64,000 bases of DNA from Candidatus Forterrea multitransposorum CG_2015-17_Forterrea_25_41 (GTDB taxonomy: Archaea; Iainarchaeota; Iainarchaeia; Iainarchaeales; CSSED10-239). The stretch lies in NCBI GenBank assembly GCA_009392915.1, contig CP045477.1, positions 64,001-128,000 of the forward strand, written 5' to 3'. This document shows positions 1 through 64,000 of this stretch, piece by piece. The notes under the pieces were generated by a model. That model was not told where the DNA came from and did no database searches. It worked only from the letters and a program-made list of their open reading frames with translations. Within the stretch, counting starts at the first letter, position 1; every line of letters begins with the position of its first letter. Both the position numbers and the translations under genes were made by a program.

Positions 1-296
1 CTTTAGTCTCTTCCTGAATTTATTAAAAGTATTATTCCTATAATTATTAAAATTAGTCCTAAATATATATTTAATCTTGATAATACACCTGGAAGATCTG
101 GAATATACATTCCAATACCAATTCCCATTATAATTCCACTAGCAAGAGATTTACCCATATTTCATGTCTCCTATTTTAATTGTTAGTTTATAATTTCATA
201 TATTGATGATAAGGTTTTTAAATTAATTTAGTTTGATAAATTAAATAAATACATTCTTTTTAATATTTATCTAATCTATTATTATATTGAGAAAAT

Positions 297-926
297 ATGA
301 ATTTTGAAAATGTAATCTTTGGAAATATTAATGATTTTGATAAAAGTCTTTTAAAAGAAATTATTGATTATCTTAATGAAAAAGAAATAAACTATTTTTA
401 TTTAAGTGGACTTAATGAAGATTTTGGAAAAGAATATATTAAAAATAATAATTTTGATTATTTTTTTAATTTTAATAAAATCTATCATGTAGACAAATCT
501 TATTTAGATACTCTTTCTGAAATTGATTTAGAAATTAGAAATAACAATTATAAAAAATCAAACGATTATATTGATCAATATTATAAAATTTATTTTTTAA
601 CAAAATTAAAACCAAATCTTAATAATGAAAAAACTTTATTTATTGGAAATGATATTTGGACTGATGCTTATTATATATCTGAATATACTCTTGCAAATGT
701 AATTTTATTTAAATCAAAAATTACATTTAATAAAGAAGAATTTAATAAAGATTTAAAAACAATTAATTGTTTTGAAAATATATCTGATTTTAAAAAAATA
801 ATTGAAGAAGAAACTGAATTTAATTATTCTAAATTAAAGTCTTTTGCAAAAAGTTATTTAATTTCAAAGACTGTTGGAAAACTAGATTTAGATTTAAGTA
901 AAATATATAAAAAGAGTGATAAGTAA
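297..926 (+). CDS. hypothetical protein (209 aa), no recognisable motif
   Basis: Complete ORF whose stop overlaps the enolase start. No recognisable motif, so the product is left as hypothetical. Confidence 0.5.
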   Translation: MNFENVIFGNINDFDKSLLKEIIDYLNEKEINYFYLSGLNEDFGKEYIKNNNFDYFFNFNKIYHVDKSYLDTLSEIDLEIRNNNYKKSNDYIDQYYKIYFLTKLKPNLNNEKTLFIGNDIWTDAYYISEYTLANVILFKSKITFNKEEFNKDLKTINCFENISDFKKIIEEETEFNYSKLKSFAKSYLISKTVGKLDLDLSKIYKKSDK

Positions 927-2173
927 TGGAAATAAAAGAAATAAAAGCAATTAGAGTTCTTGATTCAAGAGGAGTACCAACAATTAAAACGTTTGTAAAA
1001 ACAGAAAATGAAACAGGATCAGCATCAATTCCTTCTGGAACTTCTGCAGGTTTGTTTGAAGCTTATGAACTTAGAGATACAAAATCTAAAGATTATTTTA
1101 ATTTAGATGTTTCTAAAGCTATAAAGAATGTTAATACTGTAATTAATAAAAAATTAAAAGGTAAATTTGTACTTGACCAAGAAGATATTGACAATACATT
1201 ATTAGAGCTTGATGGTACTGATAATAAATCTAGACTTGGAGCAAATGCAATTCTTTCTGTAAGTCTTGCAGTTTCAAGAGCAGCTGCAAATGAATTATCT
1301 ATGCCTTTATATCAGTATATTTCAAGATTAAATAATAATAATAATTTTAAAGACCCAACTCCTCTTTCAAACATTATTAATGGTGGACTTCATTCAGGAT
1401 CAAATATTGCTTTTCAAGAATATTTAATAATTCCAAAATTTAAAGAAATTGAAGATTCTGTAAAATCAATGAGTGAAATTTATCATTCTTTAAAAAATAT
1501 AATTTCAAAAGAATATGGTCCTTCTTCTACAAATGTTGGTTTTGAAGGAGGTTTTGTACCTAACTTTAAAGATGTTAATGAAGAAAATCCTTTAATATTA
1601 ATTGAAAAAGCAATTAAAGATGCAGGATATACAAGAAAAGAAATTGGTTTAGGACTTGATTGTGCTGCAAATTCTTTTTATAATGAAAAAGAAAAAAAAT
1701 ATTTTTTAAATAATAAAAATTATTCTTCATCAGAATTACTAGATTATTATTTAGATCTTATTAAAAAATTTAAAATAAAATCAATAGAAGATCCTTTCTT
1801 TGAAAAAGATAAAAAAGCATGGCAAGAGTTTAGTAAAAAAGTAAGTTCTTCAATTAATGTTGTTGGAGATGATCTTTTAGTTACAAATCCAGCTTTAATA
1901 AAAGATGCAATTTCTAAAAAATACTGTAATTCTCTACTTTTAAAAGTTAACCAGATTGGAACATTAACTGAAAGTTTAAATGCATTTAATATTTCAAAAA
2001 AAGCAAATTGGAAAGTTATAGTCTCTCACAGATCAGGAGAAACTGAAGATAATTATATTTCTGATCTTGCTTATGGAATTAATGCTGATTATGTTAAATT
2101 TGGAGCTCCTTCAAGAGGAGAGAGAACTTCTAAATATAATAGACTTCTTGAGATTAAAGAAATAAAAAGTTAA
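926..2173 (+). CDS. eno: enolase (phosphopyruvate hydratase)
   Basis: Carries the enolase signature SHRSGETED (VSHRSGETEDNYISDLAYG) and the metal/substrate region LLLKVNQIGTLTES. Length is 415 aa. Confidence 0.9.
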   Translation: MEIKEIKAIRVLDSRGVPTIKTFVKTENETGSASIPSGTSAGLFEAYELRDTKSKDYFNLDVSKAIKNVNTVINKKLKGKFVLDQEDIDNTLLELDGTDNKSRLGANAILSVSLAVSRAAANELSMPLYQYISRLNNNNNFKDPTPLSNIINGGLHSGSNIAFQEYLIIPKFKEIEDSVKSMSEIYHSLKNIISKEYGPSSTNVGFEGGFVPNFKDVNEENPLILIEKAIKDAGYTRKEIGLGLDCAANSFYNEKEKKYFLNNKNYSSSELLDYYLDLIKKFKIKSIEDPFFEKDKKAWQEFSKKVSSSINVVGDDLLVTNPALIKDAISKKYCNSLLLKVNQIGTLTESLNAFNISKKANWKVIVSHRSGETEDNYISDLAYGINADYVKFGAPSRGERTSKYNRLLEIKEIKS

Positions 2174-2185
2174 AAAGAAAGAAAA

Positions 2186-2356
2186 TTATTCTTTCTTTTT
2201 AAGCATAGGAAGTCCAGTTCTTTTGTTTTCTATGACTTTATAACCATCTGGAAGATCTATTGAATCAGTAGAGTCTCCAGAAAAAAAGAAAAGATGACCT
2301 TTTTTATGAAGATAATATGTTTTACCATTTTTTTTATTTTCTTGTGAATAACCCAT
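2186..2356 (-). CDS. possible small protein (56 aa), convergent with eno
   Basis: ORF not in the supplied track (MGYSQENKKNGKTYYLHKKGHLFFFSGDSTDSIDLPDGYKVIENKRTGLPMLKKKE). No motif recognised. It may be spurious in AT-rich DNA. Confidence 0.2.
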   Translation of the reverse strand: MGYSQENKKNGKTYYLHKKGHLFFFSGDSTDSIDLPDGYKVIENKRTGLPMLKKKE

Positions 2357-2605
2357 ATATTAACAACCCCCTTAAAATTGTTTTTTTATAATAACTATTT
2401 TTATTTCTAAATTTAATACTCTTAAAAACTAAATATTTTTTTATCTAGAAACTAAACTATTCAATATATAGAAACAATTCTTTTATAATAGTGTAGGTTT
2501 TTTTAATTAATTTATTCACTGAGATAAATAACGATACCTTTAAAAAACATTTATAAACATATTTATTTATAAGTTTAATATACTTTATAATATTTAAAAG
2601 GTGAA

Positions 2606-3460
2606 ATGAAAATGGCAGATGAATTTGATTTAAATGAAGACATGGGCTCTACTTCTAAAAGATCTGGAACTTCAAAACTTAGACTTGAAGGAATAATTCC
2701 AATTGTAATAATAATTATTGTTGTTTTATTAATTGCTTTTAAAACAAACATATTTTCAGGATCTTCAGATATATTTAGTGGAAAGGGATCAGCAGTTTTA
2801 ATTATTGGTTCTCCAAGCCCTAATTTACAATTAGTTTTAAACAATGCAGAAAATAAAGATTTAATTAAAGAAAAAAGACAAATAACGATGGATGCTCTTT
2901 TATATAATCCTACTGAAAGGATAAAAGGGTATGATATTATAATATTAGATCAAAGTTTATCTGCTGATAAATCAATTACAAGAACAGCAGGAGAGGCAAT
3001 AGCTTCTTTTGTAAAATCAGGTGGAAGTTTAATGGTTGTTTTAAACTCTGGAATTGAAAGACCAGGAGATCCTTCAGTTATTGGTTGGAAACCAACTTTT
3101 GGAGATATAGTTCCTGTTTCTTGTGATCCTACACTTTACAGTATTCCAAGTTGTAAACAACAATTAAGAGTAAATGGTATTTTATATGCTAATAGATACA
3201 ATAGTAAACAAGGTGCATATAAGATAATGTATGGTATTGAAAAAGTGCCTGCACTTGAATCTGCTGGACTTATTTCAACAGAGACATATCCTGTAACTGT
3301 TAATGGTAATGAAATTGCATATTTAGTTGATTCTAGAACAGGTACATACTATCCTGCAATTGTTGAAAAACCATTACTTTTAGGAAAAGTCATTTACTTT
3401 AATTATGATCCTGGACTTTCAGAAACAATTTTTGTAAATACTTTAAAATATTTAGGTTAG
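2606..3460 (+). CDS. membrane-anchored hypothetical protein (N-terminal TM, extracytoplasmic domain)
   Basis: N-terminal TM helix IIPIVIIIIVVLLIAF followed by a ~230-aa soluble domain. It sits where L11 would normally precede L1. Confidence 0.55.
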   Translation: MKMADEFDLNEDMGSTSKRSGTSKLRLEGIIPIVIIIIVVLLIAFKTNIFSGSSDIFSGKGSAVLIIGSPSPNLQLVLNNAENKDLIKEKRQITMDALLYNPTERIKGYDIIILDQSLSADKSITRTAGEAIASFVKSGGSLMVVLNSGIERPGDPSVIGWKPTFGDIVPVSCDPTLYSIPSCKQQLRVNGILYANRYNSKQGAYKIMYGIEKVPALESAGLISTETYPVTVNGNEIAYLVDSRTGTYYPAIVEKPLLLGKVIYFNYDPGLSETIFVNTLKYLG

Positions 3461-3461
3461 A

Positions 3462-3508
3462 TTTTTTTTAAAAAGAAAAAATCTTTTTCTTTTTTCTTCT
3501 TTTTTTTT
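3462..3508 (+). terminator. AT hairpin plus oligo-T tract downstream of 2606..3460
   Basis: AAAAAGAAAAAA-tc-TTTTTCTTTTTT followed by a T9 run immediately after the stop. This resembles archaeal oligo-T termination signals. Confidence 0.3.
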
Positions 3509-3633
3509 AAAAATATACATTTAAAAACACTTCTCTGCTATAATTATATTACTTTTAAAGCTATTTATAGTTTTAATATTATTAAAAAAACCGATATAAC
3601 TGCTTAAAATAAAGCAGGAGGTGCAAAGTAGAT

Positions 3634-4290
3634 ATGGATAAAAAGACATTAGAGTCTACCATTAAAGATTTATTTTCAAATCTTAAGAAAAGAAATTTTG
3701 ATGAATCAGTAGACTTAATTGTAACATTCAAAAATATGAATATTAAAAATAAAGATCATAGATTTGAATACTTTGTAAGTATACCTCATCCATTTGTAAC
3801 TAAAATAAAGACACTTGCATTTGTTAAAAATAAACAATTTATAGAGTCTTTAAAAGGTATAGTGGATAAAGTAATTCCTGATGAAGAAATATCAAAGATT
3901 ACTAAAAAAGAAGGTAAAAAACTTGCAAATGAGTTTGATTTAATTTTAGCAGAAGGTCCTGCTATGCTAACTGTGGGAAAATTCTTAGGACAAGTTTTAA
4001 GTCCAAGAGGAAAAATGCCTACAATTATGCCACCATCAGAACCAGCTGTAAAAAGTTTGATTGAATCTCAACTTTCAAAAGTAAAAGTAACTAATAAAAA
4101 AAGTAAATCTTCTGTTTCTTTAATGCTTAGAATTGGAAAGAAAAGTCAAGATACAGCTTTTATTGCAGAAAATACTTTAGCTGTTTTAAGTTCTATTGCA
4201 GATAAACTTCCAAATGGAAAACAGAATATTAAAGATGTTATTTTTAAAACAACAATGAGTGCACCTGTTAAGGTAGGAGGTGCTTTATAG
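3634..4290 (+). CDS. rpl1: 50S ribosomal protein L1
   Basis: L1 family N-terminus and length (218 aa). Lies in the conserved L1-L10-L12 order. Confidence 0.9.
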   Translation: MDKKTLESTIKDLFSNLKKRNFDESVDLIVTFKNMNIKNKDHRFEYFVSIPHPFVTKIKTLAFVKNKQFIESLKGIVDKVIPDEEISKITKKEGKKLANEFDLILAEGPAMLTVGKFLGQVLSPRGKMPTIMPPSEPAVKSLIESQLSKVKVTNKKSKSSVSLMLRIGKKSQDTAFIAENTLAVLSSIADKLPNGKQNIKDVIFKTTMSAPVKVGGAL

Positions 4291-5055
4291 ATGGCAAAAC
4301 ATCTTAAAGAATGGAGACATAAAGAATTAGGTATTATTTCTGATCTTATATCTCAATATAAAACAATTGGTATTGGTGATTTGTATAATTTTCCATCAGC
4401 TTTACTTCATAAGCTAAGAAAAAATACTCCTAAAATACATTTCAAAGTAACTAACAGAAATATTTTAAAAATGGCTCTTGAAAAAATAGGTCAAAAAGAT
4501 TTAATTGAAAAGTTACCTGATCAACCAATATTGATTTTATCAAATGATAATGCTTTTGAAATATATTCTTCAATTAAGAAAAATAAATCAAAATCAAAAG
4601 CAAAAGTTGGTATGTTATCTCCAATTGATATTGTTGTTCCTGAAGGAGACACTGGTCTTGCACCTGGTCCTGCACTTTCAGATCTTAAAAAAGTTGGTAT
4701 TAAAGCTCAAGTTAAAGGAGCTACAATCCATGTTACAAAAGATACTGTTATTGCAAAAGAAGGAGACGTTATCAATGAAGATATTGTAAGTACTTTATCA
4801 AAGCTTGACATTAAACCTGTTGAATTAATTTTAGAAGTTGTCTTTATTAAAGAAGATGGCATAATTTATTCAAAAGATGTTTTAGATGTTGATGCTGAAA
4901 CAATATATAACAATTTCATAACTGCTGTAAGACAATCAATTAATTTAGGTGTTGAAATATCTTACGCAACAGAACTTACAATTGAGCCTATGATAATGAT
5001 GGCTGAATTGAAAGCAAAAGCCTTAGAAAAAGAGGTTGAAGAAAAAAGTAATTAA
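4291..5055 (+). CDS. rpl10: 50S ribosomal protein L10 / acidic protein P0
   Basis: Positioned between L1 and L12. 254 aa, with an acidic C-terminal EKEVEEK tail typical of P0. Confidence 0.9.
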   Translation: MAKHLKEWRHKELGIISDLISQYKTIGIGDLYNFPSALLHKLRKNTPKIHFKVTNRNILKMALEKIGQKDLIEKLPDQPILILSNDNAFEIYSSIKKNKSKSKAKVGMLSPIDIVVPEGDTGLAPGPALSDLKKVGIKAQVKGATIHVTKDTVIAKEGDVINEDIVSTLSKLDIKPVELILEVVFIKEDGIIYSKDVLDVDAETIYNNFITAVRQSINLGVEISYATELTIEPMIMMAELKAKALEKEVEEKSN

Positions 5056-5110
5056 TTTTACTTTTTTTCTTTTAAATAAAAAAAAATTAAAAATAAGAGG
5101 GTGAATTAGT

Positions 5111-5401
5111 ATGGATTATATCTATGCAGTTTTATTATTACATAACGCAAAAAAAGAAATTACAGATGCAAATGTTAAAGCAGTATTAGCTGCTGCTGGT
5201 GTTTCTGTTGATGACGGAAAATTAAAAGGTCTTTTAGCTTCATTAAAAGAAGTAAATATCGCTGAAGCTATTGAAAAAGCATCAATGCCAGTTGCTGCTG
5301 CTGCAGGTCCTGTTGCAGAAGTTAAAGAAGAGAAAAAAGAAGAAGAAGTTGAAGTTTCAGAAGAATCAGCTGCTGAAGGTTTAGGTTCTCTTTTCGGTTA
5401 G
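5111..5401 (+). CDS. rpl12: 50S ribosomal protein L12 / P1 stalk protein
   Basis: Ala-rich hinge and C-terminal [10 protein letters not shown]...GLGSLFG, the archaeal/eukaryotic P1 stalk signature. Confidence 0.9.
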
Positions 5402-5435
5402 AGGTTTTTTTTTAAAACCTTTCTTTTTTCTTTTT
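5402..5435 (+). terminator. hairpin (AGGTTTT/AAAACCT) plus T-tracts after L12
   Basis: gAGGTTTTtttttAAAACCT followed by ttcttttttcttttt. The L1-L10-L12 unit is typically terminated here. Confidence 0.45.
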
Positions 5436-5553
5436 AATTTAAGAAAAGATTTTTTTTAAGAATAATAAAAAGATTTTTTCTTTTTTTTATTTTATTTTCT
5501 CGGCCTTGTTCTTTCAATAAATATATAAACTATTTATTCTATTATTATATATC

Positions 5554-7140
5554 ATGTTAGAAGACAAGTATATTACTTTTCCATATATTAAGAAAAATAC
5601 TGTGGAAAAAAGAGTTTATCAAGAACTATTGACTGCAAAAGCTATTGAAACATCTACATTAGTTGTAGCTCCAACTGGTCTTGGAAAAACCATTGTTGCG
5701 GTTTTACTTATAGGGTTTATATACAATCCAAAAAAATCAATTTTATTTTTAGCACCAACAAAACCTCTTGTCTCACAACATAAAAAATCTTTAGAAAAAG
5801 TTTTAGAAGTTGATCCTGATAAAATAATTTTTTTAACAGGACAAAATCCTCCTGAAAAGAGAAAAGAAATTTATTCTCAAAAAGGGTTAGTTATTTGTGC
5901 TACTCCTCAGACAATAGATAATGATATTAAAAATAATCTTTTAAAAGAAGATAATTTTAATTTAATAATCTTTGATGAAGCTCATAGAGCTGTTGGAGAG
6001 TATGCTTATGTTTCTATTTCTTCTTTTTTTAAAGAAGAAATAAAAAGACTTGCATTAACAGCATCTCCTGGTTATAATAAACAGAAAATTAAAGAAATTG
6101 CTGATAATTTAAAAATAAAACATATAGAAATAAAAACTGAATCTGACTTAGATGTTATTGATTATGTTAAAGATATAGAGATTGAAACTGTTTTTGTTGA
6201 ACTTGATGACGTTTCAAAAAAAATATCTAAAATTTTAGATTCTTTTATTTTAAAAAAAATAGAACTTTTAAGAAAACTTAATTTATCAGTTTCTTCAAAC
6301 TTTACTAAAAAACAAATATTAATGGTTCAACAACAATTGTTTAAAAGACTTGAATCTTCTAAAAATTCATTAAATTTTGTAGCACTTATAAATGTGTCTT
6401 TAGCTTTAAAAGCACTTTATGCAAAAGAATTAATTGAGACTCAAGGTTTTTTACCTCTTAAACATTATCTTGAAAAAGCATTTATTGATTCTAAATCTTC
6501 AAAAACTACTAAAACTTTAAATCAATTTGTAAATTCTAAAGAAATTTTAGAAACTTATTCTTTAATAATTAATTTAGATTATTCAAAACCAATTTATTCT
6601 AAGGAAAAAGAAATTGTAGAATTGGTTAAAAACTTTATTTTAAATAATCCTTCTTCAAAAATATTAATTTTTAATAATTTTAGAGATTCTGCTCAAAATA
6701 TTTCAAATTACTTAAATAAATATGATAATTTAAATAGTGTGAGATTTGTTGGACAATCTTCTAAAGAAAAAGATAAAGGATTATCTCAAAAAGAACAAGC
6801 TCAAATAATTTCTGACTTTAGAGATGGTTTAAACAATGTTTTAGTGTGTACTTCTGTTGGTGAAGAAGGACTTGATATTCCTTCAGTTGATTTAGTTTTT
6901 TTTTATGATGCAGTTCCTTCAGAAATTAGGTCTATACAGAGAAGAGGAAGAACAGGTAGATTTAATGCTGGTAAAGTTATTATTCTTTTAAATAAAGATA
7001 CAATTGATGAACATTATTATTATGTTTCTTTAAAGAAAGAAAAAACTATGAAAAAAAATTTAATTTCCATGTCAAGAGATGGAGATTTGAAAATTGTGAA
7101 AAGAAAGAAAAAAGTTCAAAAAAATTTAGGTGACTTTTAA
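5554..7140 (+). CDS. hef: Hef/FANCM-like SF2 DNA helicase (helicase half only)
   Basis: Walker A APTGLGKT, DEAH box IIFDEAHRAV, and helicase C motifs (VLVCTSVGEEGLDIP, QRRGRTGR). 528 aa, the length of the helicase moiety of euryarchaeal Hef. Confidence 0.8.
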   Translation: MLEDKYITFPYIKKNTVEKRVYQELLTAKAIETSTLVVAPTGLGKTIVAVLLIGFIYNPKKSILFLAPTKPLVSQHKKSLEKVLEVDPDKIIFLTGQNPPEKRKEIYSQKGLVICATPQTIDNDIKNNLLKEDNFNLIIFDEAHRAVGEYAYVSISSFFKEEIKRLALTASPGYNKQKIKEIADNLKIKHIEIKTESDLDVIDYVKDIEIETVFVELDDVSKKISKILDSFILKKIELLRKLNLSVSSNFTKKQILMVQQQLFKRLESSKNSLNFVALINVSLALKALYAKELIETQGFLPLKHYLEKAFIDSKSSKTTKTLNQFVNSKEILETYSLIINLDYSKPIYSKEKEIVELVKNFILNNPSSKILIFNNFRDSAQNISNYLNKYDNLNSVRFVGQSSKEKDKGLSQKEQAQIISDFRDGLNNVLVCTSVGEEGLDIPSVDLVFFYDAVPSEIRSIQRRGRTGRFNAGKVIILLNKDTIDEHYYYVSLKKEKTMKKNLISMSRDGDLKIVKRKKKVQKNLGDF

Positions 7141-7618
7141 GAAAAAATGTGATATAAATATGGATTTATTAGAATTTATAATTGAAGCAAAAAAAAATAC
7201 TTATGCATCTTCAAAAATAACTGATAAATTAAATAAAGATGGTTCTAAAGAACTTATATTTGAAAAAGATTCTTTAAAATATATTGATAAATATTATGGT
7301 TTTAATCCTTTTTCTGGTCAAGAAATTATTTTTAAAGATTATAAGGGTATTTGGTCTATGAATTATTATGGTTTTATAAAAGATCATTTAGTTTCTGAAA
7401 AAGAAGTTTATTCTTTTTTAAAAAAAGCTTTACTTAATGTTGAAAAAAGATTTCCTTTAAGAGGTCCAAATATTTATAGAGAAGGAGATTTTGAATATTT
7501 TTCAGATACTTCTGGATTTATTGAAGAATTTAATGGAAAGGAAAGAATTGATTATAATGGTAAAACTGTATATCATGGTTTTTATCATGGTGGTCTTTTA
7601 AGAGATAAATTAATTTAA
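7130..7618 (+). CDS. hypothetical protein inserted between the Hef helicase and nuclease genes
   Basis: 162-aa ORF overlapping the helicase stop by 11 nt. No recognisable motif. Confidence 0.5.
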   Translation: MTFKKKCDINMDLLEFIIEAKKNTYASSKITDKLNKDGSKELIFEKDSLKYIDKYYGFNPFSGQEIIFKDYKGIWSMNYYGFIKDHLVSEKEVYSFLKKALLNVEKRFPLRGPNIYREGDFEYFSDTSGFIEEFNGKERIDYNGKTVYHGFYHGGLLRDKLI

Positions 7619-7637
7619 TTTTAAAAAGTGATTTTAA

Positions 7638-8306
7638 ATGCCTTTAAAAGAAATAAATATTATTTGCGATACTAGAGAAAAAGCTTCTTCAGTTTTATCA
7701 GAAATTTCACTTCTTTCAGATAATGATATAAAAGTTAATGTTATTTTAGAACAATTATCTGTTGGAGATTATCAAATTTCAGACGATATTGTAATTGAAA
7801 GAAAAACTTTATCTGATCTTGAAACTTCAATTATTGATGGTAGAATATTTTCTCAATTGCAAGATCTTTCTTTTGTTAAAAGATCTGCTTTAATTATTGA
7901 AGGTGATCCTTTTTTATTGTATAATAGTAAAAGAATAAATGGTAAAGCACTAATTGGTTTAATTACTTCTGTTGGACTTAATTATAGAATTCCTTTATTT
8001 TTTACAAAAAATCAAAAACAAACTGCTTTATTTTTGTGTACCATGGCAAAAAAAGAACAACTTAAAAATGGAACTTCTGAATCTAAACTAAGGTATCAAA
8101 AAAATAAAATGTCAGGTACTCAATTCCAATTATTTATAATGCAGTCTTTTCCAGATGTAGGACCTACTCTTGCAAAATCTATTTTAAAAGAATTTAAATC
8201 TATTAAAAATATTTCAAATGCAAGTATTGAAGATTTATTAAAAGTTCCAAAACTTGGTCCAAAAAAAGCTCAAAAAATAAAATATCTTTTTGAAAGAGAA
8301 TATTAG
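7638..8306 (+). CDS. ERCC4/XPF-type nuclease domain with C-terminal (HhH)2 (nuclease half of Hef)
   Basis: ERCC4 motif GDYQISDDIVIERKTLSDL (GDXnERKxxxD) plus a terminal helix-hairpin-helix (LLKVPKLGPKKAQKI). Confidence 0.8.
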   Translation: MPLKEINIICDTREKASSVLSEISLLSDNDIKVNVILEQLSVGDYQISDDIVIERKTLSDLETSIIDGRIFSQLQDLSFVKRSALIIEGDPFLLYNSKRINGKALIGLITSVGLNYRIPLFFTKNQKQTALFLCTMAKKEQLKNGTSESKLRYQKNKMSGTQFQLFIMQSFPDVGPTLAKSILKEFKSIKNISNASIEDLLKVPKLGPKKAQKIKYLFEREY

Positions 8307-8315
8307 TTATATTTT

Positions 8316-8831
8316 TTAAAATAAAGAAAGTGCCATCTTTTCAATTATTTCTTCTTCAATATTTTTTTTATTTTTAATATTATAATAGTTTATTATTTCT
8401 TTTATTTTAGGAGTGTGTTTTTTAGTAATTTTTTTAACATCTAATTTTTTTAAAACATCTTTATTTATTTTTTTCTCTTGACTTAAGATATTTAAAAAAT
8501 AATTGTTTTTTCCTTTTTTAATATACCAATCTTTAGAAATTCCTTTAATTTGATTTGTATTTGAAAGAATCATTAAAGTTTCTGTAAAAATATTCTTTGA
8601 AATATTAATTTTTTCCAGAAATCTTAATTTTCCATTAAAAATAGCCCAATTAATGTGGTTTTCATTGTAAACTAGGGGTTCTGGAACCAAAATAACAGAT
8701 ATTTTCCCTTTTTGCTCTTTTTCTATGTTTTCAATTCTTTTTAAATATTTTTCTATATTATTAATATCTATAGAGCAATATATATTTTCTATATAATAGC
8801 TTTTTTTAAAAATACTAAATGAGTTTTTCAT
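8316..8831 (-). CDS. hypothetical protein (171 aa)
   Basis: Complete ORF divergent from the S8e gene. No motif recognised. Confidence 0.45.
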   Translation of the reverse strand: MKNSFSIFKKSYYIENIYCSIDINNIEKYLKRIENIEKEQKGKISVILVPEPLVYNENHINWAIFNGKLRFLEKINISKNIFTETLMILSNTNQIKGISKDWYIKKGKNNYFLNILSQEKKINKDVLKKLDVKKITKKHTPKIKEIINYYNIKNKKNIEEEIIEKMALSLF

Positions 8832-8897
8832 ATTAATATATTGAATAATTTAGTTTAAAAACATAATTATATTTTAAATCAAGGAGTTGAATACAAA

Positions 8898-9293
8898 ATG
8901 GTTGAATGGATTAAAAAATCAAAAAGAAAAAAAACAGGTGGAATAGATAACTCTGTTAATTTTAAAACAAAAGCATTATCTGATAGAGGTGGATCTTTTG
9001 TTAAAACTGTTGTTGATGATTCTGAAAAGAAATTTAAAGAAAGAACAAGAGGCGGAAATGAAAAATTAAAAATTTCAAAAGCATCTACTGTTTTAGTTTC
9101 AGACAATGGTAAATCTTTTAAAGCAAAAGTTTTAAATGTTGTAGAAAATCATGCAAATAAACAATTTGTAAGACAAAAAGTAATTACAAAAGGTTCAATT
9201 GTTGTAATTGAAAAAGATGGTAAAGAACATAAAGCAAAAGTTACTTCAAGACCAGGACAAACAGGTCAAGTTACTGCTGTTTTAGTAAAATAG
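8898..9293 (+). CDS. rps8e: 30S ribosomal protein S8e
   Basis: N-terminal KRKKTGG motif and overall basic 131-aa protein, typical of S8e. Confidence 0.85.
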   Translation: MVEWIKKSKRKKTGGIDNSVNFKTKALSDRGGSFVKTVVDDSEKKFKERTRGGNEKLKISKASTVLVSDNGKSFKAKVLNVVENHANKQFVRQKVITKGSIVVIEKDGKEHKAKVTSRPGQTGQVTAVLVK

Positions 9294-9303
9294 ATTTTAA
9301 GAT

Positions 9304-9846
9304 ATGTTAACTTTTTTTAAAAAAATTAAAAGAGATTTGAAAACTAAAAAAAAAATAAAAGAATCTCTTTATTTTTTATTATTTTTTATAATTTCTTTTT
9401 CTCTTATTTATTTATTATTATCAAAAACCTTAATCTATAATTTTATAAACTATTTTTATGGTTCTCTTTCAAGTATTATTCTTAATATTTTTTATGGAAT
9501 TAATACTTCTTTTTATTATGATTTTATAGAACAAGTAACTTTTCTAATAATTCCAAGTATAGATTATCCTGTTGCAATTGTTTTCTTATGTACTGGTATT
9601 TTAGAATTTTCTTTAATTGTAAGTGCTATTGTTTCAACTATTGGTTTTTCTTTAAGAAAGAAAATAAAATGGGTATTAATTTCTTCTTTCCTTGTAATTA
9701 TTTTTAATCTTTTAAGAATAACTTTTACAATATTTATAATAGATTATTTTAATTTAGAAATAGCAGATTTTTTCCATGGTTTTTTATTTAGATTATTTTT
9801 AGTAATTATTGTTATTGGTACTTATTATTTTTTCTTAAAATCTTAA
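9304..9846 (+). CDS. small polytopic membrane protein, candidate short archaeosortase/exosortase-family protein
   Basis: 4-5 predicted TM helices. Cys96 in FLCTGILEF and Arg138 in FNLLRITF are spaced 42 residues apart, reminiscent of the essential Cys/Arg pair of archaeosortase ArtA (spacing 41). This is speculative. Confidence 0.35.
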   Translation: MLTFFKKIKRDLKTKKKIKESLYFLLFFIISFSLIYLLLSKTLIYNFINYFYGSLSSIILNIFYGINTSFYYDFIEQVTFLIIPSIDYPVAIVFLCTGILEFSLIVSAIVSTIGFSLRKKIKWVLISSFLVIIFNLLRITFTIFIIDYFNLEIADFFHGFLFRLFLVIIVIGTYYFFLKS

Positions 9847-9850
9847 ATTA

Positions 9851-10162
9851 TTATTTTTTAGGACCTTTCTTAATTTTTGGTTTTCTTTTTTTACAAGCTT
9901 CATTTTGAATAACAATTTCTTTTGTTAATTTATCATTCTTTCTTTGAAGACTTGCAATCTCACATAAAATAATTTCAGCAAATTCTTTATTTCCTTTATT
10001 TGATCTAATCATGTCTTTACAGTATTCTATGTTAATGTTATTAAGTTCAATTTTTTCAGAATTAGAAATTGTACCTACTCTATTTTTTTCTTGCAATTGA
10101 TTTTTTCTTTTTGCAATTGGTGATGATGAATGATTCCATTTTTGATTTAATTCAGTAGTCAT
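9851..10162 (-). CDS. hypothetical basic protein (103 aa)
   Basis: ORF whose start overlaps the upstream gene's stop by 4 nt (ATGA), which suggests an operon with 10159..10551. It has a Lys-rich C-terminus. Confidence 0.45.
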   Translation of the reverse strand: MTTELNQKWNHSSSPIAKRKNQLQEKNRVGTISNSEKIELNNINIEYCKDMIRSNKGNKEFAEIILCEIASLQRKNDKLTKEIVIQNEACKKRKPKIKKGPKK

Positions 10163-10551
10163 TTTTGCATCTCTTCTTTAATGATTTTTTTCACTTGTTC
10201 AATAGTTGTATACTCTAAAGGATTAATATTATCAATTACATATTTCATTTCTTTTAAATCTTCAGCTCTTGCATATCTTTTTGAAAACATCTCAAGATTT
10301 GATTCAATCCCTTTCATTCTGTTTTCAATATCTTTCATTTTTTTAAAAATTTCTTCAATTTTTTCATTAGATGCAAAAGAGCCTTGTGAATCTGAAGTAT
10401 TGGCTGAAGCAATCTTTTTATTTAAAACAAGGATGTTTCTTCCAAGTATCTTTTCATTATGCACAAGATATTTTATCTTTTGTCTTAAAACAAGAAGACT
10501 TGATTGTAAAGCTTTAATATCTTGATACACATTCTGTGATTGATCAACCAT
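10159..10551 (-). CDS. hypothetical coiled-coil protein (130 aa)
   Basis: Heptad-rich sequence predicted to be coiled-coil. No catalytic motif. Confidence 0.5.
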   Translation of the reverse strand: MVDQSQNVYQDIKALQSSLLVLRQKIKYLVHNEKILGRNILVLNKKIASANTSDSQGSFASNEKIEEIFKKMKDIENRMKGIESNLEMFSKRYARAEDLKEMKYVIDNINPLEYTTIEQVKKIIKEEMQK

Positions 10552-10745
10552 AGTTAGTTCTTCTCTTTTGTAAATATTTTATATATTTATATAGTAATAG
10601 ATAATATTTAAAGATGTTTGTTTTATTTTTAAAGATTTCTTTTTTTAAATTAACTTATAATAATTTAGTTCAGTTATTAAATTAAATACCTTTATAAACT
10701 ATTTGTCTCATAAATATATAAAAATAAATGAGGTGTTAAAAGGAT

Positions 10746-11102
10746 ATGAATAAAAAAATATTAAATATTTTTGGAGTACTTTCTGTTTTAGTTTTTTTAA
10801 TGTTTATTTCATTAAACTTAAGTGCAGAGAGATTTGATGTTACTGATATTTCTTACTCTTATGTAAGTTATAATTATCCATATTACCCAAATGGTCAATA
10901 TTATAATAGTTACTATAATTATTATGATTATTATATTCCAACAGGTTATGTAAATTCATATACAGGCTATATTAATTATCCTGCTTACTCAAATTATGTT
11001 CCAACTTACTATAACACTTCATATGTAACTTATCCTTCATACTATAACAACTCAATCAGTTATGGAAGTCCAGAGGCATATGTTTCTTTTAGTTGGCAAT
11101 AA
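10746..11102 (+). CDS. secreted Tyr/Asn-rich low-complexity protein
   Basis: N-terminal signal peptide (ILNIFGVLSVLVFLMFISLNLSA). The mature part is ~35% Tyr with YYNxYY repeats. The gene lies directly upstream of a giant surface protein gene. Confidence 0.6.
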   Translation: MNKKILNIFGVLSVLVFLMFISLNLSAERFDVTDISYSYVSYNYPYYPNGQYYNSYYNYYDYYIPTGYVNSYTGYINYPAYSNYVPTYYNTSYVTYPSYYNNSISYGSPEAYVSFSWQ

Positions 11103-11129
11103 ATAAAAAAGAGGATTTAAAGATTTATT

Positions 11130-14100
11130 ATGAACTATAAATATTTTTTTGTATTTTTATTAGTAGTTTTATTTTCATCAATGGTATTTTCATACACAAT
11201 TGGTTTTGATTATGCTGAAGTTAGAACTACAAGTTATCCTAACTATCTTAATTATCAATATGCTCATTACTATGATAATATTGATCTAAGATATGGTGTT
11301 TATGGAAGTGGAATTTCTTCTCCAGTAACAATAATTGTTTCTCCAAAAGTTTATGGAATAACAACTACTGGTCAAAGAGTCTTTGTTCATAATATACAAA
11401 CTCATTCTTTTTCAATGAATCCTTCTTCTTTTTATACTTATAGTTATAATCCAATGTTTTCTTTTGATCCTGCATATCAAAGTTATGAAGTTGTTTTAGA
11501 TCTTCAAAGTTCAGATGGATCTTTTAATAATTCTGTAAGTAGATATGTTTATTCTCAAGGAACAAATCCAAACCCTGGAGGAGATGATCCTACAGGTGAT
11601 GATCCTAATGTAGTTAGTTGTGATGATTTTTATGTTTCAGGAATGGAAGATATTTATTTAGATGAAGATTCAAGAGAATATTATAATCTTTATTTAGTAA
11701 ATTCTGTTGACTTGCCACTTACAATAACTTCAGTTACAGTTTCTCCAAATAATCCTACTAACTTAGAAATTGAAGATATTACTTATCCTTTTACAGTTTC
11801 TGCTCTTCAAACAAGAAGTGCACAAATTGAACTTTTTACAGATACAGTTTCTTCTGATTATTCAAATAGTTTTCAAATAGAAGTTAAAGGTAAATATGAT
11901 AATTCTTTAACTTGTGAAAAAACATATAATGTTAATTATAGAATACTAGATGCTGAACTTGAAAATAATGGTTCTTGTAGTGATATAAGAATTTTAGATG
12001 ATTATTTTACAATGAGTGATAATTCTTCTAAAACTTTTGAAATTGAAGTTTCAAATGCTTCTCAAGATTATTATTTTGAAGTTGATGATATTGATTTAGA
12101 TACTACAAATGATTCAATAATTGAAGCTAGTGTTAGAAACACAATTGATAAAATATATACAGATTCTTCTAAAATTTTAAAAATAAATGTTTCTTCAGAT
12201 GACACTTCTTTTTATAGAACTGAAAAAATTGATTTAGAACTAACAGGTTATTTAAAAAGAGAAAACAGAGAAGATAAAAAATGTAGAATAAGAGAAGATG
12301 TTTCAATAAGAGTTTCTCCAGATTCTTCAACTGGAAATACTTCAAATGAATGTGATGATATAAAAATATATACAAGAGATGTTTTCCAAGATTCTCAAAT
12401 AACAGAAAACTACTCTCTTCAAGAGGGTTTTTATATTTATAATGGAACTAATAAAAAATTTACTGTATCAGGTATTAACTATAAAGACAATACTATGTAT
12501 GCAGATATCTTTTCAAAATCTTTTGATTATACTCTTTATCCTAGATCCTCTAATGCTTTAAATTTTGATATAAGAACAAGTGAAGTTTCAGAAAATAAAC
12601 TTTCAAATGCAGAAATTTCTATTCAAGGATATTTTGAAGGTGGACTTTCTTGTAGTTATTCAGATATAACTTCAAACTTTAATTTAACTATAAGAGAAGA
12701 AAATGATTTTTGTTCAAATGTAGGTATTTATGATGACAGTTTTGTTGAAGGTGAAAATTATTTTACAGTTTATAATAACACTAATAAAGACTTTACTGTA
12801 AATGATATTATTTCTCAAAATTCAGTTAACTCAAATGTAGGTGTGATTGATTCTTCTTTTAAAGTTTTAAAAGATTCACAAAAAACTTTTAGAGTTGGTT
12901 CTTCAGGAAATGGTAGTTTTGAGCTTTTAGCTAAAGGTGTTTTTTCAGATGGCACTTCTTGTGACTATACTCAAACAAGCAGTGGTTATTTCAATAGTGA
13001 TTCTGGTTATGATTTTTCAGATACTTCTTGTGAATTTGAATTTAATTATCCAAATGTAAAATATATCTCTTTAAACGGAGACTCTCTAAATTTTGATTTT
13101 AGAAACTTAACTGGAAAATCTGGTGAGATTAGACTTTCTGCAGTTGGTGCTGTAATTGAAGATCCAATTATTAAGTTTTCTTCATATTCATCTTTTAATA
13201 AAGAAATAGATCTTTTAAATATTAAAAATCCAAAAATGGTTCTTTATACAATTGAAATTTACGGTTGTTCTAAAAAATCATATTTTACAAATCTTTATCC
13301 TTTAGGAAATTCTATTCAAGGAGATGTTTCATTTTTAACATATCCTAGTAATTTAATTTCAACTAAAGATAAATTTATAAGTTCTTTTTCACTTAAAAAC
13401 TCAAGTAGTTTTTCAGAAGATGTTGAAATTAAATTTTCAGGTTTTACAAGTGCATTTAATTTTGTATCTTCTCCTTATCCATTAAACCCAAATACTTTCT
13501 CATCTTCAGATAATGTTTCAACAGTTACAATAAATCCAAACTCTACAAAAAATATTTATTTTGGAGTTGATGTTTTAGAAAATGCAGAATATAAAAAATA
13601 TAATGGATATATTGAAGTTTATAGTAATAATAAATTATTATTTAAAGAGCCTTTATCAATAGATAGATCAATTACTACTAATAATTTATTAGTAAATACT
13701 ATGGTTGAAAAGACATCTGTTAAAAATACTGTTCTTTTAACATTTACTTTTGAAAACAAATTACCTGACCTTACAAGAGAACTTTATTTATCTTTTGAAG
13801 ACGAGAATAGTTTTGAAGTAGATGGTAATAGAAATATATCTGTTGCACCATTAAGTGTACTTGAAAGAAGCTTTACTGTTAAATATAATGAAGGTTCTTT
13901 ATTTAAGTATAATTTAATAGATACAGATAATTCTTCTCTTGCATATTCTGGAGAAGTAGATTTAAAAGAAATTGATAATTCTTCAAATCTTTTATCTGGA
14001 TTTTTTACTCTTTCAGATACAAAAGGATTTATATTTGCAATTGTTCTTATATTACTTATAGCTTTAATTATTTTCTTAATAGTTTATGGAGATAAATCTA

Positions 14101-14273
14101 GAGCTAAAAGAAAACAAGAAACTAAATCAGTTTTAGAAACACAAGAAAAAATAAAAGAAGAAATTAGAAAAGATAATTTTTCTAATATTACTAAGTCTGA
14201 GATTATAATAGGAAATAAGCCTATTATAAAGCCTGCAGAACCAAGACAGATTACTTTAGGTGAGCTTGATTAA
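11130..14273 (+). CDS. giant surface protein (1047 aa) with signal peptide, C-terminal TM anchor and cytoplasmic tail
   Basis: Signal peptide, then Ser/Thr/Asn-rich beta-type repeats with paired Cys. Near the C-terminus there is a TM segment FIFAIVLILLIALIIFLIVY followed by a basic/charged ~60-aa tail. Confidence 0.8.
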   Translation: MNYKYFFVFLLVVLFSSMVFSYTIGFDYAEVRTTSYPNYLNYQYAHYYDNIDLRYGVYGSGISSPVTIIVSPKVYGITTTGQRVFVHNIQTHSFSMNPSSFYTYSYNPMFSFDPAYQSYEVVLDLQSSDGSFNNSVSRYVYSQGTNPNPGGDDPTGDDPNVVSCDDFYVSGMEDIYLDEDSREYYNLYLVNSVDLPLTITSVTVSPNNPTNLEIEDITYPFTVSALQTRSAQIELFTDTVSSDYSNSFQIEVKGKYDNSLTCEKTYNVNYRILDAELENNGSCSDIRILDDYFTMSDNSSKTFEIEVSNASQDYYFEVDDIDLDTTNDSIIEASVRNTIDKIYTDSSKILKINVSSDDTSFYRTEKIDLELTGYLKRENREDKKCRIREDVSIRVSPDSSTGNTSNECDDIKIYTRDVFQDSQITENYSLQEGFYIYNGTNKKFTVSGINYKDNTMYADIFSKSFDYTLYPRSSNALNFDIRTSEVSENKLSNAEISIQGYFEGGLSCSYSDITSNFNLTIREENDFCSNVGIYDDSFVEGENYFTVYNNTNKDFTVNDIISQNSVNSNVGVIDSSFKVLKDSQKTFRVGSSGNGSFELLAKGVFSDGTSCDYTQTSSGYFNSDSGYDFSDTSCEFEFNYPNVKYISLNGDSLNFDFRNLTGKSGEIRLSAVGAVIEDPIIKFSSYSSFNKEIDLLNIKNPKMVLYTIEIYGCSKKSYFTNLYPLGNSIQGDVSFLTYPSNLISTKDKFISSFSLKNSSSFSEDVEIKFSGFTSAFNFVSSPYPLNPNTFSSSDNVSTVTINPNSTKNIYFGVDVLENAEYKKYNGYIEVYSNNKLLFKEPLSIDRSITTNNLLVNTMVEKTSVKNTVLLTFTFENKLPDLTRELYLSFEDENSFEVDGNRNISVAPLSVLERSFTVKYNEGSLFKYNLIDTDNSSLAYSGEVDLKEIDNSSNLLSGFFTLSDTKGFIFAIVLILLIALIIFLIVYGDKSRAKRKQETKSVLETQEKIKEEIRKDNFSNITKSEIIIGNKPIIKPAEPRQITLGELD

Positions 14274-14349
14274 GTTTTTCTTAGAGGGAAATAACAAACC
14301 ATTTATAAAGTTTTCTGTTCAAAGATTATTATATAATGAAGAATTAATG

Positions 14350-14437
14350 AAGCTTTGTAGACTGTGTGTTAACATAGACAGTTATTAACCATTTTTTTCA
14401 AAAATTTGGTTAACATATAAATGCAAAGCTTTTTTTA
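14350..14437 (+). terminator. imperfect palindrome (AAGCTTTG...GTTAAC...GTTAAC...CAAAGCTT) followed by T7, between the surface-protein gene and the L3 operon
   Basis: The outer 8-bp arms are perfectly complementary and there are two internal GTTAAC palindromes. The 3' arm is followed by TTTTTTT. Confidence 0.35.
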
Positions 14438-14551
14438 AAATAATGATTGTTTTTTAATTTTTTTTAAAAAACATTTGTAAAGTTTAAAAATTGTTTTATA
14501 TAAAAAAAAGTGTAATTTATTTTGTGTAAAAAATATTAATGTGTAACATAT

Positions 14552-15535
14552 ATGCCAAAAAAATATAAACCTAGAGCTGGATCTATGGCTTTTTACCCAA
14601 GAGTAAGAGCAAGATCTATAATCCCTAAATTTAATTCTTATAATGGACTTGAAAAAGATGAGTCTGTGTGTAAACCAATTGCTTATTATGGTCTTAAGGT
14701 TGGAATGATGCAAGCAACTGCAAAGAATGCTCATAAAAACACTTCCTCTTATGGTCATGAAGTTGTTTTGCCAGTTACAGTAATTGAGACTCCTGATTTA
14801 AAAGTTTCAGGTGCAAGGCTTTATAAAAATAAAAAACCTATAACTGGAAAAGAAGCTGTTTCTGAATTTTTAAAATTTGATAATCTTCTTTTAAAAAAAA
14901 TTAAAGGAAAGAAATCAAATGATAAAAAAGAATTAGATGTTTTCTTAAAACAAACTGAGAAAGCAGATGATCTTGTTCTTTTATGTTATATTGATACTAA
15001 ACAAACAACAATTGGTCAAAAAAAACCAGTTCTTGTTGAAATTCCTTTGTCTGGAAAGTTTGAAGACAAAATATCTTATTTTAAAGAAAAATTTACTAAA
15101 ACATTACCTATTTCTGAAGTTTTTGATGTTGATACTGATTTAGATGTTAAATCAATATCTAAAGGTCACGGATTTACTGGTCCTGTAAAAAGATTTGGTA
15201 TTAAAATACAAAGACCTAAAGCACAACAAATCCAAAGACACGTTGGTTCTATTGGTCCATGGCATCCTGCTACAATTATGCACACAGTTCCAAGAGCTGG
15301 TCAACATGGTTTCCATAACAGAGTTGCTTATATGAAAAAACTTTTAATGATTGGTAGTGATTTAGAAAAAGTAAATCCTAAGGCTGGATTTAAAAAATAT
15401 GGTGTTGTTAAAAACAACTATATTTTAGTTTCAGGAAACGTTCCTGGTGTTACAAAAAGAGTTGTAGCTCTTAGAAAATCTACAAGAAAACCAAGATCTA
15501 AATTGACTGTCACAGATGTGAATATAATTAATTAA
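14552..15535 (+). CDS. rpl3: 50S ribosomal protein L3
   Basis: L3 family (MPKKYKPRAGSMAFYPRVRA N-terminus, 327 aa). First gene of the S10-like block. Confidence 0.9.
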   Translation: MPKKYKPRAGSMAFYPRVRARSIIPKFNSYNGLEKDESVCKPIAYYGLKVGMMQATAKNAHKNTSSYGHEVVLPVTVIETPDLKVSGARLYKNKKPITGKEAVSEFLKFDNLLLKKIKGKKSNDKKELDVFLKQTEKADDLVLLCYIDTKQTTIGQKKPVLVEIPLSGKFEDKISYFKEKFTKTLPISEVFDVDTDLDVKSISKGHGFTGPVKRFGIKIQRPKAQQIQRHVGSIGPWHPATIMHTVPRAGQHGFHNRVAYMKKLLMIGSDLEKVNPKAGFKKYGVVKNNYILVSGNVPGVTKRVVALRKSTRKPRSKLTVTDVNIIN

Positions 15536-15540
15536 TAATT

Positions 15541-16365
15541 TTGATTGTTATGAAAACAAACGTTTATAATCTTTTAGGAAAATCTATTAAGGAAATTGAA
15601 GTTCCAGAATACTTTAGACAAAACTACAGACCAGATCTTATTAAAAGAGCTGTTGTAGCTTCTCAAAGTAATTCTTATCAACCAAAGGCACCTTCTCCAT
15701 ATTCAAATAGATTAAATACTGCTGAATATAGAGGTGCAAGAAAGAAAAACACCATGGATAATTCTATTAATACTGGTAAAGCAAGGCTTCCAAGAACAAA
15801 AAATAGAAGAATTTTAATGGCTGGGAGAGTAGCTGGTGTTTCTCATGCTGTTGGTGGACCAAAAGCACATCCTCCAAAAGTTACAAAGATTTTAATTAAA
15901 AAAATTAATACTAAAGAAAGAACAAAAGCTATTTTAAGTGCAATTTCTGCAACTGCAAATTTAGGACTTGTTTCTACAAGAGGACATGTAATTCCTCAAG
16001 AAATTTCTCTTCCTATAGTTTTTGAAAATACTCTTGAAAATTTAACTAAAACAAAAGAAGTTTATGATATTTTAGAATCCTTAGGTCTTTCTGATAATGT
16101 TGAAAAAGCAAAAGATAATAAGTCTTATAGAGCTGGAAAAGGAAAGATGAGAGGAAGAAGATATAAGAGAAGAAAAAGTGTTTTATTTGTTTTAGGTGAC
16201 TCTAAGAATTATAAAGTTTTCCAAAACTTAGAAGGTGTTGATGTAATTGATGCATCTAAACTTTCAATAAAAGAACTTGCTCCAGGAACACATGCTGGTA
16301 GACTTACTATCTTTTCTGAAAGCGCTGTTGAAAAATTACAGGAGAGATTTTCAAAGGTGATGTGA
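15541..16365 (+). CDS. rpl4: 50S ribosomal protein L4
   Basis: Lies in the L3-L4-L23-L2 order. 274 aa with a basic Gly-rich loop (RGRRYKRRK). Confidence 0.9.
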   Translation: MIVMKTNVYNLLGKSIKEIEVPEYFRQNYRPDLIKRAVVASQSNSYQPKAPSPYSNRLNTAEYRGARKKNTMDNSINTGKARLPRTKNRRILMAGRVAGVSHAVGGPKAHPPKVTKILIKKINTKERTKAILSAISATANLGLVSTRGHVIPQEISLPIVFENTLENLTKTKEVYDILESLGLSDNVEKAKDNKSYRAGKGKMRGRRYKRRKSVLFVLGDSKNYKVFQNLEGVDVIDASKLSIKELAPGTHAGRLTIFSESAVEKLQERFSKVM

Positions 16366-16366
16366 T

Positions 16367-16639
16367 ATGGCTAAAACTTTAGAATACTATGATATTGTAG
16401 AATATCCTGTAATTACAGAAAAAGCTGTTGATTTAATCTCAACACAAAATAAATTAACATTTATTGTAAATAAAAAATCAAATAAAGCAGAAATTAAAGC
16501 TGCTGTTGAAAAATTATATAAAGTTAAAGTAAAAACTATAAATACTTTAGTTGATAGAAAAAGTAGAAAAAAAGCATTTGTAACACTTTCAAAAGAGTTT
16601 AATGCTCAAGATGTTGCAAATAAATTAGGAATATTATAA
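16367..16639 (+). CDS. rpl23: 50S ribosomal protein L23
   Basis: Small (90 aa) protein between L4 and L2 with L23-like sequence. Confidence 0.9.
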   Translation: MAKTLEYYDIVEYPVITEKAVDLISTQNKLTFIVNKKSNKAEIKAAVEKLYKVKVKTINTLVDRKSRKKAFVTLSKEFNAQDVANKLGIL

Positions 16640-16651
16640 GGGTTGTAAATT

Positions 16652-17365
16652 ATGGGAAAAAGACTTAGACTTCAAAGAAGAGGAAAAGGAACTCCAAAAT
16701 ATGCTGCAACTAATCATGCAAAAGTTGAAATAAGATATAATTATTTTAATGATACTCAATGTTTGAAAGGACAAGTTGTAAAATTATACTCAGATCCTAT
16801 AAGAACAGCTCCTGTTGCACAGATTTTATTTGAAAATGGTTCTATTGACAATGTTGTTGCTTGTGAAGGTTTAAAAACAGGTGATAGAGTTGTTTTTGGA
16901 AAAGATGCTGAAGTAAAATCAGGAAATGTTTTATTTTTAAATGATATTGAGCCAGGAAAAACTATCTTTAATATTGAAAAAAATTTTGGAGATGGTGGTA
17001 AATTTGTAAGAGCAACTGGACAATCAGCAACTTTAATGAGTAAAAAAGAAGATGTTGCGATTGTTAAGATGCCTTCAGGAAAAATAGTTAATTTCCCATT
17101 AAATGTTAGAGCAACAGTTGGTATTGTTGCAGGTTCTGGTAGACCAAATAAACCTTATGTTAAGGCTGGAAATAAATTCCATGCGATGAAAGCAAAAAGC
17201 AAACCTTATCCAAGATTAAGAGGAGTTGCAATGAATGCTGTTGATCACCCTTTCGGTGGACTTCAACACCACGTAGGACACTCAAAATCTACATCAAGAC
17301 ATGCTCCTTCTGGAAGAAAAGTTGGTGCTATTGGATCTAAGAGAACAGGAAGAAAGAAAAAGTAA
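16652..17365 (+). CDS. rpl2: 50S ribosomal protein L2
   Basis: Highly conserved L2 C-terminal region (NAVDHPFGGLQHHVGHSKSTSRHAPSGRKVG). Confidence 0.95.
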   Translation: MGKRLRLQRRGKGTPKYAATNHAKVEIRYNYFNDTQCLKGQVVKLYSDPIRTAPVAQILFENGSIDNVVACEGLKTGDRVVFGKDAEVKSGNVLFLNDIEPGKTIFNIEKNFGDGGKFVRATGQSATLMSKKEDVAIVKMPSGKIVNFPLNVRATVGIVAGSGRPNKPYVKAGNKFHAMKAKSKPYPRLRGVAMNAVDHPFGGLQHHVGHSKSTSRHAPSGRKVGAIGSKRTGRKKK

Positions 17366-17378
17366 AGGTTGATTTTAA

Positions 17379-17768
17379 ATGGATGAATATTACGGTTTTA
17401 GATATAAAGGGAAGACTTTAGAAGATCTTCAAAAAATGTCTTTAAGAGAGTTTTCAAAAATAATCTCTTCAAGATCAAGAAGAAATCTTTTAAGAAATGA
17501 ATCTGATCCTTTCTATCAAAAGTTTGAAAAAAACATTGATGTAGATGGAACAATAAGAACTCATAGAAGAGATATTATTGTGATTCCTAAAATGGTTGAA
17601 AAAACAATTAATGTTTATAACGGAAAAGAATTTGTTCCTGTTGTAATTACTGAAGAAATGCTTGGACATTATTTAGGTGAATTTGCACTTACAAGAAAAA
17701 GGTTAAGACACGGAAAAGCAGGAATTGGTGCTACAAAATCAAGTACTGCAATTAGCGAAAGAAAGTAA
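17379..17768 (+). CDS. rps19: 30S ribosomal protein S19
   Basis: Lies after L2. S19 core ([30 protein letters not shown]). Confidence 0.9.
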
Positions 17769-17783
17769 ATTGGTTGAATATTT

Positions 17784-18254
17784 ATGTCAGATAAAAAATA
17801 TAATTTTCAAAAAAAAGTTAATGAGAAAAAGGTTGCAAAAGCATGTAAACAAAATGCTCCAATCTCAACAAAATATTCTGTTGAATTTTCAAATTACTTT
17901 AAAAATAAGCCTTTAGATAAAGCTATAAAAATCTGTGACGATATTATAAATATGGAAGATCACCTTCCTTTAAAAAAATATAATAAAAAAGTTGCTCATA
18001 GAAAAGGAGATTCAAAAAGAGGTGTTGCTTCAGGAAGATGGCCTATTAAAGCTGCAACAACAGTTAAAGCTCTTTTAGAAGATGTAAAGGCTAATGCTGA
18101 AAATTTAAATTTAGATACTGAAAAATTAAAAATAATACACATGTTTGCTGTTAAAGGAGTTACTAGAAGAAAAACTCAACCTCTTGGTAGAACTGGCGGT
18201 AAACAAAGAGAATCAAAATCTACTAATATTGAAGTAATTGTTCTAGAGGAATAA
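17784..18254 (+). CDS. rpl22: 50S ribosomal protein L22
   Basis: Lies between S19 and S3. 156 aa with L22-like sequence. Confidence 0.9.
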   Translation: MSDKKYNFQKKVNEKKVAKACKQNAPISTKYSVEFSNYFKNKPLDKAIKICDDIINMEDHLPLKKYNKKVAHRKGDSKRGVASGRWPIKAATTVKALLEDVKANAENLNLDTEKLKIIHMFAVKGVTRRKTQPLGRTGGKQRESKSTNIEVIVLEE

Positions 18255-18257
18255 TGT

Positions 18258-19148
18258 ATGAAAGAAAATTATTTTGTTAAAGATAAATTAAAAAAAATTG
18301 CAATTGCAAATTATTTAAAGAAAAAATTAGCTTCTGCAGGTTTTATAGATGTTGAAGTTTTAAAATCTGTGTTTAACACAAGAATTGTTATTTATTCTTT
18401 AAAACCAGGATTTATAATTGGAAAAAAAGGTTCAAATATTAGAGCTTTAACTGAAGATCTTGAAAAAAGATTTGAACTTTCAAAAGTACATATTGAAATT
18501 GGAGAAATTCCAAATAAAGATTTAGATCCAAAAGTTGTAATTGAAAATATTTTTTCAAATATTTCAAGAGGAGTTACTTGGAAAAGTGTTGTTTATAATG
18601 CTTTAAGACAAATTAAAGAAGCAGGTGCTATTGGTGCTGAAATTATTGCAAAAGGTAATACTTCTGGAAAAGGTCAAAGAAAAAGAAAATCTAGATTCTT
18701 CTTTGGTTATATGAAAAAAGCAGGAGATCAAAAAAGTCTTGTTGCAATGGAAAAAAGAACTACATTTCCTGGTCTTGGAACTATTGGAATTACATTAAGA
18801 ATTGTAAGACCTGATATTGTATTCTCAGATAAAATTGATGTTTTAGAGTTTTCAAAGAAATATAAAATGGAAATTCAAGAAGAAGAACTTTTAGAAAGAC
18901 AATCAGAAGTTTCAAAAGATGCTGAAGAAAAAGTTGAAAAGAAAAATGCTGATAAAAAGGTTGTAAAAGAAGATGATAAAACTGAGAAACCTAAAGTAAA
19001 AACTCCAGCAAAGAAAAAAGTTTCAACTAAAAAGAAAGATGATACAAAAGATGAAACAAAATCTGTAAAAGAAGAAAAACCTGTTGATTCTAAAAAAGAA
19101 GAAAAATCTTCAGATAAAGAAGAAACTAAAAAAGAAGAAATAAAATAA
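18258..19148 (+). CDS. rps3: 30S ribosomal protein S3 with Lys/Glu-rich C-terminal extension
   Basis: KH domain (GFIIGKKGSNIRALTEDL). The C-terminal ~90 aa are KKEE/KDET low-complexity sequence. Confidence 0.9.
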   Translation: MKENYFVKDKLKKIAIANYLKKKLASAGFIDVEVLKSVFNTRIVIYSLKPGFIIGKKGSNIRALTEDLEKRFELSKVHIEIGEIPNKDLDPKVVIENIFSNISRGVTWKSVVYNALRQIKEAGAIGAEIIAKGNTSGKGQRKRKSRFFFGYMKKAGDQKSLVAMEKRTTFPGLGTIGITLRIVRPDIVFSDKIDVLEFSKKYKMEIQEEELLERQSEVSKDAEEKVEKKNADKKVVKEDDKTEKPKVKTPAKKKVSTKKKDDTKDETKSVKEEKPVDSKKEEKSSDKEETKKEEIK

Positions 19149-19169
19149 ATTTAAAAATGTGATTTTTGT

Positions 19170-19397
19170 ATGGTTAAAAAGAAACAAGTTACTTTAAGTA
19201 ATATTTCAGAAATTGAGGAAAAGATAAGTAGCTTAAAGCTTGAATTATCTAACTTTAAAGGAATATTAGCTTCAAAAACAAAATCTAATAATACTTCAAA
19301 GAAAAAAGAATTAAAAAAAGAAATTGCAAGATACTTAACCTTAAAAAATCAATTAATAAAAAATGATTTGAAAAAAAAAGTGGAGAGTAAAGTTTAA
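19170..19397 (+). CDS. rpl29: 50S ribosomal protein L29
   Basis: 75-aa coiled protein following S3, with L29-like sequence. Confidence 0.85.
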   Translation: MVKKKQVTLSNISEIEEKISSLKLELSNFKGILASKTKSNNTSKKKELKKEIARYLTLKNQLIKNDLKKKVESKV

Positions 19398-19399
19398 TT

Positions 19400-19702
19400 A
19401 TGAAAGATATTAGTTCTGTAAGTCATCTTTCAAAAGACATTTTTGATTTAAATGAGATTTCAAAAGAATCTCAACAAATAAAAATATTTATTGAAAGAAA
19501 AAAATTCAAAAAATTTGCAACAAAAGTTTCAGGTTTTGAAACTGCTGCAGAAGCAAAAGAAGTTGAAAAATATCTTAAAAGAAAACTTGCTTGTGGTGGA
19601 ACTGTTAAAGATAAAGTCGTAGAAATTCAAGGTAATCAAAAAGATAAAGTAAAACAATTATTGATTGAGAAAGGTTACCAAGGAGAATTAATTGATGGTT
19701 AA
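19400..19702 (+). CDS. sui1: translation initiation factor SUI1 (aIF1)
   Basis: SUI1 fold sequence (KKFATKVSGFETAAEAKEVEKYLKRKLACGGTVKDKVVEIQGNQKDKV). Conserved position after L29. Confidence 0.85.
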   Translation: MKDISSVSHLSKDIFDLNEISKESQQIKIFIERKKFKKFATKVSGFETAAEAKEVEKYLKRKLACGGTVKDKVVEIQGNQKDKVKQLLIEKGYQGELIDG

Positions 19703-19886
19703 TTTAAAAAATATTGATATGATTGGAAAAAAGATTTTTCTTGAAAATTCTTCAGATAAATCTAAAAAAAATCTTTCTGGTCTTATAATTTTTGAAACAA
19801 AAAACACTGTTGTTTTAAAAACAAATGAAAAAAAAATAATTAAAATTAAAAAAAATGAAATCTTAAAAATTAAAGAAGTTTTGTGA
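19692..19886 (+). CDS. rnp1: RNase P protein component Rpp29 (Rnp1)
   Basis: Short 64-aa protein with GLIIFETKNTVVL (Rpp29 ETKNT motif), in the conserved SUI1-Rnp1-S17 position. Confidence 0.6.
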   Translation: MMVNLKNIDMIGKKIFLENSSDKSKKNLSGLIIFETKNTVVLKTNEKKIIKIKKNEILKIKEVL

Positions 19887-19892
19887 TTTGAT

Positions 19893-20174
19893 ATGGTTGA
19901 AAAAAAATTAAGTGTTAGAGGAAAATTACTTGAAGGTAAAGTTTTAAAGATGAAAGCTAAAAAAACAGCTCAAATCGAAATTAAAACTACTAAGTATATT
20001 CCAAAATATGAAAGATATTTAGTAACTAGAAATAGATATTCAGTACATGTTCCTGAAGATATAACAATCTCTGTTGGAGATAATGTTTTATGCGGTGAAA
20101 CAAGAAAAATAAGTAAAACTAAATCTTTTGTTGTTATTAAAAAAATAGATTCCGTTCAAGGTGATCTTAAATGA
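19893..20174 (+). CDS. rps17: 30S ribosomal protein S17
   Basis: Conserved position. OB-fold sequence of 93 aa. Confidence 0.9.
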   Translation: MVEKKLSVRGKLLEGKVLKMKAKKTAQIEIKTTKYIPKYERYLVTRNRYSVHVPEDITISVGDNVLCGETRKISKTKSFVVIKKIDSVQGDLK

Positions 20175-20569
20175 AACAAGTTAGTGCACACCCAGTAAGA
20201 AGTTTAATAGTTGGTTCAAGATGTAATTGTACAGATAATAGTGGTGCAAAAATAGTTGAAATAATTTCTGTATATAAATTTAAATCTAGAAGAAGACAAT
20301 TTCCTTCTGCAGGAATAGCTTCTTTAGTTAATGTTGTTGTTAAAAAAGGAACTCCAAACACTAAAAAAAAGCTTGAAAAAGCAGTTATTGTAAGAGTTAA
20401 AAAAGAATATAGAAGACATAATGGTTTAAGAATTAGTTTTGAAGATAATGCGGTTGTTTTAACAGATGCAAAAGGATTTCCTAAATCTTCAGAAGTTAAA
20501 GGTTGTGTTGCAAAAGAAGTTGGTGAAAGATTCCCTAAAATTGCAGGTCTTGCATCAAGTGTTATTTAA
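20171..20569 (+). CDS. rpl14: 50S ribosomal protein L14
   Basis: Highly conserved L14 sequence (SGAKIVEIISV..., 132 aa). Confidence 0.95.
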   Translation: MKQVSAHPVRSLIVGSRCNCTDNSGAKIVEIISVYKFKSRRRQFPSAGIASLVNVVVKKGTPNTKKKLEKAVIVRVKKEYRRHNGLRISFEDNAVVLTDAKGFPKSSEVKGCVAKEVGERFPKIAGLASSVI

Positions 20570-20594
20570 TTATATTAAAAATTAAAAAGAATGA

Positions 20595-20987
20595 TTGTTA
20601 ATGAATAAAAAAATTACAAAAAATCCTGGAAAACAAAGATTAAAAATCTATAAAGGTCCACTTCATACTAAAAGAAAATTATTAGCATGTCCTTTAGATA
20701 AACCTTTACAAAAGAAATATGATCTTAAAAGCATCCTTATAAGAAAAGGAGATACTGTTAAGGTTATGGTTGGAGATGAAAAAGGAAAATCTGGGAAAGT
20801 TGAAATTGTTGATCATGCAAAAGCGAAAGTTTTTGTAAAAGATATTAAATATAAAAACTCAAGAGGTCAAGAAAAAATGTATCCTCTTGTAGCTTCAAAT
20901 CTTTTAATCACTGACTTAGTTGTTGATGATTTAAAAAGATTTAAAAAGAAAAAAACACCAGAGAAAAAAGGTGGAATAAATGACTAG
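20595..20987 (+). CDS. rpl24: 50S ribosomal protein L24
   Basis: KOW motif (RKGDTVKVMVGDEKGKSGKV). Confidence 0.9.
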   Translation: MLMNKKITKNPGKQRLKIYKGPLHTKRKLLACPLDKPLQKKYDLKSILIRKGDTVKVMVGDEKGKSGKVEIVDHAKAKVFVKDIKYKNSRGQEKMYPLVASNLLITDLVVDDLKRFKKKKTPEKKGGIND

Positions 20988-21669
20988 TAAAGGCGAAACT
21001 AAATGTTTAAAAATAAATAACGCAACTTCTATAAGTAGCGTTTCAAAAACAAAAAGATTTGTATATAATCCAAAACCTGGAAAACATACAAAAACAACAT
21101 CTATATCAATAGGTTTTGTTTTAAAACATTTACTTAATATTTGTGATAACACAAAAGAAGTAAAATATATCATTAACAATAGAGATGTAATAGTTGATAA
21201 AAAACTTGTTAAAAATTACAATCTTCCTGTAGGATTATATGATATTGTAGAAATTCCAAAACTTGAAAAATATTATGTTGTTGTGTATGCATCTAATAAA
21301 TCTTATGTTTTAAATGAAATTTCAAAAGATGAATCAAATTATAAAATTTGTAAAATAACTTCTAAAAAATTAATTAAAAAAGGAGAAGTTCAATTATCAA
21401 CAAATGATGGTAGAGTTTTATTAACTCAAAACCAAGCATATAAAGTTGGAGCTTCTATAAAACTTGATCTTTTAGAAAATACTATAAAAGAATATTTCCC
21501 TTTAGAGAAAGGAAGAGAAGTATTTGTATTTGCAGGAAAACACACTGGACAAAAAGGTACTGTTGAAGATATTAAAGAAAGTACTATGAAAAGACCTGCA
21601 TTAATAAAATTAAAATCAAACGGTATTGATTTTGAAACTGTTGAAAAAAATATAATAGTTATTAATTGA
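20980..21669 (+). CDS. rps4e: 30S ribosomal protein S4e
   Basis: Conserved position between L24 and L5. 229 aa. Confidence 0.9.
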   Translation: MTSKGETKCLKINNATSISSVSKTKRFVYNPKPGKHTKTTSISIGFVLKHLLNICDNTKEVKYIINNRDVIVDKKLVKNYNLPVGLYDIVEIPKLEKYYVVVYASNKSYVLNEISKDESNYKICKITSKKLIKKGEVQLSTNDGRVLLTQNQAYKVGASIKLDLLENTIKEYFPLEKGREVFVFAGKHTGQKGTVEDIKESTMKRPALIKLKSNGIDFETVEKNIIVIN

Positions 21670-21681
21670 ATGTGATATTTT

Positions 21682-22206
21682 ATGTCAAATGAAACAAAAA
21701 CAAATCCAATGAAAGAAATCTTTGTTGAAAAAGTTGTTGTAAATATAGGTGTTGGTGAAGGTGGTCCTGAACTTGAAAAAGCAATTAAAATAATTAAGCT
21801 TTTAACAAACAAGCCTGCTGTAAAAACCATGTGTAAAGTAAAACTTCCAACATGGGGTATAAGACCAGGAATTCCTATTGGTTGTAAAACAACTTTAAGA
21901 GGACAAGACGCTCTTGATTTTATTGAATTAACTTTAAAAGCTAAAAGAAATATTATTAAGAAAAAATCTTTTTCAAAAGATGGTAATTTTTCATATGGTA
22001 TACATGAATACTTAGACGTTCCAGGTATCAAATACGATCCTGATCTTGGAATTAAGGGGTTTGATGTTTGTGTTTCTTTAAAAAGAAAAGGTTTTAGAGT
22101 AAAACAAAGAAAAAATGATGTATCTAAACTTGGAAAGACACACAAAATATCAAAAGAAGACGCAATCAAATTTGCTGAAGAAAAGTTAAAGGTAGTGATT
22201 GAATGA
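21682..22206 (+). CDS. rpl5: 50S ribosomal protein L5
   Basis: L5 sequence (IGVGEGGPELEKA..., GIHEYLDVPGIKYDPDLGIKGFDV). Confidence 0.95.
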   Translation: MSNETKTNPMKEIFVEKVVVNIGVGEGGPELEKAIKIIKLLTNKPAVKTMCKVKLPTWGIRPGIPIGCKTTLRGQDALDFIELTLKAKRNIIKKKSFSKDGNFSYGIHEYLDVPGIKYDPDLGIKGFDVCVSLKRKGFRVKQRKNDVSKLGKTHKISKEDAIKFAEEKLKVVIE

Positions 22207-22394
22207 CTACAAATGATAAAAAAGAAAAAAAAGTTTTACCAACAATTAGTAAAACAAGTAAAGAGTATCAAAGATCAAAAGCTTGTAGATTTTGTGGTAC
22301 TCACAGAGGAGTTATTAGTAAATATAACTTAAAAATTTGTAGAAGATGTTTTAATGATCATGCTTTAGAGCTTGGCTTTAAAAAATATGATTAA
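22203..22394 (+). CDS. rps14: 30S ribosomal protein S14 (zinc-binding type)
   Basis: 63 aa with CRFCG...CRRCF zinc ribbon. Confidence 0.9.
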   Translation: MTTNDKKEKKVLPTISKTSKEYQRSKACRFCGTHRGVISKYNLKICRRCFNDHALELGFKKYD

Positions 22395-22420
22395 AATTTT
22401 AGTGCATTTAGGTGAAATAA

Positions 22421-22810
22421 ATGAGTTTGAACGATCCAATTTCAAATGCTTTGAATAATATAAACAACGCAGAAAATGTGGCAAAGAAGATATGTACACT
22501 TAACCATTCTAAGTTAGTGGAAAATATTTTGACTGTGCTTAAAAATGAAAATTACATTGGTAACTATAAAGTAATTGATAAGGCACCACATAAGAAGGTT
22601 GTTGTATATTTAGACGGTAGAATAAATAAGTGTAAGGCTATTAAACCAAGGTTTGCTGTAAAACACGATGAGTATGAAAAGTTTGAAAAATCTTTTTTAA
22701 TCTCAAGAGATGTAGGTATTTTTATTGTAAGTACCACTAGCGGACTTATGACCCACAAAAACGCAAAACAAAAGGGTCTTGGTGGAAGATTAATTGCATA
22801 TGTTTATTAA
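22421..22810 (+). CDS. rps8: 30S ribosomal protein S8
   Basis: S8 sequence (MSLNDPISNALNNINNAE...), in the conserved position. Confidence 0.9.
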   Translation: MSLNDPISNALNNINNAENVAKKICTLNHSKLVENILTVLKNENYIGNYKVIDKAPHKKVVVYLDGRINKCKAIKPRFAVKHDEYEKFEKSFLISRDVGIFIVSTTSGLMTHKNAKQKGLGGRLIAYVY

Positions 22811-22823
22811 ATTTTAAAAAAAA

Positions 22824-23384
22824 GTGATTTTTGTGACTGAAAAAAAAGGTAAAAAAGAAATTAAAGAAAATATTATAGAGATTCCTAATGGAATTAATGT
22901 AACAATTGATGATTCTAAAATAATTTTAGAAAAAGCATCAGTTGTTCAAGAAGTTCCATATAATCATGTATATATTTCTGTAGAAAAATTAGATAATAGT
23001 GTAAAAGTAATTCCTAACAATAAAAAAACTAAATATACTTCAGTATCAAACACTATTAAAAAATTAATATTAAATGCAATTCAAGGTTTTGATAAAGATT
23101 TTGTTTGTAAATTACAAGTTGTTTATTCTCACTTTCCAATGACTGCAAAAGTTGAAAATAATAAATTTATTATTTCAAATTTCTATGGAGAGAAAAAACA
23201 AAGAGTTGTAAATTTAGTTTCTGGTGTTAAGGTTGAAATTTCCGGAAAAGAAATTACACTTTCAGGTAAAGATAAACAAAAAGTAGGACAACTTGCAGGA
23301 AACATAGAATCTATTGCAAGAATGAAAAACAAAGACTACAGAGTTTTTGATGATGGTATTTATATTGTTGAAAAAGTTAAATAA
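22824..23384 (+). CDS. rpl6: 50S ribosomal protein L6
   Basis: Conserved position. 186 aa with the two-repeat L6 fold sequence. Confidence 0.9.
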   Translation: MIFVTEKKGKKEIKENIIEIPNGINVTIDDSKIILEKASVVQEVPYNHVYISVEKLDNSVKVIPNNKKTKYTSVSNTIKKLILNAIQGFDKDFVCKLQVVYSHFPMTAKVENNKFIISNFYGEKKQRVVNLVSGVKVEISGKEITLSGKDKQKVGQLAGNIESIARMKNKDYRVFDDGIYIVEKVK

Positions 23385-23391
23385 TTAGAGA

Positions 23392-23739
23392 ATGATTATT
23401 ATGAGTAACGATACACCAAAATTTAGAGCCCATTACGGCTTAACAACAAGAAGAAAAAAGAAAAGAAGAGATGTACAAGCTTGGAGATTTCCAAGAGGTA
23501 TTGATAGATCTTTATCTGAAAAAAGAGGTCCTATGCCAAAAATTGGTTATGGTCATAAGAAAGAAGAAAAAGGAATGCATCCTACAAAACTGATAGAAGT
23601 TTTAGTTTCTTCAAAAACAGATCTTGAAAACATCTTAACTGAAAATGTTGCAATAAGATTTAGTAAAAGACTTGGTGAAAAGAAAAAATTAGAACTTACA
23701 AATCTTGCAAAAGAAAGAAATTTCAAGGTTTTAAATTAA
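23392..23739 (+). CDS. rpl32e: 50S ribosomal protein L32e
   Basis: FRAHYGLTTRRKKKRRDVQAWRFPRGIDRS is typical of L32e. Confidence 0.85.
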   Translation: MIIMSNDTPKFRAHYGLTTRRKKKRRDVQAWRFPRGIDRSLSEKRGPMPKIGYGHKKEEKGMHPTKLIEVLVSSKTDLENILTENVAIRFSKRLGEKKKLELTNLAKERNFKVLN

Positions 23740-23751
23740 ATGTGAATCTTT

Positions 23752-24201
23752 ATGAAATTAAATAAATTAAAAGAAAAAGTTGGTCAAATACTTAAAAAAA
23801 GTAAGCATAAACTTAAGATTGCTCCAGAAAAATTAGAAGCTAATAAAAAGTCAGTTTCTGATGCAATTACAAAAGATGATGTTAGAAAATTAATTGTTGA
23901 TGGAATTGTTACAAAAAAGCCAAATACTGGTCAATCAAGAGGACGAGCAAGAGTTTTACTTGAAAAAAAGAAATTAAAAAGAAAAAGAGGTCCTGGAAAA
24001 AGAAAAGGAACTCAAAAAGCAAGACAAAAAGTTGACGAATATAACGTAAAGGTAAGAGCTTTAAGAAAAAGATTAAGAGAACTTAAGGCTGAAGATAAAT
24101 TAAATGGTAAAAATTATAATAGATTATACCTTAGAGTTAAAGGAAATTACTTCAGAGGAAAAAAACATCTTGAAGAATTTATTAATGGTGAAAATAAATG
24201 A
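23752..24201 (+). CDS. rpl19e: 50S ribosomal protein L19e
   Basis: Basic 149-aa protein between L32e and L18. Confidence 0.85.
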   Translation: MKLNKLKEKVGQILKKSKHKLKIAPEKLEANKKSVSDAITKDDVRKLIVDGIVTKKPNTGQSRGRARVLLEKKKLKRKRGPGKRKGTQKARQKVDEYNVKVRALRKRLRELKAEDKLNGKNYNRLYLRVKGNYFRGKKHLEEFINGENK

Positions 24202-24713
24202 AAATAGGTCCTACATATAACGTTCCTTTTAGAAGAAAAAGAGAGCAAAAAACAGATTATAATAAAAGACTTAAATTTTTAAAATCTGGTGAAAAAAGAT
24301 TTATTACAAGATTATCAAATTCAATTGTAAGAGCACAAATTGTAGATTATAAAATTGATGGAGATCAATCATTAGTTTTCATAACTTCTAAAAAATTAAA
24401 AGATTTTGGTTGGAAACACTCTCTTAAAAATACTTCTGCAATTTATTTAACTGGTTTACTTGCAGGTGTTCTTGCTAAAGAAAAAGGTATTAAAAAAGTA
24501 ATTTTTGATACAGGTGTTAGAAACTATAAAGCACATTCCAGAATTTATGCATCTTTAAAAGGTATTGTTGATGCTGGAATAGAAGCTCCACACGATCCAA
24601 AAGCATTTCCTTCAGATGATAGAATACAAGGAAAGCATGTTGAAGAAAACTTAAAGAATGATATTAGTAAAGACTTTTTAGAGGTTAAAGAAAAAATTCT
24701 TTCTAAAAAATAA
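24198..24713 (+). CDS. rpl18: 50S ribosomal protein L18 (L5e)
   Basis: Conserved position. 171 aa. Confidence 0.85.
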   Translation: MKIGPTYNVPFRRKREQKTDYNKRLKFLKSGEKRFITRLSNSIVRAQIVDYKIDGDQSLVFITSKKLKDFGWKHSLKNTSAIYLTGLLAGVLAKEKGIKKVIFDTGVRNYKAHSRIYASLKGIVDAGIEAPHDPKAFPSDDRIQGKHVEENLKNDISKDFLEVKEKILSKK

Positions 24714-24735
24714 TTTTTAATTAATGTGATATTTT

Positions 24736-25434
24736 ATGCCAAGAGAAAAAACTAACGGTCAAAATAAAAAAGGTCCAAGAAGAAGATCTGATAAATCTTA
24801 TAAAGATAAAGTTTTTAACAAAGATTTATGGAATCCTAAAACAAAATTAGGACAAAAAGTTAAAAGCGGAGAAATTTCTTCTTTAAAAGATGCTTTAAGA
24901 TATGGGAAAATAATGGAATCTGAAATTGTAGATTGTATTTTACCAGAAATTAAACACAAAATTGTTGATATTAAGAAAACAACAAGAGTTACAAGAGCTG
25001 GAAGACATTTCTCTTTTAGAGTAACTGCAATTGTTGGAGATAGTAATGGTCATATTGGTATTGGCTCTGCAAAAGATATCGAAAGATTTAATGCTCAAGA
25101 AAAAGCAATACAAAAAGCAAAATTAAATATGGTAGTTGTTAAAAGAGGTTCTGGTAGTTGGGAAAGTAACACTTATGACGATAACTCTGTACCTTACAGG
25201 ATTGTTGGAAAATGTGCTTCATTAAGAGTTGAACTTTTACCTGCTCCTAAAGGTGTTGGTCTTGCTGTAAGTGATTCTATTAAACCAGTTTTAGAACTTG
25301 CTGGAATTACAAATGTATGGTCTAAAACAAGAGGCGCAACTGACACTAAATTAAACTTTGTTAAAGCAACAATTGATGCTTTACATAACTTAAGTAAACT
25401 TAAAACTTTACCTGAAAAGAAAGAAGAAGAATAA
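24736..25434 (+). CDS. rps5: 30S ribosomal protein S5
   Basis: S5 dsRBD and C-terminal domain (GRHFSFRVTAIVGDSNGHIGIGSAK). Confidence 0.9.
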   Translation: MPREKTNGQNKKGPRRRSDKSYKDKVFNKDLWNPKTKLGQKVKSGEISSLKDALRYGKIMESEIVDCILPEIKHKIVDIKKTTRVTRAGRHFSFRVTAIVGDSNGHIGIGSAKDIERFNAQEKAIQKAKLNMVVVKRGSGSWESNTYDDNSVPYRIVGKCASLRVELLPAPKGVGLAVSDSIKPVLELAGITNVWSKTRGATDTKLNFVKATIDALHNLSKLKTLPEKKEEE

Positions 25435-25463
25435 AGATTATAAATTAAAAATGTGAAATAAAT

Positions 25464-25925
25464 ATGTTAATGGCAATAATTAGAGTAAGAGGTCCTGTAA
25501 AAATTAAAAAGGACATAGAAAAATCAATGACTTTATTAAATCTTACAAGAGCAAATCATTGTGTTCTTTATAATGATTCAGCTTATCTTAAAGGTAGTTT
25601 AAAGAAAGCAAAAGACTATATCACTTGGGGAGAAGTTTCAAAAGATGTTTTAAAGAAACTTTTAGTTAAGAGAGGATATGTTTATACTGCTGAAAATAAA
25701 TTAATTTCTTTTAATGATGCATTTTCAAAAGATCTTGATAAAATTATTGAAGAAATTTTTTCAGGTAAAAAAACTATTAAAGAATTAAATATTAAACCTG
25801 TATTTAGACTTAAACCTCCTTCAAAAGGTTATGATAGAAAAGGTATTAAAAAAACTTTTGTTGAAGGCGGAGCTTTAGGATACAGAAAAGAAGAAATTAA
25901 TAAATTATTAAAAAAAATGTTATAA
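25464..25925 (+). CDS. rpl30: 50S ribosomal protein L30
   Basis: MAIIRVRGPV... N-terminus. Conserved position after S5. Confidence 0.85.
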   Translation: MLMAIIRVRGPVKIKKDIEKSMTLLNLTRANHCVLYNDSAYLKGSLKKAKDYITWGEVSKDVLKKLLVKRGYVYTAENKLISFNDAFSKDLDKIIEEIFSGKKTIKELNIKPVFRLKPPSKGYDRKGIKKTFVEGGALGYRKEEINKLLKKML

Positions 25926-25950
25926 ATATTTTTAAAGAATGTGATTATTT

Positions 25951-26331
25951 ATGCCAAAATCAAAAGTTGATAGATTAAGAGGGAAAAGAACCCACGGAAA
26001 AGGAAATACAAAGAACAAAAGAGGTGCTGGTTGTAAAGGCGGTGCTGGAAGAGCAGGTTCTTTTAAACACAAGTTTACTAAATATTTCCCACTTTTAGGA
26101 AAGAGAAAATTAGTTTCTCCAAGACTTTCTGCAAAGGTAAGAGTAAAGACAATTACTTTACATGATTTAAACAAATATATAACAGACAAAGATTATATTG
26201 ATTTAAAAGAAATTGGTTTTGGAAAAATACTTGGAACTGGTAATTTATCAAAAGCTATTAAAATTAAAAACGCACAAGTTACAAAAATTGCAAAAGAAAA
26301 GATTGAAAAGGTTGGTGGAGTGATCGAATGA
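25951..26331 (+). CDS. rpl15: 50S ribosomal protein L15
   Basis: Gly/basic-rich N-terminus (RGAGCKGGAGRAG). Lies upstream of secY. Confidence 0.9.
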   Translation: MPKSKVDRLRGKRTHGKGNTKNKRGAGCKGGAGRAGSFKHKFTKYFPLLGKRKLVSPRLSAKVRVKTITLHDLNKYITDKDYIDLKEIGFGKILGTGNLSKAIKIKNAQVTKIAKEKIEKVGGVIE

Positions 26332-27659
26332 GTTTTTATGCTGTAGCACAAAAATTACTTCCATCAGTTAAAGATCCAACAAAATCTTTAACCATTAAAG
26401 ATAAATTAATTTGGACAGCAATTGTTTTAGTTGTCTTTTTTATTTTAGGTACTGTAATGCTTATTGGTATAAACCAAGCTCAGTTACCTCAACTTGAATA
26501 TTTACAAATGATCTTAGCAAGTCAAATAGGATCTTTAATAACATTGGGAATTGGTCCAATTGTTCTTGCATCTATTATTTTGCAATTACTTGCAGGAGTA
26601 AAAATAATTAATTTAGATTTTTCAAATCCTCAAGATAGAGCAAAATTTAGTATTTTACAAAAAATATCTTCAGTTGCTCTTGCAATTGTTGAATCAATCG
26701 TTGCTGTTAAGATTGGTTTTTTAGTTCCAATGCCAGGAATGGGCTTTATTGTGGCTCTTCAGGTTGTAATTGGTTCAATAATTATTTTATATTTAGATGA
26801 AGTGGTATCAAAGTATGGAATTGGTTCTGGAATAGGACTTTTCATTGCTGCTGGAGTTTCACAAACAATTATTTGGAGAATTTTTTCACCTCCTTTAGCA
26901 GGTTCCACTGGTGGCCTTATTTTTATGGCTATTGATTATATTTCTACAGGATCAATGCTTCAGTTATTGACTTCTGTTTTAATTCCATTATTAATGACTA
27001 TTATAGTATTTTTACTAGTAGTTTATGTGGAGGGTATGCATGTAAACATTCCATTAACTGTTGGAAGAAGTGGGATGGGTGCTAAGTATCCTGTGAAACT
27101 ATTGTATGTTTCTGTAATGCCAGTAATTTTTGCATCAACGTTATTTGCAAATTTTAATCTTTTAGTAAATGTTGCAAAAAATACTTCTCTTGAAAACATA
27201 ATGTTTAAGATTGGAGCTGTATTAACTCCTCAATATCAATTGCTTGAAAACGCTATATTAGGTGGTGCAACTGCTACTATGTGGCTAAATGCTTTAATAT
27301 ACATGGTGTTATTTGTATTAACTTGTGTCATCTTTGGTAAATTCTGGGTAATGGTTGGAGGACAAGATGCAAATTCAGTTGCAAGACAACTTCAAAATTC
27401 TGGAATGTCAATTCCTGGTTTTAGAAGAGATGAAAGAGTTTTAGCAACTGTATTAAATAGATATATACCAACAATTACAATTCTTGGTTCTATATTTGTT
27501 GGACTCTTAGCATTTGTTTCTGATCTTACAGGTGCCATTGGTTCTGGAACAGGAATATTATTAACCGTTGGAGTAATTTACAAGATCTATGAAGTTCTTG
27601 CAAAAGATCAAGTATTCCAAAATAGTGCGCTTTTAAAACAAGTAGCAGGTAGGAAATAA
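26328..27659 (+). CDS. secY: preprotein translocase subunit SecY
   Basis: 10-TM, 443-aa protein with conserved SecY motifs, downstream of L15. Confidence 0.95.
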   Translation: MSFYAVAQKLLPSVKDPTKSLTIKDKLIWTAIVLVVFFILGTVMLIGINQAQLPQLEYLQMILASQIGSLITLGIGPIVLASIILQLLAGVKIINLDFSNPQDRAKFSILQKISSVALAIVESIVAVKIGFLVPMPGMGFIVALQVVIGSIIILYLDEVVSKYGIGSGIGLFIAAGVSQTIIWRIFSPPLAGSTGGLIFMAIDYISTGSMLQLLTSVLIPLLMTIIVFLLVVYVEGMHVNIPLTVGRSGMGAKYPVKLLYVSVMPVIFASTLFANFNLLVNVAKNTSLENIMFKIGAVLTPQYQLLENAILGGATATMWLNALIYMVLFVLTCVIFGKFWVMVGGQDANSVARQLQNSGMSIPGFRRDERVLATVLNRYIPTITILGSIFVGLLAFVSDLTGAIGSGTGILLTVGVIYKIYEVLAKDQVFQNSALLKQVAGRK

Positions 27660-27681
27660 ATTTTAAAGAGGTTTTTAATAA

Positions 27682-28137
27682 ATGTTTGAAGCACCATTAA
27701 TAAGTTATTGGGTTGATATTATAATAATATCATTAGTTTTTGCTTTATCAAGTAAATTAATTCAACATTTTACAATAAACCCAAAAGATTATTTTTATAT
27801 TAAATTAAAAAGTAAACAAATAAACAAAGAAATGAAAGAACTTTCAAAAGTTCAAGATATGCAAGGTGTTAAAAATAAACAAAAAGAAGCTTTTTCAATG
27901 GTTGGAAAACAATTTAAGCTTCAACAAAAATCAATGATTGTAATGCTTTTAATTGCATTCCCTTTATTATGGGTTGTAAATAAATTTTATGCAGTTCCTT
28001 ATGATTTTATTTTATTTTCAGTAAAAACAGGGTTCTGGGCTTATGTTATTATTGGTATTGTTTTATCATTTATAATAAGTAATATTTATGATAAACAAAT
28101 GGTTAAAAGATATTACCCAAGTGGTAAATTAGATTAA
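27682..28137 (+). CDS. DUF106-type membrane protein (archaeal YidC/Oxa1/EMC3-like insertase candidate)
   Basis: Topology is TM1, then a cytoplasmic K/Q/E-rich coiled-coil, then TM2 and TM3. In archaea the secY-(adk)-DUF106-L34e neighbourhood is conserved. Confidence 0.5.
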   Translation: MFEAPLISYWVDIIIISLVFALSSKLIQHFTINPKDYFYIKLKSKQINKEMKELSKVQDMQGVKNKQKEAFSMVGKQFKLQQKSMIVMLLIAFPLLWVVNKFYAVPYDFILFSVKTGFWAYVIIGIVLSFIISNIYDKQMVKRYYPSGKLD

Positions 28138-28164
28138 TATTTTAAAAAAAAAGGTGAATTAATT

Positions 28165-28506
28165 ATGCCAAACTTTAATGAAAAATTTAAAAAACATAAA
28201 ACAATAAAAACTCCAAGTGGTAAAAAAACAAGACATATTTTAAAAAAGAAGCCAGGTAAACATATTTGTGCAATTTCACAAAAACCTCTTCAAGGTATGC
28301 CACACGGAAAAAGAGCTTTTGAAGTTGCAAGACTTACAAAGACACAAAGAAGACCAGAAAATTTACTTGCATCTATGATTTCTCCAGATGTAAGAAAAGA
28401 CATCTATCTTCAAGCTGTTATGCTTAAATATAATGTAATAACAATGGATGATGTTGATTTAAGATATTTAAAATATATCGAAATGATTAAAAACAAAATT
28501 GAATAG
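28165..28506 (+). CDS. rpl34e: 50S ribosomal protein L34e
   Basis: KTPSGKK...KKKPGKHICAISQKPLQGMP matches the L34e zinc-ribbon-like region. Confidence 0.8.
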   Translation: MPNFNEKFKKHKTIKTPSGKKTRHILKKKPGKHICAISQKPLQGMPHGKRAFEVARLTKTQRRPENLLASMISPDVRKDIYLQAVMLKYNVITMDDVDLRYLKYIEMIKNKIE

Positions 28507-28533
28507 TAATATATATATAATGAGTGATTTTTT

Positions 28534-28689
28534 ATGGGTGTTTTGAAAGTAGGAACTGAATGTATAATAATTCAGGGAAGAGATTTTGGTAAAAAAATTA
28601 AAATTGAAAAAGTTGTAAAGAATGATGTTTTTTACAAAAATAAAGACAAAGAGGTAAAACTGAGTATATTTCACGTTTTTCCAATATAA
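28534..28689 (+). CDS. rpl14e: 50S ribosomal protein L14e (short KOW protein), missing from the ORF track
   Basis: 51-aa ORF MGVLKVGTECIIIQGRDFGKKIKIEKVVKNDVFYKNKDKEVKLSIFHVFPI. The KOW-like GRDFGKK matches the L14e pattern (VGRVCVKTAGREAGRK), in the expected position after L34e. Confidence 0.5.
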   Translation: MGVLKVGTECIIIQGRDFGKKIKIEKVVKNDVFYKNKDKEVKLSIFHVFPI

Positions 28690-28701
28690 ATTTATAAATG
28701 A

Positions 28702-29343
28702 GTGTTAAATATGGCTAAAGCAAAGAAAAAAGATAGTGGAAATTCTAAAGGTGGAAAAGGAAATTCCAAAAATAAAAAACCACAGAAACAACAAAAAGGG
28801 AAAGAAAATTTTGGTGTTAAAGTTGCAACAAGAACTGAAAGAGTTGCAAATCAACCAACAAGAAAAGCTCCTTCACACTTTGATGCTTCTAAAGAAACTA
28901 AAGACTTTAGACATGTTGTAAGAATAAGTGGAAGAGATGTTCCTGGTTTTATGTCTTTAAAAGACGGACTTGTTTTTGTATATGGTATTGGAAAAAGAGT
29001 TTCTGGTGCTATTGAAAGTGTTTTCTTTAATAAAACTGATAGATATATTAAAAAAGTTGGATATTTAAATGAAAAAGATATTGAAATGATTGAAAACATT
29101 ATTTCAAATTTAGATAAAGAAATTCCTACATGGCTTTTAAATAGATCAAGAACAATGGATGGTCAAACAAAACATTTAATTATGGCTGACTTAAGACTTG
29201 AAAATAGAAAAGATTTCCAAAGACTTGGAAAAATTAAAAGTTATAGAGGACTAAGACTTCAATGGGGACTTACTGTTAGAGGACAAAAAACAAAATCTTC
29301 TTTTAGAAAAAGTGGTGCTGTTGGTGTTACTAAAAAGAAATAG
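28702..29343 (+). CDS. rps13: 30S ribosomal protein S13 with Lys-rich N-terminal extension
   Basis: S13 core (VRISGRDVPG...VYGIGKRVSGAIE...RGLRLQWGLTVRGQKTKS), preceded by a ~70-aa K/G/N-rich extension. The true start may be internal. Confidence 0.85.
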   Translation: MLNMAKAKKKDSGNSKGGKGNSKNKKPQKQQKGKENFGVKVATRTERVANQPTRKAPSHFDASKETKDFRHVVRISGRDVPGFMSLKDGLVFVYGIGKRVSGAIESVFFNKTDRYIKKVGYLNEKDIEMIENIISNLDKEIPTWLLNRSRTMDGQTKHLIMADLRLENRKDFQRLGKIKSYRGLRLQWGLTVRGQKTKSSFRKSGAVGVTKKK

Positions 29344-29365
29344 TATTATTAAGATGTGATTAATT

Positions 29366-29938
29366 ATGGGTGACCCAAAAAGATTAAATAGAAAATATGA
29401 TGTTCCAAAAATGAAATGGAATAAATTAAAAATCAGAACAGATAAACAAATTACAGAAGAGTATGGTCTTAGACGTAAAAAAGAAATCTGGAAAGCTGAA
29501 ACTGAAGTTAGAAACTTTAGAAAGAGAGCAAGACTTTTACTTGCTGGAAGAGTTGATGACTACAGTACAAGAAAAGATGAACTTTTAAATAAACTTGTAA
29601 AAATGGGTATTTTTACAAAAGAACATAAAGTTGAAGATGTTTTAAAACTTAATTTAACAGATTATTTGGACAGAAGACTTCAAACTTTAGTCTTTAAAAA
29701 AGGCCTTGCATTAAGCCCAAATCAAGCAAGACAATTAATTACTCACGGTCATATTGCAATAAATGGAAAGGTTAGAAAAATTCCTGGATCAATTATTTAT
29801 GCAGATGAATCTGTATCATACAGTAATTCTCAAATCAAAGATATGATTGAAAAAATGCTTGAGAAAAAAGGAAAACCTGCAACTTCAACTAAAGAAGAAA
29901 AGAAAGAAGAAGTAGCAGTTGAAGAGAATAAGGAGTGA
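29366..29938 (+). CDS. rps4: 30S ribosomal protein S4 with K/E-rich C-terminal tail
   Basis: S4 N-terminus (MGDPKRLNRKYDVPK) and S4 domain. The C-terminal tail is TSTKEEKKEEVAVEENKE. Confidence 0.9.
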   Translation: MGDPKRLNRKYDVPKMKWNKLKIRTDKQITEEYGLRRKKEIWKAETEVRNFRKRARLLLAGRVDDYSTRKDELLNKLVKMGIFTKEHKVEDVLKLNLTDYLDRRLQTLVFKKGLALSPNQARQLITHGHIAINGKVRKIPGSIIYADESVSYSNSQIKDMIEKMLEKKGKPATSTKEEKKEEVAVEENKE

Positions 29939-29944
29939 AGATAA

Positions 29945-30331
29945 ATGGTATCAACTGAAAAGATCGGGATTGTAAATATTTTTGCATCTAGAAATAATAC
30001 TATTATGGTATTAACAGATGAAACTGGAGCAGAAATTATTGCAAAAACATCAGGTGGACAATTAACAAAGTCTCAACATAAAGAAGGCTCTCCTTATATC
30101 GCTATGAAAATGTCTCAAATTATTGCTGAAAAAGCAAAAGAAAGAGGAATTAAAGAAGTTCATGTTAAGATAAGAGCTCCAGGTGGAAATCTTTATTATA
30201 ATCCTGGACAAGGTGCTGAACCTTCTATTAAATCATTAACAAGACATGGTTTGAGAATATTAAGTATTTTAAACACTACACCTGTCCCTCATGATGGATG
30301 TAGAAAGAAAAAATCTCATAGAAGAGATTAG
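29945..30331 (+). CDS. rps11: 30S ribosomal protein S11
   Basis: GIVNIFASRNNTIMVLTD... is typical of S11. Conserved S13-S4-S11 order. Confidence 0.9.
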   Translation: MVSTEKIGIVNIFASRNNTIMVLTDETGAEIIAKTSGGQLTKSQHKEGSPYIAMKMSQIIAEKAKERGIKEVHVKIRAPGGNLYYNPGQGAEPSIKSLTRHGLRILSILNTTPVPHDGCRKKKSHRRD

Positions 30332-30371
30332 ATTTTTCTTAAATTTATAAAAAAGAAGAAGTGATAAAGTT

Positions 30372-31109
30372 ATGGTGAAGGTAAAATTTTTAGAAAAAGA
30401 ACATAATGTATCTAAGTATTTAATTGAGAATACAGATCATATTACATTAAATACTATTAGAAGAACAATTAGTTATTATCTTCCAACCTATGCTATAGAT
30501 GAAATTGATTTTTATGAAAATAATTCTGTAATGATTGATGAAATGCTTGCAAATAGAATAGGACTTTCACCTGTAAAAACACCAGTTGTAACTACTGGAA
30601 AAAAGGTCACTTTTAATTTAGAAGTTGAAGGACCAAAAACAGTATATACAAGTGAATTAGTTTCAAATGATTCTGAAATTAAAATGGTGTATGATACAAT
30701 TGCACTTACAAAACTTAACGAACATGAAACAATTAAGCTTACAGCTTATGCAACACTTGGTCAAGGAAAAGATCATGTTAAGTATATGCCAGCAATTGTT
30801 TCTTATGCACAATTATATGATCTTGAAATTTCAAGAGGTTGTGAAGAGTGTAAAGCAGTTTTTGAAAAAGCTTCTAAAAATGCTATAAAATCTGAATCTT
30901 CAAAAAATATTATAATTAATCCTGAAGATTATGATTATTGTGTTGGTCAAGCTGAAGCTTGTGAAAAAAAGTGTTTAAAAATTAATCCTATCAATAGTTA
31001 TATATTATCTGTTGAAACAATTGGTCAAATGACTGCGAAAGAAGTTTTTATTTTAACTGAGAGATATTTAAAAGAATATGTTTCAATCTTAAAAAAGAAA
31101 CTTAAATAA
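30372..31109 (+). CDS. rpoD: DNA-directed RNA polymerase subunit D (Rpo3)
   Basis: Follows S11 as in archaea. Has a Cys cluster (CEECKAV...CVGQAEACEKKC) typical of the subunit D Fe-S-like insert. Confidence 0.85.
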   Translation: MVKVKFLEKEHNVSKYLIENTDHITLNTIRRTISYYLPTYAIDEIDFYENNSVMIDEMLANRIGLSPVKTPVVTTGKKVTFNLEVEGPKTVYTSELVSNDSEIKMVYDTIALTKLNEHETIKLTAYATLGQGKDHVKYMPAIVSYAQLYDLEISRGCEECKAVFEKASKNAIKSESSKNIIINPEDYDYCVGQAEACEKKCLKINPINSYILSVETIGQMTAKEVFILTERYLKEYVSILKKKLK

Positions 31110-31128
31110 AAAAAGTTGTTAAAAAAAA

Positions 31129-31210
31129 GCAGGGGTTCCCGAGTGGTCAAAGGGGCAGGACTTAAGATCCTGTGCTTAGTGCTTCGCAGGTTCGAATCCT
31201 GTCCCCTGCA
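31129..31210 (+). tRNA. tRNA-Leu (anticodon UAA), class II with long variable arm
   Basis: 7-bp acceptor stem GCAGGGG/CCCCTGC and anticodon stem CAGGA/TCCTG. The anticodon loop is CTTAAGA. There is a 13-nt variable arm and a T-loop TTCGAAT. The discriminator is A and no CCA is encoded. Confidence 0.8.
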
Positions 31211-31252
31211 TTTAATATTTATATAAAAAAAAAGAAATAAAGGTGTCACATT

Positions 31253-31615
31253 ATGGCAGTTAAAAAAGATTTAATGAATTTAGAAAAAAAACAAACTTTA
31301 GACAATCTATACAGTGTTTACAAATCAAGTAAGAAAGAGATTTATAAAAAAGTAGCTTCAATGCTAGAATCTTCAAGAAGAAATATGATTTCTGTAAATT
31401 TATCAAAACTTGAAAAATTAAATAATGTTATAGAAGGTTCAATTGTAATTGTTCCTGGAAAAATTTTAGGTGTTGGAAACTTAGAAAAAAAAATAACAGT
31501 TTATGCATATAGCTTTTCAAAAAGTGCAAAAGAAAAATTAGCTAAAAATGCAAAAACTTTTGATGATTTTACAAAAGATAAAATTGATTTTAAAAAATGT
31601 GTTATAATTAAATAA
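31253..31615 (+). CDS. rpl18e: 50S ribosomal protein L18e
   Basis: Lies in the conserved position between rpoD and L13. 120-aa basic protein. Confidence 0.7.
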   Translation: MAVKKDLMNLEKKQTLDNLYSVYKSSKKEIYKKVASMLESSRRNMISVNLSKLEKLNNVIEGSIVIVPGKILGVGNLEKKITVYAYSFSKSAKEKLAKNAKTFDDFTKDKIDFKKCVIIK

Positions 31616-31638
31616 TTTTTTTTAAATATTTGTGGTGA

Positions 31639-32061
31639 ATGAAAATGATTGTAATAAATGGTGAAAATAAAGTTTTTGGAAGACTTTCAAGTGAAATTGC
31701 TGAAAAACTTTTAAAATACAATGAAAAAGTTGTAGTTGTTAATGCAAGAAAAGTAATAATTAGTGGAAACTATGAAAGTATCTTTGAAAGATTTTTTGAA
31801 AGAACAGAAAGGGGAGGAAAAGGTAATCCTAGAAACAACCCTAAATACCCTAGATATCCTGATAGATTAATTAAAAGAGGAGTTAGAGGTATGCTTCCAA
31901 GAAATCCTAGAGGAGCACTTGTTTTAAAAAATTTAATTGTACATATTGATGTTCCAGAAAATTTTAATAAAGAAATTCCTGCTTCTGTTAAATTAAAAAA
32001 TATGAAATATTTAACTTTAGAAGAAATTTCAAAAAGATTAGGTGCAAAATATTCAAATTAA
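31639..32061 (+). CDS. rpl13: 50S ribosomal protein L13
   Basis: L13 sequence (RTERGGKGNPRNNPKYPRYPDRLIKRGVRGMLP). Confidence 0.9.
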   Translation: MKMIVINGENKVFGRLSSEIAEKLLKYNEKVVVVNARKVIISGNYESIFERFFERTERGGKGNPRNNPKYPRYPDRLIKRGVRGMLPRNPRGALVLKNLIVHIDVPENFNKEIPASVKLKNMKYLTLEEISKRLGAKYSN

Positions 32062-32078
32062 GAGTAATGTGATAGATT

Positions 32079-32486
32079 ATGGTAAAAAATTATATGGTTA
32101 AAGCAACTAGAAAAAATGCAGTTGCAAGAGCTTCAATTAAACCTGGGAAAGGAGAAATAAGAGTTAATAAAATGTCTCTTGATGCTATTTATCCTACAGG
32201 TTATAAAAAAGCAATTGTTTTAGAACCTACAAAAATTGCTTCTGAAGAATTTTCTAAATTTAATTATAATGTTAATGTTATTGGTGGAGGATCTTCTTCA
32301 CAAGTCCAAGCAGTTAGAAGTTGTATTGCTAAGGGAATTGTACTTGCTAATGGTAATAAAAAAGCATTAAAAGATAAATTCTTAGAATATGATAGACATC
32401 TTTTAATTGATGATGCTAGAAATAAAGAACCAAAGAAAGAACTTGGTGTTGGTGCTAGAAAGAAGAAACAAAAATCTAAGAGGTGA
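32079..32486 (+). CDS. rps9: 30S ribosomal protein S9
   Basis: Conserved position. The C-terminal basic tail ARKKKQKSKR is typical of S9. Confidence 0.9.
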   Translation: MVKNYMVKATRKNAVARASIKPGKGEIRVNKMSLDAIYPTGYKKAIVLEPTKIASEEFSKFNYNVNVIGGGSSSQVQAVRSCIAKGIVLANGNKKALKDKFLEYDRHLLIDDARNKEPKKELGVGARKKKQKSKR

Positions 32487-32493
32487 ATAATTA

Positions 32494-32688
32494 ATGATTA
32501 TTCCAGTTCGTTGTTTTTCTTGTGGGCAAGTAGTTGCTCACAACTATGAAGAATTTTTAAAAGAAATTAAAGATAAAAAATTAAAACCTACAGATGTTTT
32601 AGATAACTTAGGTGTAAAAAAATATTGTTGTAGAAGAATGTATATTTCAAATGTTGAAGTAATTGATGAAATTATGAAATATAATTAA
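32494..32688 (+). CDS. rpoN: DNA-directed RNA polymerase subunit N (Rpo10)
   Basis: MIIPVRCFSCGQV...KYCCRRM zinc bundle. 64 aa. Confidence 0.9.
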   Translation: MIIPVRCFSCGQVVAHNYEEFLKEIKDKKLKPTDVLDNLGVKKYCCRRMYISNVEVIDEIMKYN

Positions 32689-32714
32689 ATATTGAAAAAA
32701 AAGTGTGAAAAAAA

Positions 32715-33452
32715 ATGAATAAAAGTACAGAAAATAAAGCTATTGAAAATAATCCTTCTGAGAAAAGAACTCCAAATAATAGATTTCAAAAAACATTAGT
32801 AAATATTGATCTTTATTTAAAAAATGGTATCCATATTGGAACTAAATATAAAAATGGAGCTATGAGAAGATTTATCTTTAAATCAAGAAGTGATAAATTA
32901 AATGTAATGGATGTTCAGATAATTGATCAAAGAATAAAAACTTCAATTGAATTTTTATCAAAATTTAATCCTGAAGATGTTGTTTTTGTTTCAAGAAAAA
33001 AATATGCTTTATTTGGTTTAACTTTACTTGAAAAAACTTTTGGTTATAAAATAAAGGTTGGAAGATTTATTCCTGGTACTTTTACAAATCCAGATTCAGA
33101 ACACTTTATGGAACCAAAACTTGTTTTTGTAGTTGATCCTAATATAGATAGACAAGCTATTTTAGAAGCAACTAAAATTAGAGTACCTATAGTTGCTCTT
33201 GCAACAACTTCTAGTAATGTGAGAAATATTGATCTTTTAGTTCCTTTTAACAATAAAGGACGTAAATCTATTGCTCTTTATTTTTGGCTTTTAAACAGAG
33301 AGCTTCAATTAAAGAATGGTTTTATCAAGTCTGAAAAAGAATATAATTACAAAGTAGATGATTTTGTAATAACTAATGATGATAAAAAAGATGATGAAAC
33401 TAGAGATAGAAAACCAAGACCTAGATTTGTTAAGAAACCTTTTAGAAAATAA
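32715..33452 (+). CDS. rps2: 30S ribosomal protein S2 with N- and C-terminal extensions
   Basis: S2 core (LLVPFNNKGRKSIALYFWLLNRE) and a charged C-terminal tail DDKKDDETRDRKPRPRF. No rpoK lies between rpoN and S2. Confidence 0.85.
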   Translation: MNKSTENKAIENNPSEKRTPNNRFQKTLVNIDLYLKNGIHIGTKYKNGAMRRFIFKSRSDKLNVMDVQIIDQRIKTSIEFLSKFNPEDVVFVSRKKYALFGLTLLEKTFGYKIKVGRFIPGTFTNPDSEHFMEPKLVFVVDPNIDRQAILEATKIRVPIVALATTSSNVRNIDLLVPFNNKGRKSIALYFWLLNRELQLKNGFIKSEKEYNYKVDDFVITNDDKKDDETRDRKPRPRFVKKPFRK

Positions 33453-33534
33453 AAGGTTTTTAAATTTTTAAATAAGCTTTTAAATGTTACTATACATCTT
33501 ATATATAGTAATTAATTAATCTAAAAAGGTTAAT

Positions 33535-33546
33535 ATTGTTAACAAT
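33535..33546 (+). promoter_or_regulatory. perfect 12-bp palindrome ATTGTTAACAAT ~35 bp upstream of the TrmB-like gene
   Basis: Read directly from the sequence. It is embedded in a longer near-palindrome TAATATTGTTAACAATTATA. Confidence 0.25.
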
Positions 33547-33579
33547 TATAAAAAAACGTAAAAAAGAGTGTGAAAAATC

Positions 33580-34305
33580 ATGAAAGATAATTATTTAGTT
33601 TCACTTTTAAAAGAACTTAATTTAACTGAATATGAAGCAAAAGCTCTTGTTACGTTATTTAAATTTTCAGAATCTGATGCTCCAACTATTAGTAGAAATT
33701 CTGAAATTCCAAAAACTAGAATTTATGATGTTTTAGATAGACTTAAAGATAAAGGTTTTGTTTTAGAAGTTTATAAAAGTCCTAAAACCTATAAAATAGT
33801 TAATCCTGAAGAAATTTTTAAAGGACTTTTAGATTTAAAACAAAATGAACTTTTAAATCTTTCAAAAAAAGTAGATGATGTTATTTTAAACTCAACATGG
33901 TCTTCTTATGCAAATAGTAATCCTGAAAAAGTATTACAAGTAAACAATATTAAAGATTATAATAAATTTTTATCACAAGAATTTGAAACTGCAGAAAAAG
34001 AAATACATGGTTTTACAAATCTTGATGAAAGAATTGATTCTTTAAAATCTGTTTTTACAAATAAAAATTTATCAATTAATATTTTAACAAATCCAGTTAC
34101 AAAAATACATGAAATTCCAAAACATGTAACTATTCAAGAAACTAACCATTCAATGGATGCTTTTGTTTTAGATAAAAAGAAAGTTATTATGGCTTTAAAT
34201 GATTTATCTTCTCCTAAAAAAGCATATAATTTAACTGTTCTTGAAAATAATCCTACCCTTGCAAATGCACTCTTATCTCATTTTAAGGATTACTGGAAAA
34301 AATAG
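33580..34305 (+). CDS. TrmB-family transcriptional regulator (wHTH)
   Basis: N-terminal TrmB-like winged helix (LTEYEAKALVTLFKFSESDAPTISRNSEIPKTRIYDVLDRLKDKGFV). Confidence 0.55.
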   Translation: MKDNYLVSLLKELNLTEYEAKALVTLFKFSESDAPTISRNSEIPKTRIYDVLDRLKDKGFVLEVYKSPKTYKIVNPEEIFKGLLDLKQNELLNLSKKVDDVILNSTWSSYANSNPEKVLQVNNIKDYNKFLSQEFETAEKEIHGFTNLDERIDSLKSVFTNKNLSINILTNPVTKIHEIPKHVTIQETNHSMDAFVLDKKKVIMALNDLSSPKKAYNLTVLENNPTLANALLSHFKDYWKK

Positions 34306-34396
34306 TTTTTTTTAATATATTGAATACTTTTTTAAAGTTAACTATCTTTATAAATATATATAAGGGTATATTAACTTTTAAGAGGTAATAAATTAT

Positions 34397-36484
34397 ATGC
34401 AGTTAAAGAAACTAACTTTAGTTTTATTATTTTTATTTATTTTTTCCATACCAGTTTTTTCTTCTTCTATAACTCTTTATGTTTCCTCTCCTTTTTCCTC
34501 TTCATCTTCAAATTTTAGTATTTCTCCTTCACTTTCTTTTGACAAGTTATCTTTAGTTTCAGAAGATAATTTATCTTTATTAAGAGAGCAAAATATTATT
34601 GTTAAAGAAGAAATTATTAAAGAAAAAGAATCTTCTTTAGAAGATAATTCTCTGTTAGAAGAAATAAATTCTCCAAATCATATTTATGAAACTTATTTTC
34701 AAGATTCTGTAATGATTGGAGATGTTTATTTTCCAGAAGGTATAATTGATTCTTCTCAAGTAAGAGAAAGAAGAAATATTAACTCTCAGTCTACAGTTGA
34801 TAATATTTGGGGTACCACTCCATTAACTGGAGAATATCATATTCCTGTTTTTTTAGTTGATTTTTCAGATGTTCCACATACTCTTTCTAAAGAAGTTTTT
34901 GAAGAACAATTTAATTCTCCTCTTTACTTGGACGGTAATGGTACAAGTGTAAGTCAGTATTACAAGAAACAATCCTATGGTGAACTTGATATTACTTTTG
35001 ATGTTTATGATTGGAGAGAAATGCCTGAAACTTATGAATATTATAGTACAAGATTAGGTGTTTTTGGAGCTCAAACAATAGATCTTTTTGGAACTGGTCC
35101 AAATGCAATTGATTTAACTCAATATGATTCTGATAATGATGGTAGGATAGATGGTTTTGTAATTGTTCACGCTGGTTTTTCTTTACAGAACGCTGGTACT
35201 GGTCATATTAAGACATCTACTTTATTAATGTATTCTGATGAAATTTTAACCATTCAAGGTTTGCATTATGGTAATATAGCTGTTACTTCTGAGAGATATC
35301 CTAGTTGTTCTTCTGGTTTTAATGAAAATTTAATTCCATATCCAGATGATTGTAGAATTGGTGTTTTAGATCAAACACATGAGTTTGGTCATATTTTAGG
35401 TCTTCCAGACTTTTATGGTATTGATCCAAATACTGGTGGTCAATCTCCTGGTCTTCAAAACCTAACTATGATGATGATGTATGATGACATTCCTCAAAAA
35501 CCAATTAATTTAGATGCTTGGGCAAGATATTTTTTAGGTTGGATACAACCAACTGTAATTGAAGAGGGCATGGAAGGTGTTTATCCAGTTTATTCAATTG
35601 ACACCAATCCAGATGGTGCTTTTATTTTACAAGATCTAACTGAGATGGATGAACGTGAATTTTTTATAATTGAAAATAGATTTATGCAAAACTCCCCTTA
35701 TAATCAAGATACTTTTCTTTTAAACACTTCTCAACTAAATTGGGATTATTTAAATGGTCATTTTGGTGGAATTGCAGTTTATCATGTTGATGAGCAATAC
35801 ATTGAAGATAATTATCCAACTAACAGTATCATGTGGGATCCTGATGGAGATTTTTATGATGATACTATAGGGCATCCTGGAATCGTTTTTGAAGAAAATA
35901 TAAAATTTTCAGAAAATAATTGGGATTATTCATTAGGAGATTTATATTCTAGTGAACGTAATGCTGGTTTTGGAGATAATACTTTTGGTAATTTTGATAG
36001 ATACCAAAGATTTTATCCAGAATATAATATGTTATGGGATTATCACAATAAAGCCTATAATGGTAATTTAACTGGTGTTACTGTTGGCACTTTAAGTGGT
36101 AGTGGATCTATAGTTTATGCTTATCTTCAAAGTTATCAAGAAACTTTTAATGCTTTAATCTCTTCTCCAAAAAATAACAGATGGTATAAGTATACTAATA
36201 ATTTAAATTTCATTTCAAGTTATTATAATAATTTAGGAGATGTAAGTTGTGTTTGGGAAGATTCCAGTAATAATATTCTATCTCAAGATTGTGAATTTTC
36301 TGCAACTCCAGAAGATTTAGGTTTACCAATCAGTGAATGTTCTGAGAAAATCACTCTAACTTTAGAAATAACAGATCAAGAAACTGGTGATACAATTATT
36401 GATACTGTTGATATAAAGATTTATGAAACCATAAGAGATATTTGTGAGACTGCTCATAACAACACCCAAGCAGCCACAAAATAA
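34397..36484 (+). CDS. secreted zinc metalloprotease (HExxH; M6/InhA-like motif HEFGHILGLPDFY)
   Basis: Signal peptide, then a Ser-rich linker, then a catalytic zincin motif HEFGH-x3-LPDFY. 695 aa. Confidence 0.55.
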   Translation: MQLKKLTLVLLFLFIFSIPVFSSSITLYVSSPFSSSSSNFSISPSLSFDKLSLVSEDNLSLLREQNIIVKEEIIKEKESSLEDNSLLEEINSPNHIYETYFQDSVMIGDVYFPEGIIDSSQVRERRNINSQSTVDNIWGTTPLTGEYHIPVFLVDFSDVPHTLSKEVFEEQFNSPLYLDGNGTSVSQYYKKQSYGELDITFDVYDWREMPETYEYYSTRLGVFGAQTIDLFGTGPNAIDLTQYDSDNDGRIDGFVIVHAGFSLQNAGTGHIKTSTLLMYSDEILTIQGLHYGNIAVTSERYPSCSSGFNENLIPYPDDCRIGVLDQTHEFGHILGLPDFYGIDPNTGGQSPGLQNLTMMMMYDDIPQKPINLDAWARYFLGWIQPTVIEEGMEGVYPVYSIDTNPDGAFILQDLTEMDEREFFIIENRFMQNSPYNQDTFLLNTSQLNWDYLNGHFGGIAVYHVDEQYIEDNYPTNSIMWDPDGDFYDDTIGHPGIVFEENIKFSENNWDYSLGDLYSSERNAGFGDNTFGNFDRYQRFYPEYNMLWDYHNKAYNGNLTGVTVGTLSGSGSIVYAYLQSYQETFNALISSPKNNRWYKYTNNLNFISSYYNNLGDVSCVWEDSSNNILSQDCEFSATPEDLGLPISECSEKITLTLEITDQETGDTIIDTVDIKIYETIRDICETAHNNTQAATK

Positions 36485-36561
36485 AAAAATAAGTAAACCA
36501 TTTATATACTTTATGTTATATAATTTATAATATAATTATTTAAAATAAAAAATAAATTAAG

Positions 36562-39531
36562 GTGAATATTTTGATAAAAATAAAAAAAGGACAAATTTCT
36601 TTAGAAGCAATTATTATAATTGGTGTTATTGTTTTAGCAAGTATTATATTTGCGACATTCTATATTTCTAATGTTAATAAAAAAATAGATACTGCAAGTA
36701 ATCTAGATCCTAATTTTTCTGGAATGATTGGATCTGATGAAATGGGGTCAACTGATCCTATAACTATTGGTGAAGAACCAGGTCCAGGCCCAGGTCCAGG
36801 AGGAAGTACTTGTGGTGATAATATTATTGAAGGTACAGAAGATTGTGATGGTACTAATTTAGGTGGTGCTACATGTGAGTCTGAAGGTCAAGGTACAGGA
36901 GATTTATCTTGTAATTCAAATTGTACTTTTGATTATTCTGGTTGTTCTAGTCCAACAGCAAGTTATACAATAACTTCAAGTCATGGATCAAATGGAACTA
37001 TTTTTCCTTTAGGAGCTGTAACAGTTTTAGAAGGGGCAAGTAAAAAATTTAATTTGTATCCAAATGCAGGTTATGATGTAGATACTGTTTCAATTGATGG
37101 TGCAGAAGTTTCTCTTAGTGAAAGAAGAAGTTATACTTTTAATAATGTTACTTCCGGTCATACTATTCATGTAACTTTTAAACCTTATGCTTCAAATGAA
37201 CATATTATTTTTGCAAGTAGTGGTTCTCATGGAACCATAGATCCTGCAAGAAATAATACAGTTATAGAAGGAGATGATATTACTTTTACATTTAATCCAG
37301 ATACAGGATATCGTGTAGGTAATGTCTATATTGATGATACTACTGTTGGTTCAGAACAAATAGAGATTATTAATGATTTTTCTTCAAAAGATTCTGAAAA
37401 TAATAATTTATATTTTTCAGAAGAAGATGTTTTATATTTTGCATCTGATACAGGGACAGGTACTTCTTCAAATTTAGTTTATACTTTTGAAGATGTAGAT
37501 GATAGTCATACTATTCATGTAACTTTTATATCAAACACAACTCCTACATATACTTTAGAATATATTGCTGGAGCAAATGGTAGTATTTCTGGTCCAAATC
37601 CTCAAACTGTAAGTCAAGGAGAAGATGGTACAGAAGTATGTGCTGTTGCAGATGAAGGTTATGAATTTTTTAAATGGGATGATGATTATTATTCTGAATG
37701 TAGAACTGAAACAAATGTAACAAGTAATCAAACATATACTGTTATCTTTAATGAAAATGCAGGTCAAACAATGGCTATGAATTTAGAAGGTGTTGAATCA
37801 ACTCCAATAAATCAAAACTTTGATGTTGTTGTTAATACTTCTGAAACTCCAGGAACTGTAAGTTATGGTTTAGTTGCAGGATTATTAATTTATAATGATG
37901 TTGCAGGAGATTATTTGCCAACAAACAATTGTTCTTATAACGGAACTTTTGCTTCAAATCATACACTTGAAACAAATCAATCTCCAGGTATTGAAAATTA
38001 TACTTTTACATGTAATACTTCTGGAAACTATAAATTTACATTTACAGCAACAGATACAACTAACTCAACAAATGATGTTTCAAGAGATAAATTAATTACT
38101 GTTGTAAATAACCAAACAGCAGCACCAACATTTTCAATTGATGGAGGTACTTATTTTAATGATCAAACATTAACTTTAAGTTCAACAACTCCTAGTGCAA
38201 CTATAAAATACACAACTAATGGTACTATCCCAACTTGTACTACAGGAACAACTTATTCTCCTGCAAGTCCAATTCAAATTAATCAAATTTTAACAGTAAA
38301 AGCAATTGCTTGTAAATCTGGATATATTGATAGTCAAGTTGTTACAGAAATTTATAATTTAAAAGTTGGATATCCAGAACCAAGTGTTAATCCTGGTGTA
38401 TATTCTCAAGCACAGACAATTACTCTTTCAACAGAAACAATTGGTGCAACTTTGTATTATTCAACAGATGGTTCTGATGCTTTTGATGGAAGTGTTTACG
38501 TTCCAGGAGAAGAAATTATAATTTCAAAACCATATACTGAATTAAGAGTGGCAGGAGAAAAATCAAATTATAATGATAGTTCAGAATTTGATGAATATTA
38601 TTATATAAATGGTTATGAATCTCCAACTCCAAGTATGGTTTTTACAAATTATTATGGAGATGCATATAATCTTGTAGGTGCTGCAAATTTAACTCACTCA
38701 GATGTTTTCTTTGAAGATGAAGAAAATAATTTAGTAAGATTTGTTAATCCTAAATTAAATGGAGATTATTTTAACGGAAGTAATGCTTCAGGAGCTACAT
38801 TAATAGATTGTGAGGCATTTTGTTCTGAAAAGTATCTTGGAGGAACTTGTGATTCTTTTGATAAAACTAATTATTCTGGAAATGCAAATAATTTGATATA
38901 TTATAGAAATATGATTCCTGGTTCTGGTGGTGCAAATGATGTTTTCCCTTACACAATTGGGGGTGAGTTATCTAATTCTCCTCAATGGGCTTATGCTTCT
39001 GGAGCTATTGGTGGACCAGATAGAGTAGGATACTTCACTTGTGATTTTTCACACACCTCCAGTCCAGAAGATGCAGACTTTGGATTTATTGATTTATATA
39101 CTGAAGATTTATTATTAAATTATGGTGATCCATTTGATGGTACAGAATTCTATTATGATTCTTCAAGAGTAACTTTTGATAATGTTACAAAGTCTGGTTC
39201 AGAATATACTTATTCAGGTTTAAATGTTGTAGGTAATTTTGACACACCAGGCGCAACTGCTCCAACAGGAACAGTTTATATACTTTCAGATGATTTTTCA
39301 CAAGCTTGTGATGCTGTATGTGATGCTTTATATCAAGAAAGTTCTTGTGAAAATTATGATACAACAGATGTATATACTGCTAAAGGAGTTTCATATAATT
39401 ATTATCCTCCTGAATATGCAACAATATTTAATCCTAATTTAAGTACAGGTTATTATTGGACATCTGGAAGTCAACTTTTCTATGATGTTTGGTCAGAAGC
39501 TGTTCTTTCAGAAGTTACTTGTTCAAAGTAA
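36562..39531 (+). CDS. 989-aa adhesin-like protein with type IV pilin-like (class III) N-terminal signal peptide
   Basis: N-terminus KKGQISLEAIIIIGVIVLASIIF matches the class III/prepilin signal (cleavage after G, hydrophobic helix). This is followed by a GPGPGPGG linker, a Cys-rich module, three GYxF..W Listeria-Bacteroides-type repeat domains and a chitobiase/hexosaminidase C-terminal-like beta domain. Confidence 0.7.
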   Translation: MNILIKIKKGQISLEAIIIIGVIVLASIIFATFYISNVNKKIDTASNLDPNFSGMIGSDEMGSTDPITIGEEPGPGPGPGGSTCGDNIIEGTEDCDGTNLGGATCESEGQGTGDLSCNSNCTFDYSGCSSPTASYTITSSHGSNGTIFPLGAVTVLEGASKKFNLYPNAGYDVDTVSIDGAEVSLSERRSYTFNNVTSGHTIHVTFKPYASNEHIIFASSGSHGTIDPARNNTVIEGDDITFTFNPDTGYRVGNVYIDDTTVGSEQIEIINDFSSKDSENNNLYFSEEDVLYFASDTGTGTSSNLVYTFEDVDDSHTIHVTFISNTTPTYTLEYIAGANGSISGPNPQTVSQGEDGTEVCAVADEGYEFFKWDDDYYSECRTETNVTSNQTYTVIFNENAGQTMAMNLEGVESTPINQNFDVVVNTSETPGTVSYGLVAGLLIYNDVAGDYLPTNNCSYNGTFASNHTLETNQSPGIENYTFTCNTSGNYKFTFTATDTTNSTNDVSRDKLITVVNNQTAAPTFSIDGGTYFNDQTLTLSSTTPSATIKYTTNGTIPTCTTGTTYSPASPIQINQILTVKAIACKSGYIDSQVVTEIYNLKVGYPEPSVNPGVYSQAQTITLSTETIGATLYYSTDGSDAFDGSVYVPGEEIIISKPYTELRVAGEKSNYNDSSEFDEYYYINGYESPTPSMVFTNYYGDAYNLVGAANLTHSDVFFEDEENNLVRFVNPKLNGDYFNGSNASGATLIDCEAFCSEKYLGGTCDSFDKTNYSGNANNLIYYRNMIPGSGGANDVFPYTIGGELSNSPQWAYASGAIGGPDRVGYFTCDFSHTSSPEDADFGFIDLYTEDLLLNYGDPFDGTEFYYDSSRVTFDNVTKSGSEYTYSGLNVVGNFDTPGATAPTGTVYILSDDFSQACDAVCDALYQESSCENYDTTDVYTAKGVSYNYYPPEYATIFNPNLSTGYYWTSGSQLFYDVWSEAVLSEVTCSK

Positions 39532-39552
39532 TTTTAAAACAATTACTTTTAA

Positions 39553-39590
39553 AAAAGCTTAATTTCTTTTAAGCTTTTCTTTTTTTTTTC
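39553..39590 (+). terminator. perfect 10-bp hairpin (AAAAGCTTAA/TTAAGCTTTT) followed by T10
   Basis: Lies directly downstream of the adhesin gene stop. A stem-loop plus oligo-T is the classic termination signature. Confidence 0.55.
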
Positions 39591-39706
39591 TTTTTATATA
39601 GCTTTTTTTAAATAATTATATTTAAAAACATTCCTCCATATATAATATTTATATATATAGTTCTTTTTTTTAAAAAAACTAAAAAACCAATGACACTATA
39701 AGGAGG

Positions 39707-40255
39707 TTGTTTGTCATGTCTGAATTTATAAAATTCTCTGTACCTGAAGATTTAAGAGTTTTACAAGATGAAACTATTAAAAAATTATCAAAATCAGGTA
39801 AAATAAAAATAGGTATAAACGAAGTTACAAAAACAATTGAAAGAGGAAATGCAAAATTTGTTATTATTGCTGAAGATGTATCTCCTGCTGAAATTGTAAT
39901 GCATATACCAATAATCTCAAAAGAGAAAAAAATCCCTTTTTCTTATGCAAAAACTAAAGAAGATTTAGGTAAAATGGTTGGTATCTCTGCAAAAGCAAGT
40001 TGTGTTGCTATAACAGATGCTGGTTCAATGCAAAAAGAATTAACAACATTAATTGATAAGATTGAAGAAGTTTCTGGTGGTAAAAAAGCAGCTGTAAAAA
40101 CAGAAGATGTTAAAAAAGAAAAACCTTCTCCTAAAAAAGAAGAAGTAAAAAAAGAAGCTCCTTCTCCTAAAAAAGAAGAAGAAGTAAAAAAAGAAACACC
40201 TAAAGAAGAAAAACCAGAAAATAAAGAAGAAGTTAAAAAAGAAAACAAAGAATGA
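39707..40255 (+). CDS. rpl7ae: 50S ribosomal protein L7Ae with K/E/P-rich C-terminal repeat extension
   Basis: L7Ae core (GINEVTKTIERGNAKFVIIAEDVSPAEIVMHIPIISKEKKIPF). The C-terminal ~70 aa carry repeated KKEEVKKEAPSPKKEE. Confidence 0.85.
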   Translation: MFVMSEFIKFSVPEDLRVLQDETIKKLSKSGKIKIGINEVTKTIERGNAKFVIIAEDVSPAEIVMHIPIISKEKKIPFSYAKTKEDLGKMVGISAKASCVAITDAGSMQKELTTLIDKIEEVSGGKKAAVKTEDVKKEKPSPKKEEVKKEAPSPKKEEEVKKETPKEEKPENKEEVKKENKE

Positions 40256-40267
40256 GGTGAATAATTT

Positions 40268-40480
40268 ATGGCTGATGAAGGAATACCTGCAGAAGTAGTA
40301 GAAGTTGTAGGTAGAACTGGTTCTCGTGGAGAAGCTACCCAAGTTCTTTGTAGAGTTATTGATGGTTATGAGAAAGGTAGAATTAAAAAAAGAAATGTCA
40401 AAGGTAATGTTAAGAAAGGAGACATTCTATTATTAATGAATCCAGAAACAGAAGCAAAGGACATTAAGGCACGTAGGTGA
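40268..40480 (+). CDS. rps28e: 30S ribosomal protein S28e
   Basis: AEVVEVVGRTGSRGEATQVLCRVIDG is typical of S28e. Conserved L7Ae-S28e-L24e cluster. Confidence 0.9.
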   Translation: MADEGIPAEVVEVVGRTGSRGEATQVLCRVIDGYEKGRIKKRNVKGNVKKGDILLLMNPETEAKDIKARR

Positions 40481-40486
40481 TTTTTA

Positions 40487-40681
40487 ATGCAATGTACATT
40501 TTGCGGAAAAGAAGTTCCAAAAGGGACTGGTGTTTTATATGCAAAGAAAGATGGAACTACTTTTATATTTTGTTCAAGCAAATGTAAAATTAATGTTCTT
40601 GAAAAAAAATTCAAAGCACATAAAACCAAATGGACAAATAAATATCATGTAGAAAAAGAAAGACATTTAAAGAAAAAATAA
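40487..40681 (+). CDS. rpl24e: 50S ribosomal protein L24e
   Basis: MQCTFCGKEVPKGTGVLYAKKDGTTFIFCSSKC zinc finger typical of L24e. Confidence 0.9.
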   Translation: MQCTFCGKEVPKGTGVLYAKKDGTTFIFCSSKCKINVLEKKFKAHKTKWTNKYHVEKERHLKKK

Positions 40682-40781
40682 TTTTTTTTTCTTTTTCTTT
40701 TTTCTTCAAATATTTCTAAATATAAATATTTTTTTTAATATAAATTAAATATTTAAAATAAAAATAAATAAAAGGTGGTTT

Positions 40782-42524
40782 TTGTTGTTTAGACAACCAA
40801 TAATTACAATAATGGGACACATTGATTCTGGAAAAACAACTTTTCTAGATAAGATCAAGGGTACCGGTATTGCAAAACTAGAAGCTGGTAAAATAACACA
40901 GCATATTGGTGCAACAGAGATATCTTTAGATGTTATTTTAAAAATTTGTTCTCATCTTTTAGAAAAATATAAATTTGAAGTAACTATTCCAGGTTTATTA
41001 TTTATTGATACTCCAGGACATAATGCTTTTGATAATTTAAGAGAGAGAGGTGGATCTTTAGCAGATTTAGTTGTTTTAGTTGTTGATATTAATAAAGGTC
41101 TTCAAGCACAAGATATTGAAACTTTAGAAATATTAAAAATGTATAAAGTTCCATTTATTATTGCTGCAAATAAAATAGATTTAGTTTCAGGATATTTTCA
41201 AGAAGGAAAAGATATCTCTCAAGCTTTAGAAAAACAATCAAAATCAACTGAAGATAAAATAGATGAATTAATCTACAAAATTGTTGGACAGCTTTATGAC
41301 AAAGGTTTTCAAGCTGAAAGGTTTGATAGAATCTCTGACTTTAAAAAACAAATTGCAATTATTCCAACCTCTTGTGAAAAAGAATATGGTTTAACAGAAG
41401 CAATTTTATTTTTATCAGTTCTTTCTCAAAAGTTTTTAGGTCCAAGAATAACACTTGATTCTTCTCAAAAACCACAAGCAACAATCTTAGAGGTTGGAGA
41501 AATAACTGGTATTGGAAAAACAGTTGATGCAATTGTTTATCAAGGAGTTTTAAAAGTAAAAGATAAAGTTTCTTTTCTTTCAAGAGAAGGAGTTATTGAA
41601 ACAAAAATAAAATCTCTTCTTAAATTAAATGTAATGAGTGCAATTAATAAAAAAAGAGATTATAAAAACGTAGATTTTGTATCAGCTGCAAGTGGAGTTA
41701 AAATAGTTGGTCCTGATCTTGATAAATGTATTCCAGGAAGTATTATTGTTTCTTCTGAAGATTTAGATGCTGTTGAAAGATTAAAAGAAAAAACATTAAA
41801 TAGTTTTGTATCATCAGATATTGATGGTGCTTTTCTAAAAACAGATACTTTAGGATCTTTAGAAGCATTAATTAAACTTCTTACAAAAAATAAAATTCCA
41901 ATTGCAAAAGCAGATATTGGTCCTATTACACAAAAAGATATTTTAGAGATAAAAGTTTTAAATCAAAGAGATAAGAAAAAAGGAGTTTTGTTTTTATTTA
42001 ATGCAAATATTTCAAAAGATTTTTTAGAAGATTTAAATAAAGAAAAAATTCCAGTTTTTAAAAATAATATAATCTATAAACTTATAGAAGAACATGCCGA
42101 TTGGCTTTTAAAAGAAAACAAAATTGAAAAAGATAGTTTACTTAAGGAAATTATTTTTCCTTGTGAAATTAAAGTTTTAAAAAACCATATATTCAGAACT
42201 AGTAAACCTGCAATTGTTGGAGTTAAAGTTGTTGCAGGAAAATTAACTCCTGGTTCAAGAGTATTATTAAATGATAAAGAAATTGGAGTTGTTGAAGGAA
42301 TTCAAGCTGAAGGAAAATCTTTAGATATTTTAGAAAGAGGTTCTGAAGCTGCAATTTCAATTAAACATGCAGTATATTTAAAAGATTTTAAAGAGGAAGA
42401 TGTTTTTTCAGTATATGTTCCTGATTCCTCTATTAAAAAACTTGAACAAATGATAGATGATCTTACAAATGAAGAACAAGAAATGTTATATAAAATTAAA
42501 TCAAAAAGAATTAATGTAAATTAA
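40782..42524 (+). CDS. infB: translation initiation factor aIF5B (IF2 homologue), TTG start
   Basis: GTPase G1 GHIDSGKTT and G3 DTPGH. 580 aa. The ORF begins at TTG. Confidence 0.9.
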   Translation: MLFRQPIITIMGHIDSGKTTFLDKIKGTGIAKLEAGKITQHIGATEISLDVILKICSHLLEKYKFEVTIPGLLFIDTPGHNAFDNLRERGGSLADLVVLVVDINKGLQAQDIETLEILKMYKVPFIIAANKIDLVSGYFQEGKDISQALEKQSKSTEDKIDELIYKIVGQLYDKGFQAERFDRISDFKKQIAIIPTSCEKEYGLTEAILFLSVLSQKFLGPRITLDSSQKPQATILEVGEITGIGKTVDAIVYQGVLKVKDKVSFLSREGVIETKIKSLLKLNVMSAINKKRDYKNVDFVSAASGVKIVGPDLDKCIPGSIIVSSEDLDAVERLKEKTLNSFVSSDIDGAFLKTDTLGSLEALIKLLTKNKIPIAKADIGPITQKDILEIKVLNQRDKKKGVLFLFNANISKDFLEDLNKEKIPVFKNNIIYKLIEEHADWLLKENKIEKDSLLKEIIFPCEIKVLKNHIFRTSKPAIVGVKVVAGKLTPGSRVLLNDKEIGVVEGIQAEGKSLDILERGSEAAISIKHAVYLKDFKEEDVFSVYVPDSSIKKLEQMIDDLTNEEQEMLYKIKSKRINVN

Positions 42525-42540
42525 AATAAACTGAGGTGTT

Positions 42541-42930
42541 TTGAAAATGAAATTAAATATTGCAGACCCAAAAAAAGCAAAAACATATTCCATAGAAGCA
42601 GATGAAAAAAATAGTCTTTACTTTGTTGGAAAAAAATTAAAAGATGAAGTTGATTTATCTTTCATTGCAGCAGGACTTAAAGGAGTAATTACTGGTGGTT
42701 CTGATAAAGATGGTTTTCCAATGCACGGAGCACTCGATTCAGAAAATAGAAAAAAATTATTATTATCTGGTGGAGTTGGATTTAAACCTACAAGAAAAGG
42801 TGAAAGAAGAAGAAAAAGAGTTGCTGGAAGAATAATTACAACACACATTCAACAAATAAATATTAAAGTAACTGCAGGAGATTCAGCAGTTTTAGAAGAA
42901 AAACATACAAAAAAAGATGAAAAAAAATAA
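42541..42930 (+). CDS. rps6e: 30S ribosomal protein S6e
   Basis: S6e sequence (GFPMHGALD...GFKPTRKGERRRKRV). Conserved aIF5B-S6e-aIF2gamma order. Confidence 0.9.
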   Translation: MKMKLNIADPKKAKTYSIEADEKNSLYFVGKKLKDEVDLSFIAAGLKGVITGGSDKDGFPMHGALDSENRKKLLLSGGVGFKPTRKGERRRKRVAGRIITTHIQQINIKVTAGDSAVLEEKHTKKDEKK

Positions 42931-42957
42931 AAGGATAAAATAAGTAGGTATTAATAT

Positions 42958-44163
42958 ATGAATAATGAAATTCAAGCAGAACTAAATATAGGGATTGTAG
43001 GACACGTTGATCACGGAAAAACAACATTAACTTCAAAGCTAACCGGTAAATGGACAGATAGACATTCTGAAGAAATAAAACAAGGAATTTCTATTAAATT
43101 AGGTTATGCAGACGCAGAGTTCTATATTGATCCATCAGTTTCTGGAATTTCAAGCTATACCTCTCAAAAAACACATCCTTTGACAGGAAATAAAACAGAG
43201 TTGGTTAGAAAAGTGTCATTTGTTGATGCTCCTGGCCACGAAACCTTAATGGCAGTTATGCTCTCTGGAGCTGCATTATTAAATGGTGCAATTTTAGTTG
43301 TTGCTGCAAATGAAGAATGTCCTCAACCAAGAACTATTGAACATCTTTTAGCACTTAAGATGCATGGTATTAAAAATTTAGTTGTTGCTCAAAATAAAAT
43401 AGATTTAGTTTCAAAAGAAGAAGCTCTTTTAAATTATAAAAAACTAAGAGAGTTTTTAGATTCTGAAGGTTATAAGGATTCTCCAATTATTCCAACTTCT
43501 GCTCATTTTGATACAAATATCGATGCTTTAATTTATGCAATTGTAAACACTATTGAAAAACCTTCAATTGAAAAATTATCCTCTAAACCTTTAAAGATGC
43601 AGATTGTAAGATCTTTTGATATTAATAAACCTTCAACAAAATTAAAAGAACTTAAAGGTGGAGTTTTAGGTGGAGCTATTTTAGAAGGTAAAATCTCAGT
43701 TAATGAAAAATGTTTTATTTATCCTGGTTTTGAAAATGGTCCAATTGAGTTTAAAGTTAAATCTTTAAATTCTGAAAAGATTTCTCTTAAAGAAGCACAT
43801 TTAGGTGGACTTATAGCAATTGGAACTGATTTAGATCCTTTCTTTTGTTTTTCAGATAAAATGGTTGGTCAGATTGTTTGTGAAGAAAAATCAAAACCTA
43901 CTCTTTCAAATATTATTAAGATTGATTATAATAAAATAGAAAGATTAATTGAGCCAAATCAATCAGAATTTAAGATTGGAGAAAGAGTTGTTTTAGTTAT
44001 AGGATCTTCTGCTCAAGTAGGAGTTATTAAAAAAATAAATAAAAATAATGAATTTGAAATAATGCTTGCAAGAAATGCAGCTTTTTATCCAAAAAATAAA
44101 GTTGCAGTAAGCAGAAATGTTAATAGTAGATGGAGACTTGCAGGATATGGGGAGATTAAATAA
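42958..44163 (+). CDS. eif2g: translation initiation factor aIF2 gamma subunit
   Basis: GTPase motifs IGIVGHVDHGKTT and DAPGH. 401 aa. Confidence 0.9.
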   Translation: MNNEIQAELNIGIVGHVDHGKTTLTSKLTGKWTDRHSEEIKQGISIKLGYADAEFYIDPSVSGISSYTSQKTHPLTGNKTELVRKVSFVDAPGHETLMAVMLSGAALLNGAILVVAANEECPQPRTIEHLLALKMHGIKNLVVAQNKIDLVSKEEALLNYKKLREFLDSEGYKDSPIIPTSAHFDTNIDALIYAIVNTIEKPSIEKLSSKPLKMQIVRSFDINKPSTKLKELKGGVLGGAILEGKISVNEKCFIYPGFENGPIEFKVKSLNSEKISLKEAHLGGLIAIGTDLDPFFCFSDKMVGQIVCEEKSKPTLSNIIKIDYNKIERLIEPNQSEFKIGERVVLVIGSSAQVGVIKKINKNNEFEIMLARNAAFYPKNKVAVSRNVNSRWRLAGYGEIK

Positions 44164-44554
44164 TGTTTTGATTGATACTAATGTATTAATCTATATGTAT
44201 GAAAACAAAAAAGATATCTTTGATTATGTTACAGTTTTAATCCCTGATCCTAAGTTTTTTATTTTAGATAAAGTTTTTGATGAACTTTCAAAAGTTTATA
44301 AAGCTAAACCAAATAAATTTTTAGGTATTAAAAGATATTTAGAAAAATTAAAAGAAATAAATAAGTTTGAAATTATTGAAGTTGGAGAAGATGTTTTAAG
44401 TCTTAGTGTTAAATTTACAAAAATAGATAACTTATTAATATATTACAGTAATAAATATTTAGTATATACAAATGATAAAATATTAAAAGATAAAATTAAA
44501 AAAAAAGGAAATAGAGTTTTAACTTTAAAAAATAATGGTGTTTTATTAATTTAA
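44147..44554 (+). CDS. PIN-domain protein (conserved archaeal partner of the aIF2gamma/Rpo7 cluster)
   Basis: VLIDTNVLIY first-Asp PIN motif. The ATG at 44147 overlaps the aIF2gamma stop by 17 nt. The track's alternative start at 44117 is less likely. Confidence 0.55.
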   Translation: MGRLNNVLIDTNVLIYMYENKKDIFDYVTVLIPDPKFFILDKVFDELSKVYKAKPNKFLGIKRYLEKLKEINKFEIIEVGEDVLSLSVKFTKIDNLLIYYSNKYLVYTNDKILKDKIKKKGNRVLTLKNNGVLLI

Positions 44555-44583
44555 AAAAAAATATAAAAAGAGGAAGATTTTAT

Positions 44584-45213
44584 ATGGGTTATAAAAAATT
44601 TGATGTAGAAGGAATCGTTTCAGTATCTCCTTTAAATTTATCTGGAGAATTAAAAGATATTTTAAAAGAACAATTATCAATTAACTATGATGGTGTTATT
44701 GATAAAGACATAGGTCTTATAATTGCAATAACAGATGTTTTAGATCATAGTGAAGGAGAAATTATTCCTGGAGATTCAGATGTTTTCTTTAAAGTTAAAT
44801 TTAGAGTAATAAGTTTTCTTCCTAAATTACATGAAGTTATTAGAGGTAGAGTTACACAAGCAACTGATTTTGGTGCTTTCATAAATATTGGCCCTTTTGA
44901 AGGTTTATGTCACGTATCTCAAGTAATGCCAGATTTTAATTCTTATAACCCTGAACTTCCTGGTTTCTTTGCAAAAGAAAGTAAAAAAACATTAGTGGTT
45001 GAAGATAAAGTTTTAACTAGAATTTCAAACATTAGTTTTAAGAAAACAATTGCTGAAACAAAAATTGGTCTTACAATGAGACAAACAGGTCTTGGTAAAG
45101 AAGAATGGATTGCAATTGATGCAAAGGCTGAGAAGAAAACTACTAAAAAAACATCTAAAAAAGATGATACTAAAGAAAAAAAGACCACAACTAAAAAAGG
45201 TGGTAAAAAATGA
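44584..45213 (+). CDS. rpoE: DNA-directed RNA polymerase subunit E' (Rpo7) with Lys-rich C-terminal tail
   Basis: Rpo7 N-domain plus S1 domain (RGRVTQATDFGAFINIGPFEGLCHVSQV). The C-terminal tail is KKTTKKTSKKDDTKEKK. Confidence 0.85.
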   Translation: MGYKKFDVEGIVSVSPLNLSGELKDILKEQLSINYDGVIDKDIGLIIAITDVLDHSEGEIIPGDSDVFFKVKFRVISFLPKLHEVIRGRVTQATDFGAFINIGPFEGLCHVSQVMPDFNSYNPELPGFFAKESKKTLVVEDKVLTRISNISFKKTIAETKIGLTMRQTGLGKEEWIAIDAKAEKKTTKKTSKKDDTKEKKTTTKKGGKK

Positions 45214-45434
45214 ATAAAAAAGCATGTAGAAAGTGTAGAAAAATTATAGAAGAAGTTGAAGTTAATGAAAAAGGAAAAGAAGAATCTGTAAAGGTTTGTC
45301 CTGTATGTGAAAGTACAAATTTCACAACTTTTTGGAAAGGTTCTGCACTTGTTGTAAATCCTGAAAAATCAGAAATTGGTAAGGCAATGGATGTAACAGT
45401 TCCTGGAAAATATGCCTTAAGATTAAGTAGGTGA
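45210..45434 (+). CDS. spt4: transcription elongation factor Spt4 (RpoE'')
   Basis: CRKCRK...CPVCES zinc ribbon. 74 aa, following Rpo7. Confidence 0.8.
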   Translation: MNKKACRKCRKIIEEVEVNEKGKEESVKVCPVCESTNFTTFWKGSALVVNPEKSEIGKAMDVTVPGKYALRLSR

Positions 45435-45570
45435 TTTATAAGTATTATTATACTTATTTTTTAAGAATGGATTTTACGAAAGTAAAGTCTTAAATTTTTC
45501 TTGAAAATTAGTTTTTTTAAGGAAAATAAAAATCTCTCTCAAAGATTTTAGAAATATAAGGTGAAAATTA

Positions 45571-45981
45571 ATGGAAATAGAATTTGAAAAATCAAGAAAT
45601 GAACTTTTAAATAGAACAAATGTTTTTGTAAAAATAAGAAGTGTTAAAACACCAAGTAAAAAAGAACTTCAAACAAAAGTTGCTTCTGTTCTTGCGTGTG
45701 ATCAAGCATTAGTTGTTGTTGATAAAATTTCTCAAGAATTTGGATCTAAAATTTCAAATGCATATGTTAAGGTTTATGATTCTTTAGAAGTTTTAAAAAA
45801 AATAGAACTTGAACATAATATTAGAGATCTTTTAAAAGAAGAAAAAGAAAAAGAAGATGCTCTTAAGGCTGAAAGAAAAGCAAAAAAAGAAGCTGCAAAA
45901 AAACCAGCTGAACCTGAAAAAGAAGAAGCTGAAAAAGAAGAAGCTGAAGAAAAGTCTCAGGAAGAAGTTAAAGAAGAGTAG
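45571..45981 (+). CDS. rps24e: 30S ribosomal protein S24e with K/E-rich C-terminal extension
   Basis: S24e core (NELLNRTNVFVKIRSVKTPSKKELQTKVASVL). The C-terminal tail is EAEKEEAEEKSQEEVKEE. Confidence 0.85.
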   Translation: MEIEFEKSRNELLNRTNVFVKIRSVKTPSKKELQTKVASVLACDQALVVVDKISQEFGSKISNAYVKVYDSLEVLKKIELEHNIRDLLKEEKEKEDALKAERKAKKEAAKKPAEPEKEEAEKEEAEEKSQEEVKEE

Positions 45982-46033
45982 TTTTTAAACAAAAACTAAT
46001 TTTTAAAAAATTGGAAAATTAAGGTGAAAAATT

Positions 46034-46261
46034 ATGGCTAAAAAGAAAGGAGCTAATTCAGTTAAGAAAGGTAAGAAAGCTCATAAGAAAACTGTAAGAG
46101 TTAAAGTGAATAAATTTTATGAAGTTTCTGGCGCAAGTGTTACAAGAAAAGGAAAAGATTGTCCTAAATGTGGTACTGGTGTAAAGATGGGTTCTCACAA
46201 AACAAAAGATGGTCAAGTAAGATATGCTTGCGGTAAATGTGGGACAACAGTTTGGGAATAG
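46034..46261 (+). CDS. rps27ae: 30S ribosomal protein S27ae
   Basis: CPKCGTG...CGKCGTT zinc ribbon. Conserved S24e-S27ae pair. Confidence 0.85.
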   Translation: MAKKKGANSVKKGKKAHKKTVRVKVNKFYEVSGASVTRKGKDCPKCGTGVKMGSHKTKDGQVRYACGKCGTTVWE

Positions 46262-46375
46262 TTTTATTTTAAATAAATGTGATTTAATATTTTCTATATA
46301 TTAGATCTCTTTTTATTTTTATTTCCTATTTATTTTTTATTTTTTGAAAATAGAAAAATTAAATTTAAAGAGATT

Positions 46376-46816
46376 TTGTCTAATTTTGGTGTTAAAAAAA
46401 TCTCTTTTAAATATTTTATAAAACATACTTTTATTGTTTTTTTTATTTTGTTATTTATAAGTATGTTTATTAATCTAGTATTTATTTTATTTGGTTTTAC
46501 AGATTTAGGTCTTGTTACTGAAAAAATAAAAACTCTTTCTCCATTTTTTATAGTTTATTTATTAGTTATTAGAGTTTTTTTAGAAGAATGGTTTTTTAGA
46601 GGTTTTTTAGTTTATAAAACAGGTATTTTATTTTCTGCATTTCTATTTGCTGCAGGACATTATGGGTATGGGTCTATTGTTGAAGTAGTGGGTGCTTTTA
46701 TATTAGGTTTAGTTTTAGCTTTCTATTATAAAAAAATAAATAATATTTATCCTCTTTATGCTGCGCATTTTCTATATAACTTAATGGTTATTTTAGTTAC
46801 TTTTTTTACAATTTAA
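46376..46816 (+). CDS. CPBP-family intramembrane metalloprotease (CAAX protease/Abi-like)
   Basis: Motif 1 EEWFFRGFL (EExxxR) and motif 2 FAAGHYGYG (FxxxH) on TM helices. Confidence 0.6.
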   Translation: MSNFGVKKISFKYFIKHTFIVFFILLFISMFINLVFILFGFTDLGLVTEKIKTLSPFFIVYLLVIRVFLEEWFFRGFLVYKTGILFSAFLFAAGHYGYGSIVEVVGAFILGLVLAFYYKKINNIYPLYAAHFLYNLMVILVTFFTI

Positions 46817-47203
46817 TTTTAATTAACAATAGTTAATTAATTATATTTTTTAAAAATTAATTTAAAGAAAAGAATAGTGGTATAGTTTAATTTATTAATG
46901 TGTAATATTTTGTATATCTATTTTAGTATTATATATATATAGTTTATGTTCTATTCTTATATTGGATTGAAAAAGCTATTCTTTATAGAGATGATAGAAG
47001 AGCTTTTGTGAGTATTATGAGTATGACAATACAACACAAATCCGATAGTTAGGAGGAGCTAAACTCAACGTGTTTAAACGGAAAAAAAATTAAGGTGTGC
47101 TCCCCTATCTTTAACATTTACTATTTTTATTATTTTCTAATATTATTTTTTCAAATTCTATTTTTTTAAGTAAATCGTAATTTATAAATAATTTTTTAAT
47201 AAG

Positions 47204-47232
47204 TAACCTAAGTAACAATGTTACATAGGTTT
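47204..47232 (+). promoter_or_regulatory. 29-bp near-perfect palindrome TAACCTAAGTAACAATGTTACATAGGTTA 30 bp upstream of the PadR gene (candidate autoregulatory operator)
   Basis: Read directly from the sequence, with 2 mismatches from perfect dyad symmetry. A TATA-like TTTATAAATA sits ~20 bp upstream of it. Confidence 0.35.
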
Positions 47233-47261
47233 ATATTCTTTTTGTTATATGTATTCTTATA

Positions 47262-47624
47262 ATGGTTACAATAAAAAATATGGCTGATAATCCTGAAAAG
47301 ATATGGTTGCAATTTCTTATATTGAGATTGATTTATGAAAATCCAACTTATGGTTATAAGTTAATTAAAGATATTAATAAAATAAGTAATGGAAAATATA
47401 TTGTTAAATCAGGTACTATGTATACTACACTTAGACGAATGGAAAAAAATAAATTACTAAATTCTATTTGGGAAAAAAATGAGTCTGGTCCTAGTAGTAG
47501 AATTTATAATCTAACTATAAAAGGTAAAATGAAACTTAAAAATTTACTTAAAATGGTTGTTGAAAGAAAAAAAATAATAGATCAGTTAATTAAATTTTAT
47601 GAAAAAGAATTTAAAGAACAATAA
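47262..47624 (+). CDS. PadR-family transcriptional regulator
   Basis: YGYKLIKDI...SGTMYTTLRRMEKNKLL...RIYNLTIKGK matches the PadR winged-helix consensus. Confidence 0.75.
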   Translation: MVTIKNMADNPEKIWLQFLILRLIYENPTYGYKLIKDINKISNGKYIVKSGTMYTTLRRMEKNKLLNSIWEKNESGPSSRIYNLTIKGKMKLKNLLKMVVERKKIIDQLIKFYEKEFKEQ

Positions 47625-47648
47625 ATATAATGTAAATTAAGATTATTT

Positions 47649-47873
47649 ATGAAAATAAAATTACATCAAATATTACTTTGGATTACAATAATTTCTTTAA
47701 TAGTTTTAGTTATATCTACTGTGCCTTTATTAGTTAGTTATTTAAAAAATCTAGATGTTAAATTTCCAATGTTTGTAACTATTCATGTTTGGTCTGGTAT
47801 TATACTATTAGTGGTTGTATTATTAAGAGTTTTTATTAATCGTAAAAAATTAAAGATAATGCTTACTAATTAG
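47649..47873 (+). CDS. small two-TM membrane protein
   Basis: 74 aa with two hydrophobic helices, lying between the PadR gene and the CARDB/ABC genes. Confidence 0.45.
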   Translation: MKIKLHQILLWITIISLIVLVISTVPLLVSYLKNLDVKFPMFVTIHVWSGIILLVVVLLRVFINRKKLKIMLTN

Positions 47874-47897
47874 TTATTTTAAAAATTAAGGAGTTAA

Positions 47898-49103
47898 TTG
47901 ATTAATATGTTTTCAAAAAAAATTATTTTAGTATCTGTTTTATTTTTACTTACATCTTTATTTTCGGGGTTGATTTTCTCTGAAAGATATATAGATAGTT
48001 CTTATGTTCAAGTTATTGCTCAAGAAGTAAGTCCTGAACCAGTAGAGCCTGGTCAAGATTTTTTACTAAAAGTTAGAGTTCATAATTTTGGAACAGTGGA
48101 TGCTAAAAATGTAAAAATTAATCTTGATTTAAATTATCCTTTTTATTTAAAAAATACAAGTGAGTCTTATATTGACTTTAATTCGATTTGTTCTAATTGT
48201 TCTGCAGAAAATACATATTATTTTACAGTTTCAAGTTCTGCAGTTTCAGGGATATATCCAATACATTTTAATATATCTGAAATAAATAATGAAACTGTTT
48301 CTTTTAAACCTCAAATAATAGATATTTCCATATTAGGTAAACCTGATTTAGTTTTAGAAACCATAAAAGTAGATCAAAATATTTCTGCCGGAGATATATT
48401 TAATATTAAATTTTTATTAAGGAATATAGGTACTGGGAATTCTAGAAATATAAAAATAATTCCTAATTCTGATGATTTTATGCTTATTGGGACAAATACT
48501 AAATGGTTTGAAGAATTAGGTCCCAATAAAGAAATTATTTTTGATTTAAATTTTATTTCAAACAAAGATTTAATTTCAAATAGTTATATTTTTCCTATAG
48601 ATCTTGAATTTTTAGGAGAAAAACAAAATTTTTATACCTCTTCATATAATATTGGAATTAATCTTTTAGGAAAAGCAGATTTATCTTTACAAAATTTAAA
48701 AATTACTCCTTTAAACCCTTCTTTAAAAGATTTAATTAATTTTGAAGGAATTATTGAAAATATAGGAAATGGAAAAGCAAATAATGTTTCTTTAGAATTA
48801 TTTGTTTCAAATGATGAGAATTATAAATATTATATTGGTCAATTAAATAAAGATGATGATGCTCCTTTTTATTTTAATGAAATTAAATTTAATTCTGTTG
48901 GAAATAATAAAGTAAATTTGATTGTAAATTATGATGATGATTACGGTAATTATAAAATAGAAATTCCTTTAAATCAAAATATAAATAAATCTAATAATTT
49001 ATCTTTATTTTTTATAGTTTTATTTTTATTTTTGGTTTTATTTTTTAGTTTGTATTTATTAAAAAATAATAAACACAATAAAAATAAAAAAATAAAGAAT
49101 TGA
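47898..49103 (+). CDS. CARDB-repeat (COG1361-like) cell-surface protein with C-terminal TM anchor
   Basis: Signal peptide and three CARDB-like repeats (e.g. VSPEPVEPGQDFLLKVRVHNFGTVDAKNVKINL). The C-terminus has a TM helix plus basic tail KNNKHNKNKKIKN. Confidence 0.7.
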   Translation: MINMFSKKIILVSVLFLLTSLFSGLIFSERYIDSSYVQVIAQEVSPEPVEPGQDFLLKVRVHNFGTVDAKNVKINLDLNYPFYLKNTSESYIDFNSICSNCSAENTYYFTVSSSAVSGIYPIHFNISEINNETVSFKPQIIDISILGKPDLVLETIKVDQNISAGDIFNIKFLLRNIGTGNSRNIKIIPNSDDFMLIGTNTKWFEELGPNKEIIFDLNFISNKDLISNSYIFPIDLEFLGEKQNFYTSSYNIGINLLGKADLSLQNLKITPLNPSLKDLINFEGIIENIGNGKANNVSLELFVSNDENYKYYIGQLNKDDDAPFYFNEIKFNSVGNNKVNLIVNYDDDYGNYKIEIPLNQNINKSNNLSLFFIVLFLFLVLFFSLYLLKNNKHNKNKKIKN

Positions 49104-49114
49104 TTTAGATTTAT

Positions 49115-50314
49115 ATGAATAAAAAAGATATTAAGCTAATGTTTTTTTTAGCTTATAAAAATATAATTAAAAGTAAATCTACTTTTATTGTAATTGTAGC
49201 TGTAATGGCTATGAGTTTTTTGTCAATAACTTTTTTTTCTGCAATTATTGATGGGTTAAGTTATGAATTTGAAGAGTCGATGATTGATGGTCAAACAGGG
49301 CATTTAATGATCGAACCATCTAATGAAGAAAGTTTTATATTTAATTCTGATAGATTAGAAAAAAATATTTCTAAAATTCCAGGAGTAATTGGTGTTTCTT
49401 CAAGATTAGAATCAAATATTTTAATTACTTATAAAAATGAAGAGCTAGGGGCACCTGTTTTCTTTATTGATCCTATTGATGAACAAAAAGTATCTAATTT
49501 TCATGAAAGTTTAATAGAAGGTAGTTTTCTTTCATATAAAGATACATCTGAAATTATTATTGGTTCTGATTTACTAGAACAGTATGCGCCTATAGATGAT
49601 ACTAAGAAAAGGTTTAATCTTAGAATAGGGGATAATATTATTTTAACTTTTAATAATGGTTATAAAAAAGAATATAAAATCAAAGGTATTTTTAAAACAG
49701 GTTCTAAGTTTAATGATGATAAAATTTTAATTAATAAAGAAGAATATTTTTCAATATTTAATAAAGAAGATATTTCTCATAAAATACTTGTTAAACTTCC
49801 TTCAAGAGGTCTTGAAAAAGAATATATTCAAAAGATAGAAGCTTTAGGAATAATTGAACAGATTAACCCTTGGGAAACTAAGATTGGTATGATTAAACAA
49901 TTTGTAGGAAGTCTTCAAATTACAAATCAGATAACTGGTTTTATAGGTTTATTAACTGCATTTGCAACAATTTACATAATTATTTTTATAAATGTAACTA
50001 ATAAAAGAAAGCAGATAGGTATATTAAAAGCTATAGGTATAAAAAAAAAAATTATTCTTGGATCATATATTATTCAATCTTTTATTTATGGTTTTGTAGG
50101 TGTTATTTTTGGAAATATTATTATGCAAATTTTGTTGGCTTTACTTGCAAGTTATCCATTATCTATGCCTATTGGGGATGTAGTTCCATTACTAACAATA
50201 GGTAAATTATTAACTACCTCTTTTATTTTAATTTTAGCCTCTATTGTTGCAGGTTTTTTCCCTTCTAGAAAAGCTTCTAATGATAATATCTTAGATGCTA
50301 TATTTGGAGGATAG
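49115..50314 (+). CDS. ABC transporter permease, FtsX/MacB-like
   Basis: N-terminal TM, a large extracytoplasmic domain and three C-terminal TM helices (FtsX topology). Precedes the ATPase gene. Confidence 0.75.
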   Translation: MNKKDIKLMFFLAYKNIIKSKSTFIVIVAVMAMSFLSITFFSAIIDGLSYEFEESMIDGQTGHLMIEPSNEESFIFNSDRLEKNISKIPGVIGVSSRLESNILITYKNEELGAPVFFIDPIDEQKVSNFHESLIEGSFLSYKDTSEIIIGSDLLEQYAPIDDTKKRFNLRIGDNIILTFNNGYKKEYKIKGIFKTGSKFNDDKILINKEEYFSIFNKEDISHKILVKLPSRGLEKEYIQKIEALGIIEQINPWETKIGMIKQFVGSLQITNQITGFIGLLTAFATIYIIIFINVTNKRKQIGILKAIGIKKKIILGSYIIQSFIYGFVGVIFGNIIMQILLALLASYPLSMPIGDVVPLLTIGKLLTTSFILILASIVAGFFPSRKASNDNILDAIFGG

Positions 50315-50317
50315 ATT

Positions 50318-51007
50318 ATGATTAAAAATATTATTGAAGTAAATAAACTTGAAAGAATATATTCTAATGGAATTGTTAAAACTTATGCCTTAAAAGACGT
50401 TTCTTTAAGTATAAAACCTGGTGAATTTGTTGCAATTATGGGGCCTAGTGGTTCTGGAAAAAGCACTTTACTTCATCAGTTAGGACTGTTAGATACTCCA
50501 ACTAATGGAAGTATTATTATTGATAATGAAGATGTATCGAAATTAACTGATAAACAAAAAACTACCTTTAGATTAGAAAAATTAGGTTATGTTTTTCAGT
50601 CATATAATTTATTACCAGAACTTAATGTTATTGAAAATGTTTTTTTAACCTCTATGGCTAAAGGTTTAGATCCTAAAGAATATAATTTGAGAGCAAAAGA
50701 TATTCTTGAAAAAGTAGGTTTAAAAGATAGATTGTATTATTATCCTTCTGAACTTTCTGGAGGTCAACAACAAAGAGTTTCTATTGCAAGAGCATTAGTT
50801 AATAAACCTAAAATTTTATTTGCAGATGAACCAACTGCAAATCTTGATTCTGATTCTTCTCAAGATATAATTGATTTATTTAAAAAATTAAATAAAGAAA
50901 TTAATCAAACTATTGTTATGGTAACACATGAATTAGAAGAAGGTAAAAAAGCAGATAGGATAATTTGGATTAAAGATGGTATTCTAGATAAGTCTGTAAA
51001 AGTTTAA
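50318..51007 (+). CDS. ABC transporter ATP-binding protein (MacB/LolD-type)
   Basis: Walker A GPSGSGKST, signature LSGGQQQRVSIARAL, Walker B ILFADEPTANLD. Confidence 0.9.
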   Translation: MIKNIIEVNKLERIYSNGIVKTYALKDVSLSIKPGEFVAIMGPSGSGKSTLLHQLGLLDTPTNGSIIIDNEDVSKLTDKQKTTFRLEKLGYVFQSYNLLPELNVIENVFLTSMAKGLDPKEYNLRAKDILEKVGLKDRLYYYPSELSGGQQQRVSIARALVNKPKILFADEPTANLDSDSSQDIIDLFKKLNKEINQTIVMVTHELEEGKKADRIIWIKDGILDKSVKV

Positions 51008-51108
51008 CTATTTATAAATAAAATATTTAATATTTTTATTATAACTATATTTTAAATAAAATTTAGATCTATAGATATTTTTATATATTTTATTAATATA
51101 GTTTATTT

Positions 51109-51618
51109 ATGAAGTCAAGATATATTTTATTAGTTTTAATATTGTTAATTATAATTATAGGTTTTATTATATTTTATAATAAATCAAATTCTAATTATTT
51201 TTTAAAAAATAATATTTTGGATAATAATTTATCTGTAGAAGAAATAAATGCTTTAAACGCAACTTTAAATGATGAATATAAAGCAGAAGCTATCTATCAA
51301 AAAGTTATTAATAAATTTGGAAATGTTCCACCTTTTGTAAATATTATGTCTGCTGAACAAAAACATAGTTCTTCTTTAATTATGTTATATAATAAATATA
51401 ATTTAACTATTCCAGAAAATGATTGGTATAATGAAGTTCCAGAATATGAAAGTGTTCAAGAAGCTTGTAAAGCAGGAGTTAATGCTGAAATTGAGAATGC
51501 TGCTTTATATGATGAAATGATGAAAAATATAACTCATGAAGATATAATTCAAGTTTTTAATTCCTTAAAAAATGCTTCTTTAGAAAAACATCTTCCTGCT
51601 TTTGAAAGATGTTCTTAA
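51109..51618 (+). CDS. DUF2202 ferritin-like domain protein, membrane-anchored
   Basis: N-terminal TM. EEINALNATLNDEYKAEAIYQKV...SAEQKHSSSLIMLYNKY...HEDIIQVFNSLKNASLEKHLPAF follows the DUF2202 pattern (EE..L.Y...EEY.A...Y....SEQ.H...L...Y). Confidence 0.6.
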   Translation: MKSRYILLVLILLIIIIGFIIFYNKSNSNYFLKNNILDNNLSVEEINALNATLNDEYKAEAIYQKVINKFGNVPPFVNIMSAEQKHSSSLIMLYNKYNLTIPENDWYNEVPEYESVQEACKAGVNAEIENAALYDEMMKNITHEDIIQVFNSLKNASLEKHLPAFERCS

Positions 51619-51799
51619 TTAGTTGTATTAAATTTCATTTTTCTTTGAGGTTCAATTTCCGCCAGAAGCTTTGCTTTTTAATTTATGTTATTTTAATTTA
51701 TTTTTTATTACTTTTAGAAATAAATCTATTTAAATAGTTTATTTTTATATATATGTATTATTCGCGAATAATGTTGGACAAAAATTTTGAGGTGGTTGT

Positions 51800-52474
51800 G
51801 TGTTTGATATCGCAGATTTTCCAAAATTAGAATCTCCCTTTATAAGAAAAACTATTAATGAAAAATATATAGTAACTTTTGAGATTAATCCTAAATATAA
51901 ATGGATTTTTAATAGAAACATTGTTTTAGCTTCAGAAAAGATAGATGGAACTAATGTTTCAATAATTATAAATAAAGGAAAAATAATTGATATATACAAT
52001 AGAAAAAATAAAATTGAAATATTAGCAAATAAAAAATATTTTAGATTTATAGATGGTATCAACTATGCCTTATATAAAGAATTATTTAGAACAAATAAAT
52101 CTATGCAAATATTTGGAGAATTAATTGGGCCAACAGTTAATGGAAATCCCTATAATGAAGTAAGAAACATATGGGTGCCTTTTTCTTACTTAAAAGAAAA
52201 ATGTGAATTTAAATTTTGGAATAAATTTTTAGAAGAAGAAATTGACGGTAAAGATTTAAGCGAAAAAGAAATATTTGAAAAAACATCAAATATTTTTAAA
52301 AATCTTTGGAGTCTTTATTATAGAAGAAAAACAGGCGAAAAGATATTTGCTGAAGGAATTGTATTTTATAATAAAGAAACTGGAGAGATGTGTAAACTAA
52401 GAAGAGATATGTTTGATTGGTATGAAGGAATTAGTCATGATTTTTTTAAAGCTAAAGCAAAAAAAGATCTATAA
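51800..52474 (+). CDS. ATP-dependent RNA/DNA ligase-like nucleotidyltransferase domain (Rnl2-like)
   Basis: Covalent nucleotidyltransferase motifs I EKIDGTN (cf. T4 Rnl2 KIHGTN), III FGELIG, IV AEGIVF and V CKLRR. At 224 aa it is the adenylyltransferase domain alone. Confidence 0.55.
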   Translation: MFDIADFPKLESPFIRKTINEKYIVTFEINPKYKWIFNRNIVLASEKIDGTNVSIIINKGKIIDIYNRKNKIEILANKKYFRFIDGINYALYKELFRTNKSMQIFGELIGPTVNGNPYNEVRNIWVPFSYLKEKCEFKFWNKFLEEEIDGKDLSEKEIFEKTSNIFKNLWSLYYRRKTGEKIFAEGIVFYNKETGEMCKLRRDMFDWYEGISHDFFKAKAKKDL

Positions 52475-52500
52475 AATGTAATTTTTATAAACATATTTTA

Positions 52501-52554
52501 TATTACTCACATCTGTGTATTACTCACAATCTTTTTAAATGTTTTGAGTAATAC
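52501..52554 (+). promoter_or_regulatory. three copies of TATTACTCA(CA) (two direct, one inverted) immediately upstream of the Fic gene start
   Basis: TATTACTCACA at 52501-52511 and 52518-52528. The inverted copy TGAGTAATAC is at 52545-52554, 7 bp before the ATG. Confidence 0.35.
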
Positions 52555-52560
52555 ATATTT

Positions 52561-53496
52561 ATGAGTTATTTATCTAAACTTAAAAGAAATAATAAAACAT
52601 ATTATTATCTTGTAGAAAATATTCCTATATCTAAAGGTAGGCGAAAACAAATTAGAAAATATATAGGGACAATTAAACCTACAGATCAAAAATTATCTTT
52701 AGAACTATTAAAGTTTGAAAAAGAAATTACTTCTAAAAAAAAACAAATGCAAGGATTTACCTATTTAACTAAAGAAGAAATAAAAGAAGTAGATGAAATT
52801 AATTCAAATTTTTGGAAAAAATATAATAAATTATCAAAAACTGAGAGAGAAGAATTTTGGAATAATTTTATTGGAATTTTTGTTTTTAACACAAACTCAA
52901 TAGAAGGTTCAACTTTAACATTAAAGGAAGTTGAACTACTATTATCTGAAAATATATCTCCAAATAGACCTTTAGAAGATGTTTTAGAAGCAAAATCTGC
53001 AAAAAAAGCAATTAATTTTATTTTAAATTATAAATCTGATTTGTCAATAGATTTAATTACTAAAATTCATAAAATATATTTTAAAGAAAGCTTTCCAGAT
53101 ATAGCTGGTAAATTTAAAAGATTAAATAATAGAATAAAAGGATCAAAATTTGATACTACTCCAAAAGAACTAGTTTTAACTGATTTAAAAATACTTATAG
53201 ATAATTATAAAAAATTTAAAAAAGAATTACATCCAATAGAATTATCTGCTTGGTTGCATTGGTCTTTTGTAAAAATTCATCCTTTTCAAGATGGAAATGG
53301 AAGAATTTCAAGATTACTTATGAATTTTATACTTTTTAAAAATAAATATGCTTTAATAGATATTAAAACAAAAGAAAAACAAACATATTTTAATTCTCTT
53401 GAAAAATGTAATTATTTGAATAATGGAAAACCATTAGCTCAAAGATTAGTTAGAAGATTTAAAAAACAGTATAAAAATATATTTTCAAATTTATAG
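52561..53496 (+). CDS. fic: Fic-family AMP-transferase (class II, N-terminal inhibitory helix)
   Basis: Canonical Fic motif HPFQDGNGRISR. N-terminal inhibitory motif TNSIEG fits (S/T)xxxE(G/N). Confidence 0.85.
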   Translation: MSYLSKLKRNNKTYYYLVENIPISKGRRKQIRKYIGTIKPTDQKLSLELLKFEKEITSKKKQMQGFTYLTKEEIKEVDEINSNFWKKYNKLSKTEREEFWNNFIGIFVFNTNSIEGSTLTLKEVELLLSENISPNRPLEDVLEAKSAKKAINFILNYKSDLSIDLITKIHKIYFKESFPDIAGKFKRLNNRIKGSKFDTTPKELVLTDLKILIDNYKKFKKELHPIELSAWLHWSFVKIHPFQDGNGRISRLLMNFILFKNKYALIDIKTKEKQTYFNSLEKCNYLNNGKPLAQRLVRRFKKQYKNIFSNL

Positions 53497-53525
53497 TTTT
53501 ATTAATTTTTTTTTAAAAGAAAAAA

Positions 53526-54272
53526 CTATTTATAACTTAAAAGCTTTTTAACATTTATATTCTCATTAAAAATCTCTTTTGACATTCCTTCAACATGTCC
53601 AGCACCAACAACAACCACAATGCTGTTAACATCTTCTTGTTGTAAGATCTGTCTAATACCATAAGCCATAAACTGATCTCTCTCATCAATCATTATTCTC
53701 TTTAAGGTCTTATGTCTTTTCATGAAAATTTCAAGAAGTTTATTTAGTTTGTCACCACTCTCTTCATCATCAACGCTTTTTAAAAGAACATTTACATCAA
53801 AGTCTTTACCAAGTTCTTTTCTTGTGTTAAATCCTCCAAAGAAAAGTCTAAATTTATCTCTAAAGGTTAAATTTTTTAAAAGTTTACTTAAAGTAAACTC
53901 TGCATCTCTATCCAGAAGTAAAAGCTTTGATTTATTCTCTTGAGCAGAAATAACTCCTTGCATCATTTCTTCTCCAGGAGTTGTATCAAATTTACTTGCA
54001 ATTTTTTTTTGAAATTTTTGTAAAACATAATATACTAAAAAAAGTCCAGGTTTTTTAGCTCTAAAAATATCTTTTAATCTAATCTCTCTTTTATTTTCTT
54101 TTGTCATCATGCTTTGAAATCTTTTTCTATCAAGCTCAATTCCAACAACATCAGGTTTTTCTAAATCAATAGTTTCTTTTACTTTTTCCTTGCTTTTTTT
54201 AGAAATATGTGCTGTTCCAACAATAATTATTTTTTTATTATTATAAAAAATAGTTTTAATCATAATTTTCAC
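53526..54272 (-). CDS. TraB/GumN-family protein
   Basis: Family signatures IIVGTAHISKKS near the N-terminus and VVVGAGHVEGM near the C-terminus. Confidence 0.7.
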   Translation of the reverse strand: MKIMIKTIFYNNKKIIIVGTAHISKKSKEKVKETIDLEKPDVVGIELDRKRFQSMMTKENKREIRLKDIFRAKKPGLFLVYYVLQKFQKKIASKFDTTPGEEMMQGVISAQENKSKLLLLDRDAEFTLSKLLKNLTFRDKFRLFFGGFNTRKELGKDFDVNVLLKSVDDEESGDKLNKLLEIFMKRHKTLKRIMIDERDQFMAYGIRQILQQEDVNSIVVVVGAGHVEGMSKEIFNENINVKKLLSYK

Positions 54273-54380
54273 TTAAAATAAACATTTAAATAGGTTTTTA
54301 ATATATTATATATTATAAATAATAGGAAACATTTTTAATATGTTTTTAAAATATTTAAATTAAGGAAAATCAAGATATAT

Positions 54381-57300
54381 ATGAAAAATAAGATACTAAT
54401 AATTTTTTTATTTACAATTTTACTTTCAACTTTTATTTTTTCAGATCCTGTTGTAAAGATAAATGATAATTTAACAACATATACAAACAGTGATTCTGAA
54501 AACTTCTATGTTGAAGTAAGTAATACTGGAGATAATTGTGAAGTTGAATCTGATTTTATAAGTATTAATTTAAGTTCAGATGCAGCAAGTTCTTTTCCAT
54601 ATTTAATATACTGTAATCTTGAAAGAAATTATAGTGGTTATTTTTCAGTAGATTTTTCAACAAACACACCAACACCTCCAATACCAAATGTTTTAGTTAA
54701 TAATGAAGATACTGTTATTGCAGACTATAATGGGTTTACTGCTAATTTAGTAGTTGACACAATAAATACTATAACAGGAACTTTTGATTTAAATTCTGTT
54801 GATTCAGTTGTAAATAATTACTATAAAGGAGATGTTGAAGTTACTTCTTTAAGTTCTTTTTCAGATGCACATTCTGGTTTAAAAGAATATTACATTTATA
54901 TTGTTGAAGTTGATTCAGTAAATGACTATAGAGATGATTATTATAAGAGATTAATTGTAGATGTTAATGAAACTTCTATTGATTTAGGTACATCTACAAC
55001 TGTTTCTGATGGAAATTATTTTGTTTTAGTTGAAGCTTTAGATTATGCTGAAAATCTTGCAATACCTTCTCAAGTAATTTTAAATAAAAAAAATATGTAT
55101 GTTGATAATACAGCACCTCAAGTAACTTCTTTTAGTTTAGGAAGTTTTTCAGAAGGTACAACTTATTATGTTCCTTCAACAACTACTACTTTGACTTTAT
55201 TAATTGAAGATGATGGTGTAGGGGTAAGGAATGAACCTCTATATACACAAATAGATAGAGATAGTGTAAAGTTAGCAGATTATAATTCTATATTAGGCGG
55301 TTTCTTTTTTGATTTTACAACAGTTGATTATGATATTGATGGTTCATATGAGCTTGCAGCAACAGATCTTTTAGGTAATTTAAATGAAAAAACATTTTCA
55401 ATAATGATAGATGAAACTTCTCCAACAACTCCAACAATTTCAACAGTTACAAGAGCTGTAGATAATAATGTTACAATTTCAAATTGGGGTACTTCAACTG
55501 ATTCTGGAAGTGGTTTAAAAGAATACAAAGTCTATAGGTCAACTTCTTCTTTTACAGAAGTTTCAAATCAAGATTTAATTTGTACAGTTTCTGCAGCTGC
55601 TTCAAAAACTTGTCTTGATTCAACTTCAAAATCAGATGATACAAGATATTATTATGGTGTTACTGCAGTTGATAATGCAGGAAATAATAGTCCAGTTGTA
55701 ACTGCAAGCATAAAAACAGGTCCTGAACTTGATATTTATATTGATTTAGAAGATTCTGATTTTGTAAATACTGTTACTCCAGAGATAACTTTAGAGTATG
55801 GTTCTGATGTTAATGCTGTTAGATTTAGTTGTAATGCTTCAACTTTTACATCATGGGTTGAAGTTTCGGGAACTTCTGAGGTTTATGAAAGTTTTAATGT
55901 AACTTCTGGAAATGGATGTAATACAGATCAAGGAGATAAAATAATTTATGTTGAAGCAAGAAGTGAAGACGATCCTTATCTTATTACTAGAGAATCTTTT
56001 GAGTTTGAACTTGATTCAAAAGCACCAACAATACCTAGTAACATAGAAGTTTTAGAACAAGCAAATGGTTCTTTAAATATTTCTTGGACAAGCTCAACAG
56101 ATGTAAATGGTAGTGGTCTTGAAGAATACAGGATTTATTATTCAGAATCTGAGTCAGTTTCTAAATCCTCACAATATATGACTTCTTCAGATGAAGAGTA
56201 TATTTTTAATCCTAATGAAGATAAAACATTTTATTTTAAAATATCTGCAATTGATGAAGCATTAAATGAATCTGATCTTTCATCTATTGCTTCTGGAACT
56301 GCAAAAAGATTTGGACCTTCTTTTACTTTTAATGCAAGCCCAAAAAATTTAATTGATGATGTTTATTATTTAAAAAAAGGAAATGTTTTATTTACTATTA
56401 CAAGTAGTGAAGAATTAAAACAAACACCTATTATTAGACTTAAAATTGGTAATTCACCTTATAAATCAATTTCTGCAATTTATAGTAATTTAATTACAAC
56501 TTTTAATTATTCTTTAGAAGAAAGTGGAGATTCAATTTTAGAAATTACAGGTACAAATAATAATAATGAAACAACAACTGATACTTTTAATTTTATAGTA
56601 GATGCAGAAGTTCCAACTTTTACTGCTGACTATAATTTCTTTGAAGATACTAAATTATATGAATTTAAAATAAGTGATTTTTCAGATGATGTTTTCAGAG
56701 TTCAATATTTATTTAATAATGTTGAAGAAGTTTGTTTTATTGAAGATTCAAATAACAATTATCTTTGTTCACTTGATTCTACTCTTTATAAAGATGGTAA
56801 TCATAAAATGTATGTTTTAGTTTATGATAGAGCATTAAATTATGAAACTGAAATTATTTCTTTTGAAATAGATAATGTTGATGAAGCTTTAATTTTAAAA
56901 GAAAATTTAGTTGCTGAAATTAATACAAATATTTTTACAATTGAAGATAGAATTTCTTTCCTTCAAGCAATCTCTTTAGAAGTTTCTCAAGATGTTTTAG
57001 ATAAATTTTCTGAAGCTAAAGAAAAAGTTGTTCTTGCAAAATCTCTAGAAGATTCAAATAATTTTTCAGAAGCTGTAAATACTTATACTTCTGTAAATAA
57101 TTCTTTACTTGAGATATTAGAAGTTTTACCTACAGAAAATGTTTTAAAAACAAAAACTATTGAAATTGATCTTTTAGATAATTCTTTTGATCTTAATACA
57201 GTTATTTTGGATCAAAATATATTAACTGATAATTTGTCTTTTTATGATGTTAATAATCAAGACCTAAATTTTATATCAGTTTCAAGAGAATTTAGTGTTT

Positions 57301-57959
57301 TTGAAGTATCTGGTCAAAACTTTTATTCTAGTAATTTAATTTTTGTAAATGACTCTAATGTAGATAAAGTAATTTCTTTTATTGAAGTAATACCTAAAGA
57401 ATTTGAAAAATCTTCAGATAATATTTATTTTGATAGAAATATTGTTGTAATTGATAAAGATCCAATAATTCTTTATAATTTAGTAATTCCTAAAAATTCT
57501 TCTCTTACAACAAAATATATTAGTCAAACAGCAATTACAAGTTTTGATATTTTAACTAAATTTGATGCAATTGTTTACAAGTCTCCTCTTCTTTTAACTG
57601 GATCTGTAAATTTAGAAGATTTAAATTTTGAAAAACCTTTAATTGATAGTAAATCTTTATTTATGATAGCAGTTGTTCTTTTAATAATAATTATCTTACT
57701 TTTAGTAATCTGGATGGTGGCTTCTGGTCGTAAGAAAAAAGAAGATGTCTTTAAAGAAATGGAACCTAAGGATGCTATGAATAAATATCTTGGAAATAAA
57801 CTAAATAGTAATTCTCAAGAAAAATCTTCAACTGATTCTTCTTCATCTAAAACTTTAGAAGAAAAAGAAGAAGAGCATAAAAGTGATCTTGAAAAGAAAA
57901 AGAAGTATGATAGTAATTATGAGTTTATTTTAGATGCTGTTAAAAGAAGTAATAAATAA
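54381..57959 (+). CDS. giant surface protein (1192 aa) with Fn3-like domains, C-terminal TM and long charged cytoplasmic tail
   Basis: Signal peptide and repeated Fn3-type signatures (SGLKEYKVYRS, GSGLEEYRIYYS). TM helix FMIAVVLLIIIILLLVIWMVA followed by an ~85-aa K/E/S-rich tail. Confidence 0.8.
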   Translation: MKNKILIIFLFTILLSTFIFSDPVVKINDNLTTYTNSDSENFYVEVSNTGDNCEVESDFISINLSSDAASSFPYLIYCNLERNYSGYFSVDFSTNTPTPPIPNVLVNNEDTVIADYNGFTANLVVDTINTITGTFDLNSVDSVVNNYYKGDVEVTSLSSFSDAHSGLKEYYIYIVEVDSVNDYRDDYYKRLIVDVNETSIDLGTSTTVSDGNYFVLVEALDYAENLAIPSQVILNKKNMYVDNTAPQVTSFSLGSFSEGTTYYVPSTTTTLTLLIEDDGVGVRNEPLYTQIDRDSVKLADYNSILGGFFFDFTTVDYDIDGSYELAATDLLGNLNEKTFSIMIDETSPTTPTISTVTRAVDNNVTISNWGTSTDSGSGLKEYKVYRSTSSFTEVSNQDLICTVSAAASKTCLDSTSKSDDTRYYYGVTAVDNAGNNSPVVTASIKTGPELDIYIDLEDSDFVNTVTPEITLEYGSDVNAVRFSCNASTFTSWVEVSGTSEVYESFNVTSGNGCNTDQGDKIIYVEARSEDDPYLITRESFEFELDSKAPTIPSNIEVLEQANGSLNISWTSSTDVNGSGLEEYRIYYSESESVSKSSQYMTSSDEEYIFNPNEDKTFYFKISAIDEALNESDLSSIASGTAKRFGPSFTFNASPKNLIDDVYYLKKGNVLFTITSSEELKQTPIIRLKIGNSPYKSISAIYSNLITTFNYSLEESGDSILEITGTNNNNETTTDTFNFIVDAEVPTFTADYNFFEDTKLYEFKISDFSDDVFRVQYLFNNVEEVCFIEDSNNNYLCSLDSTLYKDGNHKMYVLVYDRALNYETEIISFEIDNVDEALILKENLVAEINTNIFTIEDRISFLQAISLEVSQDVLDKFSEAKEKVVLAKSLEDSNNFSEAVNTYTSVNNSLLEILEVLPTENVLKTKTIEIDLLDNSFDLNTVILDQNILTDNLSFYDVNNQDLNFISVSREFSVFEVSGQNFYSSNLIFVNDSNVDKVISFIEVIPKEFEKSSDNIYFDRNIVVIDKDPIILYNLVIPKNSSLTTKYISQTAITSFDILTKFDAIVYKSPLLLTGSVNLEDLNFEKPLIDSKSLFMIAVVLLIIIILLLVIWMVASGRKKKEDVFKEMEPKDAMNKYLGNKLNSNSQEKSSTDSSSSKTLEEKEEEHKSDLEKKKKYDSNYEFILDAVKRSNK

Positions 57960-57971
57960 TTTTGAAAAAAT

Positions 57972-59156
57972 ATGATTGAAGGTATAGATAAAAGAATAAT
58001 TATTGTTGGTGGTGGACCAACAGGACTTTATTGTGCTTATCTTTTAAAAAAATTAAATCCAAATATAATTATTACAGTCATAGAAGAACATAAAACTTGT
58101 GGTTCTCCAATGTGTTGTAGTGGTTTAATTGATGTTTCTGGTTATAATAGATTAAAGCTTAAAAATTTTTTAGTTTTAAAAGACTTTTTAATAAATAAAA
58201 TATATGGATCTCACATCTATGGTCCTTTAGAAGCAAAAATAGATGTTCTTTCAAAAGATGTTAAAGCATATGTTATTGATAGAGAAAAATTTGATAATAG
58301 TATAAAAGAATTAGCCTTAAGTTTTGATGTTGAACTTTTATCTGGAAAAAGAGTTGTTTCTATTGAAAATAATTTTGTAACTTTTAAAGATTTAGAAACT
58401 GATTCTGAAGAACAATTAAGATACGATTATTTAGTTGGAGCAGATGGTCCTAATTCTTTGGTGAGAAAAACTTTTTTCCCTGAAATTAAAAACTCAGAGT
58501 TTGTGCATACTTATCAAGTAACAGTTGAAGGAAATTTTGATAATAGAAATGTTTCTGTTTATTTAGGTGATTTTGCAAAAGGTTTATTTGCATGGATTGT
58601 TCCTGAATCATCAAGTGTTGCAAAAATTGGTTTAGGTGTTTCTTTAGGTAAAAATCCTAAAGATGCTTTTTTAAAATTTAAAGAAAAATATAAATTGACT
58701 TATCAAAGAGAGATTTATGAATGTTCAGGTATATTGCCTATCTCTAAACCATTAAAAAATTTAGTGCATGACAATGTTTTACTTGTTGGAGATGCTGCTT
58801 GTTTTGTAAAGTCTACAACTGGAGGAGGAGTGAATTTTGGACTTCTTTCTTCTGAAATGGCATCAAAAGCAATTAATGAAAGAATTAAAGAGTATAAGTC
58901 TCTTAAAAACTATAATACTTTATTAAAAAAATACCGTAAAGAATTAAATACTCATTATAAGATTAGGAATTATTTATTGTCTAAAAATTTTGTAGAACAA
59001 GATAAATTGCTTTTAAAGATTAAAGATTCAAATATTCATAAAATTTTAGAAGAATATGGCAACATGGATTATCCTAGTGAATTTTTATCAAAGATTTTTA
59101 CAAATAAAAATAGTTTTTTATTAATTCCTGAATTTTTTAAATTTATTATTAAATAG
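57972..59156 (+). CDS. geranylgeranyl reductase family protein (archaeal lipid saturation, FAD-dependent)
   Basis: FAD-binding GxGxxG (IIIVGGGPTGLYCAYLL) and the second FAD motif LLVGDAACFVKSTTGGG. 394 aa. Confidence 0.7.
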   Translation: MIEGIDKRIIIVGGGPTGLYCAYLLKKLNPNIIITVIEEHKTCGSPMCCSGLIDVSGYNRLKLKNFLVLKDFLINKIYGSHIYGPLEAKIDVLSKDVKAYVIDREKFDNSIKELALSFDVELLSGKRVVSIENNFVTFKDLETDSEEQLRYDYLVGADGPNSLVRKTFFPEIKNSEFVHTYQVTVEGNFDNRNVSVYLGDFAKGLFAWIVPESSSVAKIGLGVSLGKNPKDAFLKFKEKYKLTYQREIYECSGILPISKPLKNLVHDNVLLVGDAACFVKSTTGGGVNFGLLSSEMASKAINERIKEYKSLKNYNTLLKKYRKELNTHYKIRNYLLSKNFVEQDKLLLKIKDSNIHKILEEYGNMDYPSEFLSKIFTNKNSFLLIPEFFKFIIK

Positions 59157-59769
59157 ATTTATTTTCTAATTTTTCAATTTCTCTTTCAAAATCTTTCCAA
59201 CTTTCAATTTTTTTAGTATTTTTAGGAAGTGGTCTTTTTTTATTCCATTTATATTGATTATTTTTATCAAATAAAAAAAGTTTTGTTTTTGAATTTTTTG
59301 AAGCTATGTCTTTTATTTCATCTAAATTATCTTCAATTACAACATCTATTTTAAATTTATTTACTAAATCTCCTTTAGTAAATATAGGTTCATTTTTATC
59401 TGTATTTTTATAATCAATAAATAATATTTCTTCAAATTTATTTTTATAATGTTTATCAATCCAAAGAATTGTTTGAAATTTAACTTTACTATTTCTTGCT
59501 GTAATTATATATATTTGATGTTTTAAACTTAATTTCTTAATAACTCTTGTAGAGCCTTTAATAGGTTTCATTGATAAATGTTTTTCTGTATTAAGAAATT
59601 CTTCCCAGTCATTATAAAAACTATTAAAATCAGAATGGAATAAATCATAGCCTGATGGTTTTTTTGAATGCACTTCTTTTTTTTTAAGAGAATATTTTTT
59701 ATTTAAATAGTTAATAATTGTTTTGAAAGTAGGTGCAATGGTATTATCAATATCTATTCCAATTTTCAT
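59149..59769 (-). CDS. HAD-superfamily hydrolase, 5'(3')-deoxyribonucleotidase-like
   Basis: HAD motif I DxDxT at the N-terminus (IGIDIDNTIAP). About 200 aa, similar to NT5C-type nucleotidases. Confidence 0.5.
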   Translation of the reverse strand: MKIGIDIDNTIAPTFKTIINYLNKKYSLKKKEVHSKKPSGYDLFHSDFNSFYNDWEEFLNTEKHLSMKPIKGSTRVIKKLSLKHQIYIITARNSKVKFQTILWIDKHYKNKFEEILFIDYKNTDKNEPIFTKGDLVNKFKIDVVIEDNLDEIKDIASKNSKTKLFLFDKNNQYKWNKKRPLPKNTKKIESWKDFEREIEKLENKSI

Positions 59770-59801
59770 AATTAATCATATTTTATTATATATATTAAAT
59801 A

Positions 59802-59874
59802 TAGCTCGGAGGAGATTCGAACTCCTGTCGTAAGATCCAGGGTCTTACATGCTTGGCCTCTACACTACCGAGCT
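59802..59874 (-). tRNA. tRNA-Gln (anticodon CUG) with unusual C at position 33
   Basis: The reverse complement folds with acceptor AGCTCGG/CCGAGCT and a D-arm GTGTAGAGGCC like archaeal tRNA-Gln. Anticodon stem TAAGA/TCTTA, loop CCCTGGA, T-arm AGGAG-TTCGAAT-CTCCT. Confidence 0.65.
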
Positions 59875-59957
59875 TTTTTTGTTTTTAAATCTTTCTTTAT
59901 ATATAATATATTTATCATATAAAAATCTATTTAAAACAATTGTATTAATATATAATT

Positions 59958-61172
59958 ATGGATATTTTAAAAATTAGAGAAGATTTTAAAGTTTTAAAAG
60001 AAAATAAAATAATATATTTTGATAATGCAGCATCTTCTTTAAAACCAAAACAAGTTTTAGAAGGAATTAGTGAGTATTATTTAGACTTTCCTGTAAACAT
60101 TCATAGAGGTATACACAAATTATCAATGAGAGCATCTATAATCTATCAAGAAACAAGAGAAAAGCTTGCAAAGTTTATAGGATCTAAAGAAAATGAAGTT
60201 GTTTTTACAAACAATAGTACAGATGCAATCAATTTAGTGATGTATTCTCTTTATAATTCTGAATATTTAAAAAAAGATGATGAAATAATTCTTTCAATTC
60301 TAGAACATCATGCAAATTTAGTTCCTTGGCTTTTTTTATCTAAAAAAATAGGTGTTAAACTTAAGTTTGTTGAAATAAAAGATGATTTTACACTTGATAT
60401 GGAAGATTTTAAAAATAAACTTTCTTCTAAAACAAAGTTAGTTGCAATTACACATATTTCAAATACTACAGGAACTATTGTTCCAATTAAAGAAATTATT
60501 TCTTTATCTAAGAAATATGATTGTTTAACATTAATTGATGCTTCTCAATCAGCACCACATTTTAAAATAAACTTTAAAGAACTTGATTGTGATTTTCTTG
60601 TATTTACAGCTCATAAAATGTTAGGTCCTACAGGTTTAGGATTTTTAATTTCAAAAGAAAATAATTTAGAAAAGTTTATGCCATTTAAGTTTGGTGGGGA
60701 CATGATTAAAAATGTTTCAACAACTGATTTTAGTACTAATAGTGTTCCTTTTAAATTTGAAGCAGGAACTCCAAATATATCAGCAGTTTTTGGTTTTTCA
60801 AAAGCTATTGATTATTTATCTGATATTGGACTTGAAAATATTGAAAAACAAGATAAACTTTTATTAGAGTATGGTATTGAAAAATTAAAAGCTATTAAAA
60901 ATTTAGAATTTTTTAATCCTTTAGATAAAAATTTACAAAGTCCTATCTTTTTATTTAGACTTAAAGGTATTGATTGTAATGATCTTTCTGCAATTTTAGA
61001 TGATATGTCAAATATTGCAACTAGAGCGGGAGTTCATTGTGCAGAACCAATTGTTACAAGATTTGATAAAAATGGACTTTCAAGAGCTTCTCTTTATTTT
61101 TATAATACTTTTGAAGAAATTGATAAGTTTGTAGAGTCAATAAAGACAGTTGATGGTAAAATAAATGGATAG
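59958..61172 (+). CDS. cysteine desulfurase / class V aminotransferase (SufS/NifS-like)
   Basis: PLP-lysine motif FTAHKMLGPTGLG and N-terminal FDNAASSLKP. 404 aa. Confidence 0.85.
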   Translation: MDILKIREDFKVLKENKIIYFDNAASSLKPKQVLEGISEYYLDFPVNIHRGIHKLSMRASIIYQETREKLAKFIGSKENEVVFTNNSTDAINLVMYSLYNSEYLKKDDEIILSILEHHANLVPWLFLSKKIGVKLKFVEIKDDFTLDMEDFKNKLSSKTKLVAITHISNTTGTIVPIKEIISLSKKYDCLTLIDASQSAPHFKINFKELDCDFLVFTAHKMLGPTGLGFLISKENNLEKFMPFKFGGDMIKNVSTTDFSTNSVPFKFEAGTPNISAVFGFSKAIDYLSDIGLENIEKQDKLLLEYGIEKLKAIKNLEFFNPLDKNLQSPIFLFRLKGIDCNDLSAILDDMSNIATRAGVHCAEPIVTRFDKNGLSRASLYFYNTFEEIDKFVESIKTVDGKING

Positions 61173-61271
61173 TTTTGTTTTTTGTATAATAATTAATATT
61201 TTAAATACTTTCTATTCATAATATTAATATAAAATGTACATATACAATTCCGATATAAAAGGGGGAAAAAT

Positions 61272-61562
61272 ATGACTAGCGAAAATGGATCTGTTGAAAC
61301 AAATATAATATATATTGGTAAAAAAGTAACAATGTCTTATGTTTTAGCAGTAATAACTCAATTTAACCAAGGTGCAGAAAGTGTTGTTATTAAAGCAAGA
61401 GGTAAAACAATATCAAAAGCAGTTGATGTTTCTGAGATTGTGAAAAATAAATTTGTAAATACTTTAAGAGTTGAAAAAATAAATATTTCTACAGAAGAGA
61501 TAACAACTGAAAACAATACCCCTATGAAAGTTTCTGCAATTGAAATTATACTTGCAAAGTAA
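61272..61562 (+). CDS. alba: chromatin protein Alba
   Basis: NIIYIGKKVTMSYVLAVITQFNQGAESVVIKARGKTISKAVDVSEIVKNKF matches the Alba consensus. Confidence 0.85.
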   Translation: MTSENGSVETNIIYIGKKVTMSYVLAVITQFNQGAESVVIKARGKTISKAVDVSEIVKNKFVNTLRVEKINISTEEITTENNTPMKVSAIEIILAK

Positions 61563-61566
61563 ATTT

Positions 61567-63015
61567 CTAATTAACTATTAGTTTTGGTATTGGTAAGTTT
61601 AATTGAGGAAAATAATTATTTATTTTCTCAATAATTTTTTTTTCTTTTACAATTACTTTTTCTTTGTCTATTAAATATTTATTTTCATTTACATCTATTT
61701 TCTTAATGGTTTCAAGCTTCAAATATTTTATTGATTGAGCAAGTAAAGAATCATAAAACTTAGTATTTTTATGTTCTATAAACTTAGGTATCTCTTCAAT
61801 AAGGTCATTTATAAGTTTGTATTCTGTTAGATATTGTATAAACATAGGATTTTGTTCTAAATTGTTCTTGAAAGAATAATTATAGTTAAAAGAATTACTT
61901 AAATTTATAGAAGTTTCTAAATATTTTAATCTCTTTAAATATTCTTTTATTTTAATAGATAAGAAAGATTCTTTCTTTAAACAATACCATTTGATTTCAT
62001 CTAAGTTATCAATTATTTCAATTTCTTCTTCTGAAACTAAATTTACTGCATCTATTAAAGGAATACTTGCAAAATCTCCTTTGTAAAAAGGTCCTGTTGG
62101 CATTTCTTTTAAACCATTATTTTTTTTGAAATTAATTCTATTTTCTTTATTTATATTCTCTTGATGGAATTGTTCATATGCCCATTTTTGATCTTTTGAA
62201 ATAAAATAGAATCCTTGTTTTTTAAATCTTACTTTAACAATTGAATTTGATAAAACATTTATATCTAAATAGTTTTTTGGTTTACAACAATCACAATTTA
62301 AAGTATCATGCCCTATATTGTAAAAATCTTTTGTTAAAAGATATGGCCAGATATTTGAAAAATCCATTTTAATTCCTTGTCTTATGTTTTTTTCTTTTTC
62401 TAAGTATTCTATACTAATTTTATTGTTTAGCATCATTTTATTTTCAAAATATAAGTTTTCAAAGAAATTATTTAAAATTTCTTGATTATTAATATTTTTA
62501 ATTTTTATTTTTAATATGTTACTTAAAAGTAGTTTTTTAGTTAAGTTTTCAATTAACTTTAATTGCTCTTCTTTTAAGAAAGGATTTATATATTTTTTAA
62601 CAATTGAACTTATATTGTTATTTTCTATTTTTTTAATTCTTGTTTTTGAAACAATTATAAATAAATCATAATAACTCCATTCTTTCTCAATTAAATACTC
62701 TCTTTCAATATCTAAGATTAATATGTTTTTAGAAGTAGATATAGATAATATTTTATAAATCTTATTTAATGTTTCTTTATTTTTTGCAATTACTTTAATT
62801 TTATTTTTTTCAATTTTTTCTATATTTACTTCTCTTTTAAAATCAGATAATAGCTTTTGTACTACTTCTTTTGGAAGGTCAATATAAAAATAAGGGTTAA
62901 ATTTTTCCTTATAAACAAAATCATACTTATTGCTATAAGGATCTTTTGAAAAATAGCTTATAATTCTTTGTTTTTCTTCTTCATACACGCATTCTGTTAA
63001 ATATAGTTGTTCCAT
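61567..63015 (-). CDS. hypothetical protein (482 aa), possibly related to the N-terminal/3'-5' exonuclease region of family-B DNA polymerases
   Basis: KNILILDIEREYLIEKEW resembles Exo I (LKILAFDIETLY in Pfu PolB). MDFSNIWPYLL resembles a degenerate Exo II (DSFDFPYL). There is a Cys cluster CDCCKPKNY and no polymerase motifs. Confidence 0.4.
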   Translation of the reverse strand: MEQLYLTECVYEEEKQRIISYFSKDPYSNKYDFVYKEKFNPYFYIDLPKEVVQKLLSDFKREVNIEKIEKNKIKVIAKNKETLNKIYKILSISTSKNILILDIEREYLIEKEWSYYDLFIIVSKTRIKKIENNNISSIVKKYINPFLKEEQLKLIENLTKKLLLSNILKIKIKNINNQEILNNFFENLYFENKMMLNNKISIEYLEKEKNIRQGIKMDFSNIWPYLLTKDFYNIGHDTLNCDCCKPKNYLDINVLSNSIVKVRFKKQGFYFISKDQKWAYEQFHQENINKENRINFKKNNGLKEMPTGPFYKGDFASIPLIDAVNLVSEEEIEIIDNLDEIKWYCLKKESFLSIKIKEYLKRLKYLETSINLSNSFNYNYSFKNNLEQNPMFIQYLTEYKLINDLIEEIPKFIEHKNTKFYDSLLAQSIKYLKLETIKKIDVNENKYLIDKEKVIVKEKKIIEKINNYFPQLNLPIPKLIVN

Positions 63016-63196
63016 AATCTATTCACTTAATTTTCACAAATATTATAAATAATCTAAAAAGTTGGCAGTTCTTTTTAGGTTATCTTTAAAGGCAATATAT
63101 AATTAGATTGTATAAAATATATCTCTTTTCAAGGGGGGTACTTGGCCGAGAAAGATAATCTTTTAGTTTAAAAATAGTTCTCTCCATTATTTCTAT

Positions 63197-64000
63197 ATGG
63201 CAATTAAAAAAAATATTTTAACTTTAGAGCTCAAATTATTAATATTTTCTCTAATTTCTTTATTTGTCCTTAAAATATTTTATATTAAACAATTAGATAT
63301 AATCTTAATTACAACTTTTTTTGATATTTTAATTTTTACATTTATTTTTTCAATTTTTATTTTATTTAAAAATATTTTTTCAAAAGTTTTATTTCATATT
63401 ATTTATGTTTTAAATTTTATTCTTTTTTCTTTTTTCTACATTTTCTATTATGATGTATCTCAAAGAGGGCTTTTCATTTCTAAAATAAAATTAGATGCAA
63501 TTACTTTTGTTTTAAAAAATATTATTTCTTTTAAATTAATATTAATTGTATTTCTTGCTTTATTTTTTATCTATTTTTTATCTTTTTTTATTTTAAAATA
63601 TAAAAAGTTTTTATTAAATTCATTTACTTTAAAATTAGTTTCTGTGATTTCTCTTTTAATATTTTTATTTCTAGTATTATTATTTAATCTAAATTATAAT
63701 CCTTATGCTGATGTTGTTTTAAATTTTAAAAATAGTTTTAGTTATATTCCTTTAGAAGATAATTCTAAAGATTTATCTATTTTTCCAGTAAACAATACAT
63801 TATATCCTGAAAATGAATTAGATATTAAATATAAAAAAATAATTCTGCTTATTGGTGAAGAATGGATGTTTTCTAGCTTTTTGAAAGATAGTAATTCTTT
63901 AGATAATAGTTTTTTTAAAAAAACTGAAAATAATACTCATTTTTATTCAAATTATTACACCACAAATCAAGATAGTAGAACTGCTATTTACACTTTACTT
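63197..64000 (+). CDS. partial gene (runs off window end): polytopic membrane protein, likely sulfatase/LTA-synthase-like
   Basis: Open frame with no stop from the ATG at 63197 to the window end, and absent from the supplied ORF track. It has about 5 N-terminal TM helices and then a soluble domain beginning ...HFYSNYYTTNQDSRTAIYT, which is sulfatase-family-like. Confidence 0.45.
   Translation, partial: MAIKKNILTLELKLLIFSLISLFVLKIFYIKQLDIILITTFFDILIFTFIFSIFILFKNIFSKVLFHIIYVLNFILFSFFYIFYYDVSQRGLFISKIKLDAITFVLKNIISFKLILIVFLALFFIYFLSFFILKYKKFLLNSFTLKLVSVISLLIFLFLVLLFNLNYNPYADVVLNFKNSFSYIPLEDNSKDLSIFPVNNTLYPENELDIKYKKIILLIGEEWMFSSFLKDSNSLDNSFFKKTENNTHFYSNYYTTNQDSRTAIYTLL

Follow-up and report, generated by a model that had tools for sequence, protein, structure and literature searches.

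The window, a stretch of 64,000 nucleotides from the small genome of the Iainarchaeota member Candidatus Forterrea multitransposorum, encodes on its + strand a secreted M6 protease and, directly downstream, a large modular surface protein with a class III (prepilin-type) signal. These two genes are best read as a two-gene, and not a three-gene, extracellular unit. A preliminary description of this DNA had grouped them with an upstream TrmB-type regulator gene into a single surface-attachment system. Its three ORFs, of 241 residues (33580-34305, + strand), 695 residues (34397-36484, + strand) and 989 residues (36562-39531, + strand), together with their motifs and a closing hairpin followed by ten Ts, were found as described apart from small corrections. 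Since nearly every gene between 11 kb and 53 kb of the window lies on the + strand, the co-directionality of the three genes is uninformative.

Conservation of the protease/class III gene pair

In all ten distinct Iainarchaeota loci for which both flanks of the M6 gene are visible (the window, L007/L022, L008/9, L010/11, L013, L014, L018, L020, L023 and L072), this gene lies directly beside a gene with a class III signal. The two genes are always co-directional and separated by spacers of 58-139 bp, the protease gene coming first in four loci and the class III gene in the other six, and the protease homologues share 31-58% identity. The genomic contexts differ (a ribosomal-protein cluster, EF1A/S10-PolD, FtsJ and others), and several Iainarchaeota genomes hold more than one pair. 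Being related by descent, the ten loci do not represent ten independent events. The ~280 kb of non-redundant Iainarchaeota DNA analysed contain 13 ORFs with a class III signal, 10 of which touch an M6 gene, and none was found in the ~110 kb sampled away from M6 genes. The distances between proteases correlate with those between the N-termini of their partners (r=0.76, Mantel p ~2e-4). A functional link between the protease and the pilin-like protein, as suggested earlier, is thus supported by the conservation of the pair across Iainarchaeota in varied contexts and in both gene orders.

The M6 protease and the adjoining TrmBL2-like gene

The sequence of the 695-residue protein identifies it as a Sec-secreted M6 (immune inhibitor A-like) Asp-zincin that has intact catalytic residues and is devoid of an anchor of its own. 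Pfam analysis reports Peptidase_M6 (PF05547) at 42.1 bits for a cut-off of 22, TIGR03296 reaches 108 bits, just under its cut-off of 110.8, and a profile built from 17 homologues matches InhA (4YU5) across the HExxH region (E=8e-10). The zinc-binding/catalytic motif HEFGHILGLPD (35378..35410, + strand; residues 328-338) follows the HExxHxxGxxD definition (PMC3890501), and H328, E329, H332, G335 and D338 are invariant across the 17 homologues (34-91% identity). A Sec-type signal peptide, MQLKKLTLVLLFLFIFSIPVFSSS, can be read from the sequence, and the protein further comprises a Ser-rich N-terminal region, a catalytic domain (residues ~152-428) and a PKD-like, Cys-containing C-terminal domain (residues ~579-678). 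Every protease homologue examined bears a Sec-type signal and not a class III one. The secreted HExxH zincin of the preliminary description is supported, and its MEROPS family is M6. As in InhA and PrtV, the HExxHxxGxxD motif, the M6 Pfam/TIGRFAM domain, the similarity to 4YU5 and the PKD-like C-terminal domain come together in a secreted multidomain protein. In contrast with the bacterial M6 members, to which they are only ~25-30% identical, the proteases described here form a clade of archaeal enzymes with several paralogues in each genome, are always paired with a class III gene, and have a predicted activity. In other archaea, the same M6 catalytic domain is fused to CHB_HEX_C arrays.

Regarding the 241-residue protein, the earlier proposal amounted to a TrmB-regulated, three-gene surface-attachment operon with a palindromic operator 5' of the regulator gene. 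Both in the window and in congeneric genomes (L092), the genes do lie side by side in the same direction, but several observations render this organization highly improbable. Although Pfam reports a TrmB HTH domain (PF01978, E=8e-20, residues 10-77), the protein resembles TrmBL2 end to end rather than the sugar-sensing TrmB: its residues 4-241 align with residues 4-259 of the Thermococcales TrmBL2 structures (PDB 5BPD and 5BOX), whereas the matches with TrmB and TrmBL1 are restricted to its N-terminal part. The sugar-binding effector domain of the TrmB/TrmBL1 type, found in proteins of ~340 residues, is absent. TrmBL2 (264 residues), which likewise has no sugar-binding domain, belongs to the family as a general DNA-binding or chromatin-type protein. 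The likeness to TrmBL2 reaches an E-value of only ~1e-8 and 42.6 bits, far under the NCBIfam equivalog cut-off of 530 (the other equivalog models of the family likewise score well short of theirs), and the Forterrea gene differs in being tied to ribosomal-protein genes.

The synteny comparison, which had been named beforehand as a check of the three-gene arrangement, argues in the same direction. TrmBL orthologues (67-73% identity) are found in other genera in an S2-TrmBL-L7Ae order without protease or adhesin (L093, L094 and L099), the slot is filled by unrelated genes at L095 and L097, and the three genes occur together only in the genus of the window, including the congeneric L092. The pair was therefore inserted beside the TrmBL gene. 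The nine other M6/class III pairs all lack an adjacent TrmB gene, and the TrmB-type gene has to be withdrawn from the system. Judged by gene order, it belongs to a conserved ribosomal-protein neighbourhood and is unrelated to the pair. It possesses its own conserved promoter-like block (~33470-33510), and a run of eight Ts (34306-34313), which also speaks against a three-gene operon, follows straight after its stop codon. The palindrome TTGTTAACAA (33536-33545), located 5' of this gene, exists as reported, but similar sites occur at chance level (12 matches with at most one mismatch for 12.6 expected) and it is broken or deleted in the orthologous promoters, which rules it out as an operator.

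Within the pair, a conserved promoter-like block precedes the class III gene (36499-36565 region, + strand), with TTTATATA at positions 36501-36508. The spacer between the two genes hardly varies among three species with proteins 83-85% identical, and it contains no T-run between the protease stop codon and the class III gene. Each gene of the pair has its own conserved TATA-like block, which counts against assuming their co-transcription. Downstream of the class III gene, a hairpin (AAAAGCTTAA/TTAAGCTTTT; 39553-39578, + strand) with a folding energy of -9.4 kcal/mol (z=-2.84) is followed by ten Ts (39580-39589, + strand), the hairpin being kept in the orthologous loci, and this element (39553-39589) is likely the end of the transcription unit. 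The perfect 10-bp stem and the T-run reported earlier are thus present, but the stem is AT-rich, with only two G-C pairs, and the hairpin was not flagged by a terminator scan. Of separate note, the GC content is slightly higher and the AT skew altered between 34 and 40 kb of the window. These features were not accepted as evidence of horizontal transfer, both being more plausibly a reflection of the Thr/Ser/Asn/Gly-rich composition of the encoded proteins.

The class III signal and the modules of the surface protein

The large ORF of the preliminary description is present, but its start had to be corrected. The real start codon is TTG 36571, located five nucleotides past the invariant Shine-Dalgarno sequence AGGTGA (36560-36565, + strand). 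Since the orthologue gene calls open with M[IT][KR]IKKGQ and the GTG at 36562 falls within the Shine-Dalgarno sequence, the precursor comprises 986 residues (36571..39531, + strand) and not 989. An exact look-up of the 989-residue form found nothing because databases use the TTG start; NCBI holds an identical protein, NCP79551.1, titled "class III signal peptide-containing protein".

The class III signal (36571..36696, + strand) begins with a basic seven-residue leader, MIKIKKG, ending with a Gly, with cleavage predicted before Q, then QISLEAIIIIGVIVLASIIFATFYISNVNKKID with E at +5. The sequence after the cleavage point reads QISLEAIII, in which Ile replaces Leu at +9, and continues with the hydrophobic stretch GVIVLASIIFATFYI, in keeping with the helix of ~20 or more residues that characterises this class. 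This motif and the hydrophobic helix are invariant in four orthologues, and an equivalent site ([KR][GA] before the cut, Q after it) is found in 13 related genes. The DUF361 motif QxSxExxxL, with Q at +1, marks EppA substrates (PMC2910488). The Class_IIIsignal family (PF04021) matches the window protein at 23.5 bits, 0.2 below the cut-off of 23.7, and the homologous partner in L007 at 25.0 bits, over the cut-off, while TIGR04205 returns sub-threshold matches only. AF2 predicts a helix at residues 11-42 with low to moderate confidence. Taken together, the DUF361/EppA-type QxSxE motif with its helix, the PF04021 match of the L007 partner and the NCBI title support the earlier proposal of a class III signal on a large multidomain surface protein. 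Protease-linked paralogues of one genome are 66-80% identical in residues 1-35 of the mature form, whereas comparisons between genomes average 47%.

The signal is followed by a Gly/Pro-rich linker and a six-Cys module (CGDN..EDCDG..TC..LSCNSNC..GC; 36697..36945, + strand). In L018, a 122-residue stand-alone protein (16291-16659) comprises just the signal, the helix, the linker and the same six-Cys module, which supports the notion of a pilin module with grafted passengers. Beyond this small module, no globular pilin head is recognizable after the helix, the AF2 models being of low confidence. A resemblance of the six-Cys module to the myxococcal Cys-rich repeat TIGR02232 is sub-threshold and restricted to relatives, and was not assigned. 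The next segment (36961..37758, + strand) contains three divergent InlB B-repeat (Flg_new_2) domains, covering residues ~134-208, 214-325 and 330-399, the boundaries of the first two having been drawn by eye. Pfam reports PF18998 in two stretches (E=7e-12), hundreds of bacterial B-repeat proteins match this part, and the first repeat is the best-modelled region of the protein (AF2 pLDDT ~76). An Ig-like domain (37768..38109, + strand) constitutes a signature of the family, with the invariant pair Cys457/Cys484 and the motif NCSYNGT...F.CN..G.Y.F.F. It is present in 8 of the 10 protease-linked partners and returns only weak Y_Y_Y and GOLD matches in Pfam. Two CHB_HEX_C_1/Fn3_assoc domains ensue (38140..38577, + strand; residues 527-595 and ~604-672, the second boundary being approximate), matched by PF13290 in two stretches (E=1e-19) and also by PF13287. 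The B-repeat and chitobiase-C-like modules proposed for the body of the protein are hence both recovered by Pfam. The protein can be termed a putative adhesin by these domain types only, and Flg_new_2 and CHB_HEX_C_1 domains are common in unrelated bacterial surface proteins.

The C-terminal region (38587..39528, + strand; 314 residues) is an orphan. It comprises two modules of ~150 residues, each displaying a C-x3-C-x8-C-x58-63-C pattern (Cys 750/754/763/827 and 916/920/929/987). Pfam reports no match for this region, a word-index search for homologues of the last 320 residues returned nothing, and an exhaustive HMMER search over 1.84 billion representatives returned only the protein itself and three weak bacterial NHL-repeat proteins. 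The latter were rejected as homologues, their scores reflecting a short 'NNL[IV]R..P' motif inflated by repetition. BLAST and phmmer give marginal scores when the modules are compared with each other or with the C-termini of the partners. The common Cys spacing and motifs that look similar by eye suggest that the two modules may be related. The AF2 pLDDT is 31.7 for this region, which makes the model unusable, and 38.5 for the full-length protein.

Among the partners, the proximal linker, the six-Cys module and the Ig-like domain are conserved, and the distal modules vary freely. Such a pattern, together with the strict adjacency and the correlated divergence of the two genes, would be expected if the protease acted on its own partner. 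It might bring the pilin-like protein to its mature or active state, or shed it, for instance by a cut in the Gly/Pro linker that releases the passenger, or the proximal Cys-rich part might inhibit or chaperone the protease, resulting in an enzyme with a dedicated substrate or regulator instead of two effectors that share an outside target. We regard this arrangement as rather unlikely, however. The linkers differ greatly in length and sequence, a conserved cleavage motif was not found in them, and the M6-CHB_HEX_C fusions of other archaea suit targeting better than processing. Moreover, the characterised M6 enzymes InhA and PrtV are broad extracellular proteases that act on foreign proteins. 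For PrtV, this broad extracellular activity has been documented (PMC2613228).

Possible modes of action and comparison with known systems

We lean, with some reserve, towards a two-gene unit in which a modular, pilin-like protein for display or adhesion works together with the secreted M6 protease. An EppA/PibD-type prepilin peptidase would cleave the surface protein between KKG and Q, and the N-terminal hydrophobic helix, with its Glu at +5, would hold it at the cell surface, most likely as a subunit of an Epd-like type IV pilus that is scarce or sits at the tip, or otherwise as a membrane-anchored stalk. The ~860 residues grafted onto the pilin module encompass the three B-repeats, the Ig-like domain, the two CHB_HEX_C domains and the two orphan, Cys-stabilised modules. 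The distal modules would bind a glycan- or protein-coated target, and the co-expressed protease, possibly docking at the partner's conserved proximal portion, would digest proteins at the bound site. We infer the cleavage, the pilus display, the target binding, the docking and the nature of the target, which could be a host or prey surface or an environmental protein; physical contact between the protease and its partner is pure conjecture.

The assignment to a pilus has to be weighed against the genomic surroundings. Neither the window nor any of the other loci retrieved was found to contain a gene for a prepilin peptidase, an assembly ATPase or a platform protein, and a regular-expression search for the secretion-ATPase Walker A signature in the window and 40 archaeal loci returned a single match, an ABC ATPase. 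Pilus genes are absent from the vicinity of all the pairs, which would agree with a class III signal that serves only as a cleavable signal-anchor. In this view, a free-living fermenter would fix the protein in its membrane or in a surface assembly resembling a bindosome, and would use the pair to bind and digest environmental glycoproteins for nutrition rather than to contact a host. Archaeal class III signals do occur on non-pilins, sugar-binding proteins and certain secreted proteases among them (PMC2910488; bioRxiv 10.64898/2026.04.22.720090). Iainarchaeota have been reported as possibly free-living, with sufficient anabolic capacity (PMC10936187), which makes the earlier view of the protein as a host-contact device of an episymbiont doubtful. 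Nevertheless, the helix is highly conserved, being nearly identical among paralogues of the same genome, and a stand-alone, pilin-sized version exists in L018, both of which would be expected of a surface for filament assembly more than of a simple anchor. The bindosome substrates known so far likewise rely on a type IV filament-like assembly system. A nutritional role without a pilus is thus possible, though it convinces us less than the display protein favoured above.

The pilin-like reading finds its closest parallels in the modular type IV pilins, such as PilB and PilC of Streptococcus sanguinis and CofB of ETEC. These share a short leader ending with Gly and a hydrophobic helix in which Glu5 is present, and their pilin module is likewise small and carries, via a linker, modules foreign to pili, which are lectin-like, Ig-like or vWA in their case. 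Such proteins should be scarce subunits or lie at the pilus tip, where they would mediate adhesion (PMC8179133). In contrast, the Forterrea protein is archaeal, has a DUF361/EppA-type signal with Q at +1, and exhibits a 45-residue six-Cys knot as its head instead of a β-sheet lollipop. Its passenger alone (~860 residues) equals the whole of the largest protein in the survey of modular pilins (860 residues; PMC8179133), and its membership of a filament is putative. With the DUF361/Epd-type EppA substrates of Methanococcus maripaludis, it shares a basic leader and QxSxExxx[L/I] right after the cleavage site (PMC2910488, PMC3875500). Epd pilins are small, however, whereas here the signal is borne by a 100-kDa multidomain protein whose gene lies outside a pilus cluster. 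A type IV filament 'system 1' (Epd-like) has been reported in DPANN (bioRxiv 10.64898/2026.04.22.720090). The pair as a whole is reminiscent of CofB-CofJ and TcpB-TcpF, in which a large modular pilin-like protein and a secreted protein with a Sec signal are encoded together, and the tip pilin binds the secreted protein (PMC6048534, PMC9565799, PMC10120004). Those genes belong to full pilus operons and their secreted proteins are not proteases, whereas the secreted protein here is an M6 zincin and the interaction is hypothetical.

By extension, and as a distinctly speculative idea that we consider doubtful, the paralogous modular pilins might sit at the tips of 'proteolytic pili', each recognizing a particular surface and carrying or delivering its cognate Sec-secreted M6 protease. 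If true, such pili would represent an archaeal, enzyme-bearing analogue of CofB-CofJ and TcpB-TcpF, they would let tiny cells breach the S-layer protein coat of a host or prey or digest protein remotely, and the paralogue families would form a repertoire of target specificities undergoing diversification.

Large class III-signal proteins and M6 proteases were already known separately, and the window protein already carried its class III label in GenBank. What seems to be new is their obligatory pairing in a DPANN phylum, for which no report was found in the literature searched; a genome can hold several such paralogous pairs, and their distal binding modules vary freely. The locus also holds a lesson for annotation, as a regulator gene adjoining a module can be a mere bystander that belongs to conserved ribosomal-protein surroundings. 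Whether Iainarchaeota live freely or as symbionts is a matter of dispute. Should the two genes act as a working unit, they would provide a concrete and testable handle on how these archaea interact with surfaces, be they those of hosts, prey or detrital protein, and the concept of modular pilins would then apply to archaea too, here with an enzyme as partner.

The TrmBL gene beside the protease and large-protein genes

The window (GC ~25%) contains three consecutive ORFs on the + strand, with an rpoD-L18e-L13-S9-rpoN-S2 cluster on one flank and L7Ae-S28e-L24e-aIF5B on the other. They encode a 241-residue TrmB-like protein (TrmBL, 33580-34305), a 695-residue protease (34397-36484), and a 989-residue large, pilin-like protein (36562-39531), and are followed on the + strand by a hairpin (AAAAGCTTAA-N6-TTAAGCTTTT, 39553-39578; -9.4 kcal/mol, z=-2.84) and T10, both kept in orthologous loci. 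ORF calls, Pfam/NCBIfam analysis, folding, and the orthologous loci confirm these elements as reported in the preliminary description, with the exception of the start of the large gene. The GTG at 36562 falls within the ribosome-binding site AGGTGA, and the gene starts at the TTG at 36571, 5 nt past this invariant motif, as do the database gene calls of both the identical protein and its 83-85% identical orthologues. The shared direction of the three genes, previously taken as evidence, is uninformative because almost all genes from 11 kb to 53 kb of the window lie on the + strand. A tRNA-Leu(TAA) gene (31129-31210) sits between the rpoD and L18e genes, inside the ribosomal-protein cluster.

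Pfam/NCBIfam analysis assigns a TrmB winged helix to the first ORF. TrmBL aligns end to end with the TrmBL2 structures 5BPD and 5BOX (E about 1e-8), and its alignment with the sugar-sensing TrmB is restricted to the N-terminal domain. A metagenome scan identified TrmBL orthologues in other genera (67-73% identity). Three of the related loci (L093, L094, and L099) exhibit the order S2-TrmBL-L7Ae-aIF5B with an empty slot past TrmBL, while this slot is occupied in L095 by an unrelated 881-residue membrane protein with two RCC1 propellers (6798-9443), and in L097 by an AAA_14/DUF4143 gene on the opposite strand (6754-8061). The protease and pilin-like genes are found in this slot (window 34306-39706) in the window genus only (window, L001-L006, L012, and L092). 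The TrmBL-L7Ae slot looks like a recurrent insertion site in an otherwise rigid ribosomal-protein neighbourhood. The proposed three-gene surface-attachment module, made of a TrmB regulator, an HExxH protease, and an adhesin, is refuted by this lack of co-occurrence, other genera having S2-TrmBL-L7Ae or an unrelated insert. The palindrome before TrmBL, put forward as its operator, is no more frequent than expected by chance and lacks conservation. Judging from gene order, TrmBL is best regarded as a bystander next to the protease/pilin-like pair.

A TATA-like block precedes each of the three genes and is invariant among species with 12-17% protein divergence. A T8 run directly follows the TrmBL stop codon; there is no T-run between the protease and pilin-like genes, the hairpin and T10 lying past the latter. 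In the simplest reading, TrmBL would be transcribed alone, and the protease transcript could extend into the pilin-like gene, which may have its own promoter as well.

The adjacent L7Ae protein (39707-40255, probable start ATG 39716) carries a ~60-residue Lys/Glu/Pro-rich C-terminal tail of imperfect repeats (KKEKPSPKKEEVKKEAPSPKKEEEVKKETPKEEKPENKEEVKKENKE), which are the source of minus-strand terminator-like signals at 40125-40184; ORF calls give lengths of 155-219 residues among its relatives. Farther along, a cluster kept in the congeneric genomes L001, L004, and L005 (47262-51007) comprises a PadR regulator, a 74-residue gene seen in the gene calls of these three, a CARDB-domain protein (401 residues), an FtsX permease (399 residues), and an ABC ATPase (Walker A ~50441). 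A 311-residue Fic/DOC-domain protein (52561-53496, E=2e-19) is found amid small unannotated ORFs.

The M6 protease and the class III-signal protein

Pfam/NCBIfam analysis of the second ORF reports Peptidase_M6 and TIGR03296. Its HEFGHILGLPD segment is an HExxHxxGxxD Asp-zincin motif (PMC3890501), the residues of which are all invariant across 17 homologues (34-91% identity), and a PDB search with the profile of these homologues returns immune inhibitor A (4YU5/4YU6) as the sole match, aligned across the active site. Since the motif is invariant and immune inhibitor A is the only match, the assignment to MEROPS family M6 is well supported. The N-terminus (MQLKKLTLVLLFLFIFSIPVFSSS) is, as judged by eye, a typical Sec signal, the protein has no membrane anchor, and the signals of all inspected homologues are of the Sec type, not class III. 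These features indicate an intact and secreted M6 zincin, in agreement with the secreted HExxH protease described earlier. In other archaea and some bacteria, CHB_HEX_C arrays are fused to the same M6 catalytic domain.

Translated from the TTG, the large protein starts with MIKIKKG/QISLEAIIIIGVIVLASIIFATFYISNVNKKID (the slash marks the predicted cleavage), in which a basic, Gly-terminated leader of 7 residues precedes Gln, Ser, and Glu at +1, +3, and +5, respectively, and then an extended hydrophobic stretch. In Methanococcus, EppA serves as the dedicated prepilin peptidase for proteins with DUF361-type QxSxExxxL signals (PMC2910488), and a recent survey places DPANN archaea among the owners of Epd-like "system 1" type IV filaments (bioRxiv 10.64898/2026.04.22.720090). 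From Ile7 (989-residue numbering) to residue ~55, the four orthologues show no variation save I/V at +2, as compared with an overall identity of 83-85%. The Pfam Class_IIIsignal score of 23.5 bits is 0.2 bits below the cut-off of 23.7, the homologous partner protein of locus L007 being over it; within the 64-kb window, this is the sole ORF bearing the signature. In GenBank, the identical protein (NCP79551.1) is entered as "class III signal peptide-containing protein". The QxSxE-type motif with its hydrophobic stretch, the invariance among orthologues, and this name all uphold the class III-type signal noted previously. Among the database matches, P0011, an archaeal JGI "flagellin-like protein" of 1332 residues, has a different class III N-terminus (…RAISPIIATLLMIAIAVVA…) ahead of some twelve InlB B-repeat domains; the combination of a pilin-type signal with a giant B-repeat protein is therefore not confined to Iainarchaeota.

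Pfam/NCBIfam analysis of the large protein reports Class_IIIsignal, Flg_new_2, two CHB_HEX_C_1, and Fn3_assoc hits. Directly past the helix come a Gly/Pro-rich linker and a 45-residue six-cysteine module, and then three B-repeat domains, an Ig-like domain (about residues 403-516) with an invariant Cys pair and the strand motif F.CN..G.Y.F.F, two CHB_HEX_C_1 domains, and 314 C-terminal residues forming two modules, each with the spacing C-x3-C-x8-C-x58-63-C. Thr, Ser, Asn, and Gly are abundant in the protein, which contains 26 N-glycosylation sequons. As read from its sequence, the class III-type signal sits on a modular, glycosylation-prone, Cys-stabilised extracellular protein. Database matches are mostly bacterial B-repeat surface proteins aligned over the repeats only, and the domain types suggest a putative adhesin role. 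For the C-terminal region, an orphan, a profile search among 1.84 billion representative proteins returned only the protein itself and three NHL-repeat proteins, the latter rejected as relatives since they matched through a short repeated motif. Sequence depth being insufficient, AlphaFold2 failed on this region (pLDDT 31.7, few homologous sequences) and performed poorly on the full-length protein (mean pLDDT 38.5), for which the model supports only a predicted N-terminal helix (11-42), an ~85-residue unstructured stretch, and beta-rich domains. Elsewhere in the window, a 1047-residue ORF (11130-14273) without Pfam matches ends with a hydrophobic segment and basic residues (GFIFAIVLILLIALIIFLIVYGDKSRAKRKQETK), suggestive of membrane anchoring at the C-terminus, and is a candidate for a further large orphan surface protein.

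Protease and class III gene pairs in Iainarchaeota

M6 homologues with 45-51% identity adjoin a gene for a large CHB_HEX_C protein in quite different genomic places. The L007 pair lies between EF1A/S10 and PolD (partner of 814 residues, Class_IIIsignal 25.0 bits), and the L008/9 pair past an FtsJ-like gene (partner of 1578 residues with nine CHB_HEX_C domains and an RCC1 propeller); in L010/11 the order is reversed, class III genes of 172 and 864 residues preceding the protease. A one-genome-per-species scan yielded further Iainarchaeota/Diapherotrites M6 loci, in which adjacency was assessed by ORF and motif analysis: in L013, L014, L018, L020, L023, and L072, a class III-signal gene is directly beside the M6 gene, in the same direction. 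Pairing is observed in all 10 distinct loci with both M6 flanks visible, with spacers of 58-139 bp; L015, L016, L017, L019, and L021, cut by contig ends, are outside this count. Several genomes possess two or three pairs, such as STF1_257 (L004/L012 and L072), STF1_294 (L013 and L023), and bin_363 (L018 and L022, the latter being the same locus as L007). Class III signals occur on 13 ORFs in ~280 kb of non-redundant DNA, 10 of which touch an M6 gene and one a partner, and none was found away from M6 genes in ~110 kb sampled; as the ~280-kb sample was taken around M6 genes and the loci have a common ancestry, these counts do not amount to a probability.

The protease and pilin-like genes are thus strictly linked, adjoining and co-directional in every fully flanked locus, which sustains the earlier view of the two proteins as one system. 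Pairwise protease divergence correlates with the divergence of the partners over their N-terminal 140 residues (r=0.76, Mantel p about 2e-4). That the linkage has outlasted rearrangement, duplication, and relocation suggests selection for the pair. In the literature searched (DPANN class III signals, pilin-like proteins/metalloproteases, archaeal M6), no description of M6/class III pairing in Iainarchaeota was found.

Several neighbouring genes deserve mention. L017 (1-3005) and L021 (2-2903) contain tandem M6 genes, with no class III gene within these truncated loci. L016 encodes, ~4 kb upstream of and non-adjacent to its M6 gene, an 876-residue class III-signal protein (1086-3716; MMVKKKKA/QVALE...) with GLUG motifs and weak similarity to the M26 IgA1 metalloprotease N-terminal region. 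In the window (54381-59156), a 1192-residue Sec-signal Big_13 protein is followed by a 394-residue geranylgeranyl-reductase-like flavoprotein; in L015 (3153-7748), a 1128-residue fn3/Big_13 protein and a 394-residue gene lie directly upstream of the M6 gene. From their order and size, the two 394-residue genes may be equivalent.

The partners range from 328 to 1578 residues and have in common the signal, the helix, and a Gly/Pro or acidic linker. One or more six-Cys modules are present in 9/10 of them and the Ig-like signature domain in 8/10, while their distal parts differ (B-repeats, CHB_HEX_C arrays, RCC1 propeller, Cys-rich arrays, or a short C-terminal Cys module). A 122-residue gene of L018 consists of signal, helix, linker, and one six-Cys module, and nothing else; the first 125 residues of the large protein therefore match a self-standing pilin-sized unit. 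Protease-linked paralogues from a single genome are 66-80% identical in their first 35 mature residues, against a cross-genome mean of 47% (small sample). Leaders and helices are near-identical in L004/L072 (STF1_257), L013/L023 (STF1_294), and L007/L018 (bin_363), the proteases of which are only 33-45% identical. This is consistent with a common assembly interface, although gene conversion or concerted evolution could also produce it.

Possible roles of the pair

Beyond domain identity and synteny, we infer function from sequence. The large protein would be cleaved at G7/Q8 by an EppA/PibD-type peptidase and retained via its helix; it would most likely belong to an Epd-like filament as a rare or tip subunit, since not every subunit can carry a 100-kDa passenger. 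Alternatively, the helix may retain it as a membrane-anchored stalk. The distal modules would bind a target, and the partner protease, which may dock onto the conserved proximal region of the pilin-like protein, would digest proteins at that site. A precedent for the latter step is found in type IVb pili, in which CofB and TcpB, modular pilins of the tip, bind CofJ and TcpF, secreted proteins encoded together with them (PMC6048534, PMC9565799, PMC10120004). Alternatively, the protease may process its own partner. A further competing explanation is that the large protein, in a free-living cell that scavenges protein, has an anchor-only or bindosome-like role. The framing of the pair as a host-contact device is not established from these sequences; a free-living lifestyle has been reported as possible for Iainarchaeota (PMC10936187).

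By analogy, the large protein would work like modular pilins (PMC8179133), but with an archaeal DUF361-type signal. Large archaeal class III-signal proteins with binding domains are already known (PMC2910488; bioRxiv 10.64898/2026.04.22.720090), and the large protein alone belongs to this class and is already annotated so. The novelty lies in its obligate association with an M6 protease and in the multiplication of these pairs in Iainarchaeota.

What the first reader, a model, noticed from the sequence alone, without database searches (positions are those of the whole stretch)
51109..54272. Accessory cluster: DUF2202 ferritin-like protein, Rnl2-like ligase domain, class-II Fic AMP-transferase with triple upstream repeat, and convergent TraB/GumN
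Two nucleotidyl-transfer enzymes sit side by side. One is a 224-aa stand-alone adenylyltransferase domain of the covalent-lysine ligase superfamily (KIDGTN, FGELIG, EGIVF, KLRR). The other is a Fic protein with an intact HPFQDGNGRISR catalytic motif and an N-terminal TNSIEG auto-inhibitory motif. The Fic start codon is preceded within 60 bp by TATTACTCACA x2 plus an inverted TGAGTAATAC, an operator-like architecture. The Fic N-terminal 40 aa (KTYYYLVENIPISKGRRKQIRKYIG) is basic and could be a DNA-binding arm. This would allow autoregulation. A possible function is a defence or stress module where a Fic AMPylator and an RNA ligase/repair enzyme act on a shared nucleic-acid or protein target. 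I am not aware that this combination has been described.
Basis: partly seen in the sequence, partly recalled or inferred. Interest (0 to 1): 0.7.

Follow-up and report, generated by a model that had tools for sequence, protein, structure and literature searches.

The report
Self-regulated archaeal Fic gene; unrelated neighbours
The four genes are real but are not a functional unit: the notable feature is that the Fic enzyme gene of this tiny archaeon carries a conserved set of repeated DNA sites around its own promoter, which the enzyme's unusual N-terminal domain probably binds to hold down its own production.

Summary
The window comes from a Candidatus Iainarchaeum (Diapherotrites, DPANN archaeon). 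All four domain calls hold: DUF2202, a 224-aa PF09414 RNA-ligase-type nucleotidyltransferase with an invariant motif-I lysine, a class-II Fic, and TraB.

The proposed Fic–ligase module is not supported. Only one of about 20 related Fic loci holds the ligase. Apart from that same locus, none of about 54 ligase loci holds Fic. In that locus the gene order differs and a ParE-like toxin pair lies between them.

The repeat upstream of Fic is real and conserved. GTATTACTCA occurs twice, 17 bp apart, followed by a TATA-like box, then an inverted TGAGTAATAC, then ATG. Nine related genomes with different upstream genes keep this arrangement.

More distant Fic clades keep the same layout with different motifs. 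Two Fic paralogs in one genome each carry the motif of their own clade. A hydrogenase-subunit gene that shares only the N-terminal domain (three β-strands and a helix) has the same promoter layout.

Best reading: a self-contained, negatively autoregulated Fic gene. It works like bacterial CccR, but through an undescribed N-terminal domain. DNA binding by that domain is inferred, not shown.

The parts
51109..51618 (+). DUF2202 ferritin-like protein with an N-terminal hydrophobic anchor or signal. An unrelated neighbour.
   Evidence: PF09968 at 28.1 bits, cut-off 22. Not found near Fic or the ligase in any other locus.
51800..52474 (+). Stand-alone 224-aa covalent nucleotidyltransferase of the PF09414 RNA-ligase superfamily, with a GTG start preceded by GAGGTGG. 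It is an independent gene, not part of the Fic unit.
   Evidence: PF09414 at 39 bits. Motifs I, III, IV and V are invariant in 33 homologs, with K47 at nt 51938-51940. A family profile hits the T4 Rnl2 nucleotidyltransferase domain at E 8.6e-7. Scores are far below the cut-offs of the Rnl2, Rnl3 and DRB0094 equivalogs. 809 relatives, mostly DPANN/Asgard archaea, and 51 viral contigs.
52500..52509 (+). Operator site 1 (ATATTACTCA), about -61 to -52 from the ATG.
   Evidence: Conserved in position, 17 bp upstream of site 2, in the window, L007, L011, L012, L014, L096, L097 and L099; the corresponding L098 copy is degenerate and its spacing was not measured.
52517..52526 (+). Operator site 2 (GTATTACTCA). 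It abuts or overlaps the expected BRE position just upstream of the TATA-like box.
   Evidence: The block is invariant in a 5-locus alignment while the spacers vary.
52532..52539 (+). TATA-like box (TTTTTAAA). Its centre lies about 25 nt before the ATG, which implies a leaderless mRNA.
   Evidence: A conserved T/A octamer sits between the repeat copies in every Fic locus examined. There is no Shine-Dalgarno-like sequence before the ATG. The TATA and TSS assignments are inferred, not mapped.
52545..52554 (-). Operator site 3 (TGAGTAATAC on the + strand, an inverted copy of site 2). It lies between the TATA-like box and the start codon, where a bound protein would block polymerase recruitment.
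52562..52569 (-). Weak fourth copy (TGAGTTAT) overlapping codons 1-3, 17 bp after site 3. Its significance is doubtful.
   Evidence: I1: 36-nt arms, 75% complementary. Codon 2 varies in the family.
52561..53496 (+). Class-II Fic protein, 311 aa. Residues 1-64 form the N-domain, three β-strands and a helix (nt 52561-52752). The inhibitory motif T111-NSI-E115-G116 is at nt 52891-52908. The catalytic motif H240-PFQDGNGRISR is at nt 53278-53313.
53526..54272 (-). TraB/PrgY/GumN family protein, convergent with Fic. An unrelated neighbour.
   Evidence: PF01963 at 82.7 bits; TIGR00261 at 175.9 against a cut-off of 178.35. Absent from all other Fic and ligase loci.

Best explanation
The region holds four independent genes of a Candidatus Iainarchaeum (DPANN archaeon). 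The one organised feature is a self-contained Fic transcription unit, 52500-53496. The promoter is a TATA-like box (52532-52539) about 25 nt before the ATG, so the mRNA is probably leaderless. Copies of a 10-bp site, GTATTACTCA, bracket this box. Two direct copies lie upstream, 17 bp apart, and the proximal one reaches the BRE position. One inverted copy lies between the TATA-like box and the start.

The Fic protein is a class-II, glutamate-inhibited AMP-transferase of the FICD / BT_2513 structural type. It has about 70 extra N-terminal residues that form a basic three-stranded β-sheet plus a helix.

Proposed mechanism (inferred): Fic binds these sites through the N-domains and occludes TFB, TBP or RNA polymerase. 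This represses its own transcription and keeps a potentially toxic enzyme low and buffered. It would be the archaeal counterpart of the bacterial Fic autorepressor CccR, using a different DNA-binding domain.

The RNA-ligase-type gene is a separate accessory or virus-related nucleotidyltransferase with intact catalytic motifs. It merely lies upstream. DUF2202 and TraB are also unrelated.

Shown here: the genes, the motifs, the conservation and co-variation of the repeat, and the lack of conserved Fic-ligase linkage. Inferred: the TATA and TSS assignment, DNA binding by the N-domain, and the sign of regulation.
For: (1) Phylogenetic footprint. In L007, L011, L012, L014, L096, L097, L098 and L099 the upstream genes are unrelated, yet the blocks site1-N7-site2-TATA-site3-ATG are conserved while the spacers vary.

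(2) Specificity. All 13 exact GTATTACTCA matches in 137 kb of window plus related loci lie within 100 bp upstream of a Fic start; all but the two in L008, which has a longer leader, lie within 65 bp.

(3) Control. An exact repeat of at least 8 nt occurs in the -75..-1 region of 19 of 24 Fic genes, against 13 of 219 other ORFs in the same DNA. The positions are constant, about -20 and about -45 to -60.

(4) Co-variation. Other N-domain clades keep the layout with other motifs: TGTAGTCACC, TGTAGCCA, GGTGACCAC/GTGGGCACC, TGTCTACCTTA. One genome (L096) has two Fic paralogs, each with the motif of its own clade.

(5) Domain link. A HydC/NuoE-like gene (P0260; L152/L153) shares only the N-domain (E 7.9e-7). 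It has GTGGTAATTAAAC three times upstream, two copies flanking TTTTTATAA and the last ending 7 nt before the ATG.

(6) Conserved face. The N-domain is strongly conserved, with alternating invariant residues on β3 (R28, Q30, R32, Y34). It is confidently modelled.

(7) Precedent. CccR, a Fic dimer, autorepresses through two 10-bp inverted repeats 26 bp apart that span its core promoter (PMC9755527).

(8) No linkage to the ligase.
Confidence: 0.55

Rival explanations
1. One reading: Fic and the RNA-ligase-type enzyme form a two-enzyme defence, stress or repair module acting on a shared target.
For: They are adjacent on the same strand in the window. Both lie within 1.3 kb in one other Iainarchaeum genome, L007. 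The Fic core matches PADLOC candidate-defence Fic models PDC-S04 and SoFic. The ligase family is common on viral contigs, so both are conflict-type genes.
Against: No ligase within 4-5 kb of Fic in L011, L012, L014 or L096-L099 (53-85% identity), or in about 13 more distant N-domain Fic loci. No Fic near the ligase in L001, L003, L005 or in 51 viral loci. One genome (PWLL) carries them on different contigs. In L007 the order is reversed and a ParE-like pair on the other strand separates them. Fic has its own promoter and operator. The ligase hits no PADLOC model.
Confidence: 0.06
2. The repeats are a genuine operator, but a separately encoded transcription factor binds them, not Fic. The N-domain would then do something else, such as protein or RNA binding.
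For: No fold or sequence match ties the N-domain to a known DNA-binding family. The motif and the protein would co-vary with phylogeny in either case.
Against: Two Fic paralogs in one genome carry different motifs, each matching its own N-domain clade. A non-Fic gene sharing only the N-domain has the same promoter layout. No conserved regulator gene lies beside Fic in any locus.
Confidence: 0.25
3. The inverted repeat acts at the RNA level. A hairpin spanning the start codon would control translation or terminate read-through from the upstream gene.
For: RNA 52495-52578 folds at -19.5 kcal/mol with z = -5.5, pairing site 2 with site 3.
Against: Distant clades and the HydC-like gene use direct repeats, which cannot pair. 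A TATA-like box sits in the loop about 25 nt before the ATG, so the upstream arm is probably not in the Fic transcript. The extra direct copy at a fixed 17-bp spacing has no role in a hairpin. The upstream genes differ between loci.
Confidence: 0.07
4. The repeats are recombination or mobility sites of a small Fic cassette. The N-domain would act like an integrase arm-binding domain.
For: Orthologs at 81-85% identity sit in different genomic contexts, and homology starts exactly at site 1. tRNA genes or T-arm-like sequences abut the operator in L097, L098 and L014. Distant clades have motif copies at both ends of the gene. L096 has a 47-nt repeat flanking both Fic paralogs.
Against: No recombinase is consistently nearby. 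The sites bracket a TATA-like box at fixed promoter distances, which fits regulation. The window clade has no copy downstream of Fic. Synteny is generally poor among these genomes.
Confidence: 0.07

Closest known systems
CccR of Yersinia pseudotuberculosis (Fic toxin that is also an autorepressor; PMC9755527)
   Same: A Fic enzyme that carries its own DNA-binding domain. Its operator is two 10-bp inverted repeats far apart (AGATAATCAT-N26-ATGATAATCT) spanning the core promoter elements of its own gene. Here GTATTACTCA-N18-TGAGTAATAC spans the TATA-like box.
   Different: CccR binds DNA with a C-terminal HTH domain, is bacterial (-35/-10 promoter) and is secreted by a T6SS. Here the candidate domain is N-terminal and all-β plus a helix, the promoter is archaeal, there is an extra direct copy 17 bp upstream, and binding is untested.
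Class-II Fic proteins: human FICD/HYPE, Bacteroides BT_2513 (3cuc), Clostridium difficile Fic (4x2c)
   Different: In the sequence-level matches none of them aligns to residues 1-70 (the aligned stretch of the query starts at about residue 84-107). FICD instead has a TM segment and TPR repeats. No promoter-operator relationship is known for them.
Fic-HTH fusions noted by Kinch et al. 2009 (PMC2686095) and Phd/Doc autoregulation
   Same: The idea that a DNA-binding module fused to, or paired with, a Fido enzyme regulates its own expression.
   Different: Those modules are HTH or winged-helix domains, or a separate antitoxin. There is no antitoxin gene here, and the domain is not an HTH.
T4 Rnl2 / PF09414 RNA-ligase nucleotidyltransferase domain
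   Same: The ligase-like ORF has motifs I, III, IV and V, and its family profile aligns to the Rnl2 nucleotidyltransferase domain (E 8.6e-7).
   Different: Its scores are about 10-fold below the cut-offs of the Rnl2, Rnl3 and DRB0094 equivalogs. It forms its own family, about 200-250 aa long, in DPANN and Asgard archaea and on viral contigs.
SoFic / PDC-S04 single-gene anti-phage Fic systems (PADLOC; PMC12249575)
   Same: The Fic core matches their HMMs (E 4.8e-34 and 1.1e-21).
   Different: The match covers only residues 83-310. SoFic has a C-terminal domain and a downstream antitoxin, AS1. A defence role was not tested here, and the family looks like a conserved single-copy gene of small DPANN genomes.

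Membership tests
Fic/Fido (PF02661) | Pfam score above the gathering cut-off, and the catalytic motif HxFx(D/E)GNGRxxR | tested here: met
   70.6 bits against a cut-off of 24. H240-PFQDGNGRISR-R251 is invariant in 35 sequences.
Class-II Fic (intramolecular N-terminal inhibitory helix) | Motif (S/T)xxxE(G/N) on a helix N-terminal to the Fic core, and no separate antitoxin | tested here: met
   T111-N-S-I-E115-G116 is invariant and lies at the end of helix 93-115 in the model. There is no small ORF in the 86-bp gap upstream or the 29-bp gap downstream.
Class-II Fic | AMP-transferase / de-AMPylase activity relieved by mutating the inhibitory Glu | not testable with these tools
   Needs an enzyme assay with E115G.
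CccR-type autorepressing Fic | C-terminal HTH DNA-binding domain | tested here: not met
   The protein ends with the Fic core helices. No HTH in Pfam or in the model. The extra domain is N-terminal, three β-strands plus a helix.
CccR-type autorepressing Fic | Widely spaced repeats spanning its own core promoter, bound by the protein | tested here: inconclusive
   The architecture is present and conserved. Binding is not testable here.
Type II toxin-antitoxin (FicT/FicA, Phd/Doc) | Adjacent small antitoxin gene in the same operon | tested here: not met
   None in the window or in 20 related loci.
RNA_ligase superfamily (PF09414) | Pfam score above cut-off, and covalent nucleotidyltransferase motifs I (KxDGxN), III, IV and V | tested here: met
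   39 bits against 27. K47, G50, T51, N52, F105-G-E107, E185-G, K199 and R201 are invariant in 33 sequences.
Rnl2 (TIGR02307) | Equivalog score of at least 197, and a C-terminal domain following the nucleotidyltransferase domain | tested here: not met
   19.7 bits. 224 aa with no C-terminal domain. The alignment to T4 Rnl2 covers only motifs I-III.
Rnl3 / Pab1020 (TIGR01209) and DRB0094-type (TIGR02306) | Score above cut-off (136.9 and 151.15) | tested here: not met
   19.3 and 14.9 bits. PDB 2vug at E 0.038 only.
DUF2202 (PF09968) | Pfam score above cut-off | tested here: met
   28.1 bits against 22.
TraB/PrgY/GumN (PF01963) | Pfam score above cut-off | tested here: met
   82.7 bits against 26.8. 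TIGR00261 at 175.9 is just under its cut-off of 178.35.
AP2 / integrase arm-type three-stranded-sheet DNA-binding domains | Significant fold or sequence similarity to a solved member | tested here: inconclusive

The most novel reading that the evidence does not exclude
The roughly 65-residue N-terminal module (three β-strands and a helix) is a previously unrecognised family of archaeal sequence-specific DNA-binding domains. It turns enzymes such as Fic, a HydC/NuoE-like hydrogenase subunit and perhaps acetate kinase into one-component, self-repressing units. Each lineage would have its own roughly 10-bp site duplicated around the TATA box. In Fic, promoter occupancy could be coupled to the enzyme's (auto)AMPylation state. 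The promoter-plus-gene unit may also move between genomic sites as a cassette.
Probability: 0.2. Interest if true: 0.75.

Novelty: new variant of a known kind. Interest (0 to 1): 0.5.

Why it matters
Fic enzymes are potentially toxic, and how cells keep them in check is an open theme. The known solutions are an inhibitory glutamate, antitoxins, and one characterised bacterial autorepressor, CccR. This archaeal family is retained in roughly 1-Mb DPANN genomes at 53-96% identity. It appears to use a second, independent solution: an N-terminal β-sheet module plus lineage-specific sites that sandwich the TATA box.

If the module binds DNA, it is a new archaeal DNA-binding domain with a ready-made set of natural domain/site pairs for working out its recognition rules. 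It would also be a compact model for repression at archaeal leaderless promoters.

The finding also removes a tempting but unsupported 'Fic + RNA ligase' system from consideration.

Tried and rejected
1. Fic-ligase linkage. I looked at 3 close ligase contexts, 9 Fic contexts of the window clade, about 13 distant N-domain Fic contexts and 51 viral ligase contexts. Only L007 has both genes, rearranged.

2. Island signature. GC and skew are not distinct from other low-GC parts of the window.

3. tRNA-fragment or att-site idea for window 51646-51668. No match to the window's two tRNAs or to anything else.

5. Other N-domain proteins in the window or in the fetched loci. None beyond those already known.

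6. Validating the TATA position from the window's own genes. No positional peak in this AT-rich sequence, and many genes have Shine-Dalgarno-like leaders.

7. The bacterial sigma-70 and terminator scan is irrelevant for an archaeon; no terminator-like sites were found.

8. Rfam. Only two tRNAs in the window.

9. The metagenome scan with the Fic alignment used only core-motif patterns, so it returned mostly distant Fic proteins. This was useful for clade comparison but poor for close orthologs.

10. The context of P0313, an N-domain protein with an unknown C-terminus, was uninformative because the gene lies inside an operon.
Full report
**Source and observation.** The window is archaeal. A contig of 'Candidatus ainarchaeum sp. 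STF1_257' (JAQVRT010000006.1; Iainarchaeum, Diapherotrites/DPANN) is about 100% identical over this region. GC content is 19-30% throughout, and the region of interest (21-23%) is not compositionally distinct.

The four ORFs are as described, and all four Pfam assignments pass their gathering cut-offs:
- DUF2202, 51109-51618.
- RNA_ligase PF09414, 51800-52474.
- Fic PF02661, 52561-53496.
- TraB, 53526-54272, minus strand.

TATTACTCACA lies at 52501-52511 and at 52518-52528. The inverted TGAGTAATAC lies at 52545-52554, 7 nt before the ATG. The exact 11-mer occurs nowhere else in the 64 kb window.

**The ligase-like gene.** The protein has every covalent-nucleotidyltransferase motif, and all are invariant in 33 homologs:
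- K47 in EK(I/L)DGTN.
- N67-R68.
- F105-G-E107.
- W125.
- E185-G-I-V-F.
- K199-L-R201-R-D.

The protein is not a member of the named Rnl families. It scores 15-20 bits against equivalogs whose cut-offs are 137-197 bits. A family profile aligns only to motifs I-III of T4 Rnl2 (E 8.6e-7).

It belongs to a large family (809 hits) of stand-alone proteins of 200-250 aa. Sources name members from Aenigmarchaeota, Diapherotrites, Nanoarchaeota and Helarchaeota. There are 51 relatives on IMG/VR viral contigs, about 40 of them full-length. It matches a PHROG 'RNA ligase' family and no PADLOC defence model.

**Is Fic-ligase a module? No.** Ligase homologs of 72-78% identity sit in three unrelated contexts with no Fic in the sequence available around them, 0.02-6 kb per side (L001, L003, L005). 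Fic orthologs of 82-85% identity sit in three further contexts with no ligase within 5 kb (L011, L012/13, L014/15). The same holds for orthologs of 53-63% identity (L096-L099), for about 13 more distant N-domain Fic loci, and for 51 viral ligase loci. In assembly PWLL the two genes lie on different contigs.

The only other co-location is L007, with Fic at 81% and the ligase at 68% identity. There the order is reversed, and a ParE-like toxin pair on the opposite strand separates the genes.

In the window Fic has its own promoter in the 86-bp gap after the ligase. DUF2202 and TraB recur next to neither gene. The cluster is best seen as accessory genes lying together in a variable region.

**The repeat is a conserved cis-element.** The upstream genes differ between orthologous loci: ligase, methyltransferase, DUF2666/DUF6498, a tRNA with thermosome, tRNA-Cys, and others. 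Homology nevertheless begins precisely at the first repeat.

The conserved layout is GTATTACTCA - 7 variable nt - GTATTACTCA - about 5 nt - TTT(T/A)TAAA - about 5 nt - TGAGTAATAC - 6-8 nt - ATG. L098, L099 and L016 carry the one-base-shorter variant TGTTACTCA. L008 has one direct and one inverted copy, with a longer, Shine-Dalgarno-bearing leader.

All 13 exact 10-mer matches in 137 kb of window plus related loci are in Fic promoters. As a control I looked for exact repeats of at least 8 nt, with at least 3 G/C, in the -75..-1 region. These occur at 19 of 24 Fic genes against 13 of 219 other ORFs of the same DNA, and the positions are stereotyped.

**Promoter geometry (inferred).** The conserved T/A octamer (52532-52539) is centred about 25 nt before the ATG, and no Shine-Dalgarno sequence precedes the ATG. 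From established knowledge of archaeal promoters, where the TATA box sits about 26 nt upstream of the TSS, this implies a leaderless mRNA.

Site 3 would then lie between the TATA box and the TSS, and site 2 at the BRE position. These are the places where archaeal repressors typically block TFB/TBP or polymerase recruitment. I could not validate the TATA position statistically in this AT-rich window.

**Who binds the sites?** The Fic family is about 310 aa long and very conserved, 53-96% identical over its full length. That includes the first 40 residues, where Y3, Y14, Y16, E19, R28, Q30, R32, Y34, G36 and P40 are invariant.

Three observations tie the repeats to this N-domain rather than to the Fic core or to a host factor:
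- **Layout kept, word changed.** More distant N-domain clades keep the layout with different motifs. TGTAGTCACC occurs twice as a direct repeat in L019, L021 (near-identical to L019), L024, L028 and L030 (L022 has a one-base variant). TGTAGCCA occurs twice in L018, L027 and L096b. GGTGACCAC/GTGGGCACC is inverted in L017, L020 and L023. TGTCTACCTTA is inverted in L009.
- **Two paralogs, two motifs.** One genome (L096) carries two Fic paralogs of different clades, each with its own clade's motif.
- **A non-Fic gene with the same promoter.** A profile of the N-domain, searched against 1.84 billion proteins, finds mostly Fic proteins. It also finds fusions to a NuoE/HydC-type 2Fe-2S protein, to acetate kinase and to unknown C-termini. 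The HydC-like gene (P0260) is seen in many samples. It has GTGGTAATTAAAC three times upstream, two copies flanking TTTTTATAA and the last ending 7 nt before the ATG.

On β3 the clades differ at positions 28 and 30 (R/Q versus V/K), while I31, R32, Y34 and G36 are kept. That pattern fits specificity residues on a conserved scaffold. This step is inference.

The inverted repeat would fold as RNA (-19.5 kcal/mol, z -5.5). The direct-repeat clades argue against a hairpin function.

**Comparison with what is known.** Kinch et al. (PMC2686095) noted Fic-HTH fusions and suggested autoregulation. CccR of Yersinia is a proven case. It is a Fic dimer whose C-terminal HTH domains bind AGATAATCAT-N26-ATGATAATCT across its own -35/-10 region and repress it (PMC9755527).

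The window's GTATTACTCA-N18-TGAGTAATAC across a TATA-like box is the same design. It differs in three ways: a different, N-terminal, non-HTH domain, an archaeal promoter, and an additional direct site. Full-text searches found no description of this archaeal family, its N-domain or its operator. The searched library is incomplete.

**Verdict.** The finding is a new variant of a known kind, an autoregulated Fic. It carries a plausible but unproven new DNA-binding module.

Noticed in passing
L019 5938-5968; also L021, L024, L027, L028, L030 (just after the Fic stop): In the TGTAGTCACC clade the same 9-bp motif also occurs at the 3' end of Fic. GGTGACTAC overlaps the stop codon, followed by 13 nt and then GTAGTCACC, a perfect inverted repeat. 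L017, L018, L020 and L023 have one copy after the stop. It could be a second operator for looping, the promoter of the next gene, a terminator hairpin or a cassette boundary. The window clade has no such copy.
   Followed up: partly
L152/L153 1878-1994 (upstream of the gene at 2001-2606): A HydC/NuoE-like 2Fe-2S subunit of a HydABC-type hydrogenase operon carries the same N-terminal domain as the Fic family. It has GTGGTAATTAAAC three times upstream, flanking a TATA-like box. The protein is on record in 53 blocks of the collection.
   Followed up: partly
P0281, P0288, P0301, P0312, P0313, P0255: The N-domain is also fused to an acetate-kinase fragment and to several C-terminal regions with no Pfam match. 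P0313 lies inside a tightly packed array of small same-strand genes on a 78-kb contig (L151), which looks virus- or plasmid-like.
   Followed up: partly
L096 3896-3942, 6024-6070, 6968-7014, 8078-8124; a shorter related GC-rich stretch (…GGGAGGCGGGA…) lies on both sides of Fic in L099: A 47-nt GC-rich repeat (TCCGGCRGGA.TTGCACC.G.AGA.C.GTGTTGGGAGGCGGGA) occurs four times within 4.2 kb and brackets both Fic paralogs of that genome; the shorter related stretch in a different metagenome (L099) was seen by eye in the flanks, not by the repeat finder. Its nature is unknown; it could be a MITE, an att site or a structured RNA.
   Followed up: partly
L097 3867-3938; L014 4720-4796 and about 4915-4937; L016 1102-1175; L019/L021 6137-6225; L098 just upstream of 4001: tRNA genes or T-arm-like fragments lie within 0-250 bp of several Fic genes. 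In L097, tRNA-Cys ends 2-3 nt before operator site 1. This may be compact-genome coincidence or an insertion preference.
   Followed up: partly
L023 203-2602 and 3637-4563; L019, L021: A CARDB-FtsX-ABC (MacB-like) operon 59-70% identical to window 47898-51007 also lies upstream of a Fic gene in L023, but that Fic belongs to a different clade (36% identity, different operator). L019 and L021, two near-identical contigs, also have ABC/FtsX genes upstream of Fic. This may be a hot spot or chance.
   Followed up: partly
L100-L150 (IMG/VR contigs): The small stand-alone ligase family has 51 relatives on contigs classified as viral, about 40 of them full-length (about 25-46% identity). L100, for example, is a dense array of small same-strand ORFs. 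This suggests frequent virus carriage and a possible RNA-repair or counter-defence role.
   Followed up: partly
L007 3564-4219 (minus strand): A ParE-like toxin (125 aa; PF05016, 23.7 bits) with a 92-aa upstream partner is inserted between Fic and the ligase in the one other genome where both genes are near each other.
   Followed up: yes
L006 3550-4055 versus window 51109-51618: In the near-identical public assembly the DUF2202 gene gives two overlapping tblastn segments (residues 1-67 and 59-169). This indicates a frameshift or indel difference between the assemblies.
   Followed up: no
window 51646-51668: A relatively GC-rich stretch, GAGGTTCAATTTCCGCCAGAAGC, lies in the 181-bp gap between DUF2202 and the ligase. 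It resembles a tRNA T-arm but matches neither tRNA in the window and does not form a proper T-stem.
   Followed up: yes
L011 5001-5210: The public gene call for the Fic ortholog P0123 is 381 aa. That is a 70-residue N-terminal over-extension that reads through the operator; the conserved start is at L011 5211.
   Followed up: yes

Follow-up and report, generated by a model that had tools for sequence, protein, structure and literature searches.

The Fic gene in the 64,000-nucleotide stretch of DNA analysed here (the window) is preceded by three copies of a 10-bp sequence, two direct and one inverted, which bracket a TATA box and which, judging from their conservation in orthologous promoters, with high probability constitute a functional, protein-bound promoter element. 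On the sequence comparisons described below we also lean, with some reserve, towards a further proposal, namely that the three sites form an operator bound by the N-terminal domain of the Fic protein itself, which would thereby repress its own gene.

Direct reading of the sequence and pattern searches agree on the two direct copies and the single inverted copy of the motif described in the original prediction. The distal direct copy, aTATTACTCACA, occupies positions 52500..52511 of the forward strand, about 60 nt 5' of the ATG, while the proximal direct copy, GTATTACTCACA, is found at 52517..52528 on the same strand; within them the sequence TATTACTCACA is repeated at 52501-52511 and 52518-52528, separated by the 6-bp spacer tctgtg. 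Position 52500 is a G in one strain variant and in most orthologues, giving a distal site there of the sequence GTATTACTCA. The inverted copy (tTGAGTAATAC on the + strand, GTATTACTCAa on the - strand) is a minus-strand site at 52544..52554, in the interval between the TATA box and the predicted start of transcription. Its 10-bp part, TGAGTAATAC, covers 52545-52554 and is separated from the Fic ATG at 52561 by 6 nt, the 7 bp counted earlier being a trivial slip. Measured start-to-start, the distal and proximal copies are 17 bp apart and the proximal and inverted copies 28 bp apart. The proximal copy (52517-52526) and the inverted copy (52545-52554) together form a perfect 10-bp inverted repeat, GTATTACTCA-N18-TGAGTAATAC, with the TATA box in the middle; the proximal copy is the left arm of this repeat, located directly 5' of the TATA box and overlapping the expected position of the BRE.

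The host is archaeal, with ribosomal protein S4e, other archaeal-type translation genes and an Rpb3-like RNA polymerase subunit encoded in the window, and the promoter grammar is therefore that of a TATA box about 26 nt 5' of the start point, preceded by a BRE. The G+C content is 25% in the host and 19-30% in the window. A TATA box, TTTTTAAA, was identified at 52532..52539 on the forward strand, midway in the 18 nt that separate the two arms of the inverted repeat. When analysing the other genes of the window, Shine-Dalgarno (SD) sequences of the GGTG/GTGA type were found for genes inside operons, and the first genes of transcription units were seen to be without an SD sequence; in these SD-less first genes a TATA-like octamer stops about 22 nt short of the ATG, a sign of leaderless mRNAs. 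The Fic gene matches this SD-less class in full: TTTTTAAA occupies -29..-22 relative to the ATG, and no SD-like GGTG/GTGA sequence is present in 52555-52560. Using the centre of the TATA box (52535.5) plus about 26 nt, the lack of an SD sequence and the analogy with other genes of the window, the transcription start is predicted at 52559..52563 on the forward strand, and by the same analogy the Fic mRNA is most likely leaderless, with a predicted TSS at or a few nt from the A of the ATG. The inverted copy had been thought to overlap the ribosome binding region, but a leaderless Fic mRNA, as predicted here, would contain no RBS for it to overlap, and the relevant element is rather the TATA box bracketed by the copies. 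With the TATA box in this position, the inverted copy falls between it and the predicted start point, and the proximal copy abuts BRE/TATA. The TATA-like octamer is retained in all orthologues (pairwise identity 0.74). In one lineage, L005, the ATG is located 48 nt from the inverted site and yet the TATA-to-site geometry is the same, which argues that the sites belong to the promoter and not to the start codon.

The arrangement had also been called unlikely to arise by chance, and in this respect base composition gives modest support while conservation in 12 lineages is decisive. The exact 9-mer core TATTACTCA occurs three times on the two strands of the 64-kb window, all at the Fic site, compared with 0.94 expected. 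With a second-order Markov model, 0.07 three-copy clusters of any 9-mer with at least two G/C within 60 bp are expected per 64-kb window, and about 6% of simulated windows contain one, a composition-based significance that is suggestive and moderate only; the remaining 9-mer clusters observed in the window are all coding amino-acid repeats. It had been suggested that the motif be sought upstream of other defence or stress genes, but none was found beyond the Fic promoter, neither in the window nor in about 6 kb around each orthologue. Matches with one mismatch, at 33218 (coding) and 47007 (intergenic), were rejected as operators, having no partner site or in-register TATA box.

Homologues of the Fic protein, of about 310 aa, number in the hundreds in Diapherotrites MAGs, with about 860 counted in all, and the promoters of 12 independent lineages, with Fic proteins of 53-85% identity and with differing neighbour genes, were compared. 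Among the matches listed in a metagenome scan with the Fic alignment most were bacterial Fic genes, the back-translated patterns being generic Fic motifs, and the useful ones among them were L008 and about a dozen distant Fic loci with the N-terminal domain; a genome scan contributed three useful loci. The comparison revealed a shared plan consisting of [G/T]TATTACTCA, then at 17 bp start-to-start GTATTACTCA, then 18 nt including the TATA octamer and then TGAGTAATA[C/A], usually with 6-8 nt from the inverted site to the ATG (L005 being the case with 48 nt). The distal site is in register in 11 of the 12 lineages, with a mean pairwise identity of 0.83, and in the orthologous promoters its spacing to the proximal site is always 17 bp. 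For the proximal site the mean pairwise identity is 0.80, at a constant 28 bp start-to-start from the inverted copy, and the inverted site is the best conserved of the three (identity 0.88), being found in 14 out of 14 promoters examined. Identity over the remaining 42 aligned columns, comprising spacers and flanks, is 0.355, about the random level for the composition. As judged from this alignment, the sites are under strong purifying selection with their spacing fixed relative to the TATA box.

The Fic gene itself (52561..53496, forward strand) encodes a class II Fic AMPylase of 311 aa (Pfam PF02661, E = 2e-19), of which residues 100-311 make up the standard class II Fic AMPylase region. The catalytic motif HPFQDGNGRISR (aa 240-251) fits HxFx(D/E)GNGRxxR, and H240, P241, F242, Q243, D244, G245, N246, G247, R248 and R251 are invariant in 33 homologues. 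Class II Fic proteins have an intramolecular inhibitory helix with its motif N-terminal to the Fic core; here the motif TNSIEG (aa 111-116, within helix 93-115 of the model, with N112-L119 invariant) is located in the same chain, N-terminal to the Fic core, and fits (S/T)xxxE(G/N). The AF2 model of the protein has a pLDDT of 90.8, and a Foldseek search with it gave FICD (6i7g, E = 7e-13, TM 0.69) and BT_2513 (3cuc, E = 3.5e-12) as the closest structures, 3cuc also being matched at 5.8e-33 in a profile search against the PDB. Matches were further obtained to the PADLOC candidate defence family PDC-S04 (E = 5e-34) and to SoFic.

The proposed reader of the 10-bp sites is the N-terminal module of this protein, aa 1-63, encoded by 52561..52749 on the forward strand. 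In the AF2 model (pLDDT ~90) it consists of antiparallel strands at aa 3-9, 12-24 and 27-36, followed by a long helix, and the first 40 aa of Fic have a charge of +11/-1. The invariant residues Y14, Y16, (N20), R28, Q30, R32 and Y34 alternate along the strands, a periodicity that should place them on one face of the sheet. A module that is confidently predicted and basic, with its polar invariants probably on one face, supports Fic as the reader of its own promoter. Searches with the module gave no Pfam match, no PDB sequence match and no significant Foldseek match, nor any significant match when it was compared with DNA-binding folds. In a profile search of 1.8 billion representatives, nearly all occurrences of the module were N-terminal parts of Fic proteins; its two fusions to 2Fe-2S thioredoxin-like and acetate kinase sequences are probably chimeric gene calls and were rejected as other architectures. 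A literature search on Fic regulation in archaea and DPANN found no description of the Fic family or the motif.

To relate the sites to the protein, motif and N-terminal sequence were compared between lineages, a co-variation that is confounded by linkage and shared descent, the cis site always travelling with the gene. In L105 (60% identity) all three copies are changed, to TATTACACA / TGTGTAATA, and its Fic protein has Val in place of Asn20, a residue of the N-terminal sheet that is almost invariant, being conserved to 90% or more in alignment A1. Val20 is also seen in two other homologues, P0034 and P0091. The copies of the 53%-identity clade (L095 and L008) read GTTACTCA / TGAGTAAC, and this clade has its own N-terminal signature, VYLVES..YFYL..RRQF. 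In L108, on the other hand, the sites are mixed (ACTCA / ACACA / ACTCA) and yet the residue is Asn20, showing that the link between residue and base is not strict. The change of the direct copy together with both arms of the repeat argues for one reader for every copy and not for an RNA hairpin. In more distant Fic proteins that share the N-terminal module (30-37% identity), the TATA box of the leaderless genes is flanked at corresponding positions by different motifs, and the motif subtype follows the N-terminal sequence; the signature MH..YYLAHS is found with the motif TGTAGTCACC, MF..YYLVHS with TGTAGCCACC and MY.. with GTGG(G/T)CACC, while L006 has the motifs GTCTACCTTA / TAAGGTAGAC. Family 2 is characterised by direct, not inverted, site pairs, and the genome of L091, which harbours both a family-1 and a family-2 Fic gene, has the motif of the respective family at each of them. 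In the 75 nt 5' of the ATG, 17 of 22 Fic promoters contain an exact repeat of 8 nt or more, compared with 15 of 138 control ORFs drawn from the same loci, and for repeats of at least 10 nt the corresponding figures are 12/22 and 3/138.

That Fic would read its own promoter is thus suggested by the coincidence of the three-site change in L105 with Asn20Val, by the separate signature of the GTTACTCA clade, by the way the motif subtype tracks the N-terminal sequence in distant families, by the L091 paralogues with a motif each and by the enrichment of upstream repeats relative to the control ORFs. It is also suggested by the neighbourhood, where no conserved gene could encode a dedicated regulator, and by the direct precedent of CccR, discussed below. 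In the mechanism proposed, the basic three-stranded beta-sheet module of Fic would read the 10-bp sites, with Fic binding as an oligomer, at least a dimer, whose DNA-binding modules are set far apart. Probably dimeric like its FICD/BT_2513-type relatives, Fic would offer one N-terminal module per arm of the palindrome, and the distal site would be occupied by a further module or dimer; the direct site pairs of family 2 do not fit a simple two-fold-symmetric dimer. In archaea, recruitment of RNA polymerase is typically blocked when a protein occupies the DNA between TATA and the start point, as for MDR1, Phr, TrmB and LrpA, and a site abutting the BRE can interfere with TFB. An occupied TATA-to-start site and an occupied site next to BRE/TATA may likewise hinder TBP/TFB binding or RNA polymerase recruitment here. 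Such negative feedback would keep the level of a potentially toxic AMPylase low; on the other hand, the upstream sites could mediate activation in place of repression, for instance at low occupancy. Promoter, operator, regulator and enzyme would make up a self-contained unit of about 1 kb. A unit of this kind fits the different genomic location in every lineage, and since it is self-contained and mobile-looking, self-regulation is the economical reading. Of the repressor operator in the original prediction, the operator is strongly supported by the footprint in the alignment, the constant spacing and the concerted change in one lineage, whereas protein binding, the Fic N-terminal domain as the binder and the repressive effect are each something that we infer.

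The genomic surroundings of the gene bear on what else the sites might do. The neighbours of Fic in the window are an RNA-ligase gene and a TraB-family gene, whose stop codons (52474 and 53526, respectively) delimit the interval that holds it. No conserved small ORF, as expected for an adjacent co-oriented antitoxin gene, was found beside Fic, the upstream gene being the RNA ligase in the window and a different one in each lineage, often a tRNA. An intact tRNA gene on the same strand is located at most 250 nt upstream of Fic in five of 13 family-1 lineages (L088, L089, L092, L095 and L008). In L088, L008 and L095 the Fic gene and its promoter lie in a unit of 1,245, 1,288 and 1,168 bp, respectively, bracketed by direct repeats of 27 nt, 15 nt and 13 nt (exact; 18/21), which duplicate the 3' end of the adjoining upstream tRNA gene. 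A 14-nt direct repeat around a unit of 1,031 bp in L105 only resembles a tRNA 3' end, and no tRNA gene was found there. Flanking direct repeats are absent in the window and in L004, L091, L092, L098, L107 and L108, and the bracketed units (1.03-1.29 kb) contain the Fic gene alone and no integrase. A 14-nt flanking repeat in L089 was rejected as an att site, being a palindromic hairpin-like element with no detectable tRNA at its left copy, and homologues of the RNA ligase yielded no empty site by which to set the cassette boundaries in the window, as synteny is not conserved and in the closest relatives the contig stops 20 nt past the ligase gene. Taken from these junctions, the unit looks mobile, in the manner of a site-specific insertion of a single-gene cassette.

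A genuine operator might also be bound by something other than Fic, an unlinked trans-acting factor such as a small wHTH protein of the PadR type, in which case the N-terminal module would serve, for instance, substrate recognition or oligomerisation. We regard this as the lesser possibility, though a serious one, as conservation and geometry do not identify the binder and none of the DNA-binding folds gave a significant match to the N-terminal module; in addition, the PadR gene of the window (47262-47624) has repeats of its own, AAGTAAC / AAGTAAC / GTTAC, beside a TATA box, and the core of these repeats loosely resembles GAGTAAT/C. PadR as the trans-acting factor is nevertheless kept only at low probability, the resemblance extending over no more than 5-6 nt and the linkage not being conserved; the PadR near Fic in L107 is a different one, with its own promoter lacking the Fic-type motif. 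More generally, none of the lineages has a regulator gene linked to Fic, the motif was found at no other promoter examined, and the sites are kept although the cassette is found at different loci and is apparently moving. The L105 sites are changed together with a residue of the Fic N-terminus, and with motifs that differ among the Fic families, even within L091, one unlinked factor per family would be needed. Very little credit is given to the inverted repeat acting as an RNA hairpin to control translation or read-through, whether as part of a 5' leader or by terminating the upstream gene. The good predicted fold of the RNA (-19.5 kcal/mol, with a z of -4.8 relative to shuffled sequences and as many as 13 bp in the stem) speaks for it, as does the joint change of both arms in the 53% clade and in L105, where pairing is formally preserved. 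However, the loop would be the conserved TATA box at a leaderless-type distance, so that the arms are probably not co-transcribed; moreover, the concerted change of the third, direct copy cannot be explained by pairing, the family-2 direct repeats in the same positions cannot pair, and, with an upstream gene that differs in every lineage, the repeat is not a terminator of that gene.

It is also conceivable, but quite unlikely, that the repeats are end-recognition sites of a mobile Fic cassette, similar to the arm-type sites of integrases, with the overlap with the promoter being secondary, or that they have both roles. The direct repeats that bracket the Fic unit in L088, L008, L095 and L105 agree with this, and so does the location of the distal copy, 0-3 nt after a tRNA 3' end or tRNA-like fragment in L092, L095, L105, L091 and probably L089; in the cassettes of family 2, moreover, the motif recurs at the gene's 3' end. 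Against it, there is neither integrase nor transposase in the cassette and Fic is a standard AMPylase with its ATP-binding motif intact, family 1 is without motif copies at the 3' end, and the sites keep their positions with respect to the TATA box and the ATG, not the tRNA junction; the distance to this junction is about 75 nt in L088 and over 130 nt in L008, and the window has neither a tRNA nor a flanking repeat. That the TATA-to-start site is the best conserved is moreover what is expected for transcriptional control. A combined form, which we consider unlikely and put forward tentatively, is a minimal single-gene mobile DPANN cassette of about 1 kb, comprising promoter, operator and a single protein that would be both AMPylase and, through its beta-sheet domain, a sequence-specific DNA binder. 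Such a cassette would insert at tRNA 3' ends and leave direct repeats of 13-27 bp, the 10-bp sites at its left end doubling as operator and end-recognition sites, and an integrase of the host or of a virus would move it in trans or, as the most radical version, Fic itself would take part.

For autoregulation by Fic the closest known system is CccR of Yersinia pseudotuberculosis, a Fic toxin and autorepressor with a C-terminal HTH that represses its own promoter as a dimer via AGATAATCAT-N26-ATGATAATCT near the -35 and -10 boxes (PMC9755527). In both cases a 10-bp split inverted repeat brackets core promoter elements, with N18 around TATA here and N26 in CccR, and a Fic AMPylase is combined with a DNA-binding module, here a candidate one, in one polypeptide. 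The differences are that CccR is bacterial and uses a C-terminal HTH, whereas the present promoter is an archaeal TATA/BRE one, predicted to be leaderless, and the candidate module is an N-terminal beta-sheet without family assignment; that a third, direct site is present here; that binding has been demonstrated for CccR while we infer it here; and that the Fic cores belong to different subgroups, the present one being FICD/BT_2513-like. In the type II toxin-antitoxin system Phd/Doc the toxin Doc has a Fido fold and the promoter contains repeated operator sites. The Fic unit resembles it in having a potentially toxic Fido-superfamily enzyme, repeated promoter sites and, on the reading proposed here, the make-up of a compact, mobile, self-regulating module, but differs in that no separate antitoxin or repressor gene is present, the upstream gene being another one in each lineage, in that inhibition is intramolecular (the TNSIEG helix), and in that regulator and enzyme would be one protein. 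Archaeal repressors such as MDR1, Phr, TrmB/TrmBL1 and LrpA bind at or just downstream of TATA, are of HTH or Lrp type and use compact palindromic sites, and Ss-LrpB autoregulates via three regularly spaced boxes in its own control region. A site between TATA and start, with others just upstream of BRE/TATA, is common to MDR1, Phr, TrmB/TrmBL1, LrpA and the present promoter, while half-sites 17 and 28 bp apart and a candidate reader in the form of an enzyme-fused beta-sheet module set the latter apart from the HTH and Lrp-type repressors. The 10-bp direct and inverted copies, which in relatives lie beside a putative att junction at a tRNA 3' end, also recall the arm-type sites of tyrosine integrases (lambda Int, Tn916 Int and HPI Int, 3jtz), and the candidate reader, predicted as a three-stranded beta-sheet plus helix, in its make-up recalls their N-terminal arm-binding domain.

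To our knowledge, very little gene regulation has been described in DPANN archaea. From the sequence comparisons, the interpretation that we find somewhat better founded than its competitors is that the element represents an archaeal form of Fic autoregulation that works through a beta-sheet domain and is retained throughout a large Fic family of DPANN. If true, this would be the first archaeal Fic enzyme controlling its own promoter, and it would do so with a small, previously undescribed beta-sheet DNA-binding module. The natural variants would suggest a readable code, Asn20Val going with the change from ACTCA to ACACA and H/F/Y at position 2 pairing with three motif subtypes in a sister family, and the promoter would offer a test case of about 60 bp for a TATA-bracketing regulator acting against archaeal initiation on a leaderless gene. 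Single-gene Fic modules, candidates for anti-virus defence (PDC-S04/SoFic), would then travel as self-regulated cassettes in reduced DPANN genomes.

A tRNA gene was found directly upstream of the Fic gene and on the same strand in five out of thirteen lineages, located at L092:2867-2949, L095:2816-2950, L089:2721-2947, L088:2942-3064 and L008:1102-1174 (loci from related genomes with Fic homologues). The tRNAs are those for Cys, Ile and Asn together with two that contain introns, and the distal operator copy of L092 and L095 starts 1–3 nt past the tRNA 3' end. In four related lineages direct repeats of 13–27 nt enclose the three-site promoter and the Fic gene as a unit of ~1.0–1.3 kb. The repeat pairs of L088 (3048-3074 and 4293-4319), L008 (1165-1179 and 2453-2467) and L095 (2925-2937 and 4093-4105) are copies of the 3' end of the adjoining upstream tRNA gene, while the pair of L105 (2427-2440 and 3458-3471) shows only a likeness to a tRNA 3' end, and a search for a tRNA gene at this locus found none. 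No integrase gene is present within the bracketed units of L088, L008, L095 and L105. The repeat-bracketed Fic unit has the look of an integrative cassette with a single gene, moved by some agent.

In the window the Fic cassette lies 26 nt beyond the stop codon of the RNA-ligase gene. Two independent contigs (L101 and L102) carry the closest homologue of this ligase (78% identity) and both stop 20 nt past its stop codon, perhaps because assembly broke off at an element that is variable or repeated. The N-terminal module of the Fic type was also found joined to a thioredoxin-like 2Fe-2S ferredoxin or an acetate kinase fragment in the database proteins P0138 and P0163; these fusions could be chimeras of gene calling, or what is left of a cassette in which the Fic domain has been lost.

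The complete region around the Fic promoter (window 52499-52572) is a 36-nt imperfect palindrome, 75% complementary and with the TATA box at its centre. Reflected about this centre, the distal copy lands on the Fic start codon, where ATGAGTTATT matches TGAGTAATA at 7 out of 9 positions. This could constitute a weak fourth site, but any such role is inseparable from the constraint that coding for the conserved M-S-Y imposes.

Genes of the distant Fic family with the motif TGTAGTCACC have their stop codon straddled by an inverted pair of the family's own promoter motif, GGTGACTACA-N11-TGTAGTCACC (L011:3438-3468, L013:3444-3474, L016:3414-3444 and L020:1649-1679), and both gene ends are therefore marked by the motif. 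Family 1 (the window Fic and its orthologues) lacks 3' copies of this kind.

Elsewhere in the window, the gene of a PadR-family regulator (47262-47624) has a promoter repeat set, AAGTAAC-ct-AAGTAAC-aat-GTTAC (47199-47240), directly upstream of a TATA-like TTTATATT. The set is probably an autoregulatory operator of PadR, and its likeness to the Fic motif is limited to 5–6 nt. The only remaining three-copy clusters of 8–9-mers (19067-19140, 40110-40230 and 45833-45980) are in-frame coding repeats in Lys/Glu-rich low-complexity tails and not regulatory ones.

Downstream of the family-1 Fic gene in L092 (4015-4050) there is a motif pair of the type belonging to family 2 (the distant Fic relatives), GGTGACCGC-N13-GTGGTCACC, with no family-2 gene at all, and this pair may be the relic of a lost cassette. 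A further Fic gene, one of family 2, lies downstream of the family-1 gene in L091, at a distance of 2 kb (region L091:5990-6110), and has its own TGTAGCC pair flanking its TATA box. Ahead of this gene stands the relic of a promoter of the family-1 type, made up of GAGGCGGGATT and, after it, two copies of TATTACACA spaced by 17 bp, an arrangement that suggests that cassettes replaced one another or were stacked at a single site.
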